Assembly: GCA_002269645.1 (NCBI GenBank) | Contig: NIVC01001231.1 | Span: forward strand, 79,440 to 143,439 | Source: Macrostomum lignano | Taxonomy: Eukaryota | DNA length: 64,000 nucleotides | Direction of reading: 5' to 3' | In this document: piece by piece, positions 1 through 64,000 of the stretch | How the letters are laid out: each line of letters begins with the position of its first letter | Position numbering within the stretch: the stretch's first letter is position 1 | Notes under the pieces: generated by a model | The model's database searches: none | What the model saw: the letters and a program-made list of their open reading frames with translations, nothing else | What the model was told of the DNA's origin: nothing | Made by a program: the position numbers and the translations under genes

Positions 1-889
1 CAATGATGAGCACTGCAATCTATGAGCAGTGATGAGCACTGTAATCTATGAGCAGTGATGAGCACTGCAATCTATGAGCAATGATGAGCACTGCAATCTA
101 TGAGCAGTGATGAGCACTGCAATCTATGAGCAATGATGAGCACTGCAATCTATGAGCAATGATGAGCACTGCAATCTATGAGCAGTGATGAGCACTGTAA
201 TCTATGAGCAGTGATGAGCACTGCAATCTATGAGCAGTGATGAGCACTGCAATCTATGAGCAGTGATGAGCACTGCAATCTATGAGCAGTGATGAGCACT
301 GCAATCTATGAGCAGTGATGAGCAATCTATGAGCAGTGATGAGCACTGTAATCTATGAGCAGTGATGAGCACTGCAATCTATGAGCAGTGATGAGCACTG
401 CAATCTATGAGCAGTGATGAGCACTGCAATCTATGAGCAGTGATGAGCACTGCAATCTATGAGCAGTGATGAGCACTGCAATCTATGAGCAGTGATGAGC
501 ACTGCAATCTATGAGCAGTGATGAGCACTGCAATCTATGAGCAGTGATGAGCACTGCAATCTATGAGCAGTGATGAGCACTGCAATCTATGAGCAGTGAT
601 GAGCACTGCAATCTATGAGCAGTGATGAGCAATCTATGAGCAGTGATGAGCACTGCAATCTATGAGCAGTGATGAGCAATCTATGAGCAGTGATGAGCAA
701 TCTATGAGCAGTGATGAGCAATCTATGAGCAGTGATGAGCAATCTATAAGCAGTGATGAGCAATCTATGAGCAGTGATGAGCAATCTATGAGCAGTGATG
801 AGCAATCTATGAGCAGTGATGAGCAATCTATGAGCAGTGATGAGCAATCTATGAGCAGTGATGAGCAATCTATGAGCAGTGATGAGCAC
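1..889. repeat. 26-bp/21-bp minisatellite in LIG4 intron 4
   Basis: Unit GAGCACTGCAATCTATGAGCAGTGAT switches to the 21-bp variant GAGCAATCTATGAGCAGTGAT near 620; it follows the donor at 907/906 on the minus strand. Confidence 0.95.
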
Positions 890-907
890 AGACAGCAATT
901 AGCCGAC

Positions 908-3900
908 CTGAACCACAAAGGAGTTGCTGGGATCAATCCACACGTCCGGCCGCTCCCGCTGCCCATCAGCCAGCCGGAAGGCCTCCGGCGGGCTGCGCTT
1001 ATCGAACCGCTGCCAATGCTGAGCCATCTTCATGTTGTACTCGAACAGAGTCTGCTTGGAGTAGCCGCTGCCCACCTTGCAGAAGCTCAGGTACTTCACG
1101 CTGGCACCGCCATCTCCATCATCGTCTTCGCCGCCACCCGCTGCGCCAACGTCGTCCTCGCCGACGTCGGGCAGGGCGCAGAGGAAGTGGCTGCACATGC
1201 CGGCCCGGTGGCCACTGCCGAAGTAGCCGCCAACGATGACGCAGTCGACATCGTCAACGAGGCCGCCGACGAACTCCGGCTTGAGCTTGAACCAGCCGGC
1301 CTTGCGGCTCGCCACGCTGTACACCGAGTCAGCCAGCTTGGCCATCAGGCCTTCTTCGCGCGATTCAATTGCGGCATTGAATTTCTCCACAGCTTCGGCC
1401 TGTGTGGAGGCCAGGCTCCACTCGGAGATGAGCAGCCGGCCCGGCACCGGGGCCAGCACCTGTTGATGCAGCACCGGCTCTCATTGTAGTGACGCCTGAC
1501 ACCCCACCCCCTGATGTCACTCGCCCTGACACCCCACCCCCTGATGTCACTCGCCCCGACACCCCACCCCCTGATGTCCTCGCTTGACACCCCACCCCTG
1601 ATGTCACTCGCCCTGACACCCCACCCCCTGATGTCACTCGCCCTGACACCCCACCCCCTGATGTCACTCGCCCTGACACCCCACCCCCTGATGTCACTCG
1701 CCCTGACACCCCACCCCCTGATGTCACTCACTCTGACACCCCACCCCCTGATGTGTCACTCGCTCTGACACCCCACTCCCTGATGTCACTCACTCTGACA
1801 CCCCAACCCCTGATGTCACTCGCTCTGACACCCCACTCCCTGATGTCACTCGCCCCGACACCCCACTCCCTGATGTCACTCGCCCCGACAACTGAATCAG
1901 TCATCATTGTCACTCCCTCCGGCACCTGAATCAGTCATCATTGTCACTCCCTCCGGCACCTGAATCAGTCATCATTGTCACTCCCTCCGGCACCTGAATC
2001 AGTCATCATTGTCACTCCCTCCGGCAACTGAATCAGTCATCATTTTCACTCCCTCCGGCAACTGAATCAGTCATCATTTTCACTCCCTCCGGCAACTGAA
2101 TCAGTCATCATTGTCACTCCCTCCCGCAACTGAATCAGTCATCATTGTCACTCCCTCCGGCAACTGAATCAGTCATGATTGTCACTCCCCCGGCAACTGA
2201 ATCAGTCATGATTGTCACTTATTCGGCAACTCAGTCATCTATTGTCACCCCGCAGTCCCCAGCCAGCTCACCAACCTGATTATCAAGAATTCTTTTCCGC
2301 TCAACAAGCGGCCGGTCGGTGAGCACTCGGCCGTTGAGCAGGATGAGGTCGAACACCACAAAGCAGGGCACGTAGCCCCGCACGGACACTCTCTTAATAT
2401 CGAAGTCCTGCGCCTTGGAGCCCATGGTGTTGGTCTCCAGGTTGAAGCCCATCATCTCGCCGTCAAGAATGCAGTTGTCAACGCCGGGCAGGAAGGCGGA
2501 CGCCAGATGCGGAGTCAGGTTGCCCGGCCCGTCGGGAGCCGCTCCGTAGGTGGCCGTCCACTCCAGGCCGCTGCGCGACCAGTACCTGTAGCCGCTGCCC
2601 GACTTGTGCAGCTGCATTCGCTCGCCATCAAACTTCACTTCGAGCAGGAATGGCCGGCCGGCGAACAGTTCGCCCAGCTGCAGGACGCTCGCCGCCTCGC
2701 CCAGCATCGGCCGGAACGGCGTGTTCAGGGCGACGCCGATTTCGTGCAGACGGACGCCTGGATAGTGCAGGCTGGTGCACACCTGGGACAGGTGGAAGAT
2801 GGTGATGATAATCCAATTCAAAATCTCACTGAGAGTTATGATAATCCACATCAAAATCTCGCTGAGAATCATGATAATCCACCACAAAATCTCGCTGAAA
2901 GTCATGATAATCCGCTTCAAAATCTCACTGAGAGTCATGATAATCCAATTCAAAATCTCACTGAGGATCATGATAATCCAATTCAAAATCTCACTGGAGA
3001 TCATGATAATCCGCTTCAAAATCTCACTGAGAGTCATGATAATCCAATTTAAAATCTCACTGAGAGTCATGATAATCCAATTTAAAATCTCACTGGAGAT
3101 CATGATAATCCAATTAAAAATCTCAGTGGAGATCATGATAATTAATTTAAAATCTCACTGGAGATCATGATAATCCAATTCAAAATCTCACTGAGAGTCA
3201 TGATAATCCACCACAAAATCTCGCTGAAAGTCATGATAATCAGCTTCAAAATCTCACTGAGAGTCATGATAATCCAATTTAAAATCTCACTGAGAATCAT
3301 GATAATCCAATTCAAAATCTCACTGAGAGTCATGATAATCCAATTCAAAATCTCACTGGAGATCATGATAATCCAATTCAAAATCTCACTGAAAGTCATG
3401 ATAATCCAATTTAAAATCTCACTGAAAGTCATGATAATCCAATTCAAAATCTCACTGGAGATCATGATAATCCAATTCAAAATCTCACTGGAGATCATAA
3501 TAATCCAATTCAAAATCTCACTGAAAGTCATGATAATCCAATTCAAAATCTCACTGAGAATCATGATATGATAATCCACCTCAAAATCTCACTGAAAGTC
3601 ACGATAACCACCTCAAAATCTTACTGGAGATCATGATAATCCGCTTCAAAATCTCACTGAGAGTCATGATAATCCACCTCAAAATCTCGCTGAAAGTCAT
3701 GATAATCCGCTTCAAAATCTCACTGAAAGTCATGATAATCCGCTTCAAAATCTCACTGAGAATCATGATATGATAATCCACCTCAAAATCTCACTGAAAG
3801 TCACGATAATCCACCTCAAAATCTCACTGGAGATCATGATAATCCGCTTCAAAATCTCACTGAGAGTCATGATAATCCACCTCAAAATCTCGCTGAAAGT

Positions 3901-6232
3901 CATGATAATCCACCTCAAAATCTCACTGGAGATCATGATAATCCGATTCAAAATCTCACTGAGAATCATGATAATCCACCTCAAAATCTCGCTGAAAGTC
4001 ATGATAATCCGCTTCAAAATCTCACTGAGAATCATGATAATCCACCTCAAAATCTCGCTGAAAGTCATGATAATCCGCTTCAAAATCTCACTGAGAGTCA
4101 TGATAATCAACCTCAAAATCTCGCTGAAAGTCATGATAATCCGCTTCAAAATCTCACTGAGAGTCATGATAATCCAATTCAAAATCTCACTGGAGATAAT
4201 GATAATCTATTCAAAACCTAAAAACTTGAGTCAGGATAATCCGTTTCAAAATCCCAGGTTCCTATGATAAACATGCGGCGCACCTTCTCCAGACTCTGTG
4301 TGACATCGTACAGTGCCTCGGCATCGGGGTGGAAGGCGGACAGCACCGTCTTCTCGCTGACGCCAGCCCGAATGTCGCGCAGCACAATGCGGATGAGCCA
4401 CTTCTGCTCCAGCGCGGTGGTCTGCTTGATCAGCGCGAACAGCTGGCGCTTCACTTCGTCTCGTTTGTTGGCCGCATTTGCCGCGCTCATTGCGGTCAGG
4501 TGATTGTTCACCTGCGGGCGGGGCGGCTCTGCTGCATGCTCTGCGTGTAAGCACACGCGCCAGCCATGAGCCATCTAATCTAGATGCCTATCCTACAACT
4601 CCTAATGTCTACCCCCCAACTCTCAATGTCTACCCTCCAACTCCTAATGTCTACCCTCCAACTCCTAATGTCTACCCTCCAACTCCTAATGTCTACCCTC
4701 CAACTCCTAATGTCTACCCCCCAACTCTCAATGTCTACCCTCCAACTCCTAATGTCTACCCTCCAACTCCTAATGTCTACCCTCCAACTCCTAATGTCTA
4801 CCCTCCAACTCCTAATGTCTACCCCCCAACTCCTAATGTCTACCCCCCAACTCTCAATGTCTACCCTCCAACTCCTAATGTCTACCCCCCAACTCCTAAT
4901 GTCTACCCTCCAACTCCTAATGTCTACCCCCCAACTCTCAATGTCTACCCTCCAACTCTCAATGTCTACCCTCCAACTCCTAATGTCTACCCCCCAACTC
5001 CTAATGTCTACCCTCCAACTCCTAATGTCTACCCTCCAACTCTCAATGTCTACCCTCCAACTCCTAATGTCTACCCCCCAACTCCTAATGTCTACCCTCC
5101 AACTCCTAATGTCTACCCCCCAACTCTAAATGTCTACCCTCCAACTCCTAATGTCTACCCTCCAACTCCTAATGTCTACCCCCCAACTCTCAATGTCTAC
5201 CCTCCAACTCCTAATGTCTACCCTCCAACTCCTAATGTCTACCCTCCAACTCCTAATGTCTACCCCCCAACTCTCAATGTCTACCCTCCAACTCCTAATG
5301 TCTACCCCCCAACTCCTAATGTCTACCCCCCCCAACTCTCAATGTCTACCCTCCACCTCTCAATGTCTACCCTCCACCTCTCAATGTCTACCCTCCAACT
5401 CTAAATGTCTACCCTCCAATTCTCAATATCCACCCTCCAACTCTGAATGTCTACCCTCCACCTCTCAATGTCTACCCTCCAACTCTCAAGGTCTACCCTC
5501 CAATTCTCAATGTCCACCCTCCAACTCTTAATGTCTACCCTCCAACTCCTAATGTTTAACGTCTAACTCTTAATGTCTATCCTTCAAATCTCATTTCTAT
5601 CCTTCAAATCTCATTTCTATCCTTAAATCTCAATGTCTAGCCATCAAATCCTTGTCTACCACCCAACCAAACGTAAGAACAGCCAGTCTCCGGCCAGATG
5701 CAGCTCTCACCTGCTGCACAGTCAGCGCGCCCTGCCGCGGGCACCGGTGCTGCAATATGAAATAAGCGGTAGCCGCGAAATCCCCAGTGGTGGCGGCCGA
5801 CTGTCCGGGATTTTTATAATTCAGCAGCTTCTTCGCCTCCGGACTGTCCCGGCCGAGGCAGAGAATCTCTATGTAGATCTTGGCCAGCATGAACTCCTTG
5901 ATGCCGTAGGCTGGCCGGGCGCGGTCGCTCAATGGCAACAGCAGACGCATGGCTGGATAAAATGAGTCTTGCTGCTGCTGTTGAGACTGTGTCTGCTGCT
6001 GGGGCTGCTGGGGCAGCGGCTCTGGACCGTGCAGCTCAGTGTGCAGCTGTCTCCAGGTAGCCATGAACTCCTTGATTGGCCCGAGCTTCTCCTTGTGCCC
6101 ACGGAGCCGGCTGACCCGTTCGAGCAGGCCCGCCAGCTGGTTGAAGGGCACTCGGGAGGCCACGGTTGGCGAGCCGGCCGAGGCCTCAGCTGACTGCGAG
6201 TTGCCGCTGCCTGCCGCCGACATGGCCGCCAT
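908..6232 (-). CDS. LIG4: DNA ligase IV (exons 6232-5711, 4511-4284, 2782-2276, 1459-908; continues beyond window start)
   Basis: Four GT-AG exons splice in phase 0 into one frame. DNA-binding domain (FYPAMRLLLP..DRARPAYGIKE, EQKWLIRIVLRD), ligase motifs EVKFDGER, ILDGEM, VVFDLI, EEGLMAK, WFKLKPEF, then the OB fold. The N-terminal motifs fit LIG4 rather than LIG1/LIG3. Confidence 0.93.
1495..2232. repeat. Two adjacent minisatellites (30-bp then 34-bp units) in LIG4 intron 3
   Basis: CTGACACCCCACCCCCTGATGTCACTCGCC to about 1890, then CTGAATCAGTCATCATTGTCACTCCCTCCGGCAC; both share a TGTCACTC core. Confidence 0.95.
2807..4205. repeat. 33-bp minisatellite in LIG4 intron 2
   Basis: Unit ATGATAATCCAATTCAAAATCTCACTGAGAGTC with variants. 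Confidence 0.95.
4590..5560. repeat. 21-bp minisatellite in LIG4 intron 1
   Basis: Unit TCTACCCTCCAACTCCTAATG with variants. Confidence 0.95.
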
Positions 6233-6257
6233 TCAACTGGAGAAGAAGACGAAAGAC

Positions 6258-7150
6258 CTTTGCCTCACCGACCAATCAGAGAGTAGCTAACCTTTGCCTC
6301 ACCGACCAATCAGAGTCGCTAACCTTTGCCTGACCGACCAATAAGAGGGTCGCTAACCTTTGCCTCACCGACCAATCAGAGAGTAGCTAACCTTTGCCTC
6401 ACCGACCAATCAGAGTCGCTAACCTTTGCCTCACCGACCAATCAGAGAGCCGCTAACCTTTGCCTCACCGACCAATCAGAGGGTCGCTAACCTTTGCCTC
6501 ACCGACCAATCAGAGAGTAGCTAACCTTTGCCTTACCGACCAATCAGAGGGTCGCTAACCTTTGCCTCACCGACCAATCAGAGAGTCGCTAACCTTTGCC
6601 TCACCGACTAATCAGAAAGTCGCTAACCATTGCCTCACCGACTAATCAGAAAGTCGCTAACCTTTGCCTCACCGACTAATCAGAAAGTCGCTAACCTTTG
6701 CCTCACCGACCAATCAGAGGGTCGCTAACCTTTGCCTCACCGACCAATCAGAGAGTAGCTAACCTTTGCCTTACCGACCAATCAGAGGGTCGCTAACCTT
6801 TGCCTCACCGACCAATCAGAGAGTCGCTAACCTTTGCCTCACCGACTAATCAGAAAAGTCGCTAACCTTTGCCTCACCGACTAATCCGAAAGTCGCTAAC
6901 CTTTGCCTCACCGACTAATCAGAAAGTCGCTAACCTTTGCCTCACCGACTAATCGGAAAGTCGCTAACCTTTGCCTCACCGACCTGACAGCCACAGAGTG
7001 CATGAAGGTTTCTCTCTGACCAGCCACAGAGTGCATGAAGGTTTCTACCTGACCAGCCACAGAGTGCATGAAGGTTTCTACCTGACCAGCCACAGAGTGC
7101 ATGAAGGTTTCTACCTGACCAGCCACAGAGTGCTTAAAGGTTTCTACCTG
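6258..7150. repeat. Two minisatellites (33-34 bp CCAAT-containing unit, then 33-bp unit) directly upstream of the LIG4 start
   Basis: CCTTTGCCTCACCGACCAATCAGAGAGTCGCTAA to about 6985, then GACCAGCCACAGAGTGCATGAAGGTTTCTACCT. Confidence 0.93.
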
Positions 7151-7510
7151 ACCAACCAAAGTCCCTGAAATTTTCGCCCTTAATCAATGATAAACACTGT
7201 TTGGAAACTCAAATTGAAATTAGAACACAAGTCAAACAGACAGAATTTCCAGTCCAATAAATGCGATCCACATCTAACAGCATGGTCGCCACTCAATCCT
7301 TTTTTATTTGCGATTCATTTTCAATAAAGAGTTGATTTTTTCTTAACATTCAATGGAATAAACCAATAACAGCTGGCAGCATCTTGAAGCGAATTGATGG
7401 AGCAACCTGACAAAGGAACGCTGGCGAAAACAGGTCACTGCTAAGCCGGCCAAACACAATGTCACTAACAAGACACCCAATATCCGTCAGGCCATCGCAA
7501 TCAAAAAAGT

Positions 7511-8434
7511 TTATTCAGCACCCGCCTTCAAGAGAAAGTCCAGAGCCTGCGAGGCCTGGGAGGAGCCCAGATCCTGCAATGTAGAAAAATAGTTATAAGA
7601 TGCAATGCGTGCTACCTATAAACCAAATATATAAGTAGTTTTTGAGAATAACAGGAGAAAAATTAAGAGCGTACACGAGAAAAGTGATGAACGAAAAACG
7701 TTTGAAAATAAATAAGAGGCATGCAATGTCTACTAATGAGTCACGAGGGCCAGGTCTGCACTTTTGGTAAAGTCAAAGCTAACCTAATTTCCAATTAGAT
7801 GGTATTTTTATACTATGGGTATATTAATATGCGCAGTTGCATATGTAATTGTATGTAATATTATATGTAATAATTGATTACACCTGCCCCAATGCCAGAT
7901 GTGCAACCGACAGCTCAGCCGCAGCTATTGCGCGGCGTAAAAACCCCTCCTTGTTTGTATTGTGGGATGTGTAAGATGCATTTGGGTGATACCTAATTTA
8001 CACACTACTTTCCATAATGCGATAAGTAGCAATATTGGAGTATTCAAATGGATTTTTTTGAACCCTCACAAAATAAGTTTAACAGCGCTCACCCGAACGA
8101 CAACGCAGGAGCACTTGACGACCTTGCGCGGCTTGCCCTCCTTGTCAATCTTGCACAGGCCGGCCCACTCGCCCAGCTGCTTGGCCTGGTCCACCTTCAC
8201 CAGGCGGATGCCGTGCTCGGTGCACAGCGCCTCGACCAGCTTGCTGTAGTTGGCCTCGTCGCAGTCGCTGGCCAGAATGCACAGGTGAGCGGCTCGCTTC
8301 TCCAAGGCTTTGGTGGCCTCGTGCAGGCCCTTGGCCAGGCCGTCGTGCGCCATGGACGTCTTGAGCACCTCCTGGACAGCTGTCTCAATGGTCATGGGGC
8401 CGCCGGCGGCAACATCTCCTTCCGTGTCGCTCAT
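7511..8434 (-). CDS. RPS12: 40S ribosomal protein S12 (exons 8434-8093, 7573-7511)
   Basis: [63 protein letters not shown]; a phase-0 GT-AG intron joins [20 protein letters not shown]. Confidence 0.97.
7881..7937 (-). mobile_element. Short 3' tail fragment of a SINE/LINE in the RPS12 intron
   Basis: 57 bp closely similar to 62298-62355, followed on the minus strand by short ATTACAT-like repeats. Confidence 0.6.
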
Positions 8435-10282
8435 AGTGCTGGTGAATGCGAAATTAAATGTTCACAACACGGACGTCCTCCTGCGGGCGCGCGGGAGACA
8501 AGACGACAAAATTTGAGCTTGACGTTTTGGTTTTGTTAAAGAAACCCAGCTGAGAGCAACTCTGATATTAGTTATATTTTTTTATCAAATAGCTTATTAA
8601 TGCTAGGCTTAGGTATATCTATAGCTCCATGCAGTGTATTAATACAAAGAACACAAATTACACACTAAATCAAACCAACTTATAATATAATAACAGTAAA
8701 TGATTTTTTATAACAATATAAATGAGCCATAAAATCAGCATGGCCACATAATAAGTCTATGAAAATATATCTATTTATTAGTCTTATGGATAAAACTGAT
8801 ATAAATATTATGGGAAAAAATACTGCTTGCACTAATTGACTAATTCTAAATTAAAAAATGTTGTACTATATACTCATACTCATTTATAGCATTAATCTGT
8901 ATGTATCATCTAATTTATGAAATGCAAATGTTTAAAACTATAGTTGGAATGCTAATACAATATAGCATTAGTATCAATAAAGAAATTGTGGATTTAAAAG
9001 AAGCAAAGAAAGAAGCAGAGTCTATAGAAGCTTCTACGGATACAATAGTTCCAAATATGTCTCATTTTACTTAGTAGCAGATATAACTAAATATATTGAT
9101 ATCCATGTTTCCTAATAGAAAAAAAGGCAGTTCATGTTATTAAGTCTCCTAAGTAGCCCTATTAGTAAGGATAGGAGAAGGGTTTTAAAGAGAAAGGATA
9201 CAATTTTATGCAAAAACTTTAGACTTGATGGCTTCTCAATAAGTACAAATATTTTTAGGTTGCCTATAGACTAGTCTGACTTGCCTATTAGCACTTTTTT
9301 ACACTTGCAATTGATGGGCTTAAAAAATAACCCACCTATGCTCTGCATGCCCACTTGCAAGGTTGCTAGCAAATAAATAGTTTTAGAAGAGAAAGATGTT
9401 TTGTCTACTTAGCTAACAAACTATAAGCAGACAAATGAAATTATTAATTTTTAACAAATTAAATACAGAATACAAAGGCTACAATATTATATTTTTTGTC
9501 CTCATGATAAGTGTAACTTAGCTTCATAGCAAAAATTTACAAGTCCTATTATGAACATTTCTGATTTGCAAAAAAAGTTTCTCTTAAGACAAACAAACTA
9601 TCATCAAGTTCTAGGTGCACATAAAAATGGCCACATGCAAAATGGCCTCACAATGGAACGGCCACACTATCAAAATAGCCACATGTCAAAATGGCCACAA
9701 ATAACAAATTTTTATAAGTTGCGTATGTGTGAGTTAGTTTAGTCGAGTTGAGTTAGTTTAATATTAGTTTATTTCGCCATACAATATGCAAATATGTTTC
9801 TAAAGTTATTTAATTAAGTCTTTATGCTAATGTATCAAGTTATTTGAGTTATTAGATACTTGTATACAGTCCAATGTTTATAGACTTTATAAGAAATTGC
9901 AGATCAGATTTGAAATTCAACTTGATAAGAAATGCTTAGGACAATTTTGAATAAGTATGCAAACAAATGTACATGTATTTAAATAAATATAGCCACAAAG
10001 TACAATTAAAATTAGTAAAATTTAAATCAGTAAAATTAGGTTGATGTCCTAATTTCAAATGTCCGCAACCTCCTGCTTGAGCAGCTGCCACTGCTTGGGG
10101 CTTTCAAATTCAGCATAGTTGTGAGCAGACAAAGTGGCAAAAGAGCAAATATTTAAATATATTTGGACATATATAAATATATTTGCATATTATATGACAA
10201 AATAAACTAACATTGTGTCATACCTCATAAAAATTTGTTATGTATGGCTGTTTTGATGGTGTGGCCATCCAAATTTGGTATA

Positions 10283-11584
10283 CCGGGTGTCCGGATTGAA
10301 CGGAAACGCTGCTTAAAACGTCGTTAATTACGTAATCTTTCGCAAAATTCAAAATTTTGCACGGGTGTCAGAACCAGCAGAAATCACAGAATTTAATACT
10401 TCCACTCTTGCAGCTTTATTCCTAACCATGGCTGAGCACGAGGCTCAAAGACGAGCAATCGCTGAATTACTTTGTGCTGGAAAGTCAACTAGCGACATCA
10501 GAGAAGTGCTCAATGTGAGCAGAAAGAGGATTTTCACTGTGAGGAAGCTGCTGAATGACACAGGAGATGTCACCAAAAGACATGGGGGTGGTCATCCGAG
10601 GACAAAAAGGACAAAGAAGACCGTCGCAGCCGTTCGGGCGAAGGTCAACCGAAATCCCCGAAGGTCGATTTGCCAACTGGCACGTGAGCACGACATGAGC
10701 AAGACAACAATGTCGGAGCTCGTCAAAGAAGACCTTGGCATGGTGTCCAGGGCGGTGGTGCCGAAGAACCTCATCACTTCGAAGCAGAAGGTGTCGCGTC
10801 TCAAGCGGTGCAGGCAGTTGCTCACGTGGGTGAAGAACCACGGCTCGCTGGTGCGCGTGTTCAGCGACGAGAAACTGTTCACCTGTGACCAAGCCGTGAA
10901 CAGGCGCAACACTCGCTACATCAACGCCGCCAGCAGCGCAGACACACCTGCCCACGTGAAGTACAGTATGAAGTCTAAGCACCCGGCCTCCATCATGATG
11001 CTGGGCGTCATTGCGAGCAATGGACGGAGGTGTCCCCCCATTTTCATCAACCCAGGCACCAAAGTGAATGCTGCATGCTACCAGCAGCTGCTGCAGCAGC
11101 ACGTGCTGCCTTGGCTGCGTCAGCAGTACCCTGATGGACAGTACGTGTGGCAGCAGGATGGTGCTCCGGCTCACATAGCGGCCACAACCCAGCAGTTCTT
11201 GGCGGACAACATGGCGAACTTCTGGCCGAAGACGATGTGGCCGCCCTCCAGTCTGGACCTGAATCCGCTGGACTTCTCAATCTGGCAGCGTGTGGAGAGC
11301 GAGGCCTGCAGATCCTGCCACAGCAGTGTGGAAGCGCTGCAGGCTGCTGTTCGGCTGGCCTGGGAGAGAATGGACACCAACTATGTGAGGAAGGTGTGCC
11401 AGCAGTTCAGGAAGAGGCTGGAGCGCGTGATCGCGGCCAATGGCGGCCATTTTGAATGAGAACAATGCTGACACCTTCCTATTTACTATTGTCAAAAATA
11501 AATGGTACAGCTGCTTGTCTTGCTGAGAAATTGCAAAAAATATTCAAAAAATCAGCAGCATTTCCATTCAATCTGGACACCCAG
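10283..11584 (+). mobile_element. Tc1/mariner-superfamily DD37D (maT) transposon, full length
   Basis: 31-bp TIRs with 4 mismatches, TA duplication at 10281-10282 and 11585-11586, single transposase ORF. Confidence 0.95.
10428..11459 (+). CDS. DD37D (maT-family) transposase
   Basis: N-terminal HTH, VFSDEK, WQQDGAPAH, WPPSSLDLNPLD; 37 residues between the second and third D. SSLD replaces the usual SSPD. Confidence 0.92.
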   Translation: MAEHEAQRRAIAELLCAGKSTSDIREVLNVSRKRIFTVRKLLNDTGDVTKRHGGGHPRTKRTKKTVAAVRAKVNRNPRRSICQLAREHDMSKTTMSELVKEDLGMVSRAVVPKNLITSKQKVSRLKRCRQLLTWVKNHGSLVRVFSDEKLFTCDQAVNRRNTRYINAASSADTPAHVKYSMKSKHPASIMMLGVIASNGRRCPPIFINPGTKVNAACYQQLLQQHVLPWLRQQYPDGQYVWQQDGAPAHIAATTQQFLADNMANFWPKTMWPPSSLDLNPLDFSIWQRVESEACRSCHSSVEALQAAVRLAWERMDTNYVRKVCQQFRKRLERVIAANGGHFE

Positions 11585-14500
11585 TATGTGGCCATTTTGA
11601 TAGTGTGGCCATTTTGATAGTGTGGCCATTCTGTCGTGAGGCCGTTTTGCATATAGCTATTTTGACGTGGATTACAAGTTCTATACCTTGCTTAGGCTAT
11701 CTCTAATAGAGATACACACAATTATGCATCAAGCCATGGCAGACTCTTGCCTATCATATGATACTGTTTGCTGCTAGATTGCAAATGTTTTTGATGGCAA
11801 TAAGGACATTCAAGATTAACCTCAAAGTAGAAAGCCTTGATAGCGCAAACAATACAATTGGTGCAGAAGACAAAAGTTGTTTTGCAAAAGGATTGAAACC
11901 ATCTTCTCATGGGTCTAGGAAATTCTTCCACACATGCCTTATTTGCTAGATCTTAGCATGCGACTTTTTTCTTTTCCCAGGATCAAGGAGACAATATGAG
12001 GGCGAGGCTAACATTTTAGCAGCAAGGAGGAAGTCAATGTCCAATGAGGCTTATCACGAAGGAATGATAGCCATAACAAGGAGCAGCATAAGTGCCAGCA
12101 TTGATGGACTTGTGCGATAGTGGGAAATGCCTTGAGGCTGGCAGCAAATATTTTGAGAGATGAGATATAGAGGTCAGACGGGATCCCAATCCCAATCCTG
12201 AAATCTTGGGATCCCGAGGAAAATTGAATTCCTGCGGGACCAGAATCCCGACCCTAAAAAACTCGAGGTTCGGGAACAGGTCTTTTGATTAATAATTTAT
12301 ATAGAATTAGTGATTACTTGAAAGTATTTTGCTTTAACTTATACTCGTTACATTATTTACTTTGTTGGTTACAAAACTTCATATCAATTTTGTTGTGTTT
12401 TACTTCTTGATATTGACAATCTTTTCTCAATTTTGTTTAACTTTATAGAGTTTTATCTTTTAATATCGCTTAGTTTTATGTTTATGTTTATAATTATAGT
12501 CTAAAAGAGGCTAGACTAAGCCTCTAAAAGAGGTATAAGCATGCGAGGTTTATCTTTAGTTGTTTGCTTCTCATTCGGAAGTGTATTTGAAGAATCTGTA
12601 CTATATTATAATAGGCGTAGCTAAGCAAATATCTTAATAGGCTTAAAATAAAACTTAAAACTTAAACTTAAAAAAAATTAAAAATATTTTGCTAACAAAC
12701 TAGTACAAAAATAATACTTACGATGTAGCTTCACCCAAAAAGTACTGGCTGGATTACACTTTCAGATTGTTACACGATCGTCTTTTTCTCCACAAAAACC
12801 CTGCAGCTGAGTAAGTAATTAATACGAATTAGCGTCCGACGCACCTTTGTTTAAAAAAGTGGGACTTTTAAAATACTATAACAATAAAGTAAACTATAAG
12901 AAAGTTTGATAAAAACTCTTTAATACTAAAATCAGTCGAACTAAATAGGTTTGTGTTACAATCAGATATTGCGAGTTTTTTAATAGAAATACTAAGCATT
13001 GCCCACGTAGTTTTTACTCCCCCACCAGAACCAGAACAAAGCAAGCCATGCACTAAATTTAAGAACGTACTACTAATATAAGTTTTTTGTGCACCTTCTT
13101 AAAGAAAAACCGAGTCGGCCGCCCTCAGGACCATTAAGATATTCAACGATTCTACCAGAAGTCATTGAAACTTTCCATAAGTGCTAGTACAGTTTACATG
13201 TATTATCACACAATCAGCACAGTTCACACGTTCGGCCAGCTTGGGAAGCCTCCAAGTTTAAATAGCACGTCGACCGCATATGTATGCATCAGCTTTGACT
13301 TTGTTGGTCCAGTTTGCAAGTGGTTGTCCATCGATCACATGGTGTCACTCATTGAAGAAGGCGCGACGGCGTTTGAATGACAATTCAGAATACATGTATT
13401 TGATGGGTTCGGCCTTTTTCAGCCTACAGCTTCGGGCCTCAGAACTCAGAAATGAATCACTTAGAACTCTGGCCTCTCACTCTTGTCAGATGGTCAGCCC
13501 TATGGTAGCTAGACTGTGGGCGAGCAGCTAGGTCCTAATAGCTAAGAGAAGACAGCGAGAGACAAGCAGGGAGAATTTGAAAGGTAGAGATTAGCTAATC
13601 CGCAGATTAACTAACCCGCTGCCACCCGTCCGTGCGCCCCGGCTCACCATACCGGAGCTATCGAAATCGGACTTCCAACGTATTAGAGGGGCACTGCATT
13701 TACCTGTCATCTAGTGCCTTTTAGCTGTCTAAATCTCGAAGTCATAGCCGAATAGAAGGGACGCTGCTGGGACTAAGATCGCATTGGCCATGCAGGGACA
13801 GAGAGGACTTCTGCAGGGGGTTCTTGCGCTGGCGAGCCTCTATACACTACTAAATGTACTATTTCATTACCAAATTCCCAGCTAAGTACATGTATAAGTA
13901 CACGCAACTACACGCTTTTGGCACTAAATGTGTTAACGCGTCGACAGATAGCGATGATGTAGATGTAATGTTACTTTTGGAGACCTTCTGACTAATATTT
14001 ATCTCGTTTTAGCCGCTTAGCTGCCTGAGACCGCGCGAAAGCGCCAGTCTGGCACTAATAATTCGCATGCTTATCATGATTTCTGAGAACGACTGATTGA
14101 CTGGGAACTGCGCCGCTTCTGGTCCACTGTGACCTCTGCCCCTAGATCTAACCACTCATCTCAGCTGGCATTGCGAAAAAAGAAAGAAAACATTAAGCCT
14201 TTAACTTCCAGATTTAACTTTCTCGCTTAATCCGCAATCCTAGACACTTTAGATTGAGTTAGAGCGAATGGCTACTTTTAATATTAACTGACATGACACT
14301 TCTGCCTCGAGTTTGGCACACAAAAGCAAGTAAGCAAAAGTGCAAATCCTATCAGACTACCTAGGAAGGGGTCAGACAAAGGGCGCACCCAGTTAAGCAG
14401 GTCAAGAAAGCCTCTCACCAAACCAATCAGAGGACCTATCTGCCGGTAGCCAAGGAATCCACAGAGACCGCAGCGCTCGGATGGGATGCTGCTGCTGATC

Positions 14501-14745
14501 TTAACTGACGAGTGCCGCCGGTACTCTTCACCTGCCAGTTGTCGTTGCTGCTCTTAGATCACTGCCGGGAAATATCGATGATGCTTCTCAGGGGGAACTT
14601 AGCTGCTGAAGCTGCTGCTGCCGGGGGAAGGGGGACCAGACGTCGAAGACGCAGCAGATGCCGAAGGGGCCGTCTAAGACGGGGTTAGGACCGTGCAAGA
14701 AGGGAGGTCCAAGCAGGCCTTTTCGAGCGCGGGTCGAGTTGCCGC

Positions 14746-14880
14746 CTTTTATAGCTCTCATGCGGCCGATTTGTTATAACGTGCGCCGAATTTTCTGATT
14801 GGCTGAGAGCTTTTGTTAAAATAGGCGCCGAATTTTCTGATTGGTCGAGCCGGGGGCAGTCAGGTCGACTCTGATTGGCT
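14746..14880 (-). promoter_or_regulatory. Promoter-like cluster: three CCAAT boxes upstream of TATAAAA, in an unclassified GC-rich segment (possibly LTR-derived)
   Basis: Plus-strand CTGATTGG at about 14795, 14837 and 14871 and CTTTTATAG at 14746-14754; no downstream ORF found. Confidence 0.35.
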
Positions 14881-16401
14881 GAGCTCAAGACCACAATACC
14901 CACCCCACCAGGTGGCCTTCAGACCCCAGGGAAGATGACAGGTGCGGTCATAAATCATGCGCAAAACATAATCAAAGCCACTTGTCTAGACATCCTGGCG
15001 CCAAAAGTGACAGCAAAACACCCATAAATTAAAAGAGAAAGCAACAGAGCGAGTGGGGAGAAAGCTGGAAAGACCTCTTTGACCCAGACAGGCTGGAGTC
15101 AAAAGTGACAGCTAGACGGCCATAAATCACTGAAAACAGTGAAAAAGCCGCAAATCTGGGGGTCAGAATGGGGTTGAAAACGCCCCTCCCAGACTTAGTG
15201 TCGCCTGTCTAGACTGCTAGAGGTCAATCCGTCTCAAACCCAGTCAGTCTGACCTTCAAAGATGCGTAAACAATCCAAAATTAGAATCCTAAGAGAAGTA
15301 CATTGAGTATTTATCATAATTAATAGTGATGGCATAAATTAGTGTAGAACTTAGCCTGGATGAGAGAATGGAGAGAGATTCCTAAGCTAGCCTACTGACA
15401 GTAGGGGAAAAGCGCATCGAAGCGAAATGTGCGGTTTAAGGTTGCAAAAAGATGCGTCCTCATCATATTTGCTTGAGACTGTAATTGAAGATACATTACC
15501 TGTACATGTACATATGTTGAAGCTTGCATCGAGGCTTGATCAGCCTAACTAGATAAATTCACGATAGGGTGTCCATAGTCATCTGGTGCCATCTGTCGAA
15601 TGTTCAAAAAGCCTCTCATAACTTCGATTACTGAACTTTCCAGAAAGTGTCAATTCAGCAGCTGAACTTTCCCGGACGCCTGTATATCATTGCAAATCGT
15701 TTCACTACCAATTACCTACGAGTAGGTAGTACGCCGGTGGAATTTGTGTTACTCGTATTGCATTTCTATAGTTTTCATTCTTTTTATTACGGGCGGTCTA
15801 ACTACGTGGCGCTTTCATCTCGGCAAGGTTTGAAGAGGCGACTGCTGCGTGCCATTCTACACAACATTTCATACTCGGGTTTGCATGTTTATTTTCTGAA
15901 ATAGTTTGTGAATAATTCAACATGATGGTCGGTTTTTCACCAATGTATCTTGTCAGACGCTTTCAGCAAATAAGACACAATTTATGCCGACTTGCTCCTC
16001 GACCCTTGTTCGATCGTGAAGCTCAAAGCGAGCATTATGGACAAACCGCTGCAGCTTTGTGCATAGTATTTGCTTACAGATCCAACCATACCGTTTTGAT
16101 TCTAGTCGGAGCTGACTTTGTCCTAGAGCAGGGGTTGGCAAACAATTTTTTACCTCAAGGGTCAGATAGAGAAACAGGGACTACTCAAACACGAGTAGTT
16201 TGAGTAGTCCCTGTAGAGAATCTAGTGACATGACTGCGGGCCAGAGGAGGGGAGAGAGGAAAGGGTCTAGGGGGGAATACAGAAGAGACGAGAGAAATAG
16301 GAGGAAGGAGAGGCGAACCAATAATGAAGAGGAAAGGAGAGAAAAGAAAGAGGAGATCAGGAGAGAAGAAGAGAGGGGAGAAGAGAAGAGAAAATATTAT
16401 T

Positions 16402-16830
<429 letters not shown>

Positions 16831-16864
16831 GTCACGGCGTATTAAAATATTATTTTAGAAAATA

Positions 16865-16902
16865 GGCTACCGGTTTCAAGCCTCTGGGCTCTTCGTCAGG
16901 CC
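16865..16902 (-). ncRNA. Minimal type I hammerhead ribozyme at the Penelope 3' end
   Basis: Minus strand GGC CUGACGA A GAGCC CAGA GGCUU GAA ACCGGU A GCC: stem I GGC/GCC, 5-bp stem II, palindromic stem III ACCGGU, cleavage triplet GUA. Confidence 0.8.
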
Positions 16903-17244
16903 AAAAATCTGTGGTGCAAAGCAAGTTGGTCTTTTAAGTATTATTTTTCTTAGTCTGATAAAATTGATGAGTAGTTGTACATATGAAGGATGTACATTTA
17001 AAACCCTGTTTTGTCTGGCTCTAACTTGACCCAGAGGCTTTTCACCATTCATTTCAATCGACGGTATATTTAGTATATTAAAAAATTGTTTTTTCGAAGT
17101 ACGATTAAATAAAATGCGGTATTGAGGGTGGGAGCATAAAAATCGATATTTGTGCGTACAATTAAGCAGTTTGAATAAAATACACGACAAAGTGAATAAA
17201 TATTGTAGTTCAATAGGTAAAAAGAGCGCATTGGTTAAAACGAT

Positions 17245-19431
17245 TCAATGGTTTCCTGGCTGAGACTTAAACTTATTGGGAGCCAGGAGGCTCTGTAAAT
17301 TTCGTTGCCGTGTAAATGCGGGCAGTATGCGGGAGCCTGGTTTATTTTGTAGCTTCTCAAAGTTTTTAGCTATCTCGTTGGCAAGCCAGACCGTAGATGG
17401 GTGAAAAGGAAGGACCAGTGGGATGGGTCGGAGATGATTGTCAACCCTGATGTTCGTACCTGGCGGTTTGCCAGTCCCCAGTTTTTTAATCCAGATTGGT
17501 TCCCTTAGTTCGATTTTGTAGTTATTAAGAACTTGTTCGATAGCAATGGAGACAAAGTTTGCAATCGAGTGATTGGGGGTGAGAAAGTGCTCTGACCCCG
17601 AAGTCACGACCCTCCTGTTAATATTTGACCTGTGTTGGTTCATTCTATCTCTCTTTGTTCTTCTAGTCATCCCTACATAGAAGATTTTCCCAGGGTGGCA
17701 CTGGTTGAAGGAGATGCCAAAGATGATGCTCTTGGAGCCACAGGACAGGCTCTGAGAGATTAAAAAACCAGAAGCCGGTTTCAGCCCCTGGGCGGAGAGA
17801 GCAGGCGGTGAGTGAGTGCAGCATTTGCAGCGGGATGACCCACAGGGATGGAACCCTTTGGGAAGCAGACCCAGATTGGTCGTTGGTCCCGCAGTCCAGT
17901 TCATAAGTTTGAGGACCTCCTTTTTGCAGTTTCTAATAAAAATCTTCAAGTAGCCTAATTGCTTGAGTTCCGATTTTAAAGAATTGAAAGCATCGTTGAA
18001 AGACTTGTAGTCATCACAGATACAGGCGTACCGAAGGACTTGGGATTTTACTACCCCCTTGAAGGTGTGTGACGGATGGAAGGACTGTCGGTGCAACAAT
18101 CTATGAGTGTCTGTTTCTTTTGAAAACAGTTGTGTAGTGAAGCGGTTTTCAGCTTTCTTGATGGTCCTGTCAAGGAAACTGACCTCAGTTGATGAGGAGC
18201 TGACGGTGAGTTTGATGTTGGGGTTGATTGAATTTAGGTGTCGAACAAATTCTGTCAGAGCTTCAGCCGGGTGGTTCCAGTGAATGAATATATTATCTAT
18301 GTACCTAAAGTAAATTTTCGGCTTATAAAGAGCTGTTCTCAGGGCAGTTTCCTCCCAGAGGCTCATGAACAGACAGGCATAGCTGGGCGCAAATTTGCGC
18401 CCCATGGCTGTACCTCTAAGTTGTAGGAAGATCATTTTGTCAAATTCAAAGTCATTCCTGTACAAACACAGTTCCAGTAGCTTTATTATTTTAGCATCCG
18501 GTCTAATGGGATCCGGGTATCGGTTAAAGAATTCCTGGATCGCTGCAATGCCCTGGTCTATGGGGATCATGGAGTATAGACTCTGGGCATCACAGGTTGC
18601 CAGAGTCGAACCTTCCGTGCAGCTTTTATCCATAAGGTGTGCCTTGAAGTCATACGAGTCCTTAACGAAAGTGGGTTGCGCTTGGGCAATCGGTTTAAGA
18701 AAGAAGTCTATGTACTTTTCTGCCCCAATTGCTTCAGAACTGCATCCGCTAACAATAGGTCTGCCTGCTGGGACCCGAAAGGGGATCAGCCAGGTGGCCG
18801 GGTCCTTGTGAATTTTGGGGAGCAGGTAGAAATGCCGGGGACGGAAGTTCTCTCCGGGACAAAGAAAAGAAAACTGTTTCTTAGATATGAACTTTCTGTT
18901 ACATAAATCGAGGAAGATCCTCCTGATAAGTTCCGCAGTCTCGGGTTGCAGTGGCTGGTCCAGCTGTTGATAGGCATTAGTGTCCAGCAATTGGTTGTAG
19001 GCTGCGAATTCGTAATCCTTGGGGTGCATGATGACCACTGCGTTACCTTTGTCCGCCTTTTTTATTAGGACGGAGCTGTTTCGCTTGAGCCCCTAAATCG
19101 CTCTGGTCTCTGGTACCTCTAGGTTGCCTTTGATCTGTACCGTTGTCAAATTATCTACCAGTTTTTTGTTCTCAAGCACAAACAAGTTGCACTCATCCCT
19201 TCTAAGTCTGCGGGGGACCTCCTTCCCTGATTTCCCGGTGAAAGGGGGCGGGCTGGTATTGGCGAGACCCCTCTTTTTGAAAAAGTCTTTCCAGAAAAGT
19301 TTACGATGAAATTCCGTCACGCAGTTCCTCAGATCCTCGAAATCAAGGGCTTGGGTTGGGATAAAATTGAGTCCCCTATCTAGCAGCCTCGTCTCAGATT
19401 CAGAGAGTTTGAAGGTGGGGTGTAGATTCAA
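17245..19431 (-). pseudogene. Penelope RT-GIY-YIG ORF with a premature stop and a catalytic D-to-N change
   Basis: The 112-aa and 597-aa ORFs are in the same frame and separated by one TAG. Confidence 0.88.
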
Positions 19432-19847
19432 AATGCTGCCTTCCAGGTTGGGAAGCCTACAGTAGTCAGCTAGTTTAAAGTTCTCAGCCAGGAAGCCAGC
19501 GCCAGTATAAAGTCAGGCGCTGAGAAGGATACAATTGGTTTAAGAGGAGGAGAGGCAATAAAAGTAACAGGTGAGAGTTTCTTACTCAGAATTTGAGTCG
19601 AATCTTCACCGCTGGCAAAGGGCGGAACCAGAAGGATCTTACGTGCCAGACTGTCCGCTCTTAGTAGATCGATGGCCTCAGAGAGCCACTCTAGCCAGTG
19701 GTCTGTGCTGAGCAGCTCGTCCGGCAGGACCAGCACCGTTGACCGAGCGCATTGCCGGTTCCGCAGGGCGGCCGACCTCAGTAGGGATGGTAAGGTTGAC
19801 AGTGAGTACACATGCACCTCTGTGATTGCCGGCAGTTTGAGGCCCTC

Positions 19848-19850
19848 GAA

Positions 19851-19903
<53 letters not shown>

Positions 19904-19908
19904 AAGAG

Positions 19909-19939
<31 letters not shown>

Positions 19940-19964
19940 GAGTGAGAAAGAGAGAAAGAGAGAA

Positions 19965-20004
<40 letters not shown>

Positions 20005-20005
20005 C

Positions 20006-20036
<31 letters not shown>

Positions 20037-20060
20037 CGAGAGAGAGAGAGAGAGAGAGAA
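19848..20060. repeat. (GA)n microsatellite, degenerate
   Basis: Direct inspection. Confidence 0.98.
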
Positions 20061-20717
20061 AGCTGAGCCACAAGCCTTGAGCGGGCCGAATTCAAAGGAC
20101 CCGAGGGCCGGAGTTTGCCGACCCCTGTCCTACAGATACATGTCACTATAATTGTGCTCAAGGTCACTCACCTTTGTCAAATTCGAAAAGCAAGCGCAAG
20201 TTTTTCCATGGATGAAGGAATCATATTATTCATGCCAAAAGAGTATGGATATTGCTTAGAGATACATGTAGAGTGCCAATAAAACCGAAAAGTTAAAGCC
20301 AATTTTCGAGCTTCCACCCACACCGTCCGGTAACCGAGGATGTACGAGGCCCAATATGTCTGTGGCTCAATACTCGCCCAATTCAAAGTCTCTTTTGTTA
20401 CATTTCACGCTTGAAACGTACACGAGCTCATATATTCACCAAAAATCACCTCACGAAAAACGTCATTGATGAGAAACTGCTACTTTATTAGGATCAGCGT
20501 GTTATAGATTGAATAGAGATGAAACTCTAGGAATGATAGAGCAGTTCAGAGCCGAATTTCGATTGGTCGACCAGTGTTTGGTGGTATGTTTCACTTTTTT
20601 AAATGAATGTAGAATGCATGCAGCCAAATTTTGGCATGGACCGAGCATACTGCAGACGAAACTCCACTTTAATGATCAATTAGCCGATATCAAAAGCTCA
20701 TTGAAGGTATTTTGAAA

Positions 20718-23700
20718 ATGAAGTTTCTGTCGGGAATACTCGTCAATATTTTTGCGATTGCGATAGCGATGGTCGCTGTCGAGCCGCTTGAATTCGAGGA
20801 GGCGTCCAGCAGTGACGAAATGATCTGGAATCTGCTGCAGCTAGGCAGAAAATACAATAAAGCTGTTCGGCCGCCGCCAGATTACAACACAACCAATGTG
20901 GTCTACATCAACTTTATTGTTGTCAAGCTGCTAGGAATTGTGAGTTATAATGAACTATTAAATACCTTTGAATTTACACAAAGTGAAACAAGTCCTTTTC
21001 CTGATTTCTCGCTTGATTTTGCCTTACAAAAATTCTTTAGATGTAGTTTTATTACTTTGTCTATCAGAATTACATGCTCCACCCACTCGTCGCAACCGGG
21101 CCCTCACGCCTACGCACTAAATTTTGACGGCTTTGCGATTCTACGCAAAGATTAATGTAAAGATTAATGCTTAGATTAATGTAAGATCGTATTATAGGCA
21201 AAGATTTAGAGTGAAAGAGCTGTCTGTGTGCAGAGCGGCGTTGGTACCACTTGACCAAATTAGACTGACGAGACGTCTATGGGAGAACTTCCAAATTTTG
21301 GACTAAATAAAGTTCTTTCCATTCATACCCTTTTACGCACTGGTTGATTAATTACCAACGCTGACTCAGTTTTCATCATGGCTTTATAAAATAGGATTTC
21401 AATCGATTGATAACTGGTGGGCCATCTGCGATTTTTAACCATAGATTTTTTACCAAGGCGTTATAAAATTGGCCCCAGTGGACACGCAACGTTCAAAGTT
21501 ATATTTTTGCACAAAATATAGGACTGTTCATAAGACAACGATTCAGCTTTGGAGCCGTCACCAGACGTTTGTCTGATGTCCTAAAAAGTCTATGGTGAAT
21601 GGGCATTTCTCAACTTACGTCAACTAATGCCGACGTACCGAAAACTTAATATATAGATTTTGCAAATTCCAAAAAAATTGTTTTCTCGTCGTCTTTGGTG
21701 CTTTTTCATGACGTCTGCTGTACGTCGGCTTAACGTATAACTACTCATTTCTATAACGAGAGTCCGTTGCAGGACGTCAGAAACGTCTGGAGCTGACGTC
21801 GCTTTATAGACGAGCACGAGCTGAAAGATCGCTTTACAAAGCCGAATCTCTTATCAATATTTAGTTCAAAAATATAACTTTGAACGTGTGTATCCACAGG
21901 TGAGGTGGTCGTGGCTACGTGTCTACAGCAGATAAATATTTGTTTGTAGATTGCGTGGCTTCTGCTCCGTAGAGCATTCTGGCGTTCGTCCGATGTTTCA
22001 GATGTCTATTGTCTGTTGTATAACGTCGGATGCGTCGGTGGAATCCGGATAGAGGAAATATTTTATTGGCACCAATTTAGACCATAAATTATAAGAAGCC
22101 AACTGATAAAGTCAGTAAATGGCACTACAGATGCAAGGCAACCCATAGCAATTCTCTCAGAAACTTCGAGCTCGAAATTGCATGTAAAACAATTGGTATA
22201 CAATTTCGATACCACAATTATTTTAATTGCTTTTCCCCAATAGCTAAAATGGTTATACCGCTCTATTTCAGAACGAAGTTGCTCAGCACATGTCGCTGGA
22301 AGGCTTTACCGAAATGGTAAGTGGAACAATTTATTGCGCCCAGCTCGACTAATAGCCTGCACAAACACGCAGAGCTTCCACCATGCTTCAGATTTCAAAT
22401 TGCTCACATCCGTGCGCCGAACTTTAACCAGCGTCACCGAACTATGCTGCCTATTTGGGTGGATTAGGGATTGTCTGAAGCTCATGAAAGCTGCACCCCT
22501 TCGATAAACATTACCGCAGGAATGGAACGACTACCGTCTAGCCTGGTACGACAGATACAATGGAACGTTCAACCACATAACGGTCATCTATTTGCCGCGA
22601 TCTTCCATCTGGATACCCGATGTGATCACGATAAACACGTGAGATGGGCTCTAGAATCTACTTTAATAATAACAATTATAACACTTCTTTAGTTTCGTCG
22701 AGTGAGCAGTTAATTGAAGACATCGGAATTGACCGAGCAAGTATTTGTTTTGGTCCGAGGTTGACTCACAGGTGAAGGATAACTAATTTTTGAAAAATAT
22801 GTCCTCAAAAAGGAATTAGCAATCATTATCAGCCATTTGCGCATTAATTCCGTGAACCGGGTTTTCGTGAATTCGGTTTTGCCTTGCTTGACACTCAGAA
22901 GTCCTGTAGCCAGTAGGTGAGCTATCGGAATTTTAGCATTTGAAAGCAATCAGAGAACTGTGTATCCAACTTTACCTGTAATCCGATTTGCAGCGAAAAC
23001 AGGCATTTAATACGTGAAAATCGTGATTTACGAGTGTAGCTAGCATACTTTTACTTTGATTGCCCATTGCGCCATCGTATAATGCAATAATTACAGTTGA
23101 TGCTCAACCAATAACCAATAACTTCGATTCAAGAGTCGAGCACAAAGAGTCAACTCAGCCGTTGTCCGCCATTGTGCTGGCCGACGGTCGCGTTTTCACC
23201 AGTTCGCCGTTCAATACGCGAACCCTGTGCGACATCAACATGCTGTACTTCCCGTTCGACACCCAGGTCTGCAGAGTGGTGTTCGGCAGCTGGCTGATGG
23301 TCAGGGCGGACCTGGAGCTCCGGGTGCTCAACAAGAACGCATCATCGGTTCTGGCACCGGACACTCTTCGTCAGCAGAACATCGAGAGTGATGAATACTG
23401 CATAACAAAGAGCGACTTCTGGGTGACACCAGTAACCGATCTCGGCGCATGCCAGGAGGCAGTTTTCACAATCGTCATTCAGGTAGGGCATCAGTCAGCA
23501 CCAATTCTAATGATACTTATGAGCTCGGATTTGCTCAGATGAACATGGACTCGGAGCAGTTCCAACAGATATCGGCATGAATCTCATTTTAGCGAAAGCC
23601 GCTCTTCTACGTGATGAACCTCATCATGCCGAGCTTCCTGATCCTCATCATCTGCGCGTTCAGCTTCTTCCTGCCGCCAGACACTGGCGACCGGCTGTCG

Positions 23701-24564
23701 TTAAACATCACCTTGATGCTCACGCTCATGGTGTTCATGCAGATTGTGGCTGGATACACGCCCGCTCAGAGCGACAGTGTGCCAATGCTCAGTGAGTACC
23801 AGAAACTGTGGATTAAGGGTCAAAACTTTGAGAAACGTTTGCCGAGATCCTTCAAAATTATTCGACGTTAAGCAGATTCGAAACTGCATTATCGACCTCA
23901 CTACTTCCGACCGTTTTAGTAGTACCATGTAATAATTGCTTTCTTTCCCTTTGCAGCCAGATTCTTTGCCATAGTTGTCGCCATTTCGGCCGTGTCAACG
24001 CTGGGCAGCGTGTTCCAGCTGTACTGCTGCTACAGGGGCCACGAGGCGAGGTCGTCATCCGGCCCGATGCGAACTGCTCAAGCCGCGTGCTGCTCCTGCC
24101 GAGCCGGACGAGACAGAAAAAATAACACTGATTCGGCCAGAGGGACTGAAGAAGAAGTAATTGTGAGTTCAGAATGGACGAATGACTTAATTAATATGTT
24201 TCTTGGTGTACCTGTTGTGCACACTGATTGAAAGTGCTAGAAACCAGAAAATCTCTCACCTCGGGCCTCTAGTAGATTTGTTGCATTTGTTAGATTTTTT
24301 AGTTCTGTAGCGTCCCGTTATTTAGTTGCTCACAGGGACACAAGTAGAAGTTTTTTAGTAGCCAGAGAGGTCACCACAGCTACACTCTCCCCGCACTCTC
24401 TACAGCAGCCACACGCCGACGCTTCACAGGCTGCGGGCGAAAACCTTTGGCTGGTCATTGGACGCAGACTCGACTGGATTCTATTCGTTGCCATGGTAAC
24501 AGCAATATCGTCGCTAGTCGTGTTCATCTGCCATTTTCGAAATCCAGACTATCTGGCCTGTTAA
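20718..24564 (+). CDS. Nicotinic acetylcholine receptor-like Cys-loop channel subunit (exons about 20718-20939, 22272-22316, 22520-22638, 23134-23482, 23593-23791, 23957-24162, 24406-24564)
   Basis: Signal peptide, YNKAVRP, WNDYRLAW, IWIPD, Cys-loop CDINMLYFPFDTQVC, RKPLFYVMNLIMP (TM1), GDRLSLNITLMLTLMVF (TM2), LWLVIGRRLDW (TM4). The exon 4 acceptor and exon 6 donor are less certain. Confidence 0.9.
21475..21900. mobile_element. MITE-like inverted-repeat element in nAChR-like intron 1
   Basis: Ends CCAGTGGACACGCAACGTTCAAAGTTATATTTTTG and the reverse complement CCTGTGGATACACACGTTCAAAGTTATATTTTTG; GACGT-rich interior; no TSD found. Confidence 0.7.
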
Positions 24565-25407
24565 ATATTTGGGCTTTGAGGCTGCTCGTTTCTATGGAAG
24601 CACCTAACTTCTATTCGACAAAAGCACTTCCTTGTAACATCTTTAATCGAATTGAAATAACGTTTAAATAAAACTGACTCGCCTATAATTACTATATGAG
24701 ATAGAAACGGTTTATGCTTCATTTTCAATGCCTAAACTACAGGTCTGTGACCTAAACTCTAACCAAAGCCCCAAACCTAATGCCTTTAACGTATTTTTAG
24801 TCAAGCAAATTTCATTTCTTTTGAATTTCTTTGGAAACAAGGCTCGGTTAATCGGGGGTCTGGATGTCTTTCTTGCTCTGCATCCCAGCTTCTCTTCCCG
24901 TATCCTGTATCTCCCATGTCTTTCTATCTCTCAGGAACATAAGAATAAACTCTACACCAAATGATAAGATGTCACTTATTCCCATCTCAAAGCTAAACTC
25001 CCTGCTTTGCTCCTGTAGTTTTTTGTCGATTTGATGTCGCGAAAGAATCGTCTGGGAAACAACTTCACGAATCTGGTGAGCTGGTGCTGAGCTGGTGCTA
25101 AGCTGCACCCACGAATACCGCTGAAATGGGAAACAACGGAAGTGAAGCCGCTCTCCACGAAGAATAGCTTTTTTTAAAGACAATGCCGTCAATACAGAAA
25201 GTAGCAGAAAGCATCAAAACAGTGACTCCGGGTCACCCGCGTGGCATTCCCGGCTCAGCGTATCCTGACTGACATCCTGCCTGCGGAATTTTCTATTTTT
25301 TCGATTATCGATTTCTGCCGTATATATCAGGAAGAGTTTCAGTCTCTGGGAGTCGATGCGCGAGAGTCAATGTCATTGTGAAAGCAGAAAGTCTGTTCGG
25401 CCAAAAA

Positions 25408-26437
25408 ATGAAGCTCGATTTCGGCAAGATTTTCTACCTACTCTGTCAACTCGCTCTCGCATCTGCCGACAAGTCGCAGAACCTCACCGGCTGCGGCCCG
25501 GACCCGAGCTACAAGCTGGCCGTCAACACGACGTACTGCGTGGGGCCCGAGTCTACAACTGCGGTGTCCGCCTGCGCCGCCATGGCCGCCTGCGCCAAGC
25601 TGGGGGAGAGTCTGCTCGGTCCAGCCGCTTACAATTCGTTGCGGAACTCCAAGATGACCAAGGACGCCTGGCTGGGCATCACGGATGCCGCTGTGGAGCG
25701 CGGCTCGAGTCCATCCGGTTGGCAACTTGTACCGGGATTGGAGCAGCTGGAGAACTTGGAGCTCTGGTCGGTTGAACAGCCGAATGGCGAGGGCGAGGAT
25801 CTGGATTGCGTGATCCACGTCGCCAAGGAGAACGGCCTGCACAACTACGAATGCAACGGAACCAAGCACTACCGATGCCAGAGGCCTGCTGGAGTCGATG
25901 CGGCTACTTTGACACCAAAAAGGTGGGAGCTACTTACGAATGACTAATTTTGGAAGTCATAAAACATTCGCACCAACCCGCTATGCACTGCAAGGTAAAA
26001 TTAGGGAAGCAATCGTAGCAACAGGTAAACATAGACCATGGGCTAACGGTACAATGCATTTGGTAGAAATTTTGTAGTCCCAAAAGTCCTCGGAAAATAC
26101 ACAGTATGATTTGATGCAATCTATGCAAACTACCGAGACCATTGCAAACTGCCACTTATACTGCAACAGCTACCAGCGGTTTTTCGACGCCCCAGTGCTG
26201 ACTTTCGCCCAAGACGCTCCCGGTTGCAACATCAAATCTGCAACGGCAGCCACCGCCATGCTCTGCGGTCTGAGCTGCTCAGAGAAGTTCGGATGTGTCG
26301 GCTTCTACCACAACGCTATTAGACAAGAGTGCCGTCTCCTGCTGTTCTTCGACGCGGCTCTGAAGCTGGACTATGATTCGGAGGCTGAAGAAGTCGCCTG
26401 GACGAAGATGCTGGCTTTTCCTCGGCCAAGCAATTGA
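25408..26437 (+). CDS. Secreted C-type lectin + PAN/apple-like protein, paralog 1 (exons 25408-25922, 26170-26437)
   Basis: Signal peptide, WLGITD, WSVEQPNG..DC..HNYEC...YRC; phase-2 intron; C-terminal C..CGLSC...CVGF...CRL pattern. Confidence 0.85.
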
Positions 26438-26571
26438 TTGATGAAGCCTTAGATGAAGCTGATCTTCAAAACGAACTTGAGTAACTTAGAGAGTTGAAAT
26501 ATTAACTAAAACATAGATTTAACAGCTGCTGTCATAGTGTTAGGCATGGACAACTGAATTGGATCAGGGAC

Positions 26572-26814
26572 GCTACACTAGATTTTCCTAGAAATCAGCT
26601 GGGGCGGGAAGGAGCGTACATTTTTCGCATTGCTAGTGCATTTGCGCTCGTAGAAAGCGCCCGTTAAATCAGATTTTCCACAGCGGATTTTTTCGACTGT
26701 ATTTGACCATGGCAAACCCCCATTCAGCAGTATGCGCCTTTCAGAGCAAATTAAATGTACTAGCAATGCGAAAAATATGCGTCCAAGCTCATTTCTAGGA
26801 AAATCGTGAGTAGC
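26572..26814. mobile_element. MITE-like inverted-repeat element
   Basis: Ends GCTACACTAGATTTTCCTAGAAAT..TTTTTCGCATTGCTAGT and a matching reverse complement. Confidence 0.7.
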
Positions 26815-27211
26815 ATCCTACCTTCCACTTCAGTAGCAGAAATATGTATTAGTTTTTATTTTATTAGTAAAAACTGTCGGTTCGAAATGACCTTCTGCCC
26901 TGAAATATACGCTTCGTTGGTAATAAAATTTCAATGATTAATTGATAACTGTGGATATAGGACACTAAGACGCGGTTTAATCTCAACCGAATAGCAGAAA
27001 AGACAGAACAGAACTATGAGTCAGTCCTTCTATAGTAACAAACTTGCGAACAAAGCATCACCATCACCACCCAGTGCTAAGAAATTATTAGGATTGAGTT
27101 TATCTGTCAAACTCAGTTTAGCTATAAGAGTGATTTTATTTGCCAATTGAGATTTGCACGAGTTCTTAATTTAGCTGTTCAGATTTCGTCCATTCACCAA
27201 TGCCGGCTGTG

Positions 27212-28412
27212 TCACATATGGACGGCAATTTTCTTAATCCAAGCAGCCTGCTCAGCCGGCGAGCTGTAACTGAGGCTGACAGCCGCGTCCATGTACAGCA
27301 GCAGCACGCACTCCCTGCGGGTTGCGGCAGAGTGCAGGAATTATGCATGATGCATGTAAAAGCTTCTGAGATGAGATTCAGACCCCGGTGAGATGGAAAA
27401 CTAAGGTTGAAGGGCTCCATACTCGATTTTCCCAGAATCAGTCCCTAGGAACCACAGCCAATAGCGTTGTTTATCGTACCGGCGCAGCGGGTTGAAGTAG
27501 AAGCCAACGCAGCCGAGCTTCTCCCGGCACTCGCCAGCGCAAAGCAGCTCAATCGGCAGCTCCAGTGCGATCTTTTCTGTGCACCCGACGGCTCCCTGCG
27601 TGAAGTCGACGACTGGACTTTCTACGAACAGCTCGTAGTGAGCCGGCACGGGTCGCTCGTCTCCCATCGGGTGCTCGCACCTGCAGGCGATTGTAGCAGT
27701 GCATCCAGCGTCGTGCAGCTTCTTTGTGGTCGGGTTGTGATTTACGCAGTCCTCGATGGAGGTGCCGTCCGGCTGGCCAGTGTTCCAGAGATCCGTCAGG
27801 GTGAGCAGCGAGCCGGCACGGTTGGGTACGACCTGATAGAAGCATTGAGTAGGTTGCGAGTTCTGTTGGATATAGCGAGAAAATTAAACATCCTAAGTGA
27901 TTCTTGGGAACGGAAATATTAGCTTAGGCAAAACTCATATTGAATTCTCACACAGTTCCATAGGGTTAACAGGAGAAAACCAAGACGTAGAGAGGTGGCA
28001 AGTTTGATCATTACCCGCTTTCGAACCGCCCTTTTTTATTATCCGCTTTTGCCCTATGAACATCTTTTTATGATTAATTTATAGACGTACTTGTGAACTG
28101 CTGTGTAATCTTTAGCTATCCAAAAAGCCACACCTGCCATCCGGTGGGACTCGAGCCTCGCTCGACCAGCTGGTCGTTGATGCCGGTCCAAACTTCTCCG
28201 AGGCTGAGCCGAACTGCCGCGTACGTGTCGGGCTGCAGAATTCGCTGGCCCAGCTGGGCGCAGGTTTTCAGGCACTGGCAATAGTTGACGTCGGTAGCCA
28301 CTGAGCCGCTGAGGCAGGTGGTCAGGTTCGGAGCGGCCGTGTAGCCCGACGGGCAGGATGGCTGGACCGGCTGCAGCAGAGACAGAGAGCAAAGTGCCAG
28401 GAGCAGCAGCAT
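27212..28412 (-). CDS. Secreted C-type lectin + PAN/apple-like protein, paralog 2 (exons 28412-28134, 27832-27480, 27314-27212)
   Basis: Signal peptide, VWTGIND..VERGSSPTGWQ (shared with paralog 1), WNTGQPDG..EDC..LHDAGC, CAGECREKLGCVGFYFN, ECVLLLYMDAA; splice phases are consistent. Confidence 0.85.
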
Positions 28413-28576
28413 GGTTTGGCTGGGAATTGCTTCACTGCAGGATTGTTGCGCGCAAAGTAGTCTGGCTGGGCTAAGCTCTGGGCTCGGGAAGACTTAATAT
28501 AGGCAAAGCCTGGCTGGTGCAGCGGAAAAACAGCAGGGAGGCGCAGCGTCATTATTTTTCAAACAAAGGGCTCCTC

Positions 28577-29217
28577 TTGACTTACTTGACTTAGCTGCAG
28601 GGCTGTCCCGAAGGGGACACAGCGGGAAGGCGCGGGCGCCCATTCCGCTAGTCCCTGAACGGCCGACGCGTCGCTATGGACGGAGGGTTGGCGCCGCCCA
28701 GGGAGGTCCCCCAGTGTCGCCAGCAGCTATGGTGCTCTCTGGAAAGGAGAGTTCAGCCCTGCGGGTGGCCCGAAGGTAGCGCATGAGCTGATTAAAGTTT
28801 TCGGGTTTGCACGCTTCAGTAATAGATGTGTGTGGCCCGAGGTAAGTGAGTCTGGCCCGCGTGAAGGCGGGACAGATGCTGACGAAATGCTCAGCGGTTT
28901 CGTCACCTGAGTTGCAGAAGCTACAGGTGGCGTTGGTGGCGTTGCCCTGCAGGTACTGGTGCCTGGAGAAGCAGCCGTGACCAGAGAGGGTCATGGTGGC
29001 AGCCCGGATGTCTCTGCGCGAGAGGCGCAAGAGGAGCTTCCGGAGCTGGTGAGAGGGCTGAGGGACAGCGTCTCTGGATTGCCTGCAGTTCGTGCGGTTC
29101 GCCCAAGTCGAGCGGTGCTGAGTCCTGATCCACGCTTTGATGCGCGAGTCGATGACACAGCCAGGAATCGGGACAAGAGGTTCGGGGCCGAGAGAGGAGC
29201 CGGAGGCACCAACTTCA
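28577..29217 (-). mobile_element. 5'-truncated non-LTR retrotransposon (R1/LOA/I-like C-terminal CCHC region)
   Basis: LSGHGCFSRH..CSFCNSGDETAEHFVSICPAF..R; 3' tail (TAAGTCAAG)x2; candidate 7-bp TSD GCTCCTC at 28570-28576 and 29218-29224. Confidence 0.8.
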
Positions 29218-29939
29218 GCTCCTCAGCTCCTCAGGCTAATTTTACATGATCGATTGCTAAAACTTTGGATTCCCATTTTCAGATGCAGCTTCCAATTTTC
29301 TCAGGCAGCTTACAGAAGAGAACAATAGGTGCAAACCACTGAGAGGGTTCTGAGTTATGCTGTTGAGAATTCACAACTGAATGCACACGGCAACCACGCA
29401 GGCAAGCCAAGGCATCCTGGTGGCAAAAAAGGAATGCGACAAAACACAGCAGCAGCTGCAAGGCGCACTGCAAGCATCGCAGGCAGCTCCAGATCCTTTT
29501 GGGATGAAACAAAAATTCTGAGCTTAATTTTTCATGCTCTCCATTTTCTTACTCTAACTCGCTGGCACTGTAAAACACAAATGCCAAGCTTTCAGCCACC
29601 CTTAAGCCATACTGAGCCTAGTACTCGTATCTATGCGCTGGAAGTTCATCTAATTTTCATTTTGAAGTTTCTCATTTTGAAGCAGCTTCAGACAAAAACT
29701 TAGCAATATTCTTTCCTTGCTACTTTAAGTAATCGGCGATTTAATTTTGAAATACAGTTAGTTTGTGCCTATTTTAGCCTTGCGTATACAGTGATGCTGC
29801 TTAAGCTGAAGACATCAAGTTGGTTTTCAAGTTCGAGTGTATTAAAAACTTACAAGGAGCTGCAAAGACTCGATTAAAGAAAATTGAAAATTCTAACGAT
29901 AAAAATGTCAGGGCCGCTTTACACTCCCGTGTGAGTGTG

Positions 29940-30340
29940 CACCTGTGCGTATGACTGCGTACGTATACGCGCGCTGGTGTGCCTGCTCAGGGGAGTCGGT
30001 GGAATGGGCAGCAATGCCTCCCGCCGGTGGTGTGACAATGTCGCATCAACTTGCGCCAGGGTGCACGCAGCCCCTGCTTCTAATACTCGTAAAACAAGTG
30101 TGAGAGCCTTCCGGCAGTCGGTGATCTGGACCGTCCTGCTGTACAACGTCGAGGAAGCAGACGCTGACCTGCTGCGCGCCGCATTCAAGATCGGCTACGA
30201 GCGAGTCACCAACGCGACACTCGATCGCTGCGCCGACCTGGTTCATCTAAGCGACCTGTTGTGCCGTCGGCGACACCAGCTAAGCAGGCCACGTCATCGT
30301 GTCGCACTGCCCATGAGCCGGTGCACCAGAATTTGACGGT
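29940..30340 (+). mobile_element. Degraded RTE-like LINE fragment (post-RT region)
   Basis: SNTRKTSVRAFRQSVIWTVLLY..LLRAAFKIGYERVTNATL..RRRHQL resembles the RTE C-terminal consensus. Confidence 0.55.
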
Positions 30341-30718
30341 GGAGCTTTGAGTTCTTACGCACAGTGCTAATTTTGTCTCCTATGATTGCTTCTTTGCTAG
30401 AATTCGATGTCTTCCTTTTTTTCCGTTGCATCTTGAGCGCCTTGCACACCCCACAGCCCACCTGGTAAAAATTAATTATAAAACAAGGAATATCACACTA
30501 AGCGCTTCTCCGTTACACGGGTTAGGGTTATGGTTTGGGTTGAGGTAAACTTTCACTATATTTATCTGATGTAATAGAAAGTTTTCTGCATGACATAAGA
30601 ACTTACGACTAGCTCACTTTTGCTATTCTCACAATGCAAGTGCCAATCCCTGTAAGTACCAAATATTACGATATTATAAAACGTTGTATCATTGTGACAG
30701 TCATTAAAAATCCAAAGA

Positions 30719-31042
30719 TTTCTCAGAGATTCGAGGCAATTTTCTTAATCGAAGCCATCTCAGCATCCGACTTGTACGGAAGCTCTACTGCAGCATCAAA
30801 GCACGCAGCGGGTTGAAGTAGAAGCCAACGCAGTCGAGCTTCTCCCGGCACTCGCGAGCGCAAAGCAGCTCCATCGGCAGCTCCAGCGCGATCTTTTCTG
30901 TGCACCCGACGGCTCCCTGCGTGAAGTCGACGACTGGACTTTCTACGAACACTTCAGGCAGGTGGTCAGATACGGAGCGGCGTGTAGCCCGACGGCAGGA
31001 TGGCTGCAGCAGAGACAGAGAGCAAAGTGCCAGGAGCAGCAA
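30719..31042 (-). pseudogene. Third CTL/PAN paralog, internally deleted, start codon lost
   Basis: Near-identical to paralog 2 in the signal peptide and PAN segments; ATG replaced, CTL domain removed, frameshifts. Confidence 0.85.
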
Positions 31043-32490
31043 GGCTTGGCTGGGAATTGCTTGCAGGTGCCTGCTCAGTCAGCCTCGGACACGCATTTTG
31101 CTTTTACATTCATTACTCAAAGCCAACCTGTGGTTCCCAGGCAACCAACTGGGTTGGTAAATTGGTAAATTGAAAACAAAAAGTTAGGAGAAATTCAAGT
31201 GTCGCTCATTCAGTCAACGATCCAAGGGCATAAGTTAGAGTGCAGAAGAGCTCCTAAGTGTATTGAAGATCTTCACTGTTCTTGGATTTTTCAGAAGCTC
31301 TTGTTAAATATTTCAGAACCACTTAAAGAAGAAAAGTAATGCAGGTAGGGCTGATGAGAATTTCTAATTCTACGAAGTATGCTTCAGATTCACCTTTGGA
31401 GCAATTTTCATTGAAATATTCTCTAAGAAATCCATTCTCACTCAGTTTTGTTGTCCATTGATTGCATTCAAACGCGGTGTTGGGTTGCAGACACAAACGC
31501 TTCTATTTCTGAATGCAAGTTTAGCATTATCGGCATGAGATGTGAGGACACGACGATATCTCAGCTGCGAGAGGTGGTGTGGAGCTCAAAAACATCTGTC
31601 CTACTCAACGGTGCCAAGGCCGGCTCAATGGTTGCACATGTATTCCATGCTCCATGAGTGGTGCAATGGGAACTCAGCCAGTGAACTAACTAGTCCAGGC
31701 CGCGTGATTCTGATATGGCTGTTAATTTATAAAAGTGACCTGATGCGGTTGGAAGGCATTCGAGTCTTCGCGGATTTGACGCACGTCTTTTGCAATTTGG
31801 TTAGTACTGCATGACGACTGTTAAAAACTTGGTTGGCCAAAATTCAAGCAATGCATCATATCAAACCCTTCTTACTATCCATAAGTAGTAATATACGCTT
31901 GATAAAAATGTAACAGCTTTGACTGCATTTCAACGCATCATTCTTAGCAAATAAACTCCGGCACTCTTGATCCTGCGGTTGCTACTCAAGGATTAATCTC
32001 GCAGTTGAATTCTTGATCCATGCGTCTCAAGGGTCACAGCAGTCCCCAAGCCAATTTTGCTGGTGTTTTCATTCATTTGTTGTCCCTTCTGGCTTTCTGA
32101 TGCCCAGGGGCATTGAGGGGGCAGAGAAATTCGAATAGGACCAAAGTTTCTGGTGCTCCATTTGAAATTTTCTAACCTTGTAAGAATAAATTTTCCAATG
32201 CGTATGACTTGCGGTCGGATTAATTAAACCCGTGGCATGTATCGGACTTGCGCCGTATTTCTGCGGAAATATACTTTACAAAACGTGAGTAAACTGAGAC
32301 GGAGAAGCACTAGGTTTCTCAATGGCGTAGTCTTCCTTCACTCGAGACATTGGGATATGTATATTTCGGGCGCGTCATTTCGAATCTTCTTGACTTTAAT
32401 GTTCTTTCTTTGGGTCTAGTAGTGTTCAGAGTTATCATTTGAGTGCGCTGTTTCTCATGAACATTTTGGGTTATTTAGAAATGCTCATTT

Positions 32491-32871
32491 CTAAAACAGC
32501 AGCGGGTCGTATCGCTTCCGGAAAAGAAGCGGGTCGTATCGCTTCCGGAAAAGCAACGGGTCGTATCGCTTCATAGACAGCAGTGGGTCGAACCTCTTCA
32601 TGGACAGCAGTGGGTCGAACCTCTTCATGGACAGCAGTGGGTCGAACCTCTTCATGGAAAGCAGTGGGTCGAACCTCTTCATGGACAGCAGTGGGTCGAA
32701 CCTCTTCATGGACAGCAGTGGGTCGAACCTCTTCATGGACAGCAGTGGGTCGAACCTCTTCATAGACAGCAGTGGGTCGAACCTCTTCGTGGATAGCAGT
32801 GGGTCAAACTTCTTTGTCTTTGATAAACTGGACTTATCGGAGTGGTGTCGAGCACCATATTCTTTCGGAGC
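32491..32871 (-). CDS. Probable last exon of a neuropeptide prohormone (12 KR/KK-flanked FDPLLS(T/M) and YDPLLF peptides)
   Basis: The 27-bp repeat reads KK-FDPLLST, 8x KR-FDPLLSM, 2x KR-YDPLLFR, KR-YDPLLF-stop. Many unit differences are synonymous. Strong acceptor TTTTTTTCTTGCACACCGCAG at 32873/32872. Signal-peptide exon not resolved. Confidence 0.75.
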   Translation of the reverse strand, partial: APKEYGARHHSDKSSLSKTKKFDPLLSTKRFDPLLSMKRFDPLLSMKRFDPLLSMKRFDPLLSMKRFDPLLSMKRFDPLLSMKRFDPLLSMKRFDPLLSMKRYDPLLFRKRYDPLLFRKRYDPLLF

Positions 32872-35800
32872 CTGCGGTGTGCAAGAAAAAAAACAGTCCA
32901 TTAATATTTATTATGAGAAGTAGTAAATAAAAGCTACTGAGGGAAGAGCACATCGGTGCTCAGACCCGATCTCATGCGAAATCCGAGTCCAATCAATCCG
33001 CCGAGAAGCAGATCGATGGTCAAACTGAATGGAGCTGCAACAGCGGCAGCTGAGCCGTGACTACTGATAAGCCGATGGAAGGAAATTTAAACCCTACCGT
33101 CGCTCCCCAACGCCCAACGGACCACGCAGTGGGAGCTAGCTGGGGAGCGCTCTTCAGAATATCGACCCTTCGGGGGATCCCATCGACCCTCGAGATGAGT
33201 CCCCAAGACGCTCCACTATAATCACTACCAACCGAAGCAATTAATTTTTTCGCTCTGACGGTTCAGGGTCGCAGAGTAAAATTGAGCAATGAAAATTGAA
33301 GCGCCGTACCGCGAAGGCTTCACTGGCAGCCAGGCTGCCGATCAGAAGGCACCAAAGTAGCGATCTGCCCATGGCGAGCTCGGCGTCAGGAGTACCCAGC
33401 TAGTCGGTGCGAGACGCAGCGCTTCTAATTAGGCTCTGAAAAAAATGATGCAGCGAGGTTGGCTGTGTTGGAATATTTCTCTGGAACACTGCAGCTGCCG
33501 ACTAAGAAGGCTTAAAAGGAAAGGATGGGTTTGAGAGAGACGCCAGGAGCAGACGATCCATCAACCTCTGAAAGAACCTTGCTGAGCCAGCCGCAGCTGC
33601 TAGAGATTAGAAAAACAGTTTCCATTCGTTCCATAATCTTTATTTTCCTTGTGCACACGCTGTGCTCACGTGCGCCATCTGATTGAGCCATGAGCTTGAG
33701 CTTTAATTAATTTGGACGAAAAAAGCAGAACAAAGATTTACAAATCAAACATGATATGGCAATATTGATCTTGTATGAGCAAATCTTCAACCCTGCGATT
33801 GCATGAAGACTGAGAAGGGCCTTTGATGCTGCAGTGATGAGTATAAATTCTGAGCCAGGCTAAATTAATTTACTCACCAAAGGGCTTGGCAGCAGGGACC
33901 TTCAAGCTACGAGCAAAAGCTTTTCGGGGATGAGTCGTGAGTATAGGGGACCAAAGCACCGCAAGCCTTCCCTGCCGTCAAAGACGAAGCTTAAATGATG
34001 GGTCTTCGCCGCCAGTGAGAGGCGTCCCCGCCCCGGAAAGGGTGAAAGAGAGCCTCGTGTCTCTGAATAGTGGGAGCGCAGAGCCAATCGGGGGGATCGT
34101 GAATGGAAGACGGTCGACAAACGGACGAAGCCTCTGCCGTGTTTGAGTTGGCGAGACTCAGCCAACAATCTTGACCCGTCTGCTCCCATTAGGGAGAATC
34201 CAGAAAGTGGAAGTTGGCAGGGAAGAAAGCAATGCGAAAGAGGAACCAGAGAGTCGAACGTCGATTCGGCATTCGAAAAGTAAAGCAGCAGGGAGAGCAG
34301 GCTGCTGCCTCCGCCACTCCACGAGTTCTTTTCAAGCCCTCCGTCAAGCCTCTTGTGACTTTCTAATAGCGGAACAAGCATTAGCTGTCAGGGGAAAGCC
34401 AACTGGGAAGCAAATTGTTGACTTGCCGCTCCGAAAGAAAAAGATCGGTCGAATTTTTTTGTTTTGGTTCGATTCCCCTGAGTCGCTTTGAGCCAACTGG
34501 CAACAGCCAAGGCTGATCGCAGTTGCCCTTAATTCTCTCCGATGAGTTCCAACATGAGTTGGAAGCCTTCTGCAGTCATCGAGGCACTGAAAGTGTGTCA
34601 TTGTTAGGAGCTAGTTTCAGCGTTGCAACCATATAATGCTTGGAAAAATATAGCAAACAATGTCTAGCTACCAGCCAATTTAACTCCATTGATGGACAGA
34701 ATCAATGCTGGCAACAATAGCACAGTCATCCTTGAAAACTAACTGAAATTGCCTGTGCCCATTGTGATAAGAGCTTTTTGACTGTTTTTCATGCTGCTAT
34801 GAGAGTAGTGCCTCAAAAAGTCTTCCAAATAATAGACAGAAAAATGGACAAAACCTATGGACTAGCTTTCCCAAATATAGCTCGCTTTTAGAAGCAAGCA
34901 TTTTAACAAACAATGAGACCAATGACAGTCTTAGTGAAGCACAGCAAGCATTTTTCAGTAGAATGGTTATTTGTTTTGCAAAATTAGAAACTCTAAGCAA
35001 TGCATTTTGAAGTGTTTGTGAAGTGAATTTTTAGATGTTTCATGCTCACTAGATACTGTACCGCATCGACTCGGGATTAACGCTGGATAAGTCTCTTTCC
35101 AAAATCCGAAGGTTTTCCCCTAGCTACCTACATATACCTGTGAGGCCGCACTCAAATGTGAGTTCGTATATGTAGGACTTCATTAACTCTGGCATCTGCC
35201 AACTCCAGCCTTAATGCTCAGTTCAGTCATCATACATCACGGGCCTCTCGGCGTGTCCGCCCTTGTAAATTATTCATGTTGATGCAGTGAATGAAGCCAG
35301 ATACTTTGCTGCTCGAAGTTAATAAGCAGGGATTTTTCCTCTGTGGATGCTTGCTTGGGGGTAAAGCACGAGGGGTTAACTGCATCAACATAAGACTTTT
35401 AAAAGTAGCATTGAACGTTCTTTGCAGATGGATATTTTCAGGTGGTGCTAAAATCAAAAAGTTTTGCAACGGGCCTTACATAAAGCGACGTGCTGCGGTA
35501 TTCCTGTACATGGATCTAAGTGAGTTTGCTTAAGACCGATGATTGTTGTACTTCTAAAAATTTGTTCTGAAACAGTTTAAACGCTATAGTTGAGAGAAAG
35601 CGCACGATTTCAACCGCTCGAGTTGAGTATATTGGTGTCAAAGATCAATTTGTTGCTTATTGCTATTTACAGCAATATCAAGCCTGGAACTTGTCCAGAC
35701 GACTTTCAGTTGCTATTGCATGATTGCGGGGTCGCGTGCGTTTGGTTTGAATCGCGTCGCAATAAAGCACAGTTTGTTTAATTGTAAAATCCTCGCGATA

Positions 35801-36330
35801 GAGACGTCGCGGCAGAATTCAATTGCTTCAAAGGGATTATTGAGTCTGCCTCAGGCCTCGGTGGTTAAGCTCTGGAGCCGGCCGACCCATTTCAAAATAC
35901 GTTTTTTATGGTAGAGGAAAATTCTCAATCTTATATTGATTGCGTGTCTGATTGAGGGCTGATTCTGGGCCCTGGGGAGTAACAGACTGACTGGGTGAGA
36001 CTGAATGCCCAGGTAAGTATCCTTGAACGAAAATAGGATACATGCTAATAGGGTCAGAGCAGCTCATAGGTAAAACGCTTCTGATTGATTCCGTGCGCAG
36101 GCACATTCATTTGGAGCTTAGGTGCACGAAATTTGACGAGCCACCCTGTGCGAGCGTGTTTATGAGTGCTGTGCCTGTGTACAGTATTGGCGCGCGTGTA
36201 ATGTGTTCAGGAGTCAGCGGATGGCAAAATTGCCTCAGCGCTGGTTTTGGGACGATGTTGCCAGAGGCGTAGCGCCAGTGTGTCTACAATAATCCTCCTG
36301 AATATGGCGGCGGTCGATTGATTCGGATGC

Positions 36331-36492
36331 TACTTTTACATGTAGGACAGATTATCGCAGGTCAAATTGCAGTGGTTCCGAACTGTACTTTAACATGTAG
36401 GACACATTATCGCAGGTAAAATTGCAGTGGTTCCGAACTGTACTTTTACATGTAGGACACATTATTGCAGGTAAAATTGCAGTGATTCCGAG
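36331..36492. repeat. 55-bp tandem repeat, about 3 copies
   Basis: TACTTTTACATGTAGGACACATTATCGCAGGTAAAATTGCAGTGGTTCCGAACTG. Confidence 0.85.
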
Positions 36493-38400
36493 CTATATGT
36501 TTATAGAGGCTGGAAATTTAATTTGCCTAAAGCGTAAAAATTAATTACAAGGCCAAATCTCTTTAAAACTGCAGATGAGTTTGTCGCATCAAGTAAAACA
36601 AGCCTTCAGTGTAGCCTGTGAAGCACATTAGACAAAGTCGCGGTAACTTTATCCCATTATAAAAGCTGTAATAACAACGCGAGACAGCTAGGCATCCAAC
36701 ATCTGCCTGGCTCGATGCCTTAAATAATAAATCTTTAATAATGCCAAGATTCCGAATGCAAAGCAACGGAGAGGGAAAACTGATCCGAGTTTGATCATGA
36801 CTAGAAAATAGATTTTCCCACGCCTGCATTAAGGCTTCTTGCTTGATGAAAGAATTTGAGCTTGAGAACTAAAGACTTGTTGAGGCCTTCTTCGACACAG
36901 ACCAAATGAAATTCAAGTCAATGGGAAATGCATAATCCAACCTCAATTTTTGTGTTCTACACTGTTTAGTGATCGATTTTTAAATTGAATCTCGCTTCCA
37001 GTTTTCCTGTTATTAGGATAGCGGGAATAAAAGCAACTGCATAGGAAACTTTGCCAACATTTCTCATCAAAGTTTCATGCCACAAACGATGATCCGGTTT
37101 CATTCTTCGTATGAGGGAGCACGGAAACAGAAGACCGTCAACTCGGCTGTTACACTTCATGGCCACCCTGCTAAATAAAACAAGGCAAACTATTTCTCTG
37201 TAAGGTAGTTCTGCCACGCTAGAGTGCCGAACTATATACTTTGTTCATGACCCGGTAATATTTACTGCTCCTGCAATATTATGCAGGGCGACTTTATTGC
37301 TGTACTGCACACTGCGGCTTCATGACGCCTCTCCTGTCTGCCTTCATCTGTTCTACCGCGCTTTTATGTTCATACAATTTACGAGTTAATAACCTAATTG
37401 CCGCCGAATATACACTCAACAACATTGAAAAGTCGCCCCTCTATGAGCAATTCTAAAATAAAAGATACGAGAAAATTGAGGGGCAGCTTCAATCCGTCCA
37501 ACCCTCGCACACCGCTCCCCCAACTTCATTCCTCAACTTAAGTCTGTCGCGCGGCGTAGCTAAGTTGCGTCCCTCGCAAGATTGAGAGACTTCACCTGCA
37601 CTCACAAAAGTGGCGACCACAGACGGAATCTGCTGTGATGGCGACTTTTCGATGTTGCTGAGTATACACTTCAGCTCGTATAGACACTGCGTGGCCAATC
37701 CTTGACGGTTTTAGACCCCTATTTATTAGCCGAACTCAAAGAACCAAACCTTTAATAAATACGCTGGTATTTCCTATTAGCAGAAATCAACACCACTTGT
37801 GTGTACTATTTCATTATCTGAAATAAATGAGCTACTTGAGCCGTACTACTTGACTATCTGACAATCGCTCAACAATCTAACCCCCTTCCCCCCAACAATT
37901 CCCCCAGCCATCCCCCATGAGCCTTGATATCTCAACAATTTCCCCAGTAGGCCTTGATGGGATCAGTTATACTCGAAGCAGTTTTTACAAATCAGTTTTT
38001 ACAAGGGATTTGAGGGTCACGGCGTCAGTTTTCTTGTAAAATAACTAAGTCAGTTAAGAACTAAGACTTAATTTTTTTCTGTTACAAAAATTCAGCTAAT
38101 TTGGATCCAGCTTTTTTAAAGGATCGTCTTTTTACCTGCCGATTTACGTGATTTACGTGATTACGTAACGGAGCCAGCCGACCATGGATGGGGTGCGAAG
38201 CTGGTGCAGAAGTGGACTGCGAGTCCGCTCGCAGTTAAAAATCGCAGCAGTTTCTTGTAACGCAGTTATTGCGAAATCGCAGTTTCGCAGTTAAACCGCT
38301 CGCAGTTTCCCTTCGAAACAGCAGCATACAGTACTACTGTACACACTCTGTAGCCAGTGAGTACTTGCGGTCTGAGCTGTTACTAGAGACCGCAACAAAG

Positions 38401-41400
38401 GGGATGTCAACTTAAGCACCAGAATGGAGCCCGAAGTTCAGCTCCGGACCAAACCGACTACAATCGATAACTTGTCGGCCCAGACGACTAGAATCGCCGA
38501 GACATCCCATCCGGCTCCCTTCCTTGGGGTCCCAGGGGATAAAGGGGATAAAATGGGGATCTCATGTCAACTTAAGGCTCTGGAATGGAGCCCGAAGTTC
38601 AGCTCCGGACCAAACCGACTGCAATCGATAACTTGTCGGCCCAGACGACTAGAATCGCCGAGACATCCCATCCGGCTCCCTTCCTTGGGGTCCCAGGGGA
38701 TAAAGGGGATAAAATGCAGATCTCATGTCAACTTAAGGCTCTGGAATGGAGCCCGAAGTTCAGCTCCGGACCAAACCGACTGCAATCGATAACTTGTCGG
38801 CCCAGACGACTAGAATCGCCGAGACATCCCATCCGGCTCCCTTCCTTGGGGTCCCAGGGGATAAAGGGGATAAAATGGGGATCTCATGTCAACTTAAGGC
38901 TCTGGAATGGAGCCCGAAGTTCAGCTCCGGACCAAACCGACTGCAATCGATAACTTGTCGGCCCAGACGACTAGAATCGCCGAGACATCCCATCCGGCTC
39001 CCTTCCTTGGGGTCCCAGGGGATAAAGGGGATAAAATGGGGATCTCATGTCAACTTAAGGCTCTGGAATGGAGCCCGAAGTTCAGCTCCGGACCAAACCG
39101 ACTGCAATCGATAACTTGTCGGCCCAGACGACTAGAATCGCCGAGACATCCCATCCGGCTCCCTTCCTTGGGGTCCCAGGGGATAAAGGGGATAAAATGG
39201 GGATCTCATGTCAACTTAAGGCTCTGGAATGGAGCCCGAAGTTCAGCTCCGGACCAAACCGACTGCAATCGATAACTTGTCGGCCCAGACGACTAGAATC
39301 ACCGAGACATCCCATCCGGGTCCGTCTCTTGCCGAAACTTCCAACACCCCCGGCGGCTCGGATGTGTAACTCAAAGTCTCTCCAGGAGTCACCTTCGTAG
39401 CTACCGAGAACCTCCTTGACACGAATGTTTTGAATGTAATAATCGGCTTGATTTAGTTGATACGGACCCACCGAAACCTCTGACAAATTCACTGTATGAA
39501 TTCGGGGGAACCCCGAGCTTTTTGGATCCAGCGGGTTGACAGCAATCCATGCCCTTGTGTTAGCAGGGGGGCACGCTTCAGATCACAGTTGAAGTGCAGC
39601 TGCTCAATTTCGTCCAGTTCGTTGGACAAGAGCACTCGGCGCATGAAATTCTGCCCGAATTCGAACAACGATAGCCCTGTCCATGACGGTGGCAGCTGTT
39701 TAAATGATTCAAAACCTGGATGCGCCCGGTTGTACTTTGCCATCGAGGTCTCGATAACAACGTCTAATCGGCTGGGCTCACTGAAGCCGGCTGACGGCAG
39801 CCACTGATACGGTTTGTGCCTCTCGATAACACATTTGTCCTGCTTAATGGCAGCAAAGCAGCACTCAACGACAGAGCGGAACATAGTGGCACAGCGGATG
39901 TCTCGGCGATTCTAGTCGTCTGGGCCGACAAGTTATCGATTGCAGTCGGTTTGGTCCGGAGCTGAACTTCGGGCTCCATTCCAGAGCCTTAAGTTGACAT
40001 GAGATCCCCATTTTATCCCCTTTATCCCCTGGGACCCCAAGGAAGGGAGCCGGATGGGATGTCTCGGCGATTCTAGTCGTCTGGGCCGACAAGTTATCGA
40101 TTGCAGTCGGTTTGGTCCGGAGCTGAACTTCGGGCTCCATTCCAGAGCCTTAAGTTGACATGAGATCCCCATTTTATCCCCTTTATCCCCTGGGACCCCA
40201 AGGAAGGGAGCCGGATGGGATGTCTCGGCGATTCTAGTCGTCTGGGCCGACAAGTTATCGATTGCAGTCGGTTTGGTCCGGAGCTGAACTTCGGGCTCCA
40301 TTCCAGAGCCTTAAGTTGACATGAGATCCCCATTTTATCCCCTTTATCCCCTGGGACCCCAAGGAAGGGAGCCGGATGGGATGTCTCGGCGATTCTAGTC
40401 GTCTGGGCCGACAAGTTATCGATTGCAGTCGGTTTGGTCCGGAGCTGAACTTCGGGCTCCATTCCAGAGCCTTAAGTTGACATGAGATCCCCATTTTATC
40501 CCCTTTATCCCCTGGGACCCCAAGGAAGGGAGCCGGATGGGATGTCTCGGCGATTCTAGTCGTCTGGGCCGACAAGTTATCGATTGCAGTCGGTTTGGTC
40601 CGGAGCTGAACTTCGGGCTCCATTCCAGAGCCTTAAGTTGACATGAGATCTGCATTTTATCCCCTTTATCCCCTGGGACCCCAAGGAAGGGAGCCGGATG
40701 GGATGTCTCGGCGATTTTAGTCGTCTGGGCCGACAAGTTATCGATTGCAGTCGGTTTGGTCCGGAGCTGAACTTCGGGCTCCATTCCAGAGCCTTAAGTT
40801 GACATGAGATCCCCATTTTATCCCCTTTATCCCCTGGGACCCCAAGGAAGGGAGCCGGATGGGATGTCTCGGCGATTCTAGTCGTCTGGGCCGACAAGTT
40901 ATCGATTGCAGTCGGTTTGGTCCGGAGCTGAACTTCGGGCTCCATTCCAGAGCCTTAAGTTGACATGAGATCCCCATTTTATCCCCTTTATCCCCTGGGA
41001 CCCCAAGGAAGGGAGCCGGATGGGATGTCTCGGCGATTCTAGTCGTCTGGGCCGACAAGTTATCGATTGCAGTCGGTTTGGTCCGGAGCTGAACTTCGGG
41101 CTCCATTCCAGAGCCTTAAGTTGACATGAGATCCCCATTTTATCCCCTTTATCCCCTGGGACCCCAAGGAAGGGAGCCGGATGGGATGTCTCGGCGATTC
41201 TAGTCGTCTGGGCCGACAAGTTATCGATTGCAGTCGGTTTGGTCCGGAGCTGAACTTCGGGCTCCATTCCAGAGCCTTAAGTTGACATGAGATCCCCATT
41301 TTATCCCCTTTATCCCCTGGGACCCCAAGGAAGGGAGCCGGATGGGATGTCTCGGCGATTCTAGTCGTCTGGGCCGACAAGTTATCGATTGCAGTCGGTT

Positions 41401-42095
41401 TGGTCCGGAGCTGAACTTCGGGCTCCATTCCAGAGCCTTAAGTTGACATGAGATCTGCATTTTATCCCCTTTATCCCCTGGGACCCCAAGGAAGGGAGCC
41501 GGATGGGATGTCTCGGCGATTTTAGTCGTCTGGGCCGACAAGTTATCGATTGCAGTCGGTTTGGTCCGGAGCTGAACTTCGGGCTCCATTCCAGAGCCTT
41601 AAGTTGACATGAGATCCCCATTTTATCCCCTTTATCCCCTGGGACCCCAAGGAAGGGAGCCGGATGGGATGTCTCGGCGATTCTAGTCGTCTGGGCCGAC
41701 AAGTTATCGATTGCAGTCGGTTTGGTCCGGAGCTGAACTTCGGGCTCCATTCCAGAGCCTTAAGTTGACATGAGATCCCCATTTTATCCCCTTTATCCCC
41801 TGGGACCCCAAGGAAGGGAGCCGGATGGGATGTCTCGGCGATTCTAGTCGTCTGGGCCGACAAGTTATCGATTGCAGTCGGTTTGGTCCGGAGCTGAACT
41901 TCGGGCTCCATTCCAGAGCCTTAAGTTGACATGAGATCCCCATTTTATCCCCTTTATCCCCTGGGACCCCAAGGAAGGGAGCCGGATGGGATGTCTCGGC
42001 GATTCTAGTCGTCTGGGCCGACAAGTTATCGATTGCAGTCGGTTTGGTCCGGAGCTGAACTTCGGGCTCCATTCTGGTGCTTAAGTTGACATCCC
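38401..42095. mobile_element. Foldback-type element: inverted arms of 161-bp tandem repeats around a transposase fragment
   Basis: Both outer ends read GGGATGTCAACTTAAGCACCAGAATGGAGCCC. Left arm 38401-39319 (about 5.7 units), right arm 39896-42095 (about 13.7 units, inverted), 576-bp spacer. No TSD seen. Confidence 0.9.
39320..39895 (-). pseudogene. Internal fragment of a PIF/Harbinger-ISL2EU-like (DDE_Tnp_4) transposase
   Basis: RCATMFRSVVECCFAAIKQDK resembles the third-acidic-residue motif (R..T..RW.VE....LK.W). After a frameshift, FPRIHTVNLSEVSVGPYQLNQADYY matches the FP.L....L..I.LG.YQLKQA.SY motif. Recognised by eye. Confidence 0.62.
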
Positions 42096-42571
42096 GTTAA
42101 ATAACATAATATGCAATCACTGAATCAGTCAATTCACTGCGTCCACCATCCATCACCATCACCATTCAACAATCGCATTAGAAGTACAAATTTACGATTT
42201 ACAACTTCACAACATAATCGCAGTTCGCAACAATAATAAGACGCCTTACATTTCATACAAAACAGTTTGCAAAAACTACAAAAAACTACAAAAATTACAA
42301 AACAGAATGAGCAACGACGTACTCAGAGTAAGCAAACCCTCAAACAAATAACCCACCCCAAGCACTGACCCCAGAGCCCACAGTCCATAAACGATCAGAG
42401 TCAGTCAGAGTCCAACAAATTCATTCCTAGAAAACGATTTTACGATTCACACATTTCATTATTTGGATAACTAAACGATAGTCTAAAAAATTGCATTGTG
42501 AAGTGAAGTGGAACTGAAAAATACATGATGAAAATTGAAAGTTGAAAATGTCTATATGTTCCATCTTATCA

Positions 42572-42740
42572 ATCCCGAAAAATCCCTGGATTCACAGATT
42601 TTAATCCTGGGATCCCGTATCCCGGCCATGGATAATCCCGGGATTATCAATCCTGGTAAATCCTGACAAATTTTAATCCTGGGATTCAAATCCCGGAATT
42701 TGGCCCCTTAATCCCACGATCCCGGGATTGCAAACCCTAC
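42572..42740. repeat. AATCCC/GGGATT-rich terminal segment of a probable DNA transposon
   Basis: Clustered AATCCCGGGAT motifs ending GGGATTGCAAACCCTA; a similar motif cluster occurs at about 12180-12275. Confidence 0.4.
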
Positions 42741-44169
42741 GCGGAATATAAAATATTTGAAATTTTAAAAAAGATAAAAATGATGTATTTAACGTTTGAT
42801 ATTGTACAACGTTGTCAAGCTAATTGATACTGACAAATTGCAAACCATAGTGGAGAAAACACCTCACCCCATGATTTCGGAGTTAATATATCAATCAGAG
42901 GCAGTAATCCGTCCAAAGGTTTCAAGATCAACCTGTGCGACAGTTTCAAAGACAAAATACAGGGGGGATATGCGAGTGAAAGCCAAATTCCACAAGAAAG
43001 AACACTGTCATGATTTTTGGCAGTACGCAATTAATGCATTTCGTTCAGAAAATCTTCAAGCCGTCATCCCCAACCAAGATTGGCGCGATTCCTGGTAAAA
43101 AAATCAGAAGTGCAGGACTTGAACAAGTCTACTGAATACGTTGTTCATCGATAGCTCAAATATTTCATACAAATGCAAAAATGACTCACTTCAGGAACTT
43201 ATTGAATAGTAGTTTGCGTAAATTGTTTTGCATTTTTATCACTAGCTATTCATCCCGTTACTAACCGCACAAAAACTTACGTCATATTAAATTATTCCCA
43301 AACAAAAATTTTAACCTATTATTGTAGCAAGTTACGAAAAAGTGATCTTTTGTATCTTCTAGAGAGTTGTTTATTTGCGTTATAACTCACGACACATAGT
43401 GTTTTAATTTTTTTCTTTCGTCGAAATAGGGCACACTGCGTGCGTGCGCACAATTTGTCCTAGGTAATGTCTTACATTTAACGCCGGTTAGCCAACTGTT
43501 GTCTTGTGTTTTTTACTGTGTTTTGAAATTATGTTTTTCGTTTGTCATTTTTTTGCCAATAAAACAAGGGCTACTGGTAAAACAGCCCTATGCAAATATG
43601 CCTTTCTTGATTTTCTAGGCCTACTGTGTGGTGTGGGTTTTCTGAAAGATATTCAGGTACAGGTACATTCAAACCGATTGTCTTTAACTTTTAACAAAAA
43701 TGACCTGCTTCAATCATCTTTTTAACAAATATCCACGCAATTATTTGGCGTCAAATGAGCTTTCATTTATCTACTAAACTGGGTTTTTTGTCAATCTTGA
43801 TGACTTTATCCTCATCAATTACAATTACCCTAAAAATTCCTGGAAAAAAAGTTTTACAATGGTTGTTATAATTGTTGTAATATACTATAGAAAGAACAAA
43901 AAGCTTAAGCCTCTTCACATTACCAATTCCAGAACCAGAATCGGTTTGGATCTTCCAAGAAAAATAGCAGTAAAACTATTTGGCATAACTATGGTTTCGT
44001 TCGTTATATTATTTCTTGTTTTGAATTTGTTCCAGCGCATGTAGAAATGGCTCGTTAAATTATTTTAAGTTCAAAAAAGATGACCCACCACCAAAAAAGT
44101 TCAAATTAGAGTTCGAAGTCACGAGAAAGATAATTAGACGGGATAATAATGTGGCACCCAGTAGAGAAA

Positions 44170-44720
44170 GTTGAAAAAACTTGGACTCATCTACTTTGAC
44201 TTCTTGGCCAGGGCCGCCTAGCTCAACAGGGTGATCTAGAAGGTACTGGGCACAAATTTCTCGACAGAAGTTACCCCAGTCAGCAACAGTATTGGGTGTC
44301 AGGATACGACACACATTGGATTTTGTCGAACTAGAGTCTCACAGACCACTAGTAGATATAGTTGACAATCTGCTGCAGGGTCAAAATCAAATGGCTGGCT
44401 TTAAAAAAAGATCCCTTCCTTATAGAAACTTGGGCATAACAGTCTTTATAGGCCCAGGCCAAGTTATCAATAAACCAGGCACCTTCTCGGCATTGCAAAT
44501 GCATTTGAGCACCCGGCTGGCATCCACACTGCTGTTCATTGGCAAGCAGCCTGTAGGTGGCCAACCAACAAATAGTAGCCAGCGTATCTATTGTCACGGC
44601 TGCCAGGTCCCTCATCGTGAGGTCCAGTTGGCACAGCTCTGCAGGCGGACGCAAATTGCCTACTGGAATGATCGTCGTAGGAGCCGATGGTTGTCCAGCT
44701 ATTTTTACATGCATTGGAAC
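44170..44720 (-). mobile_element. Merlin (IS1016/ISXO2-like) transposase remnant
   Basis: WLATYRLL..QCGC..MHL..W..C..VSIRKGSFFKASHL, then NTVADWGNFCREIC..LGGPGQEVKVDESKF; contains stops and frameshifts. Confidence 0.78.
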
Positions 44721-46496
44721 AAATTTGAAACAAGAAATGATATAACAAACAAAACCATAGTTATGCAAACTATTTGACTCTATTAATATTTAACTGCCTT
44801 AATAGTCTCACTTTGCACAAGTTTTCACTTTCTTCTTGGCAATTTTCATTCAATAATTAAAATTTTATAGCAAGTATATCCTTCTAGTTAAGGAGACAAA
44901 AAGTTATACTTCACAAATTTTTTCTGGTTCTAGAACCAAAACAAGCAATATATAAAGAGCCTCCTTGATTATAAACCATGCTGGATCCAAAACTGTTGTA
45001 AATTTTCTAAAGATAAATATATCAAGAAATTGTTTTTCTTATTTAACAATTCTTAGATATAAGATAGGCCCTAGGCCTATCTGTGTTGTTTCAAATCTAG
45101 AGTTGTTGCATATCATGTCTCTCTCTAAACCCTTCTTCCTAATGGTATGTCTATAGGTCTAATCTAGTATAGACTATCTTAATGAAGATATTGTTAAACT
45201 GGTCCAAGTCTTTTCTTACTACCACTATGAATTCCCATATTTCCTAGCAGACAAACAGTTTTAGAAAAAAAACTTTTTGTCTGCTTAGTAGACAACCTAG
45301 GCCCTATTAGTAGAGGAAACAACTTGTACCCTTATTAATAGCATAGGCAATATCCTAAAAATCTAATATAAATATATATATATATATCAAACAGTGACTA
45401 AATTGATGATAAAGTAATGGTTATATACTAATTAATATATAGTTTTTTTTGACAAAAGAAAAAAGTTTTTTGACAAAAGTTATATAAACTAGCAATCTTT
45501 GCCTTCTTCCTATTGGAAAAGCAAAAAAAGGAATAGAAATGTTTGAATAAACTATATGTATATTATGACCTTGTGTGTCACTATTATTACTTTCTTATAA
45601 AAATGAATCTTAAAACAAAAATCTAGCTATCTAGCCCATACATGCCTAACACCTATCCAACCCATCCAAACCAGACAGGTGAAATGGCTGCCAGCCAAGG
45701 TAAGTTGCAAAATTGAAAATGCAAAAAGTGAAAAAATTAGGGGAAGAAAAAAAGGAAATAAAAGAAAATGAAAAGAAAGAAAAGAAAGAAAAGAGAGAAA
45801 GAAAAGAGAAGAAAAGAAAAAAAGCAAGAAAAGTCATATACAAAGTGAAAATTAAGTCACAATCAAGAGAAACTAAGTTGCAATTGGGAGAAACTAAGTC
45901 GCAATTGGGAGAAACTAAGTCGCAATTGGGAGAAACTAAGTCGCAAATCTGGACAAAACTAAATCGCACTAGATAGGTGAAATTTTGAGGTTGGGCATAT
46001 ATGATCTAGCCTAAGACCATAGTCAGGAAAGTGGCCTTTGCCATGGAAAATTCTGGCGCACACAAGGGGTCCTTGACGCACACTGAGGTCCCTGGCGCAT
46101 GTGGTGTACAATCATGGCACACACTGAGGTCCCTAGCGCATGCGGCGCATAAGGTCCCTGACATATGCGGTGCTGTGCGCAACTTTGGTGCATAAGGAAT
46201 CAAAATAGAATCTTTATTAGCATAAAACTGGCATAGCATATTGAGTCTGCATGAATTCTAAGAATTTTGTAAATTTGTTGTAAAATATGTAATTTATGTA
46301 AAATACATAAAATGAAGGCACAGATGGTACACAAATGGCACATAGACAGTGCATAGATTGTCCTAAAAAAATTATTCCGGTGCACACTATGCCACCTTCC
46401 TGACTATAGGCCTAAGATATCAAATCTTTTATAAACTTTGTCTCAAAGCAATTTTCCATATAAGCCCTATCATCTTAGCAATATCCCCTATAGACC

Positions 46497-46830
46497 TTGA
46501 TATCTCAGCAATTCTCTTATAAGGTCTTTATTATCTTAGAAATCCTGCTATAAGTCTTTTCTAATTGATAAAGTAATTATTCTATGGCTAAACCTCAAGC
46601 TTTGATATCTTAGCAATTCTCTTATAAGGTCTTTATTATCTTAGAAATCCCGCTATAAGTCTTTTCTAATTGATAACGTAATTATTTCTATGGCTAAACC
46701 TCAAGCTTTGATATCTTAGCAATTCTCTTATAAGATCTTTATTATCTTAGAAATCCCCCTATAAGTCTTTTCTAATTGATAAAGTAATTATTCTATGGCT
46801 AAACCTCAAGCTTTGATATCTTAGCAACTC
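46497..46830. repeat. About 107-bp tandem repeat, about 3 copies
   Basis: GATATCTTAGCAATTCTCTTATAAGGTCTTTATTATCTTAGAAATCC...AAACCTCAAGCTTT. Confidence 0.8.
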
Positions 46831-47712
46831 CTTCTATAAGTTCTATATGTCCTATGTGCCATAGCAATTCAGAAATTGGCCATGAATTTATTATGGTTGA
46901 CTCTATTATTCTTTTATGTTTGAACCTTAAGCCTTAACCTTACCTTTCTCTGTGTCAAGTCATAGCAGTTCAGCAATTATCCTTGAGCCTAAGAATTTCA
47001 AGTAATTCCCCTATGAGCCAGTGCCATAGCAACTCAGAAATTCACCTACAAGAGTCTTGACATCTTGATAATTCCATTAGTCTTTATAGTTAAACCCAAA
47101 CTCTAACCTTGCTAAGTCAAGCATTTTAGAAATTCTTCCTATGAACCTTGGAATCTTTATCATTACCTAATGAAACTTAACATTTCATGAATTCTATCTA
47201 AGCCCAAGAGTTATAGGAATTCTTTTATAAGCTTTTTTAGCAAAAACCAAATGATATGTATTTTAAAGTTGATATGACAATTCTTGTATGTTTGTTATAA
47301 CATTTGTTTATTATTTTTATTTTATTTATTATTTTATTTTTAAATAATGCTTCTTTAATCCATAATGCTTTTATGGCTGACGTGCCCTAGGCCAGTTTTC
47401 AGTGAAACAATAACATGAATTGTAGCCCTTATAATTTAACACTCACATTTTTAAAGGTGAGCTTAGACTTATTAATTTCTCTTGGTTAAGTGAATTTGCA
47501 TCACTTCTATTAGTATCTGGGCTTAAGCTAAAATATTTTTTGTAAATAATAATAAGCACAAAAGAGACTATTCAAATCTAGATTTATAAACAATAATCAA
47601 CCATCTTCAATTTCATATATTGCTGTGGAGTATTTAGCTAAAGCATATTCAGGCAACAATCCTATGACAGCTGGTGTACGCATGCAAACAGCAAGCCACC
47701 TCACTGACCAGA

Positions 47713-49674
47713 ATGCTTCACTGTCTGCTGCTGCGATGCATTCGCCCAAATCCAGCCGCAGCTCTGCCTCGGCTATTGAATCGCTTTGCTGGCAACTCAG
47801 CAACAGCAGCCTCTGGCGGGGCCTCCCCTGCCAGCCCGGCCCCACTGCAGCCAGCGGCCGTGCAGTTCTACAGGCGAGCCCTGCCAGCCAACTGCGTGGC
47901 ATTCGGCAGCCCCGAGGGCAAGCAAGTATTCGCGAGGCCCTTGAGGCCGGCTTCATGGAAGGCTATTTTTCCCTGGCTTCGCAGTATCGAACTCAGGACG
48001 ATCCGTCATTCTGCGGCCTGGCAACGCTGGTGATGTGCCTCAATAGCCTGGAGGTGGATCCTGGAAAAGTTTGGAAAGGTCCCTGGCGATGGTTTCACGA
48101 AGAGATGCTGGACTGCTGCGTGCAGGTGAGGCAGGACAAACAGTCGGGAAGGAACCCAGATCCACGGTTTTCCCTGGGGAGGGTCAGCTGACCCCCTTGT
48201 CCCCCACAGGATATAGCAGGGTCTTCTAATCCCCGTGACCCCTTGTCCCTCCCACAGGATATAGCAGGGTCTTCTAATCCCCGTGACCCCTTGTCCCTCC
48301 CACAGGATATAGCAGGCTCTTCTAATCCCCCTGACCTCTTTGTCCCCCCACAGGATATAGCAGGGTCAACTAATCCCCGTGACCTCCTTGTCCCCCCACA
48401 GGATATAGCAGGGTCAACTAATCCCCATGATCCCCTTGTCCCCCCACAGGATTTGGCAGGGCAACTTATCCCTGTGACCTCCTTGTCCCCCCCACGGGAC
48501 TTGCTATTGTGCTTGTAATTTTGCGTTGTTCAGTAATTAAAAAAAATGCATATACTAATGACCCTACTGTTAGTAGAAATGTAAAAATAGTATTAATTTT
48601 TTTGTTCAGCTACTTAGAGTAGAAATATAAGTAAAATATGCGAAAATACTTGACTTGCGCCCACAGGTGGACCGGGTCCGCAAGCACGGCCTGACCCTGG
48701 CTGAATTTGCCTGCCTGGCTGGCTGCAATTCGCTCCAGGTGCGCCGCCTGGTGCATCCCGCCTTCGACGCCGATCCTCAAGCCGACGCCGCCGGCCTCGC
48801 CGAATTCGAAGCGGCCGTTCGCGACTGCAGCCGCACGGACGGCTGCATCCTGGTGGCCAGCTACAGCCGGCGAGCGCTCGGCCAGACCGGGGACGGCCAC
48901 TTCGCCCCGATCGGTGGCTTCCACCCGGACAGGCAGCTCGTGCTCATATTCGACACGGCCCGGTTCAAGTATCCGTCGCATTGGGTGCCGCTGCGCCAGC
49001 TCTGGGATGCGTTGAAGCTGCCAGACTCAGCCACTGGACGGCCGCGCGGCTACTGCGTGCTGGCCAAGGCCCCGGGCCTCACCGCCTTCCGCGTCTCGCA
49101 GCGATTCGCCACTGGCGTCCGGCAGCCGGACTCGCCGCTGCTGCGGCTGGCGCGCGACTTTGAGGACTGGCTGGCCGCGGAGGTTGAGGTGGGTGCGCCA
49201 GCCAATCAGATCAGAGAGATGAGTGACGCTATCGCGGCCCTGTCGCAGGCGGCCGGGCAGCTGGGCCGGCTGTGCGGCCGCCACCGGTTGGCCGAGGCCG
49301 TTCTCAGTCGGCAGCGTCAGGCCGCGGCGGACGCGGATGCCGAGGCTGTGCTGGCGGCGCTGCGCTCGCTGCCGGCGCTCGGCCCGGTCGGCGACGCCTT
49401 CCTCGCCGGCCTGAGGCAAAGCGCAGCCGCCGCAGGCGTGGCCGCGGATGTCCAGCTTGAAGTCGACAACGGCTGCGGCGGTGCGGACGGCTCGCTGGCC
49501 CTCCTGACGCTGCTGGCTTGGCCGATGCCGCCGGGTTCGGCCCGTGCCGCTCTGCTAGCAGAGGCGCGCGATTGGGTGCTGCGCTGCGCGCCGAACCGCC
49601 TAGCAACGGAGGTGCAGCTGTTGCGCAATCAGCTATCGACAATATTCGAGATAGCGCCCGTGCGAGTCTCGTGA
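47713..49674 (+). CDS. PCS: Phytochelatin synthase (exons 47713-48125, 48667-49674; one-base frameshift at about 47931)
   Basis: [18 protein letters not shown] / [45 protein letters not shown]; [10 protein letters not shown]; FDTARFKYP; Cys-His-Asp triad intact. Confidence 0.93.
48187..48497. repeat. 48-bp minisatellite in the PCS intron
   Basis: Unit CCCACAGGATATAGCAGGGTCTTCTAATCCCCGTGACCCCTTGTCCCT, about 6.5 copies. Confidence 0.93.
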
Positions 49675-49701
49675 ATTTGTAATTTGCGCATTTTGTTTAC
49701 A

Positions 49702-50173
49702 AAAACGGCCCTTTCGGGGCATTGATTTACCCGTTGAAAACGTTATCGCGAGAAGAACGGCTAAGGAGTCATTTCAAACAGCTCACTGGCGACTCTTGTG
49801 ACTTTTTAACGACCCAAACGACTGTAATGCGACGGAGAGGTGACTGTTAAGTCGCAAAAATATTGTTTGCAAGTCGCTTAACTTTTTACTTAAATGCAAC
49901 ATGCGATTCTAGATAATTATAAATTATAATAAATTGACGCAGATCCGCTTTAGCCGCAACTCAGTGGTTCTACAGCGACTCCAACATGCCTCAGAAACGA
50001 CTCTACGGCTTCAGAGTCGCAGACAATAAAACGCCTCAAATTGACTCTTAGGCGACTCTTTGACGACAATTTGGCAACTTTTACCGTGATATCTGTTCGT
50101 TTTAGAGTCGTCTGGAATCAAAAACCGGAGCTGTGCTTTTGTTTGAAGTGAAGTGCCTTAAAAGGGCCGTTTT
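49702..50173. mobile_element. MITE-like element
   Basis: Inverted ends AAAACGGCCCTTT / AAAGGGCCGTTTT; interior with repeated GCGACTCT motifs. Confidence 0.55.
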
Positions 50174-50409
50174 AAATTTCTACGGAATTGCTAATCATGA
50201 TGCAACAACCAACTGTAGCTAACCTAATTATAATATTCTGCATTTTAAAAAAACCCAATTCACTTTTTTGATGGAATTATGCAATTTTTTAATATTACAA
50301 TCTAAGTATTTGTTTTTCATTGCTTTCATCAAGCAAAATTGCAAGTTTTGCATCTGATTTCTATACTTTTTTTAATGAGAATTACTCGCCATGTGTTCTG
50401 CTCTGACGT

Positions 50410-51230
50410 GAATAAATAGAATGGATTGCTAATCTAGCCAATCAGAGGTGAATGAATAGAATGGATTGCTAATCTAGCCAATCAGAGGTGAATGAATAGA
50501 ATGGATTGCTAATCTAGCCAATCAGGTGAATTAATAGAATGGATTGCTAATCTAGCCAATCAGAGGTGAATGAATAGAATGGATTGCTAATCTAGCCAAT
50601 CAGAGGTGAATGAGTAGAATGGATTGCTAATCTAGCCAATCAGGTGAATTAATAGAATGGATTGCTAATCTAGCCAATCAGAGGTGAATGAGTAGAATGG
50701 ATTGCTAATCTAGCCAATCAGAGGTGAATGAATAGAATGGATTGCTAATCTAGCCAATCAGGTGAATTAATAGAATGGATTGCTAATCTAGCCAATCAGA
50801 GGTGAATGAGTAGAATGGATTGCTAATCTAGCCAATCAGAAGTGAATGAATAGAATGGATTGCTAATCTAGCCAATCAGGTGAATTAATAGAATGGATTG
50901 CTAATCTAGCCAATCAGAGGTGAATGAATAGAATGGATTGCTAATCTAGCCAATCAGAGGTGAATGAGTAGAATGGATTGCTAATCTAGCCAATCAGGTG
51001 AATTAATAGAATGGATTGCTAATCTAGCCAATCAGAGGTGAATGAGTAGAATGGATTGCTAATCTAGCCAATCAGAAGTGAATTAATAGAATGGATTGCT
51101 AATCTAGCCAATCAGAGGTGAATGAATAGAATGGATTGCTAATCTAGCCAATCAGGTGAATTAATAGAATGGATTGCTAATCTAGCCAATCAGAGGTGAA
51201 TGAATAGAATGGATTGCTAATCTAGCCAAC
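50410..51230. repeat. 40/38-bp minisatellite carrying a CCAAT box
   Basis: GAATGGATTGCTAATCTAGCCAATCAGAGGTGAATGAATA alternating with a 38-bp variant. Confidence 0.95.
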
Positions 51231-51639
51231 AGAGTTATTTTCGTTACTGCGTGTGTACTCTTGTCATGTCTAATACAATTAATCACAATATATTAAGTAC
51301 TTAATATTCTTAGGCCGCTTCTATTTTTCTAGGATGACAAGTAACAATTGCAGTTGACTGGATTGCCTGCAGTTTGATGATAAGCTGGTGATATAAGCTT
51401 TTGTTTTATTGTAATTATATGTACTTTTACTGTTTATTAACGCTTGTAAAAAAACCTAGTTTTTCCTTACGCAGCCAAGTACTGTAAACAATACAAATAT
51501 AATGTACTTATACAAGTGAGATTTTTGATGCGCTTTTTGAAGAAAGGTCTCTGTAAATGCTTTTAAAATTCCGGGTATCATCTGTGCTCACGGCTAATAC
51601 TTAAAATTATTAAAACCTTGCATTGTTTGGCTGCCAACT

Positions 51640-51975
51640 TCCCAGATTCTCAGTTGCTGGGCCAGCCTCCCAGATCCTCAGTCGCTGGGCCAGCCTCTTA
51701 GATCCTCAGTTGCTTGGCCAGCCTCTCAGATCCCCAGTTGCTGGGCCAGTCTCCCAGATCCTCAGTTGCTGGGCCAGCCTCCCAGATCCTCAGTTGCTGG
51801 GCCAGCCTCTCAGATCCTCAGTTGCTGGGCCAGCCTCCCAGATCCTTAGTTGCTGGGCCAGCCTCCCAGATCCTTAGTTGCTGGGCCAGCCTCCCAGATC
51901 CTCAGTTGCTGGGCCAGCCTCCCAGATCCTCAGTTGCTGGGCCAGCCTCTCAGATCCTCAGTTGCTGGGCCAGCC
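51640..51975. repeat. 28-bp minisatellite
   Basis: CTCAGTTGCTGGGCCAGCCTCCCAGATC. Confidence 0.93.
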
Positions 51976-52125
51976 CTGATCTGTCGTGCAAAATGAAATG
52001 ATTCCTTGTTTCAGTTTACGAATAAGTTTGCAGACAAGGAAGCGCAGCCGCGTCAAGGTCAGACCACAAACGAGGCACCTCTTATTTATTCAGCCCGATG
52101 AGTTTCATCGCCATCAGCTACATTA

Positions 52126-55100
52126 TCAGAGACGCGTATTGTCATTGTTGAAAGAGAGCCCGGTGCACTGGTTCTCCTTCCACCAGCCGCCCAGGTGAAT
52201 TCCGTAGTAATTCTTGTGCGCCTCCACGCAGGCCATCAGGTTGGAAGGGCTCAGGCAGGACCGCCAGTTGTCCGAGGAGTTGGCGCAGCTGCTGTCCTCG
52301 TTAATCGGCGTGCCGGTGCAGATGCGGTGGCCGCCGCTGCCGGGCAGCATGTCGGCAGTTCTCGCGAAGAAGACCTCGGTGCCGTGATGGTAGGGGAAGC
52401 CGAGGTGCCCGGAGCAGCTGAAGGGCGCAACCAGACGGGAGACGCCGCGGCTCGACAGCATCACCGGCGAGCAGATTGGCAGGTGCACGATGAGGTCCTG
52501 GAGAGTTTGAGCACATTTTTTATCCTGGAATCACGGTTACTTATTAGACTAGCTGAGGAAATGCCTCATATTGAGAGCACTTGGCCATCTGAGAAACTCC
52601 TCATTGACAGCACTTGGCCATCTGAGCAACTCCTCATTGAGAGCACTTGGCCATCTGAGCAACTCCTCATTGAGAGCACTTGGCCATCTGAGCAACTCAT
52701 CATTGAGAGCACTTGGCCATCTGAGCAACTCCTCATTGAGAGCACTTGGCCATCTTAGCAACTCCTCATTGAGAGCACTTGGCCATCTGAGCAACTCCTC
52801 ATTGAGAGCACTTGGCCATCTGAGCAATTCCTCATTGACAGCACTTGGCCATCTGAGCAACTCCTCATTGAGAGCACTTGGCCATCTGAGAAACTCCTCA
52901 TTGAGAGCACTTGGCCATCTGAGAAACTCATCATTGAGAGCACTTGGCTATCTGAGCAACTCATCATTGAGAGCACTTGGCCATCTGAGAAACTCCTCAT
53001 TGAGAGCACTTGGCCATCTGAGCAACTCCTCATTGAGAGCACTTGGCCATCTGAGCAACTCCTCATTGACAGCACTTGGCCATCTGAGCAACTCCTCATT
53101 GAGAGCACTTGGCCATCTGAGCAACTCATCATTGAGAGCACTTGGCCATCTGAGCAACTCCTCATTGACAGCACTTGGCCATCTGAGCAACTCATCATTG
53201 AGAGCACTTGGCCATCTGAGCAACTCATCATTGACAGCACTTGGCCATCTGAGCAATTCCTCGTTGAGCAAGATTTGCAATAGTCTCACATTTCCGTGCA
53301 CTACTCGCCAGCTGTTGGGCACCAGCCTGTCGAATGCCCTGGCAAAGAAATAGTCACCAACTCTCGGCTCGCCGAGCGAGTAGAAGGCCAGACGGCCGGG
53401 CGTCACGCCATCAATGGCGGCCAGACTGGCTGCTGCGAGGGCCGCCATTGCGCCTCCGAGTGAGTGTCCGGTGACCAACAGGCTGTGGTCAGGGTTGGCC
53501 CGCATCAGCGCCAGCGTCGGCTCGTGAAGCTGCGGCCAGAGCGCTTTGAATCCGTTGCTAAAGTACGCCTGTACTTTGCCGCCGATCGGGAAGGCCTCCT
53601 TGGGCATGGCGAGGCCCATGAGGCCCTCAACCAGCAGTTGGCTGCTGCCGGTGGTGCCACGAAAGGCGAGCACGATCAGCTTGCGGTCCGGCAGGCGGCC
53701 TGTGGTTCAGGTTTTGGAACTTTTATTTTTGTTTCTCTATCAATGACTTCTTTAAGTCTGTATGGGGGTTTTGCCCAGCAAACTCGAACTTGAAAACAAA
53801 CAGCAGCAAAACAGAGTAGGAAAAGCGTCTCAGGGCGCGCCTCAAGACTTGGGATCGAACGTCAGAATCTGAAGCGCTGGCGTCAGCAGCTGCAACTCTT
53901 TTATCAGCTGTGACCAGCAGGACTTGACAAGACTCTGTGACCTACCTGCTGGAGTCGCCGACGTCACGACAGGTGGCTAAGTCTGCATTTTTGATGACTT
54001 CCCGCTCAGGGGGTGTCTGAACTGGCGGGATGTCTCTCCGACATTTGCGGAACGGCGTCACAGAAGACACAGTGGTAGAGAGCCGCAGCCTGTCTGTCAT
54101 GCATACTGTATGACTGATGGTTGCTGTTGGTAGAATAGAATCTACAACTTAGCTTTTCGGCTTAGATGTAGCTTACTCGTAACAGAAGCATGCAACAGTA
54201 ATTTCTAGCCTTTGCTCTGCTTACATGTCCTCCGTGAGAAAGAGACATTATTTCGGAGCAAAGTCAGCAAATCTAGCTAGAGAACTCACCAACAAAGCCG
54301 GAGCACTCGTCGTGCAGCATGTCGCAGGCTGCCACGCCTTTGACGACGTCAACTAGACGGCCTCCGCCTGCCTGCGCCGCCGGCGGGAAGTTCGCCAGAC
54401 AGGGCGCCGGCTCCGGAGCGTAGGCAGCGCCCGAGATAGCGGCGGCCAGCTCGCTCAGCCGGGCGTCGAACTCGTAGTGGCCGTTGTCCGGCTCGTGGCA
54501 CTTGCCGGGATCCACGACCTCCTGCGCATGATTGAACTTAATTACTTATTGAAGCGCCTTACGCTTGTAATTTGAAAACTCAGTTATAGAGTTTGAGAGG
54601 TCAAAACTAGCATAAAGCTCATAAAGCTTGATTATGAGCTAGTTTTTATCATTTAGTTCTTAAACTCAGCTGCAGTTTTTGTCGTTTGGTATCCATAATA
54701 TGATATCCATCGGAAGGCTTGACTTGTCGACTGTCGGGTGTGAATCCTTAATTTCATGGCAAATCCCATCTCTTCGTGAATACAAAAAAGTATCTTTAAA
54801 AAAAGCTCAGAAGTGCAAGGAAGACAATTTGTTTTAGGAAGTACGAGCTATTTTTTAAAGCTTTCGTTGTCCATATCGAGCAAGAAGAATACTCGTAACT
54901 CCTGTTGTAACCAATAAGACGCTTTGGTTATAAAGGTTAGCGCAAAGGCTTACAGCGGCCCTTTCACACCATCATCAGTCCTCAAGGGCGCCAATCGGAC
55001 GACAAGCCCATTGCGGCCAATATCTGTGCACGAGCCCTAAATTAATGCGGCCACGCACTGAATCGAATCCGGTACTTTGTCGCAAGATTTAGCTTGTAGA

Positions 55101-55359
55101 CGCGTTAGACTGAACCTGGCAAAAGGATAGGGAATTGCCCCCGTACCTGCGAGGACGAGCACTTGTTGACGAGGGAGCCGGGCTCGTGGCAGGCCAGGTC
55201 GATGGGGCACCATCGGCAGGAGGTGCCCAGCCAGGACTGGCTGGTGGCGCACTTGGCGCAGTCGGTGTGACTGGAGCAGCTCTCCCGCCTGCCGGCGCGG
55301 CCAGCCGACGATGCCAGCAGTAGCGCCGGGAGCAGCGCAAGAATCAACGGCCGCAACAT
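52126..55359 (-). CDS. Secreted class-3 (fungal-type) lipase with an N-terminal PSI-like domain (exons 55359-55147, 54521-54290, 53699-53290, 52497-52126)
   Basis: Signal peptide; C..C..C....CRWC....C; IVLAFRGT, VTGHSLGGAMA, FYSLGEPRVGD, WRVVHGN|DLIVHLP, YHHGTEV, HKNYYG; splice phases 0, 1, 0 are consistent. Confidence 0.9.
52561..53262. repeat. 33-bp minisatellite in lipase intron 3
   Basis: CTCCTCATTGAGAGCACTTGGCCATCTGAGCAA. Confidence 0.95.
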
Positions 55360-56196
55360 TTCCTGGCTGCGTGTACTTTTGTGCTACTTTTCTGTAGGAA
55401 GTCCTTTCTGCTCCTGGCTTATGAAGCCCAAATAGTATCTGGAGAAACTTTAGTCCGTAGCAATGGATAAGCGGACAATCGGCCTATGGAGAGGCTTTTT
55501 TGTTCGCTAAAATAATCGACTCAAGAGGCCATCTGCCAGCACTCTCAGGCAGTTCGAAGGTTGAATCAGCTTTTGGCAAATGCCGTGCGTCTGGTACGTG
55601 CCGCTGCTATTATATAAATTGTATCGCATATCACAGATTTAGTATACTGAATAACATGACTTGAACAACTGCGTGGCTTCATGACCTATACTCTGTCAGA
55701 TTTGCCAATTCAAGCAGTTTAAATAGCTGATCTCGCATCACGTGAGGAGCATGTAACCATGACCTGGAAGAAATCCCTCTAATGTCGATCTGAGCATTCG
55801 CTTTGAGCATTCAATGAACGTGCTACGAGTGTTATAGTGACGCAATTACTTCCATGAGCAATCGCATGCATGCATAAACTGTACAAAAGCACGTCACATT
55901 GCTTCTGCTTGAATGTATTGGCGAAGTTAAATGATTTATTGCAAAACACATTCTAAATAAGCATTACAGATCAATTCCGACAGCCAAGCGGTAATTAGTA
56001 ACGGCGCATAAGTTGCGTAGGCAATCGCGCTGAATAGGAGCTGGATAATCCATTGTTACGTCATGTTAAATTTTGAATCAAAATCTCACAAGGCAATATG
56101 TTACATGAAAGTTCAGAGTACAAAGCTGTTAAAAATTAGATGCATTTGAAGAGGTTTGGAGCAGTCGGGACTGCATGAATTGCAGCTGTTGATCTG

Positions 56197-57369
56197 TCAC
56201 CAAAATCGACCCCGAGCGCCCAGGTGAGCAGTCAGCGCCCTCCTCGGACACACCTCCGGGTCCTTGACGTCCCTGTGGAGTAGCACGATGCCGCGCTGCC
56301 GAGCGGTCTCAGTCGCTGTCTCAAGATAGAGGCTGGATTCGAACTTGCGATCGAAGATGTCGAGGTAGGACAGACTCTCGGCCAGGCAGAGAAACTGCAG
56401 CAGGGCTTCGTCGCTGATGCGGGGCACACCGAAAAGGTTGAGGTGTCGCAGGTGCGGGCAGACTGTGCGGATCGACTCCAGGCTGCGGCCGGTGAGGTTG
56501 TGACAGCAGGTGAGATTCAGCGTCTCCAGCTGGGGGAGGCCCTGCAGCAGCGATCTCAGGTTGGAGTCGGTCATTAGGTAGCCATGGCGACGTAGATTCA
56601 GGATACGCAGGCCGGGGCATCGGGTGCGAACGATGGCGAGCGACTTCGGTGTCAGGTAGCAGCCTTCGAGGTCCAGGATTTCAAGTGAAGAGGACAGTAT
56701 GCAATCCAGAGTTTGATTGTTGAGCATCTTTTTACTGCGAAGCCGCTGTATGAGTTGGCTGCGGGAGAACAAAAGTTTTTCATGCTTTGCATAATAATTC
56801 GACTCTGTTTGTCCATATTTATTGTGTAGCAACTTTTGCTTACCTTATCAGATAGTCGTCATTGAAATCGGAGAAGTCGTATTGCTTAATGTTCATGGCA
56901 ATGGCATCCAGGCATATTTCTCCAAGTTTTTTTACTCTTGAATTGTCATGAAATGGCTTCTAAAAAGGAAGGAAGTAGTTTTACGTTTAAATCTAACTTG
57001 AACTGTTAATTGTTGTCATTTAGCTGAAAATATCTATGAATGGCATCTTTAAGACCGAAGTGATACTTACCTCTTCAAGCCGCCGTCCAAACGTAGCTCG
57101 AACAATTGCTGACCATTTAAAGCATCCTGCTTTATTTCAAATCGTTTCACCCCTCGAAAGGAGACATCTTCTGTTATTACTGACTTCAACAATTCTTGTG
57201 CGTATCCTTTAAGTAAACTGCACTCAAGAAGCTCGTCGAGATCTACAAAGTCCCCGTCGTTAACTGCAAGACCCTCTTTGGCAGCACCATATCGAAGTAA
57301 ATAAGCAAGAATTTTTCCTATCCGTTTGCGCACAATGGGGTCTAGCTGGCCCCTCAGCTTGTCTTTCAT
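56197..57369 (-). CDS. Tpt1/KptA N-lobe-like domain fused to AMN1/FBXL-like leucine-rich repeats (exons 57369-57071, 56959-56844, 56758-56197; one-base deletion at about 57106)
   Basis: KILAYLLRYGAAKEGL..DGDFVDLDELL..KRFEI..(I)VRATFG; VKKLGEICLDAI; LEILDLEGC, CPGLRILNL, LETLNLTCC, CPHLRHLNL. Exon 1 is 299 nt and needs +1 to match the phase-0 acceptor. Confidence 0.72.
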
Positions 57370-57931
57370 TTTTGAAGATGCTTGATTTTTTGGTCGTATT
57401 TAGATTTGGTCTAAATAATAGTAAATATTACTCGCAATAATATAATGACAGGAAAAGAACTACTTTCTAAGGTTAAAAATGTCCACCTTGCTTTTATTTA
57501 GCTGTAACGAAAATTATTATTCTAAAATGTACAAAAATGTAATAATGCAACAAGCATGCAATCCTTAAAAAAGATTGCGCAAGCAAAACCATATTCGTGC
57601 CTAATGGACATTAGTGTTTCCATGATTCTATTTTAAGATTTTTGCTAGCAAAATTGCAAAAAAACTGATAAGGCCGCTTGTGTATCCAAATGTAGTTAAA
57701 AGATAGTCTATATATGACTTTTATTTTGTTAATATCGGCTGTTTTCCTGTAAAAAAGAGATCGTTTTTACAAACATTTTTAATTCGGTTATAAGACGAAT
57801 TAAATCGGATTGCAGTTGTGACAGTCTAGTGTCCTTTTTAATTTGAGTGGGTTTGATTTCGACAAATCGAACTAGTAGTGCGGACGTACGGAGTAAGTAA
57901 TTTTCGAGCTCTAAGTGCTGCTGTTAACAGC

Positions 57932-60900
57932 ATGCAAGTTTTGCGGGTGTTATTTATCTTTCTGGCTGTTGCATGCGTTAATGCTCAAGCTGGGCAAAGG
58001 GAGCCACAAAGATTTCAAAAGCCAAAGCTTGCGTCATTCACGATGCCAACCTTGAAAGTTCTTTATTGGTAAGAGCTCTTTTTATTTTGATGGCTAATAT
58101 TGAAATTAGTCTTTAGGTCCAAAACTAAGAGATAGGTCAGCCTTATGTATGAAGTTATGTTATGTAGGCCCTAGGCGGCCAGGCCTACTTAATAAATTAA
58201 ATAATAATACCTTACTTTGGGCTACACTTAGGCCTAGGCCTAGTTTAACATTTAAGAATAAGTATTTAAAAAAATTGCCATTTTTTGTGCTTTGTATAAT
58301 AGGGGGTTAGTTTCTTTTAGTGATAATCCATAGTTATCATAGTTTGGAAGGCAACATATATGCCAAGATTTCCTGGTGTATGACAAGGGTCTTACCATTT
58401 TTCAGCATATACCAAGGTATATCCTGGCATACATGGCACAGTAGAGTAGATACATCATGTTAAATGATAATTTTTTTATATTGGCACACAAACCTGGTCT
58501 AGTGTGGTGTACAAATGAGGTTGTCATTTTTTCTAGCATTAAACCTGGCGTACACTAATATACCATCCAAACTATGGCATAATTAGGATTAAATAAGGCA
58601 ATACTCAGCAAATTTCACCAATTTTTCTAGTGCAAATAGGCTATTTCTCCAATGCACTAGGCATCCTTTGTTCTTATAGTTATATTGCATTTTTTGAAGT
58701 TTTTTTGCTTTTGCTTAATTATAGCACAGATTTCCTTTTTTAGTATATAGGATTATGCTAAGTATATGCCCAAGCCAGGCGCAGATCTAGAAAATTTTTG
58801 AGTAGGAGGCCAAGCTATACCAAGCACTATAACCCTTATTGGAAAATAGACCTGGTATAGTAATAGGCCAAAAAAGTATGATCAAAATTTCTTTAGCTGC
58901 GGCTAAGGAAGGGGGCCATGGCCCCCCTCTGGATCTGCCCCTGGCCCAAGCAAAAATTGAGTAAGTACAAAAGTATACCAAAAAATAAGTACATACCTAA
59001 TAAATGACGTTTGAGTTGCAATAATAAATAACCTTTTTGCATTGCATAAGGGGTATGCAGTCATTTTGTCTGCTACCTTTTTGTCTACTGACAGACAAAA
59101 CAACTTTTTAAGAAGAAAAATGAAGGTATAGCTACATAGCTAGTAAAGCTAATTTTCTATAATTATTATTGCAAATCATGCAAAGAGTTAAAATGGGGTG
59201 TCAGTTTTTCTAAGTGTAATTTTGTTTATAGCAATATTTCAAAGAAATATGATATAAATTTTAAATATCCATAGAAAAGAAGAACGTATACTGATAAGAA
59301 AGGATGCTGTAGTTATGAATATTGAAGGCAGAGACAGAGCTCATTGTTAAAAATCATTTGCTGGCTATTATGAGCATTATTATGACCCGATCCAATGATA
59401 ATTAATGCATTTTCATTAGGAACAATTATTCAGCTTACAAAATTCATATACAAAAAGTTAGTGTATGTGTATATGTATACTATGGGTCCCTTGGGAAAAA
59501 TATTTTTAGATTATACACTTGTGCTTCTAGTTCTAATATAATGTACTTTTTAAGATATAAAGGTTTTATTTTTATTATTATATGTATCAGCCTCATACAA
59601 CAACAACAACAAGGTACTGCTCCCGCCGGCCACGCAGTAGCCAGAAAGGGGGGAGCAGTCAGAAAGTGCGTCTCTGGGCCATTGCCCTCAGGTTGAAGGT
59701 GGCAATTCTAAACGCGCTTCCTGGTACAGCTGGGGCCCGGACTTGTTGGGCCTCACGGTCTCCTGCGCCACTAGGCAGAACCAATTGGATAGGGGCCGGG
59801 TCAAGCAAACTTGCTCCCAGTCTTTCCACTTCCACCTCGAAGTGTCTATGCCTCTGGGCTTGCCACTCTCCCATCTATCACACCTGGCAAGCTCTAGGCA
59901 GTCCAGCACCCAAACCCCCAATCACCCCATCTGTGGTCTGCACTGAGGGGAGCAGAAACACAACACTGTTGTTAAGAAACTCATAGAGTTGACTATAACA
60001 ATTGTTATTATTTATTTAGTCTTATAGTCTTAATTAACAAAGTCTATTTAAAGTCTGTTATGATTAATATAATAGAATTATACCACAATGTTTTGCACAG
60101 ATTTGAATTTAATATGTGCATCTGTAGTCATGCCCCCTAAATCTTTACCTGTATATAGAGCATTAAGTGTTTAATTATAGGTTTTTAGTTTTCTTTATTG
60201 CTAGTCATGTGGCACTTACTATAGCTTTCTTAAACCCATTTTATATACTGTGATATCCCAATTTTAGCATACATAAATTGATTTAATGTCAGTTCAAGTC
60301 TTTATATTTTACTTTTAATTCCCATATTTTTAGTTACTCCTGAGGCTACCGCCGGGTGTTTGAGGAATTTGCCCACATCTTGTCGCAGAAGTTCCCCACT
60401 CTGCACATCGAAGGGGACAATTATCCTCCACCCACATGGCGGCAACAACTGTGCAGCACTCTGTCAGTCATCAAATTCGCCATCATCATTGCTATCCTAT
60501 CCGGCTTGGATCCGTTCCCCTACCTGGGCGTGGCCACTCCCCACGTGTTCACCCTGGCGCAGGAGAACAAGCTCTACGCCTGCATGATGTTGTTCTTTGT
60601 TGGCAACGCGATCGAGGGCCAGCTCATCTCCACTGGGGCTTTTGAAGTGTCCTACAATGGTCAGTGTGAATGGGTGAATGGGCAGGGGGTTTGCGGGCGA
60701 CATCCTCCCGCATCCAGCACTGAGGCGATTCTCTGTGCCCTGGGGTTGGCCCTCATGGCTGTGAATGGCACAACTCCCCCCCCCCAATATGAAACCTACG
60801 CCAGCATCCATCATCAACCCGGTAAGCTTAACCCAACCCGCAGACATGGTCATCTGGTCCAAACTAGAGAACGGCCGCGTGCCCTCGCCAAGCGAACTGA

Positions 60901-60956
60901 TCAACATTATCGACAGCCAGTTATCGATGAGCTCATCGTCCATTCCTAGTTCATAG
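57932..60956 (+). CDS. SELENOT: Selenoprotein T (exons 57932-58068, 60334-60659, 60844-60956; Sec TGA at 60341-60343)
   Basis: Signal peptide, LKVLYC|YSUGYRRVFEEF (CxxU), IEGDNYPP, ENKLYACMMLFFVGN.IEGQLISTGAFEV, IWSKLENGRVPSP.EL. Confidence 0.95.
58776..58943. mobile_element. hAT-type MITE in SELENOT intron 1
   Basis: TIRs CAGGCGCAGATCTAG / CAGGGGCAGATCCAG; perfect 8-bp TSD GCCCAAGC at 58768-58775 and 58944-58951. Confidence 0.85.
59597..59975 (-). mobile_element. Short non-autonomous LINE derivative (APE start plus (TTG)n tail)
   Basis: GC-rich island in an AT-rich intron; reads ..GSAFRIATFNLRAM.. (start of the LINE endonuclease), then ends in a (TTG)n tail. Confidence 0.5.
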
Positions 60957-61124
60957 TTCATACTGAACTTAATTTTTGTTTTTCATAGTGCATGCGAAAT
61001 GACTCGTCTCTTCATTTTTATTTATGTCAAAGCTGTATTACTTATTTTAACTGTCATGAAATTCCCATCTGACCTGCTCTGGATAGTTATACTTGAGTTA
61101 CTCTAAGAGAATCTTAGTATGTGG

Positions 61125-61735
61125 AAAGGATTCCCCTTTTGGTATCCAAGGGAAATCCTAGTTGCTATACGGGAAGGATTCCCCTTTCAGTATCCAAGGG
61201 AAATCCTAGTTGCTATACAGGAAGGATTCCCCTTTCGGTATCCAAGGGAAATCCTAGTTGCTATACAGGAAGGATTCCCCTTTCGGTATCTAAGGGAAAT
61301 CCTAGTTGCTATACAGGAAGGATTCCCCTTTCGGTATCCAAGGGAAATCCTAGTTGCTATACAGGAAGGATTCCCCTTTCGGTATCTAAGGGAAATCCTA
61401 GTTGCTATACAGGAAGGATTCCCCTTTCGGTATCCAAGGGAAATCCTAGTTGCTATACAGGAAGGATTCCCCTTTCGGTATCCAAGGGAAATCCTAGTTG
61501 CTATACAGAAAGGATTCCCCTTTCGGTATCCAAGGGAAATCCTAGTTGCTATACAGGAAGGATTCCCCTTTCGGTATCTAAGGGAAATCCTAGTTGCTAT
61601 ACAGGAAGGATTCCCCTTTCGGTATCCAAGGGAAATCCTAGTTGCTATACAGAAAGGATTCCCCTTTCGGTATCCAAGGGAAATCCTAGTTGCTATACAG
61701 GAAGGATTCCCCTTTCGGTATCCCAGGGAAATCCC
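61125..61735. repeat. 48-bp hairpin-forming minisatellite between the SELENOT stop and the SECIS
   Basis: GGAAGGATTCCCCTTTCGGTATCCAAGGGAAATCCTAGTTGCTATACA, about 13 copies. Confidence 0.95.
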
Positions 61736-61864
61736 AGTTAATATGCGACAAAAATATCAAATCCAGCAGTATCCAAGGTAAAATCCATTCGAACAATCTG
61801 CATTACTTAAGATAAAATGCAAATGTCAGAAGCGACTCGCTGCTCTAACCAAACAGAACTCACA

Positions 61865-61942
61865 CAGCGCGCTCTGAATGACGAACAGTTTGGCCGAAAA
61901 CTCGTAACAAAATTCGAGTGGCCACTGGTCTGAAAATGGCTG
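61865..61942 (+). promoter_or_regulatory. SECIS element (form 2) of SELENOT
   Basis: AUGAC (61878-61882), helix II GAACAGUUUGGCC / GGCCACUGGUC, unpaired GAAA, mini-stem ACUCG/CGAGU, closing UGAA (61931-61934). Confidence 0.85.
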
Positions 61943-62289
61943 CTTAAAACAGTTGAGCAGCCGGCGCCTGCCTGTCAGTCTGTACAGTCTCAGGCGATAA
62001 CTGATTGACCCAATTGATTTCTGATTTCTGTTCCAGCGCTTATCCCAGATTTACCAGTCGATATTGAATTAAAAACGGTTTGCGTTTGTTTTCAGTTTTT
62101 GCAAATTCTTTCTGCATCGATCCTAAAGCTAAATTTTACCCATAATTTGTTATTGGATTAATAAACGCAAGCATGTGTACACCCGGATGTTGTCTTTTAG
62201 AGCTTTCTTGTCGGTTTTATTTATTTTTTGTAAATCCTTAGTCTAATTTCTTGATTGGTCCTGCTTGTATCAATAGTTTGAAAATAGCA

Positions 62290-62460
62290 ATTGATTTCAC
62301 CTGCCCCAATGGGTAGATGTGCAACCGACAGTTCAGCCGCAGCCATTGCGCGGCGCATCTGAAGGCTGCGCACGTCCTTATCTTGCTCAAGGACACACAA
62401 ATTGTTCCGAGTGGGTCGGGAATCGAACCCCCGTCGTGAGACCCATAGGCTACAACCCCC
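62290..62460 (-). mobile_element. tRNA-derived SINE
   Basis: Minus strand: A-box-like TAGCCTATGG, B box GGTTCGATTCC, central GTGTCCTTGAGCAAG motif typical of SINE conserved cores, and a 3' GCCGC/GCGGC hairpin tail shared with 7881-7937. Confidence 0.75.
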
Positions 62461-62550
62461 ATTAAAATGAGGAAAGTTGGCCAGTGCAAAGAATTTTCCC
62501 ATAGATTTCGAGACCGAATATTCGACCCCCCCACTGCTGCAGCAGCAGGC

Positions 62551-64000
62551 ATGACCACAGCTCACAGGCCGACATTCGACACCGCCCGCGGCGGGCAGGG
62601 CATGCGCGAGCGCGACCTGAGCGCCCAGTCCAAGCAGTACAGCTCGCGCGATCTGCCCAGCCACACCCGCCTGAAATACCGCCAAGACGGCCAGGGCACC
62701 GCCGAGGATGCCCGAGTCAGCAGCCGCGACTTCAAGCGCGACCTGGAGGACCGCGAGCGCCGACATCGCGGCGGCGGCGGCGGCAGCAGCGCCGATGAGC
62801 CATCGACCTCCTCTTCGTCGTCGAAGCGGGCCCGTCTGACCGACGGCTCCGCTGCGGCGCTGCCGGCCAACCTGGACGCCGACGACGCGGCCGTGGCCGC
62901 CGCCGACTTGGATTCGGACGCCGACTCCGCCGACGAAGGCGACGAGGACGAAGCGGCGCGAGTTGATGGCCGAGCTGGCCAAGATTCGGCGCGAGCGGGA
63001 GGCGGAGGCCGCGCGCAGGTGGGTCTTGAAGTGTCCGTGGGCATTGTCCTTGTAGACTCGGCTGGGATTTCCCTTCTAGAGTCAGCTGGGATTTCCCTTC
63101 TAGAGTCAGCTGGGATTTCCCTTCTAGAGTCAGCTGGGATTTCCCTTCTAGAGTCAGCTGGGATTTCCCTTCTAGAGTCAGCTGGGATTTCCCTTCTAGA
63201 GTCAGCTAGGATTTCCCTTGTAGAGTCAGCTGGGATTTCCCTTCTAGAGTCAGCTGGGATTTCACTTCTAGAGTCGGCTGGATTTCCCTTCTAGAGTCAG
63301 CTGGGATTTCCCTTCTAGAGTTGGCTGGGATTTCCCTTCTAGAGTCGGCTGGGATTTCCCTTCTAGAGTCAGCTAGGATTTCCCTTGTAGAGTCAGCTGG
63401 GATTTCCCTTGTAGAGTCAGCTGGGATTTCCCTTCTAGAGTCGGCTGGGATTTCCTTCTAGAGTCGGCTGGGATTTCCCTTGTAGAGTCAGCTGGGATTT
63501 TCCTTGTAGAATAAGCTGGGATTTCCCTTGTAGAGTCGGCTGGGATTTCCCTTGTAGAGTCAGCTGGGATTTCCCTTGTAGAATAAGCTGGGATTTCCCT
63601 TGTAGAGTCGGCTGGGATTTCCCTTGTAGAGTCAGCTGGGATTTCCCTTGTAGAATAAGCTGGAATTTCCCTTGTAGAGTCAGCTGGGATTTCCCTTGTA
63701 GAGTCAGCTGTTTCCCTTCTAGAGTCAGCTGGGATTTCCCTTCTAGAGTCAGCTGGATTTCCCTCTAGAGTCAGCTGGATTTCCCTTCTAGAGTCCCTTC
63801 ACCATTCTCCAGTCACTAATTCCCCCTTTCCCCTGCAGAGAGGCTGAGCGCAGGCAGATGAGGAGCGCATCCGCACGGAGAACATTCTCAAGGGCAACCC
63901 GCTGCTTAAAATCCAAGCAGGGCGCCTCGTCCAGCGGCTCGGGAGGCGGCGACTTCAAGTGAAGCGTCGCTGGAACGACGACGTCGTATTTAAAAACTGC
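62551..64000 (+). CDS. CWC15: Spliceosome-associated protein CWC15 (exons 62551-63018 and 63839 to window end; several 1-nt indels)
   Basis: [41 protein letters not shown]; [13 protein letters not shown]; [16 protein letters not shown]; [14 protein letters not shown]. Frame breaks at about 62957, 63857 and 63908-63958. Confidence 0.92.
63055..63795. repeat. 24-bp minisatellite in the CWC15 intron
   Basis: GAGTCAGCTGGGATTTCCCTTCTA. Confidence 0.95.

Follow-up and report, generated by a model that had tools for sequence, protein, structure and literature searches.

The array of 27-bp units on the minus strand of a Macrostomum lignano contig raises the question of whether a neuropeptide prohormone gene is located here or just another minisatellite in which one frame is open by chance. 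An earlier note, made from the sequence alone, had suggested the former. The DNA analyzed, referred to as the window, covers the final 64 kb of contig NIVC01001231.1 (assembly GCA_002269645.1); all positions given are those of the window, and the position in the sequence record is obtained by adding 79,439. With M. lignano, a free-living flatworm, the host of the sequence belongs to the Platyhelminthes, as do the hosts of the npp-26/spp-15 peptide family considered below.

Evaluation of any open reading frame (ORF) in this window needs to consider its repeat content. Tandem Repeats Finder returned 47 rows for the 64 kb, and minisatellites of 20 to 48 bp were very dense at positions 1 to 7158, 48189 to 53268, and 61126 to 63795. 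In many of these arrays, several frames have no stop for 120 or more codons, leading to long spurious ORFs. With dozens of minisatellites open in several frames, the openness of a frame is by itself no evidence here, so that other features of the array had to be used.

The repeat exon and its peptides

The minus strand contained a single open frame of 126 codons plus TAG from 32871 to 32491. Its product was APKEYGARHHSDKSSLSKT-KK-FDPLLST-KR-(FDPLLSM-KR)x8-YDPLLF-RKR-YDPLLF-RKR-YDPLLF-TAG. It comprises 12 peptides, one FDPLLST, eight FDPLLSM, and three YDPLLF, with KK, KR, or RKR as dibasic flanks, and the last YDPLLF runs straight into the stop codon TAG (32493 to 32491). Direct translation reproduced the coordinates and the number of dibasic-flanked peptides up to a stop that the earlier note had reported. 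Tandem Repeats Finder divided the repeat into two adjoining 27-bp arrays with 0 indels, at 32558 to 32814 (9.5 copies, 94% matches) and at 32501 to 32572 (2.7 copies, 95%). Combined with the codon reading, these are nine 27-nt units on the minus strand at 32572 to 32814, KK-FDPLLST followed by eight times KR-FDPLLSM, and three 27-nt units at 32491 to 32571 on the same strand, KR-YDPLLF-R, again KR-YDPLLF-R, and KR-YDPLLF plus TAG. According to the translation, the exon starts with a spacer propeptide of 19 residues (APKEYGARHHSDKSSLSKT, 32815 to 32871, minus strand), which could be aligned with the spacer of P0001, a paralogue described below (YGSKAAGGHDVDKKSK versus YGAR--HHSDKSSLSK).

An acceptor-like sequence, T8CTTGCACACCGCAG|G, was placed exactly at 32872/32871 and is the strong acceptor that had been noticed before ahead of the repeat. 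Since the pyrimidine tract and the CAG end exactly at 32872, the repeat exon, predicted exon 2, should start in phase 0 at 32871. The ATG at 32901, which opens the contiguous ORF (MDCFFSC...), was rejected as start codon: it is not followed by a signal peptide and is located within the predicted intron.

Coding signal in the repeat array

A scan for the motif [FY]DP[LIM]x(1-4)[KR][KR] in six frames of the whole 64 kb resulted in 11 matches, all of them in one frame and all at this locus. All the synonymous codon variants claimed earlier were present in the array, in which the codons found were Ser as TCC/TCT, Leu as CTG/CTT/CTA/TTG, Arg as AGG/CGA, Phe as TTC/TTT, and Pro as CCA/CCG. When the variant codons of each block were scored against the consensus of that block, 8 synonymous and 3 non-synonymous within-block variants were counted in the coding frame, compared to 1 to 3 synonymous and 8 to 10 non-synonymous ones when the same nucleotide differences were read in each of the other five frames. 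Of the non-synonymous variants, one has K in place of R within a dibasic site, one has T in place of M in the first edge copy, and one is the terminal stop. If single bases of the consensus unit were changed at random, about 25% of the changes would be synonymous, and on this basis the binomial probability of the synonymous excess was P ~5e-4. The nine-unit block contributed 4 synonymous and 2 non-synonymous variants, both of the latter in the first (edge) unit, with K-for-R retaining the dibasic site, and in the YDPLLF block all four variants within the peptides were synonymous (TTG/CTT/CTG, CTT/CTG, TTC/TTT).

Other arrays of the window with a period divisible by 3 served as controls, and the longer ones of these (periods of 21, 24, 30, and 33 bp) were without codon-position bias; the shorter ones had too few variable sites to judge. 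The two peptide blocks differ from each other at 9 nucleotide positions, with the [FY]DPLL core and the dibasic sites kept in both, which indicates that the array has spent time under constraint. The repeat array is under purifying selection in the coding frame.

Predicted structure of the gene

The 15 kb upstream of 32871 were scanned for hydrophobic segments that begin with ATG and run up to a GT. A phase-0 join to the acceptor and a resemblance to a signal peptide were combined in only one candidate, MGRSLLWCLLIGSLAASEAFA at 33372 to 33310 on the minus strand. According to the hydrophobicity and phase scan and to direct reading, these 21 residues are the predicted coding part of exon 1. The predicted start codon (33372 to 33370) has the context gccATGG, and an in-frame TAG is located 30 nt upstream of the ATG. 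The layout of MGRSLLWCLLIGSLAASEAFA comprises a basic n-region, MGR, a 13-residue hydrophobic core, and A-F-A in front of the junction; in silico, the predicted precursor begins with a signal peptide like the members of the npp-26/spp-15 family. The donor of predicted exon 1, GCG|GTACGG in phase 0, is only a moderate match to GTRAGT. Sequence reading places a predicted phase-0 intron of 438 nt directly after the signal peptide (32872 to 33309, minus strand, GTACGG...T8CTTGCACACCGCAG); if the frame of exon 1 is continued into this intron, it ends at a stop 22 codons further on. In the paralogue BOX15_Mlig023240g1, a phase-0 intron of 320 nt occupies the equivalent position, right after the signal peptide. 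The spliced predicted precursor has 147 residues.

The earlier note named the lack of an upstream signal peptide among the findings that would speak against the gene, and with 33372 to 33310 a candidate is present. The middle exon that had been postulated can be dropped because the phase-0 exon would join exon 2 directly. Smith-Waterman alignment of the predicted signal peptide with that of Schistosoma npp-26 (MGRSLLWCLLIGSLAAS versus IGR-LFYCLL-GSLAIS) gave a score of 40 with a shuffle p = 0.0005, which becomes a modest p ~0.016 after correction for ~32 comparisons. Seven other signal-peptide candidates in the same comparison, among them the exon at 34729 to 34672 proposed earlier (p = 0.23), gave p >= 0.13. 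This similarity is independent of how exon 1 was picked and, as a sequence comparison, is supportive of exon 1 but not decisive.

Further motifs were found around the predicted gene. As judged by the motif alone, a candidate polyadenylation signal ATTAAA is located 91 nt past the stop codon (32395 to 32400, minus strand) and a candidate AAATAA 15 nt past it (from 32476, minus strand). A strong acceptor-like site, CATCATTTTTTTCAG|AGCC at 33436 to 33460 on the minus strand, is positioned ~63 nt ahead of the predicted start codon; a spliced leader could be trans-spliced there, and the site would then mark the 5' end of the mRNA.

Relatives in M. lignano

The proteins retrieved by a word-indexed search were three in number and came without exception from M. 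lignano. Of these, P0001 (UniProt A0A1I8FZM5, "secreted protein"; E 2e-27) contains seven FDPLYGM and one FDPLSGM, P0002 (A0A1I8HH48) copies of FDPLIM, and P0003 (BOX15_Mlig023240g1, "hypothetical") copies of FDPLMM. P0003 begins with a signal peptide, and so does P0001 when counted from an internal Met (MVHPTK...). The labels in the annotation of these paralogues were "secreted protein," "hypothetical," or a spurious "PSCyt2 domain." They share with the window gene the FDPL core, the C-terminal Met, and the KK/KR/RKR flanks, and their repeat DNA is 77 to 82% identical. They differ in unit lengths of 8 or 9 residues and in having no YDPLLF-type copies, so that among the M. lignano members found only the window gene has Met-ended and aromatic-ended peptides on one precursor.

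The FDPLMM gene (contig NIVC01002440.1, positions 10001 to 10872 of the locus retrieved) consists of two exons, and its phase-0 intron follows the signal peptide, as in the gene model for the window. Its exon 1 of 81 nt encodes a 27-residue signal-peptide region and ends at the donor GAG|GTGCGT, and exon 2 contributes a spacer and FDPLMM in 16 copies; together, the two genomic exons encode 183 residues. The annotated BOX15_Mlig023240g1 has 95 residues with 5 of the 16 FDPLMM copies, and the genomic look-up returned the flag that the locus does not translate to the protein queried. The 5 annotated versus 16 genomic copies indicate that the repeat was collapsed in the annotation.

The 147-residue precursor had no matching protein in a collection that holds other NCBI proteins of M. 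lignano, and the exact look-up of the unspliced ORF in it returned nothing. This absence fits the earlier prediction that a repeat masker would hide the gene; the locus could have been repeat-masked, or it could be not expressed. The peptides FDPLLSM, YDPLLF, FDPLMM, FDPLIM, and FDPLYGM were not found printed in the literature searched; the M. lignano paralogues might already be listed in the catalogues of McVeigh et al. 2009 or Koziol et al. 2016.

Probable membership in the npp-26/spp-15 family

A phmmer search against 1.84 billion representatives gave 216 matches, nearly all of them unrelated repeats with a period of 9. A motif filter on these matches left the three M. lignano proteins, two isoforms from Schistosoma turkestanicum, and one metagenomic precursor as the only true relatives. 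The S. turkestanicum proteins P0108 and P0161 (CAH8441873.1 and CAH8441857.1) are of the npp-26 type and contain TTFDPILF, three NFDPILF, SYFDPIIY, SYFDPILF, and GYFDPIIY, in agreement with the published npp-26 peptides. In BLASTP, the spliced precursor was co-linear with P0108 from the signal peptide to the C terminus. This similarity to an accepted npp-26 member (phmmer E 1.1e-6, BLASTP E 5e-15) is expressed in scores of repeat-versus-repeat matches, in which the E values of both programs are inflated. The metagenomic precursor P0031 (contig of 904 bp from an environmental JGI metagenome; E 6e-16) is also of the npp-26 type, with a signal peptide, nine YFDPIMY, and one YFDPILY, and was presumably contributed by a flatworm. 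When metagenome DNA was scanned for three FDP codon triplets spaced by 27 nt, the pattern matched at least 120 loci, with no real family member among the matches listed. Pfam had no family for the window precursor or for Schistosoma npp-26 and returned only a sub-threshold match to ProSAAS.

The published peptides can be compared with those encoded in the window. In Schmidtea mediterranea, spp-15 is the source of FDPIMFamide and FDPIQFamide, both confirmed by mass spectrometry, and Collins et al. paired Sma/Sja-npp-26 with this planarian gene (PMC2953531, Table 3). Sm/Sj npp-26 gives rise to NFDPILF and SYFDPILF-OH (PMC2953531, PMC9495596); LC-MS/MS of cercariae revealed, among others, NFDPILF-OH and SYFDPILF-OH, the Schistosoma peptides being non-amidated (PMC9495596). 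In the miracidium, npp-26 is the marker of a small neuron cluster (PMC11349301), and NFDPILF activates SmGPCR9, the knock-down of which affects motility and gonads (PMC13367911).

The assignment of the window peptides to the FDPI(L/M/Q)F-type family of flatworms, suggested in the earlier note, agrees with the phmmer relatives and with these published peptides. Three copies, KR-YDPLLF followed by RKR or the stop, fit the family core [FY]-D-P-[IL]-x-[FY] exactly. YDPLLF has only two conservative differences (F/Y and I/L) to the FDPILF core of NFDPILF. Schistosoma npp-26 (Sm-npp-26, Smp_071050) and the window gene share a signal peptide, tandem 9-residue units of [FY]DP[IL]x[FY] between KR sites, and the non-amidated state, with the last peptide ending at the stop codon in both and precursor sizes of 142 to 155 residues versus 147. 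The hexapeptide core F-D-P-[IL]-x-F is shared with spp-15 of S. mediterranea (PMC2953531). The peptides of spp-15, compared as published, are amidated with a Gly in front of the cleavage site, whereas no Gly precedes any dibasic site in the window gene. No amidation is therefore expected, as had been proposed and as in the Schistosoma peptides detected by mass spectrometry.

The Schistosoma peptides possess one or two extra N-terminal residues (N, SY, TT, or GY) and always end with F or Y. In contrast, 9 of the 12 copies in the window gene are FDPLLS(M/T), with 7 residues, Met or Thr at the end, and Leu instead of Ile at position 4; these nine share [FY]DP[IL]x, and the aromatic residue is replaced by the S-M or S-T end. 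Expression, detection by mass spectrometry, and the receptor SmGPCR9 are established on the Schistosoma side of this comparison only (PMC9495596, PMC11349301, PMC13367911).

The Met-ended peptides and the pedal peptide/orcokinin type

Another family with a [FY]DPL core is the echinoderm pedal peptide/orcokinin type, represented by ArPPLN1b FGGKGAFDPLSAGFTD and SMP FGKGGAYDPLSAGFTD of starfish (PMC5656890). These peptides resemble those of the window gene in the core and in being multi-copy, non-amidated, and located between dibasic sites (PMC5656890), and the FDPLSGM copy of P0001 adds a further likeness. They differ in having 13 to 18 residues and a conserved C-terminal GF(xD), whereas the window peptides have 6 to 7 residues and no GF (PMC5656890). 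The N-terminal [FY]D-x-[IL] of the type is accordingly found here without its length or its C-terminal G-F. In planarians, ppp-1 and ppp-2 are pedal-peptide-like genes of their own (PMC2953531). The window gene was not connected with this family by any sequence search run here, and the likeness consists of a four-residue motif. Due to the differences in length and GF and to the separate planarian genes, the window gene was not assigned to this family, and the link is kept as a speculative one.

Nevertheless, the core shared with the echinoderm FDPLSAGFTD would allow the "flatworm-specific" family to be a truncated branch of the pedal peptide/orcokinin type, and the main products ending with Met, instead of the aromatic end in planarians and schistosomes, could represent a distinct ligand class. 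It is conceivable, if rather doubtful, that M. lignano expanded npp-26/spp-15 to at least four genes with mostly Met-ended peptides (FDPLLSM, FDPLYGM, FDPLMM, FDPLIM), which would form such a class with its own receptor and maybe a truncated branch of the bilaterian pedal peptide/orcokinin family.

Interpretation of the locus and alternatives

The locus is very probably an intact, unannotated two-exon gene of M. lignano for a 147-residue secreted prohormone of the npp-26/spp-15 family. To the observed sequence, homology, coding constraint, and gene structure of the paralogue, we add splicing, secretion, processing, neuronal expression, and a receptor as inferred steps. Exon 1 (33372 to 33310) would provide the start codon and the 21-residue signal peptide, and exon 2 (32871 to 32491), following the 438-nt phase-0 intron, would provide the spacer and the twelve peptide copies. 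The signal peptide would direct the precursor into the secretory pathway and would be removed in the endoplasmic reticulum. A prohormone convertase of the PC2 type would then cut after KK, KR, and RKR; a pc2 homologue of M. lignano is expressed in the nervous system, and its knock-down is lethal (PMC4490696). Trimming of the basic residues by a carboxypeptidase would yield the expected products, eight FDPLLSM, one FDPLLST, three YDPLLF, and one spacer peptide, the C termini of the peptides being free. Judging from npp-26 in Schistosoma and spp-15 in planarians, these would most likely be released by a small set of neurons to act on a peptide GPCR. Against this explanation stand the moderate donor GTACGG, the 9 of 12 peptides that do not have the C-terminal aromatic residue of the family, the absence of the product from the protein collection, the modest likeness of the signal peptides after correction, and the inflated E values.

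The gene may be real and its product secreted but not a neuropeptide; it could instead be a gland, epidermal, or reproductive product, for instance a defensive, adhesive-gland, or seminal-fluid one, with npp-26 as ancestry only. Several planarian prohormones are indeed expressed outside the nervous system (PMC2953531), the planarian relatives are called "secreted peptide prohormone" because no function was known (PMC2953531), and the C terminus of the FDPLx(x)M peptides departs from the canonical form. This alternative is nevertheless unlikely, since regular dibasic sites and products of 6 to 7 residues are a hallmark of convertase-processed signaling peptides, and since a cluster of neurons is marked by npp-26, the peptide of which activates a GPCR (PMC11349301, PMC13367911). 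There is also a low probability that the locus is a silent or recently dead duplicate, untranscribed and intact merely due to its youth. The genome of M. lignano abounds in duplicates, the paralogues number at least three, the locus lies in minisatellite-rich DNA, and neither a protein in the collection nor an annotated gene corresponds to it. The ORF, the start codon, both splice sites, and the stop codon are all intact, however; the synonymous bias of the repeat variants appears in the coding frame only, and blocks that have diverged at 9 nucleotide positions still possess the [FY]DPLL core and the dibasic sites.

The two other explanations have even less in their favor. In the gene model of the earlier note, MTVLLLPALILSINGVKLA at 34729 to 34672, in phase 1, is the signal peptide and an unseen middle exon follows; variants of this model use a phase-0 donor at 34685 or the weak acceptor aaag|AA at 32861. 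The hydrophobicity score of the segment is high (3.10), the phase-0 donor GGA|GTTAAA exists at 34685, and joining phase 1 to AAAG|AA at 32861 keeps the frame. Each version has its price, however: an invented exon to reach the phase-0 acceptor, the poor donor GTTAAA, or an acceptor that has no adjacent pyrimidine tract and bypasses the strong acceptor 10 nt upstream. Moreover, MTVLLLPALILSINGVKLA has neither a basic n-region nor a small-x-small cleavage motif, it has no likeness to any signal peptide of the family (p = 0.2 to 0.9), and its intron would be 1.8 kb compared to 320 nt in the paralogue. The exon at 34729 to 34672 was rejected for its wrong phase, the missing cleavage motif, and the missing likeness, making this model very improbable. 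A non-coding minisatellite open in one frame by chance would be in keeping with the >25 minisatellite arrays of the window, many of which have several frames uninterrupted for 120 or more codons. In this case, neither a frame bias nor protein homologues would be expected. Both were found: the bias is frame-specific and synonymous, with the longer control arrays (21, 24, 30, and 33 bp) having no position bias, and secreted multi-copy precursors of M. lignano itself and of Schistosoma are homologous to the product. An acceptor exactly at the 5' end, a stop codon immediately past the last unit, and a matching signal-peptide exon add to this, and the results already contradict a chance opening, which has next to no probability left.

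Other features of the window

Two large arrays of a 161-bp satellite are located at 38404 to 39323 (5.7 copies) and 39896 to 42092 (13.7 copies), with 98 to 99% matches, in opposite orientation and with ~570 bp between them. The same satellite is present on the homeologous contig NIVC01001227.1; the homeologous locus compared begins within this satellite and ends ~7 kb short of the peptide gene. A phytochelatin synthase gene, BOX15_Mlig000949g5 (501 residues), occupies 47628 to 49671 on the plus strand in two coding blocks, with a 48-bp minisatellite (48189 to 48492) in the gap separating them. Its exon at 48655 to 49674 was 100% identical to M. lignano BOX15_Mlig000949g5, and a homeologue with 99% identity exists on another contig. 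Around this gene, 22,047 bases of NIVC01001231.1 agreed at 100% identity with positions 37628 to 59674.

In Pfam, the ORF at 23060 to 23542 (plus strand) matched neurotransmitter-gated (Cys-loop) ion channels in their ligand-binding domain (E 1.1e-14). It probably represents one exon of a receptor gene at a distance of ~9 kb from the peptide gene. ORFs with C-type-lectin-like motifs were seen at 25378 to 25947 (plus strand, WLGITD...) and 28116 to 28412 (minus strand, WTGIND...). The former had a sub-threshold match to Pfam Lectin_C and no match in the search of the protein collection, and the two may be additional unannotated genes or decayed copies. Exact look-ups in the protein collection of two ORFs near the peptide gene returned nothing. 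The remaining features were an N-terminal exon of a DNA ligase at 5630 to 6232 (minus strand), a weak Tc1/mariner-like DDE_3 transposase ORF at 10365 to 11459 (plus strand), an ORF of 597 residues with no Pfam match at 17245 to 19038 (minus strand), and a weak remnant of a reverse-transcriptase zinc finger at 28674 to 29030 (minus strand).

Meaning for the peptides of M. lignano

The gene appears to be unannotated, and the family itself was already known, which makes this addition a useful but not a surprising one. Prohormone genes built from repeats are dropped or collapsed in the current annotation, with the window gene missing and BOX15_Mlig023240g1 represented by 5 of 16 copies. This indicates that the neuropeptide catalogue of M. 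lignano is probably incomplete for such genes. M. lignano is a transgenic and RNAi-tractable, free-living model flatworm. In schistosomes, a GPCR, motility, and the maintenance of the gonads were recently linked with the npp-26 family, and the member described here and its three mis- or under-annotated paralogues would offer a harmless laboratory system in which the peptides and their receptor can be studied.

What the first reader, a model, noticed from the sequence alone, without database searches (positions are those of the whole stretch)
38401..42095. 3.7-kb foldback element whose arms are 161-bp satellite arrays around a Harbinger/ISL2EU-like transposase fragment
Seen: both arms begin with the same unique terminal variant (GGGATGTCAACTTAAGCACCAG), are built of near-identical 161-bp units in inverted orientation, differ in copy number (5.7 vs 13.7) and stop at nearly the same phase of the unit. 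The spacer encodes the transposase segment from the third catalytic residue onward. No TSD is visible (CAAAG|..|GTTAA). Known: foldback elements with modular TIRs can seed satellite DNA, and 161 bp is close to a nucleosome repeat. Inference: a possibly undescribed PHIS-group family acting as a mobile satellite factory and able to form a 900-bp hairpin (dsRNA or cruciform).
Basis: partly seen in the sequence, partly recalled or inferred. Interest (0 to 1): 0.82.

Follow-up and report, generated by a model that had tools for sequence, protein, structure and literature searches.

The report
Foldback transposon with satellite-repeat arms
This is a real 3.7-kb defective "foldback" DNA transposon in a flatworm (Macrostomum lignano-type) genome: its two inverted arms are tandem arrays of a 161-bp unit, they enclose the dead tail of a rare Harbinger-superfamily (PHIS) transposase gene, and it is a new variant of a known kind of element.

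Summary
The left arm (38401-39331) holds 5.7 units of 161 bp and the right arm (39896-42095) holds 13.7 inverted units. The arms are 99% complementary, and both outer ends carry the same private 22-mer. No TSD is present.

The 564-bp spacer is the 3' part of a transposase gene on the minus strand. It aligns to residues 362-560 of a 560-aa homologue (P0003) with two frameshifts. It starts 10 residues before the R-x3-E motif inferred to hold the catalytic E.

The family has a significant HTH_Tnp_4 domain, sub-threshold DDE_Tnp_4 matches and DHT/DxGY/RxxxE motifs. I therefore place it in the PHIS superfamily.

An autonomous-like relative (L001) has the same tip (GGATGTCAACTTA) about 800 bp upstream of its ORF and no satellite there. 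The satellite arms are thus probably a derived feature.

Two Macrostomum lignano gene models contain satellite plus spacer in other genomic contexts, which indicates at least three dispersed copies.

Harbinger (TWA TSD) and ISL2EU (AT TSD, THAP domain) fail as labels. The missing TSD and AAA flanks at 3 of 4 termini resemble Spy, but the DDE spacing does not.

The "satellite factory" idea could not be tested. Foldback elements with tandem-repeat arms are already known (FB, Galileo, Tetris).

The parts
38401..38436 (+). Left terminal inverted repeat tip. It holds the private 22-mer GGGATGTCAACTTAAGCACCAG, and about 30-36 bp are conserved with the termini of related elements L001 and L005.
38401..39331 (+). 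Left arm. It has one terminal unit (156 bp, lacking 5 nt), four full 161-bp units and a partial unit. The sequence is solid to 39319 and decays by 39331.
39332..39895 (-). Middle domain, a transposase pseudogene fragment. It is homologous to P0003 residues 362-471 (39896-39567), 471-537 (39570-39370) and 544-560 (39361-39311). It has two frameshifts, and the first reading frame ends at a stop codon at 39489-39491. The motif R-S-V-V-E at its 5' end is the inferred third catalytic residue.
39896..42095 (-). Right arm with 13.7 inverted 161-bp units. Its inner end lies exactly at the internal inverted tip motif GGATGTC (39896).
40008..41617 (-). Two 805-bp blocks of 5 units each (40008-40812 and 40813-41617) that are 100% identical. 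This is a very recent higher-order tandem duplication inside the right arm.
42060..42095 (-). Right terminal inverted repeat tip, with the same 22-mer as the left end.
38391..38400 (.). Left flank CCGCAACAAAG. It ends in AAAG, as do the flanks of L001 and L005. No TSD is formed with the right flank.
42096..42105 (.). Right flank GTTAAATAAC, with no direct repeat of the left flank.

Best explanation
This is a non-autonomous, internally deleted foldback derivative of a cut-and-paste DNA transposon. The parent belongs to a rare lineage of the PHIS (PIF/Harbinger-ISL2EU-Spy) superfamily, and the genome is Macrostomum lignano or a very close relative. The ancestral element had simple inverted termini of about 30-36 bp (GGATGTCAACTTA...). 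It encoded a transposase with a C2H2 finger, an HTH_Tnp_4 domain, a DDE domain and a long C-terminal region.

In this lineage the terminal 161 bp became tandemly amplified. Each unit repeats the tip-like 13-mer ATGTCAACTTAAG in direct orientation and the exact tip 8-mer GGGATGTC in inverted orientation. Each unit also carries three GGGGAT(A) motifs, seen directly in the sequence. I infer that every unit adds transposase-binding or pseudo-terminal sites, as shown for Galileo and proposed for Tetris.

Two internal deletions removed codons 1-361 and the C-terminal exons, leaving a 564-bp dead fragment. I infer that movement depends on a transposase supplied in trans and that insertion makes no TSD. 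Array length then changes by unequal exchange or slippage; a perfect 805-bp five-unit duplication shows this directly. The two arms can pair with each other, which makes the locus prone to hairpin or cruciform formation and to rearrangement (inferred).
For: Anatomy.

Spacer is a transposase 3' part: exhaustive HMMER gave P0003 at E=1e-33, P0004 at 5e-23 and P0006 at 3e-5. tblastn covers the whole spacer.

The family is a real, conserved transposase: P0003 against P0006 gives E=3e-66 over 500 aa, with conserved DHT, DxGY and RxxxE motifs.

PHIS affinity: HTH_Tnp_4 scores 33.5 bits against a gathering score of 27 in L002 and E=2e-4 in P0003. DDE_Tnp_4 scores E=0.011 and 0.025 at homologous positions in P0003 and P0006. 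The P(19)R(3)E spacing fits the PHIS signature described in PMC4122938.

The same terminus occurs on relatives: L001 has AAAG-A-GGATGTCAACTTAGGC about 800 bp upstream of the transposase ORF. L005 has ...GTTGACATCC at the 3' end of a deleted copy.

Other copies: the M. lignano gene models P0001 (UniRef100_A0A1I8IYQ6) and P0002 contain satellite plus spacer. P0002 shares the identical right-arm/spacer junction, at 98.9% over 40149-39871. Both sit in other genomic contexts and have different left junctions.

L001 has no 161-bp-type array in its 5' 800 bp, so the arrays look derived.
Against: Only one complete copy could be inspected. No empty site was found and no TSD is present, so mobility of this exact structure as a unit is inferred, not shown. 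The DDE_Tnp_4 matches are below Pfam's threshold, and the AF2 model was useless (pLDDT 34). The right-end flank (TAAC-G in inward orientation) departs from the AAAG-N seen at the other three termini. M. lignano has undergone recent genome duplication (my own background knowledge), so some 'copies' could be homeologues, although their flanking contexts differ. The unit copy number in such perfect arrays may be misassembled.
Confidence: 0.78

Rival explanations
1. Assembly or long-read artefact: a fold-back chimeric read or a mis-joined satellite array produced an inverted repeat that does not exist in the genome.
For: The units are nearly perfect, and two 805-bp blocks are 100% identical. Sequence of this kind is hard to assemble. 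The copy numbers 5.7 and 13.7 could be wrong.
Against: A chimeric palindrome would be symmetric about a centre and would mirror its flanks. Here the symmetry ends precisely at the same private 22-mer on both sides, next to two different unique flanks. The centre is a 564-bp unique, asymmetric gene fragment. Independently predicted M. lignano proteins (P0001, P0002) contain the same arm/spacer junction, and P0001 contains both arm orientations.
Confidence: 0.04
2. A rearranged remnant and not a transposable unit. A dead transposon's terminal array was locally inverted and duplicated, for example by template switching or by recombination between two neighbouring partial copies. The 3.7-kb structure therefore never moved as one piece.
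For: There is no TSD. The arm lengths are unequal. The right-end flank deviates from the AAAG-N pattern. P0002 shares the right junction but has a different, longer left side, so the left junction of the window copy is a later, local event.
Against: Both outer ends stop at exactly the transposon tip and share the same private terminal-unit variant, which is absent from the internal units. P0001 also combines both arm orientations around the spacer in another context. Absence of a TSD is normal for one PHIS group, Spy (PMC4122938).
Confidence: 0.13
3. One reading: the element is a member of PIF/Harbinger or of ISL2EU proper.
For: HTH_Tnp_4 and DDE_Tnp_4 are the Pfam domains typical of Harbinger-type transposases. 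The tip contains GG/GGG, as in the ISL2EU and Nuwa groups (PMC4482050). The low-confidence predicted secondary structure puts D197 between two strands and E372 in a helix, which is the Harbinger/ISL2EU pattern and not the Spy pattern (PMC4122938).
Against: There is no TWA 3-bp TSD and no AT 2-bp TSD. There is no THAP domain; the N-terminus is a C2H2 finger. No Myb or YqaJ second ORF was seen on the short contigs. The D(93)D(80-85)E spacing is long.
Confidence: 0.1

Closest known systems
Tetris (Drosophila virilis foldback element; PMC4079207)
   Same: It is a non-autonomous foldback element whose arms contain tandem repeats (TIR-220) that share a stretch with the terminal domain. It has a variable middle domain and many rearranged forms, and its array copy number varies.
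   Different: Tetris makes 8-10 bp TSDs and is tentatively placed in Mutator. It has no coding remnant, and its autonomous parent is unknown. The element here has no TSD, 161-bp units that start right at the tip, and a transposase remnant that identifies a PHIS-type parent. Free satellite arrays were shown for Tetris and were not tested here.
Galileo (P superfamily) and the classical Drosophila FB elements
   Same: They have long inverted arms with internal tandem repeats. In Galileo these repeats carry extra transposase-binding sites, as cited in PMC4079207. [quoted passage not shown]
   Different: The transposase superfamily is different (P with THAP for Galileo; FB unresolved or MULE-like). 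These elements make TSDs of 7-9 bp (my own knowledge). They are insect elements.
Spy transposons (PHIS superfamily; PMC4122938)
   Same: Spy makes no TSD and inserts between AAA and TTT. Here AAA precedes 3 of 4 termini, and the window site reads AAA|...|TTA if one more base is assigned to each end. Spy TIR length is highly variable (9-1,474 bp). Spy has a single transposase with an N-terminal HTH. Spy occurs in invertebrates.
   Different: Spy has D(79-80)D(44-62)E, whereas this family has D(93)D(80-85)E. The Spy tip is GGANNNNG directly after AAA, whereas here it is G-N-GGATGTCA. Long Spy TIRs are reported to have no subrepeat structure. This family also has a C2H2 finger and a long Cys-containing C-terminal region.
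ISL2EU and PIF/Harbinger (PMC4482050)
   Same: They share the HTH plus DDE_Tnp_4-type transposase core and a GG-type TIR start.
   Different: The AT or TWA TSDs are absent here. The THAP domain of ISL2EU is absent. No YqaJ or Myb second ORF was found.

Membership tests
Foldback-type TIR element (FB / Galileo / Tetris architecture) | Long inverted arms make up most of the element | tested here: met
   The arms are 931 and 2200 bp of 3695 bp and are 99% complementary.
Foldback-type TIR element (FB / Galileo / Tetris architecture) | Arms are built of tandem subrepeats related to the terminal sequence | tested here: met
   There are 5.7 and 13.7 units of 161 bp. Every unit carries ATGTCAACTTAAG and an inverted GGGATGTC.
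Foldback-type TIR element (FB / Galileo / Tetris architecture) | Middle domain lacks a functional transposase | tested here: met
   The 564-bp fragment corresponds to residues 362-560 only. It has two frameshifts and a premature stop in the first frame.
Foldback-type TIR element (FB / Galileo / Tetris architecture) | Target site duplication flanks the element (7-10 bp in the Drosophila families) | tested here: not met
   The flanks are ACAAAG| and |GTTAAAT, with no direct repeat.
Foldback-type TIR element (FB / Galileo / Tetris architecture) | Dispersed multiple copies | tested here: inconclusive
   Two further copies are inferred from the M. lignano gene models P0001 and P0002, which lie in different contexts. 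The genome itself was not available for a search.
PHIS superfamily | N-terminal HTH of the DDE_4-type transposases (Pfam HTH_Tnp_4) | tested here: met
   L002:3-530 scores E=3.1e-8 and 33.5 bits, above the gathering score of 27. P0003 scores E=2e-4.
PHIS superfamily | DDE_Tnp_4-type catalytic core | tested here: inconclusive
   PF13359 scores E=0.011 (P0003) and 0.025 (P0006) at homologous positions, both below the gathering score. The DHT, DxGY and RxxxE motifs are conserved. The structure model failed.
PHIS superfamily | Conserved P(18-28)R(3)E block around the catalytic E (PMC4122938) | tested here: met
   P0003 has P349, 19 residues, R369, 3 residues, then E. The window fragment has R-SVV-E.
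PIF/Harbinger | 3-bp TWA TSD | tested here: not met
PIF/Harbinger | Second ORF with a Myb/SANT domain | not testable with these tools
   The autonomous-like contigs are only 1.4-5.9 kb. None was seen on L001, L003 or L004.
ISL2EU | AT TSD within A|AT|T | tested here: not met
ISL2EU | THAP domain in the transposase | tested here: not met
   P0003 and P0006 start with a C2H2 finger and have no THAP domain. The THAP domain in P0002 lies in an unrelated part of a chimeric gene model.
Spy | No TSD | tested here: met
   This rests on one complete element.
Spy | Insertion between AAA and TTT | tested here: inconclusive
   The inward-facing flanks of the four termini are AAA(G), AAA(G), AAA(G) and TAA(C). 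Without an empty site, the AAA(G) could instead belong to the element.
Spy | D(79-80)D(44-62)E spacing | tested here: not met
   The spacing is D197(93)D291(80)E372 in P0003 and D(93)D(85)E in P0006. The catalytic residues are assigned by motif only.
Spy | TIR tip GGANNNNG | tested here: inconclusive
   The tip core is GGATGTCA, which has GGA but an A at position 8, and it sits 2 nt inside the AAA.

The most novel reading that the evidence does not exclude
P0003, P0006 and the window fragment represent an undescribed PHIS lineage with a C2H2 finger, HTH_Tnp_4, a wide-spaced DDE and a Cys-containing C-terminal domain. Like Spy, it integrates without a TSD at A-rich|T-rich sites. In Macrostomum it has evolved arms in which every 161-bp unit is itself bounded by tip motifs. 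Transposase could then cut at internal pseudo-ends; the right arm ends exactly at one. This would shed or move array segments and seed 161-bp satellites around the genome.
Probability: 0.25. Interest if true: 0.7.

Novelty: new variant of a known kind. Interest (0 to 1): 0.5.

Why it matters
Foldback elements are usually orphans whose parent transposase is unknown. Here the retained gene fragment and the shared tip tie a satellite-armed foldback to a specific, very rare PHIS-type transposase lineage. This shows that the foldback and tandem-arm architecture also arises outside the Mutator and P superfamilies and outside insects.

The element also adds a second candidate group of eukaryotic cut-and-paste elements that leave no TSD. 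In addition, it explains chimeric gene models in the M. lignano annotation, for example A0A1I8IYQ6. M. lignano is a transgenic model flatworm with a very repeat-rich genome. In such a genome, 1-2 kb perfect inverted arrays are likely hotspots for rearrangement, misassembly and small-RNA production.

Tried and rejected
- Pfam on the spacer ORF alone gave no hit.
- Three word-index protein searches were run, with the spacer ORF, P0003 and the family alignment. They returned nothing new. Only the exhaustive HMMER search worked.
- Exact look-ups of the window ORFs, P0001 and P0002 found nothing on record.
- A monomer 23-mer in metagenome and viral contigs gave 0 hits. A metagenome related-loci scan with the family alignment gave 0 confirmed hits.
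- A PDB sequence search matched only C2H2 fingers. NCBIfam IS5-type models gave nothing.
- The AF2 model of P0003 had pLDDT 34, so no fold search was run.
- Rfam gave no hit on the element. The monomer alone folds no better than shuffled sequence (z=-1.6).
- L003 and L004, the distant 1043-aa homologue, are collinear at 98.5% almost end to end, and no termini could be defined.
- A paralogous empty site was sought inside the window and none was found.
- Frame-shifted satellite ORFs (122 aa, MEPEVQLRT...) were rejected as coding, because 161 is not a multiple of 3 and the ORFs merely wrap around the repeat.
Full report
**1. Observation**

Tandem Repeats Finder reports two arrays with a 161-bp period. 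One lies at 38404-39323 (5.7 copies) and the other at 39896-42092 (13.7 copies), at 98-99% matches. The inverted-repeat search pairs 38398-39331 with 41165-42098, 934 nt at 99% complementarity, and finds every other register of the array as well. A direct comparison of the left arm with the outermost 919 bp of the right arm shows 7 differences.

The 22-mer GGGATGTCAACTTAAGCACCAG occurs only at 38401(+) and 42095(-), where none is expected by chance. A unit-by-unit table shows 0-2 differences per unit. The same GG>CA variant occurs at one unit junction in the left arm and at two junctions, five units apart, in the right arm. The two five-unit blocks 40008-40812 and 40813-41617 are 100% identical. 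The right arm therefore grew very recently by a higher-order duplication.

The right arm ends at unit position 112 and the left arm at about 119-131. The flanks (ACAAAG| and |GTTAAAT) share no duplication. Nothing else in the window resembles the unit, the spacer or the flanks.

**2. The spacer**

On the minus strand the spacer reads RCATMFRSVVECCFAAIKQDK.... Pfam and the word-index search gave nothing for it. The exhaustive HMMER search of 1.84 billion representatives gave seven hits. tblastn shows that P0003 (560 aa) covers the whole spacer in three pieces:
- residues 362-471 align to 39896-39567
- residues 471-537 align to 39570-39370
- residues 544-560 align to 39361-39311

The spacer is therefore the 3' third of a transposase ORF with two frameshifts. 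It begins 10 residues before the RxxVE motif.

**3. The protein family**

P0003 and the 1043-aa P0006 align over 500 residues (E=3e-66, 28% identity). They share DHT, DxGY and R-x3-E motifs and an N-terminal C2H2 finger.

The N-terminal ORF of a third copy (L002, 78% identical to the window fragment in the overlap) hits Pfam HTH_Tnp_4 above the gathering score (E=3.1e-8). P0003 hits the same domain at E=2e-4. P0003 and P0006 each hit DDE_Tnp_4 at homologous positions with E=0.011 and 0.025. The P(19)R(3)E spacing fits the PHIS signature given by Han et al. (PMC4122938).

I therefore place the family in the PHIS superfamily with reasonable confidence. The DDE domain itself is sub-threshold, and the AF2 model was unusable (pLDDT 34). 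The inferred spacing D(93)D(80-85)E is wider than that of Spy.

**4. Termini of relatives**

L001 is the metagenome contig that encodes P0003. It carries TTAAAG-A-GGATGTCAACTTAGGC about 800 bp upstream of the ORF. L005 is an internally deleted copy from the same metagenome. It ends ...CAGTTGACATCC-A-CTTTGCC, which reads GCAAAG-T-GGATGTCAACTGAAGG in inward orientation.

About 30-36 bp of the tip are conserved with the window's termini. This links the arms of the window element to this transposase family independently of the spacer. L001 has no 161-bp-type array in its 5' region. The satellite arms are therefore probably a derived feature of the Macrostomum foldback form.

**5. Organism and other copies**

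P0001 is UniRef100_A0A1I8IYQ6 of Macrostomum lignano. P0001 and P0002 are chimeric gene models that contain both the satellite-derived peptide (MEPEVQLRTKPTAIDNLSAQ...) and the spacer peptide.

P0002 crosses the identical right-arm/spacer junction (98.9% over 40149-39871). On the other side it continues further into the transposase 3' end (...CWKFRQETPLENW), where the window turns into the left arm. P0001 contains both arm orientations but has different sequence between the spacer and the left arm. It also carries an upstream LINE-like exon whose only match in the window lies 9 kb away in a non-collinear position (28905-29003).

I conclude that at least three structurally different copies exist in different contexts. 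This is the pattern of a dispersed, rearranging family. One caveat is that M. lignano is recently duplicated (my own background knowledge), so a genome-wide count is still needed.

**6. Anatomy of the unit**

Each unit contains three kinds of motif (and direct reading of the sequence):
- the tip-like 13-mer ATGTCAACTTAAG, in the same orientation as the nearest outer end
- the exact tip 8-mer GGGATGTC, in the opposite orientation about 100 bp further in
- three GGGGAT(A) motifs

The right arm's inner boundary (39896) coincides with one of these inverted 8-mers. This fits the model in which tandem subrepeats multiply transposase-binding or pseudo-terminal sites. That was shown for Galileo and proposed for Tetris (PMC4079207). 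For this element it is an inference.

**7. Target site**

No TSD is present. That excludes the Harbinger (TWA), ISL2EU (AT), Pangu (ANT) and Nuwa (CWG, TNA) patterns described in PMC4482050. Spy elements make no TSD and insert between AAA and TTT.

Three of the four termini examined here are preceded by AAAG and the fourth by TAAC. If one more base belongs to each end, the window site reads AAA|G...G|TTA. This is suggestive. Without an empty site I cannot tell whether AAA(G) is target sequence or part of the TIR. The transposase also differs from Spy in spacing, in predicted secondary-structure pattern (low confidence) and in domains. The group assignment within PHIS remains open.

**8. Artefact check**

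A fold-back chimera would mirror its flanks and have a symmetric centre. Here the symmetry stops at the same private 22-mer next to two different unique flanks, and the centre is an asymmetric gene fragment. The junction is also present in independent M. lignano gene models. Only the exact unit counts remain uncertain.

**9. Comparison and novelty**

Foldback elements with tandem-repeat arms are well known (FB, Galileo, Tetris), so the principle is not new. Three things are new:
- the parent superfamily (PHIS-type, with a very rare transposase lineage)
- the absence of a TSD
- the host (a flatworm)

Long Spy TIRs were explicitly reported to lack subrepeats. No paper in the library describes such an element in Macrostomum. 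The 'satellite factory', nucleosome-length and dsRNA ideas remain untested.

**Verdict**

This is a real feature and a new variant of a known kind. Interest is moderate.

Noticed in passing
window 4-7158, 32501-32814, 48189-48492, 50408-53268, 61126-63795: The window is extraordinarily rich in minisatellites with 20-48 bp periods and arrays of hundreds to about 1400 bp (47 TRF rows). Many lie between or inside apparent exons, for example around DNA-ligase-like ORFs at 899-1474(-) and 2231-3136(-) and a lipase-like ORF at 52948-53673(-).
   Followed up: no
window 28905-29003 (-): A 33-aa stretch (ATMTLSGHGCFSRHQHLQGNATNATCSFCNSGS) is 97% identical to the N-terminal part of the M. lignano gene model P0001. 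By eye it looks like the zinc-knuckle tail of a non-LTR retrotransposon ORF, and it is another dispersed repeat.
   Followed up: partly
window 10365-11459 (+): An intact-looking 364-aa Tc1/mariner-type ORF. The Pfam matches are weak (DDE_3 E=2.7e-4; HTH_29 and HTH_23).
   Followed up: partly
window 17245-19038 (-): A 597-aa ORF with no Pfam hit at E<=0.001. By eye it resembles a Penelope-like reverse transcriptase followed by a GIY-YIG-like motif (YVGMTRRTKRDRMNQHRSNI). This was not tested.
   Followed up: no
window 47625-49674 (+), 23060-23542 (+), 56197-56832 (-): Host-gene exons: phytochelatin synthase (Pfam E=2.5e-39), a neurotransmitter-gated ion-channel ligand-binding domain (E=1e-14) and an LRR protein. 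The foldback lies in the gene-poor stretch between the channel exon and the phytochelatin synthase.
   Followed up: partly
window 36331-36491 and 38215-38300, 42217-42230: A 55-bp repeat in 2.9 copies contains ATCGCAGG...TTGCAGTGG. Clusters of TCGCAGTT-like motifs lie just left and right of the foldback. They may be another degraded repeat into which the foldback inserted. No paralogue occurs in the window.
   Followed up: partly
P0001 (UniRef100_A0A1I8IYQ6) and P0002 (UPI0007A1D47C): Public M. lignano protein models are chimeras that translate this satellite and the dead transposase fragment. P0001 is named 'DUF3480 domain-containing protein'. P0002 is 2393 aa long and also has THAP, PRP4-like and LINE RT pieces. 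These are annotation artefacts caused by the element family.
   Followed up: partly
L003 1256-4387 and L004 2010-5141: Two marine metagenome contigs (one from TARA Oceans, one from another ENA assembly) carry 98.5% identical copies of an intact 1043-aa homologue (P0006 and P0008). This suggests a recently active member of the lineage in an unidentified AT-rich marine eukaryote. Its termini could not be defined.
   Followed up: partly
L001 2584-3021: Past the stop of the 560-aa ORF, another frame of L001 encodes ...GCDCHVMAALLILGHYSYEPEAFRQRF.... This matches the Cys-containing C-terminal region of P0006 (...GCCSHVCAILIYLGVYIRNNDAFKNLY...). The true transposase is therefore longer than the prodigal-type call, through an intron or a frameshift.
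   Followed up: partly

What the first reader, a model, noticed from the sequence alone, without database searches (positions are those of the whole stretch)
56197..57369. Tpt1/KptA RNA-binding N-lobe fused to AMN1-like LRRs, without the NAD-binding lobe
Seen: exon 1 follows the Tpt1 N-lobe pattern (K.L..LLR.GA...GL...DG.V....LL...KRFE...RA..G), but with LRY for the conserved LRH and ATFGR for ANQGH, and is followed directly by LRRs. Known: Tpt1 needs both lobes to transfer an RNA 2'-phosphate to NAD+. Inference: a catalytically dead RNA-end or phosphate-binding sensor joined to an LRR adaptor, a fusion I do not recognise. It is head-to-head with SELENOT (about 560 bp apart).
Basis: partly seen in the sequence, partly recalled or inferred. 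Interest (0 to 1): 0.7.

Follow-up and report, generated by a model that had tools for sequence, protein, structure and literature searches.

The report
Tpt1 RNA-lobe fused to leucine-rich repeats
This flatworm gene encodes half of an RNA-repair enzyme (the phosphate-recognising half of Tpt1, without the NAD-binding catalytic half) joined to a protein-binding leucine-rich-repeat domain; the same uncharacterised fusion is conserved from jellyfish to amphioxus, so it is probably a non-enzymatic reader or adaptor.

Summary
On the minus strand, 57369-56197 is a three-exon GT-AG gene of Macrostomum lignano. Exon 1 encodes a Tpt1/KptA RNA-lobe: Pfam PF01885 matches profile positions 4-84 of 177, above the gathering score, and the top 21 Foldseek PDB hits of the domain model are all Tpt1/TRPT1. 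Exons 2-3 encode a helical cap and six FBXL2/SKP2-like LRRs. There is no NAD+ lobe and no F-box.

The frameshift is a one-base loss in a T run between 57104 and 57103. Two intact copies in assembly GCA_002269645.1 carry T or C there and are otherwise identical across the gene. An assembly error is the likely cause.

The fusion is not flatworm-specific. Full-length orthologues occur in annelids, molluscs, a nematode, a starfish, an acorn worm, amphioxus and cnidarians, and the intron at the domain boundary is shared across four phyla. Capsaspora and a metagenomic protist carry the same two domains plus a C-terminal NADAR ADP-ribosylhydrolase, and they keep the canonical LRH.

The phosphate-contacting residues K19, R26 and R76 are invariant. 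His to Tyr is the usual animal state.

The protein cannot be a 2'-phosphotransferase, although UniRef names it one. The most likely function, untested, is a phosphate-ligand reader coupled to a protein-recruiting LRR. I found no literature on it. The SELENOT adjacency is real but not conserved.

The parts
57071..57369 (-). Exon 1 (299 nt here, 300 nt in intact copies). It runs from the ATG at 57369 to the donor GAAGAG|gtaagt and encodes residues 1-100, the complete Tpt1/KptA RNA-lobe (winged helix).
57103..57105 (-). Frameshift site. The minus strand reads CAATT-GTTCG. One base is missing between 57104 and 57103. The intact copies read CAATTTGTTCG (L002) or CAATTCGTTCG (L001), and both encode QQFVRATFGRR.
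56960..57070 (-). Intron 1 (111 nt, GT-AG, phase 0), placed exactly at the boundary between the RNA-lobe and the cap. The same intron position occurs in Capitella, Pinctada and Branchiostoma.
56844..56959 (-). Exon 2 (116 nt), residues about 101-139. It encodes the linker and the first helices of the cap that precedes the LRRs (VKKLGEICLDAIAMNIKQYDFSDFNDDYLI).
56759..56843 (-). Intron 2 (85 nt, GT-AG, phase 2). The position is shared with Capitella.
56197..56758 (-). Exon 3 (562 nt including the TGA stop at 56199-56197). It encodes the rest of the cap, six cysteine-containing LRRs of about 26 residues (beta strands at residues 166, 191, 218, 244, 270 and 297) and a C-terminal tail ending in GRFW.
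57370..57932 (.). The 563-bp intergenic region shared head-to-head with SELENOT (SELENOT ATG at 57933). It is presumably a bidirectional promoter, which was not tested.

Best explanation
Shown:
- The locus is the M. lignano member (BOX15_Mlig021724g1, 325 aa) of a conserved holozoan protein family.
- The family consists of the N-terminal RNA/phosphate-recognition lobe of Tpt1/TRPT1, a short flexible linker, a three-helix cap and six FBXL-type LRRs.
- The NAD+-binding ADP-ribosyltransferase lobe is entirely absent, so the protein cannot transfer a 2'-phosphate or ADP-ribosylate anything.
- The one-base frameshift in this window is most likely a homopolymer error of the assembly.

Inferred:
- The protein works as a non-catalytic reader and adaptor.
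- The retained pocket is K19, R26, R76 and aromatic F94. These correspond to TkoTpt1 K10, R17, R65 and Y77, which hold the 2'- and 3'-phosphates and stack the base.
- This pocket binds a phosphomonoester-bearing ligand. Candidates are an RNA 2'-PO4 junction, a 5'- or 3'-phosphate end, or a pAp- or ADP-ribose-phosphate-like nucleotide.
- The LRR solenoid brings in a protein partner, possibly a cullin-type ubiquitin ligase.
- The ancestral form, still present in Capsaspora, carried a C-terminal NADAR ADP-ribosylhydrolase. The lobe therefore probably began as the nucleic-acid-targeting module of a de-ADP-ribosylase.
For: Identity and architecture:
- Pfam covers only positions 4-84 of 177 of PF01885, plus LRR_4 and LRR_6.
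- By PDB sequence search, FBXL2 hits at 1e-13 and Tpt1 matches residues 14-85.
- The full-length AF2 model has pLDDT 85 with a low-confidence linker at residues 96-105.
- Foldseek on the full model returns FBXL2, FBXL17, SKP2 and human TRPT1. The N-domain model returns Tpt1 for its top 21 hits.

Conservation:
- Orthologues of 300-335 aa occur in Capitella, Dimorphilus, bivalves, a chiton, gastropods, Soboliphyme, Patiria, Saccoglossus, three Branchiostoma species, Rhopilema and Hydractinia.
- The intron at the domain boundary is shared by flatworm, annelid, bivalve and amphioxus.
- The N-lobe is the most conserved part: 55% mean pairwise identity against 45% for the LRRs. Helix alpha1 is 74% identical, with 13 of 23 columns invariant.
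- K19, R26 and R76 are invariant.

The roles of the equivalent residues, and of the missing NAD-lobe residues, come from PMC6333775 and PMC12678800. [quoted passage not shown]

NADAR fusion: Capsaspora CAOG_08465 and P0052 match PF08719 at E 1.3e-29. P0052 is one uninterrupted ORF.

RNA support: the annotation is RNA-seq-guided, and a 1376-bp contig carries an unbroken 320-aa ORF.

Frameshift: the window is almost identical to L002 over about 6.7 kb. It differs inside the gene only at this site, where the two other copies carry a synonymous T or C.
Against:
- The N-lobe is not strongly basic. Its net charge is 0 in M. lignano and ranges from -4 to +8 across the family. That argues against a broad RNA-binding surface.
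- The His of the tetrad is replaced by Tyr in most animals and by Lys-Arg in Hydractinia. The Lys63 equivalent is not conserved in position.
- NADARs tested so far do not act on phosphate-linked ADP-ribose (PMC11833690). The link between the lobe's phosphate pocket and the NADAR activity is therefore not straightforward.
- No F-box was found, and no statistically supported BC-box.
- Without reads, a real frameshift allele cannot be excluded.
Confidence: 0.55

Rival explanations
1. The copy in this window is a true pseudogene or a null allele. The one-base deletion is real and truncates the protein after the RNA-lobe's beta strands.
For: As assembled, the frame breaks after Q88 and a stop follows in exon 2. 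M. lignano DV1 carries duplicated chromosomes and redundant gene copies, so one copy could decay (PMC5730564).
Against: Apart from this base, the 1174-bp gene, introns included, is identical to two intact copies. The window matches L002 almost perfectly over about 6.7 kb, so it is the same locus. The loss sits in a T run at a site where the copies differ (T or C), which is a typical consensus error of long-read assemblies. No second lesion is present.
Confidence: 0.12
2. The Tpt1-derived lobe no longer binds any phosphate ligand. It has been re-used as a structural or protein-protein interaction winged helix, and the whole protein is simply an LRR scaffold.
For: The His of the tetrad is replaced. 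The lobe is near neutral in net charge. Winged helices often mediate protein contacts.
Against: The three basic residues that hold the phosphates and stack the base in Tpt1 are invariant from cnidarians to chordates. They lie in the most conserved segment of the protein. Pre-animal members keep the complete LRH and GHS motifs next to a nucleic-acid ADP-ribosylhydrolase domain.
Confidence: 0.22
3. It is a substrate receptor of an Elongin BC-cullin ubiquitin ligase (or of an SCF-like ligase), and the Tpt1 lobe selects the substrate. This is a specific version of the adaptor idea.
For: The closest solved LRR relatives are all ubiquitin-ligase receptors: FBXL2, FBXL17, SKP2, MAX2, TIR1 and Rad7. 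The cap helix shows a BC-box-like pattern, L112-x3-C116-x3-I120, with L112 invariant. It is followed by FPDEFL. One family member hits Pfam LRR_Zer-1. That the pattern resembles BC and Cul2 boxes is from my own memory and is not a test.
Against: No F-box appears in Pfam at E up to 1. Profile searches of the cap against PDB sequences found nothing significant. Rad7 scored only E 2.9 and was lost with a shorter profile. The Cys position is Thr, Ser, Gly or Ala in several members.
Confidence: 0.15
4. It is a working RNA 2'-phosphotransferase, as the automatic UniRef name '2'-phosphotransferase' implies.
For: Only the Pfam PF01885 hit that triggers the name.
Against: The match stops at profile position 84 of 177. 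The NAD+ lobe is absent, and with it the fourth tetrad Arg, the second Arg and the His that contact NAD+ or ADP-ribose. It is replaced by a confidently modelled LRR solenoid.
Confidence: 0.01
5. The fusion is a gene-model artefact that joins two neighbouring genes.
For: Exon 1 and exon 3 differ strongly in GC content, 44% against 59%.
Against: The same architecture and length occur in more than 15 species from 8 phyla. The intron at the junction is conserved. Uninterrupted ORFs span both domains in L003 and L005. The M. lignano model derives from RNA-seq.
Confidence: 0.01

Closest known systems
Tpt1 / KptA / TRPT1 RNA 2'-phosphotransferase (PF01885)
   Same: The N-terminal winged-helix RNA lobe has the same fold (rmsd about 2 A), about 25-30% identity, and the same K, R and R phosphate and base contacts. 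It is closest to the eukaryotic TRPT1 branch.
   Different: The whole NAD+ (ART-fold) lobe is missing. The tetrad His is Tyr. The QGHS motif is replaced by FGRR. The protein therefore cannot catalyse either step of the Tpt1 reaction.
F-box/LRR proteins FBXL2, FBXL17 and SKP2
   Same: A solenoid of six cysteine-containing LRRs of about 26 residues. These are the best PDB matches by sequence (FBXL2, 1e-13) and by fold (8.6e-7).
   Different: No F-box was detected. A different three-helix cap precedes the repeats, and an RNA lobe sits where the F-box would be.
AMN1
   Same: A small LRR protein of the same repeat subtype, without an F-box and with a helical N-terminal cap. This resemblance is from my memory and was not tested.
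   Different: AMN1 has no Tpt1-derived domain. No AMN1 sequence was available here to compare, and none of the named near hits was AMN1.
Capsaspora owczarzaki CAOG_08465 and metagenomic P0052 (Tpt1 RNA-lobe + LRR + NADAR)
   Same: The same RNA-lobe, cap and LRR arrangement, alignable end to end with the animal proteins.
   Different: They keep LRH and the (Y)GHS motif. They carry a C-terminal NADAR ADP-ribosylhydrolase domain that all animal members lack.
Fission-yeast Tpt1-Yae1 fusion (PMC12810181)
   Same: A precedent for Tpt1 sequence joined to an unrelated protein-interaction domain (title and abstract only).
   Different: There the complete, active two-lobe enzyme is fused. Here only the RNA lobe survives.

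Membership tests
Tpt1/KptA/TRPT1 RNA 2'-phosphotransferase | N-terminal RNA-binding lobe (winged helix, about 85 residues) | tested here: met
   Pfam PF01885 covers positions 4-84, above the gathering score. A profile against PDB sequences gives E 5e-9. The top 21 Foldseek hits are all Tpt1.
Tpt1/KptA/TRPT1 RNA 2'-phosphotransferase | C-terminal NAD+-binding (ADP-ribosyltransferase-fold) lobe | tested here: not met
   The Pfam match ends at position 84 of 177. Residues 105-300 are a confidently modelled LRR solenoid.
Tpt1/KptA/TRPT1 RNA 2'-phosphotransferase | Arg-His-Arg-Arg catalytic tetrad | tested here: not met
   R26 and R76 are present and invariant. The His position is Y27. The fourth Arg lies in the missing lobe.
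Tpt1/KptA/TRPT1 RNA 2'-phosphotransferase | NAD+-dependent removal of an RNA 2'-phosphate, or 5'-phosphate ADP-ribosylation | not testable with these tools
   This needs an enzyme assay or yeast tpt1 complementation. The architecture predicts no activity.
F-box/LRR (FBXL) ubiquitin-ligase receptors | Cysteine-containing LRR solenoid | tested here: met
   FBXL2 at 1e-13 by sequence. FBXL2, FBXL17 and SKP2 by fold.
F-box/LRR (FBXL) ubiquitin-ligase receptors | F-box that binds SKP1 | tested here: not met
   No F-box family appears in Pfam at E up to 1, either for the whole protein or for the isolated cap.
AMN1-like LRR proteins | Specific sequence relationship to AMN1 | not tested
   No AMN1 sequence was retrieved. 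The named neighbours were FBXL7-like, SKP2B-like and FBXL2/20.
BC-box / VHL-box cullin receptors (ZYG11, Rad7 type) | BC-box L-x3-C-x3-[AILV] that binds Elongin C, followed by a cullin box | tested here: inconclusive
   The pattern L112..C116..I120 is present and L112 is invariant. Profile searches of the cap gave no significant PDB hit: Rad7 at E 2.9, then nothing.
Holozoan Tpt1-lobe + LRR + NADAR proteins (Capsaspora CAOG_08465 type) | C-terminal NADAR domain (PF08719) | tested here: not met
   NADAR was found only in P0052 and P0129, 2 of 15 members. It is absent from the window's protein and from all animal members.

The most novel reading that the evidence does not exclude
Animals outside vertebrates, insects and rhabditid nematodes keep a dedicated non-catalytic reader of the ligand that Tpt1 recognises. 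That ligand would be an RNA 2'-phosphate or a related phosphate or ADP-ribose-phosphate mark. It would then be an RNA-damage or RNA-modification sensor descended from a de-ADP-ribosylating enzyme. This would imply that such marks exist and are signalled in animal cells.
Probability: 0.2. Interest if true: 0.8.

Novelty: new variant of a known kind. Interest (0 to 1): 0.55.

Why it matters
What Tpt1/TRPT1 does in organisms without fungal-type tRNA ligation is an acknowledged puzzle (abstracts of PMC6573784 and PMC6333775).

Here the substrate-recognition half of that enzyme has been kept on its own for the whole history of animals. It is its protein's most conserved part. In the closest unicellular relatives it is tied to a NADAR ADP-ribosylhydrolase. 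This suggests that the ligand it recognises has a biological role beyond tRNA splicing.

The family also offers a natural separation-of-function tool, because the isolated lobe could serve as an affinity probe for 2'-phosphorylated or phosphate-ended RNA.

On the practical side, database names such as '2'-phosphotransferase', 'FBXL7-like' and 'SKP2B-like' for this family are misleading.

Tried and rejected
1. The third homologue search used the Capsaspora and protist alignment to map the NADAR-bearing form. The spread of that architecture is therefore known only from two lineages.

2. Profile searches of the cap (residues 104-172 and 104-145) against PDB sequences found nothing significant. 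A Pfam scan of the cap gave only a sub-threshold TTI1 hit and no F-box. The BC-box idea remains only a pattern.

3. I looked up ten non-family LRR hits whose match includes the cap, to find the donor LRR family. They are amoebozoan, archaeal-MAG and metagenomic multi-LRR proteins, one of them named FBXL2/20. This was uninformative, and none was AMN1.

4. The SELENOT adjacency was tested as a functional clue. Neighbours differ in Capitella, Branchiostoma and Pinctada, so it was rejected as incidental.

5. The literature was searched with NADAR/KptA/LRR and with PF01885/Tpt1-like/KptA-like. No description of the fusion turned up. A Mytilus expression table lists a PF01885 gene among its top regulated genes, but its identity is unknown.

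6. Two readings were rejected: that this is a working phosphotransferase, and that this is a chimeric gene model (see the rival explanations).

Full report
**Observation.** The interval 56197-57369 is the exact stop-to-start span of a gene on the minus strand.
- Exon 1 is 57369-57071, with donor GAAGAG|gtaagt.
- Exon 2 is 56959-56844, with acceptor tttttag and donor ATAAG|gtaagc.
- Exon 3 is 56758-56197, with acceptor cccgcag and the TGA stop at 56199-56197.
- The introns are 111 and 85 nt.

Exon 1 translates to MKDKLRGQLDPIVRKRIGKILAYLLRYGAAKEGLAVNDGDFVDLDELLECSLLKGYAQELLKSVITEDVSFRGVKRFEIKQDALNGQQ. After a frame change it continues VRATFGRRLEE.

**The frameshift.** As assembled, the coding sequence is 977 nt. 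It leaves frame after Q88 and meets a stop in exon 2. The protein with one base restored as X is identical to GenBank BOX15_Mlig021724g1 of Macrostomum lignano (P0001, 325 aa) at every other residue.

Two loci of assembly GCA_002269645.1 encode that protein. Over the 1174-bp gene, introns included, they differ from the window at a single position. The window reads CAATT-GTTCG, L002 reads CAATTTGTTCG and L001 reads CAATTCGTTCG. The T/C difference is synonymous (TTT or TTC, Phe).

The window is almost base-for-base L002 from about 53750 to 60500, with some ten differences. It is therefore the same locus in another assembly or haplotype. A one-base loss in a T run, at a site where the duplicated copies differ, is what a long-read consensus error looks like. 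I read it as an artefact. Only reads can settle it.

**Is the Tpt1 resemblance real?** Yes.
- Pfam PTS_2-RNA (PF01885) matches residues 15-99 at 31.6-33.4 bits (gathering score 26), but only to profile positions 4-84 of 177.
- A profile of twelve family N-domains finds yeast, human and mouse TRPT1 chains at E 5e-9 to 4e-8, and archaeal and bacterial Tpt1 at 1e-5 to 1e-3. The domain is therefore closest to the eukaryotic branch.
- An AlphaFold model of residues 1-103 (pLDDT 83.5) has Tpt1/KptA/TRPT1 structures as its 21 best PDB matches. TM-scores normalised to the query are 0.51-0.69, and rmsd is 1.7-3.4 A (1.7-2.5 for most) over 80-91 aligned columns. Generic winged helices follow only at E>0.1.

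Published structures put the RNA lobe at residues 1-85/86 and the NAD+ lobe after it (PMC6333775; PMC12678800). The family sequence stops resembling Tpt1 exactly at that boundary.

**The rest of the protein.** The full-length model (pLDDT 85, pTM 0.65) has a low-confidence linker at residues 96-105. Three cap helices follow (112-122, 135-147, 153-159). Then come six strand-helix repeats with strands at residues 166, 191, 218, 244, 270 and 297.

The best matches are ubiquitin-ligase LRR receptors.
- By sequence: FBXL2 at 1e-13, FBXL5 and FBXL17.
- By fold: FBXL2, FBXL17, MAX2, SKP2, KDM2B, TIR1/COI1 and Rad7. Human TRPT1 also appears for the N-domain, at rmsd 2.3 A over 81 columns.

No F-box family is detected, even at E up to 1. 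'AMN1-like' could not be tested directly. What is shown is the cysteine-containing FBXL subtype without an F-box.

**Distribution.** The fusion is old and widespread.
- Word-indexed searches and one exhaustive HMMER search found full-length, collinear members of 300-335 aa. They come from Capitella and Dimorphilus (annelids), Dreissena, Mya, Pinctada and Sinanodonta (bivalves), Liolophura (chiton), and Elysia, Plakobranchus and Lottia (gastropods). Further members are in Soboliphyme (nematode), Patiria (starfish), Saccoglossus (acorn worm), three Branchiostoma species, and the cnidarians Rhopilema and Hydractinia.
- No vertebrate, insect or rhabditid nematode appeared among the family-level hits that I could name. 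This is an absence of evidence, not a proof of loss.
- The phase-0 intron that separates the RNA lobe from the cap is at the same place in Macrostomum (RRLEE|KPFH), Capitella (RRMER|NVIH), Pinctada (RNFET|NPCH) and Branchiostoma (RRFER|NPYH). A second intron is shared with Capitella.
- A 1376-bp contig from a public sequencing run carries an uninterrupted 320-aa ORF with both domains and flanking untranslated sequence, as a transcript would.
- The M. lignano annotation was built from RNA-seq-guided transcripts (PMC5730564).

**Pre-animal relatives.** Capsaspora owczarzaki CAOG_08465 (585 aa) and a metagenomic protist protein (P0052, 448 aa, one unbroken ORF beside a CHORD-domain gene) align with the animal proteins through the RNA lobe, cap and LRRs. 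They then continue into a NADAR domain (PF08719, E 1.3e-29).
- These two, and a third metagenomic member without NADAR (P0083), keep the canonical LRH and (Y)GHS motifs.
- Nearly all animal members have LRY and FGRR/FCRN. The exceptions are Dimorphilus (LRH) and Hydractinia (LKR).
- NADAR enzymes remove ADP-ribose from guanine bases in DNA and RNA, were inactive on phosphate-linked ADP-ribose, and are reported to have no vertebrate orthologues (PMC11833690).

**Residues.**
- In Thermococcus Tpt1, the N-lobe residues Ser9 and Lys10 stack or bond the junction base.
- Arg17 binds both the 2'- and the 3'-phosphate. His18 binds only the 3'-phosphate. Lys63 and Arg65 bind the 2'-phosphate. Tyr77 also lines the site.
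- His98, Arg118 and Arg136 belong to the NAD+ lobe.
[quoted passage not shown] It also shows a 2',3',5'-phosphorylated nucleotide held by N-lobe residues in a complex solved without NAD+ (PMC12678800).

Using the HMMER alignment to that protein, the equivalents here are as follows.

| TkoTpt1 | This family | State |
|---|---|---|
| Lys10 | K19 | invariant |
| Arg17 | R26 | invariant |
| His18 | Y27 | His replaced by Tyr |
| Lys63 | V74 | not conserved, but K75 next to it is usually basic |
| Arg65 | R76 | invariant |
| Tyr77 | F94 | Phe or Tyr in most members |

The N-lobe is the most conserved region of the family, at 55% mean pairwise identity against 45% for the LRRs. Helix alpha1, which carries K19 and R26, is 74% identical with 13 of 23 columns invariant. 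Against a general RNA-binding role, the lobe's net charge is about zero in M. lignano and ranges from -4 to +8 in the family.

**Interpretation.**
- Shown: the protein has the Tpt1 phosphate-recognition lobe and lacks everything needed to bind NAD+. It is therefore not a phosphotransferase or an ADP-ribosyltransferase, whatever UniRef's automatic name says.
- Inferred: the strict conservation of the phosphate-contacting side chains over more than half a billion years means the pocket still binds something phosphorylated. The LRR solenoid, a protein-binding module whose nearest relatives are ligase receptors, passes that recognition on to a partner.
- The Capsaspora architecture suggests the lobe first served to bring a NADAR hydrolase to nucleic acid. 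Animals then lost the hydrolase and altered the 3'-phosphate-contacting His. That change may have shifted ligand preference.
- A BC-box-like pattern in the first cap helix (L112-x3-C116-x3-I120, followed by FPDEFL) hints at an Elongin-cullin connection, but it failed to reach significance in any search. I keep it as a lead only.

**Context.** SELENOT is indeed head-to-head.
- Exon 1 is 57933-58070.
- Exon 2 starts at 60334 and gives C-Y-S-U-G-Y-RRVFEEF, with the selenocysteine TGA at 60342-60344.
- The Rdx-family core follows.

The neighbours of the orthologues in Capitella, Pinctada and Branchiostoma are unrelated genes. The adjacency therefore carries no functional message.

**Novelty and score.** The sequence is already in public databases, and its Pfam domains are precomputed there. 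I found no paper that describes the family, the loss of the NAD+ lobe, or the NADAR-bearing ancestor. It is a new variant of known kinds: a pseudo-enzyme domain derived from Tpt1 joined to a known repeat type. It is not a new category. The interest is moderate to good. The family bears on the unresolved question of what Tpt1-type recognition is for in animals, and it gives a clean experimental handle. Its function remains inference.

Noticed in passing
window 57933-58070 and 60334-60949 (+): A SELENOT gene. Exon 1 encodes a signal peptide and ends in phase 2. Exon 2 gives CYSUGYRRVFEEF, with an in-frame TGA selenocysteine codon at 60342-60344. The public annotation of the same locus lists only a 62-aa Rdx fragment.
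   Followed up: partly
window 50408-51234, 51633-51975, 52570-53268, 61126-61739, 63048-63795: Five long tandem arrays, with periods of 40, 28, 33, 48 and 24 nt and 12-31 copies each. The 48-nt array is open in two reading frames. These arrays account for most of the divergence between the window and the two public copies.
   Followed up: partly
window 56197-57369 (-): Exon 3 is 59% G+C, while exons 1 and 2 of the same gene are 44% and 37%. I have no explanation. The join is nevertheless supported by orthologues and by RNA-based annotation.
   Followed up: no
window 55105-55359 (-): The next gene downstream on the same strand starts at 55359 with a signal peptide and a cysteine-rich exon. That exon has only a very weak PSI-domain hit (E 0.34). 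The public copies annotate a 408-aa Lipase_3 protein there.
   Followed up: no
L001 compared with window about 58500-60500: The second M. lignano copy (NIVC01001230) matches the window from about 53750 to 58500, then diverges completely inside the SELENOT intron. The two duplicated loci therefore differ by a large insertion or rearrangement there.
   Followed up: no
L008 (Branchiostoma floridae) about 12000-13500: The amphioxus orthologue's intron holds several tandem copies of the cap exon (…CMLHKLRRRRQLTNAVLRSLL…). This explains the 487-aa hybrid-species model P0011, which has internally repeated segments.
   Followed up: partly
family alignment A2/A3, C-terminus (window 56200-56270): The mollusc members share a conserved C-terminal tail, ENPxxxLPxFGKxW. 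Capitella (ending GQFW) and M. lignano (ending GRFW) keep only the end of it. Deuterostome and cnidarian members lack it.
   Followed up: no
PMC11817969, Table 3: A Mytilus chilensis transplant experiment lists a PF01885-annotated gene among its most strongly regulated transcripts, next to TLR3, HEPN and B-box genes. Whether it is this family or true TRPT1 is unknown.
   Followed up: no
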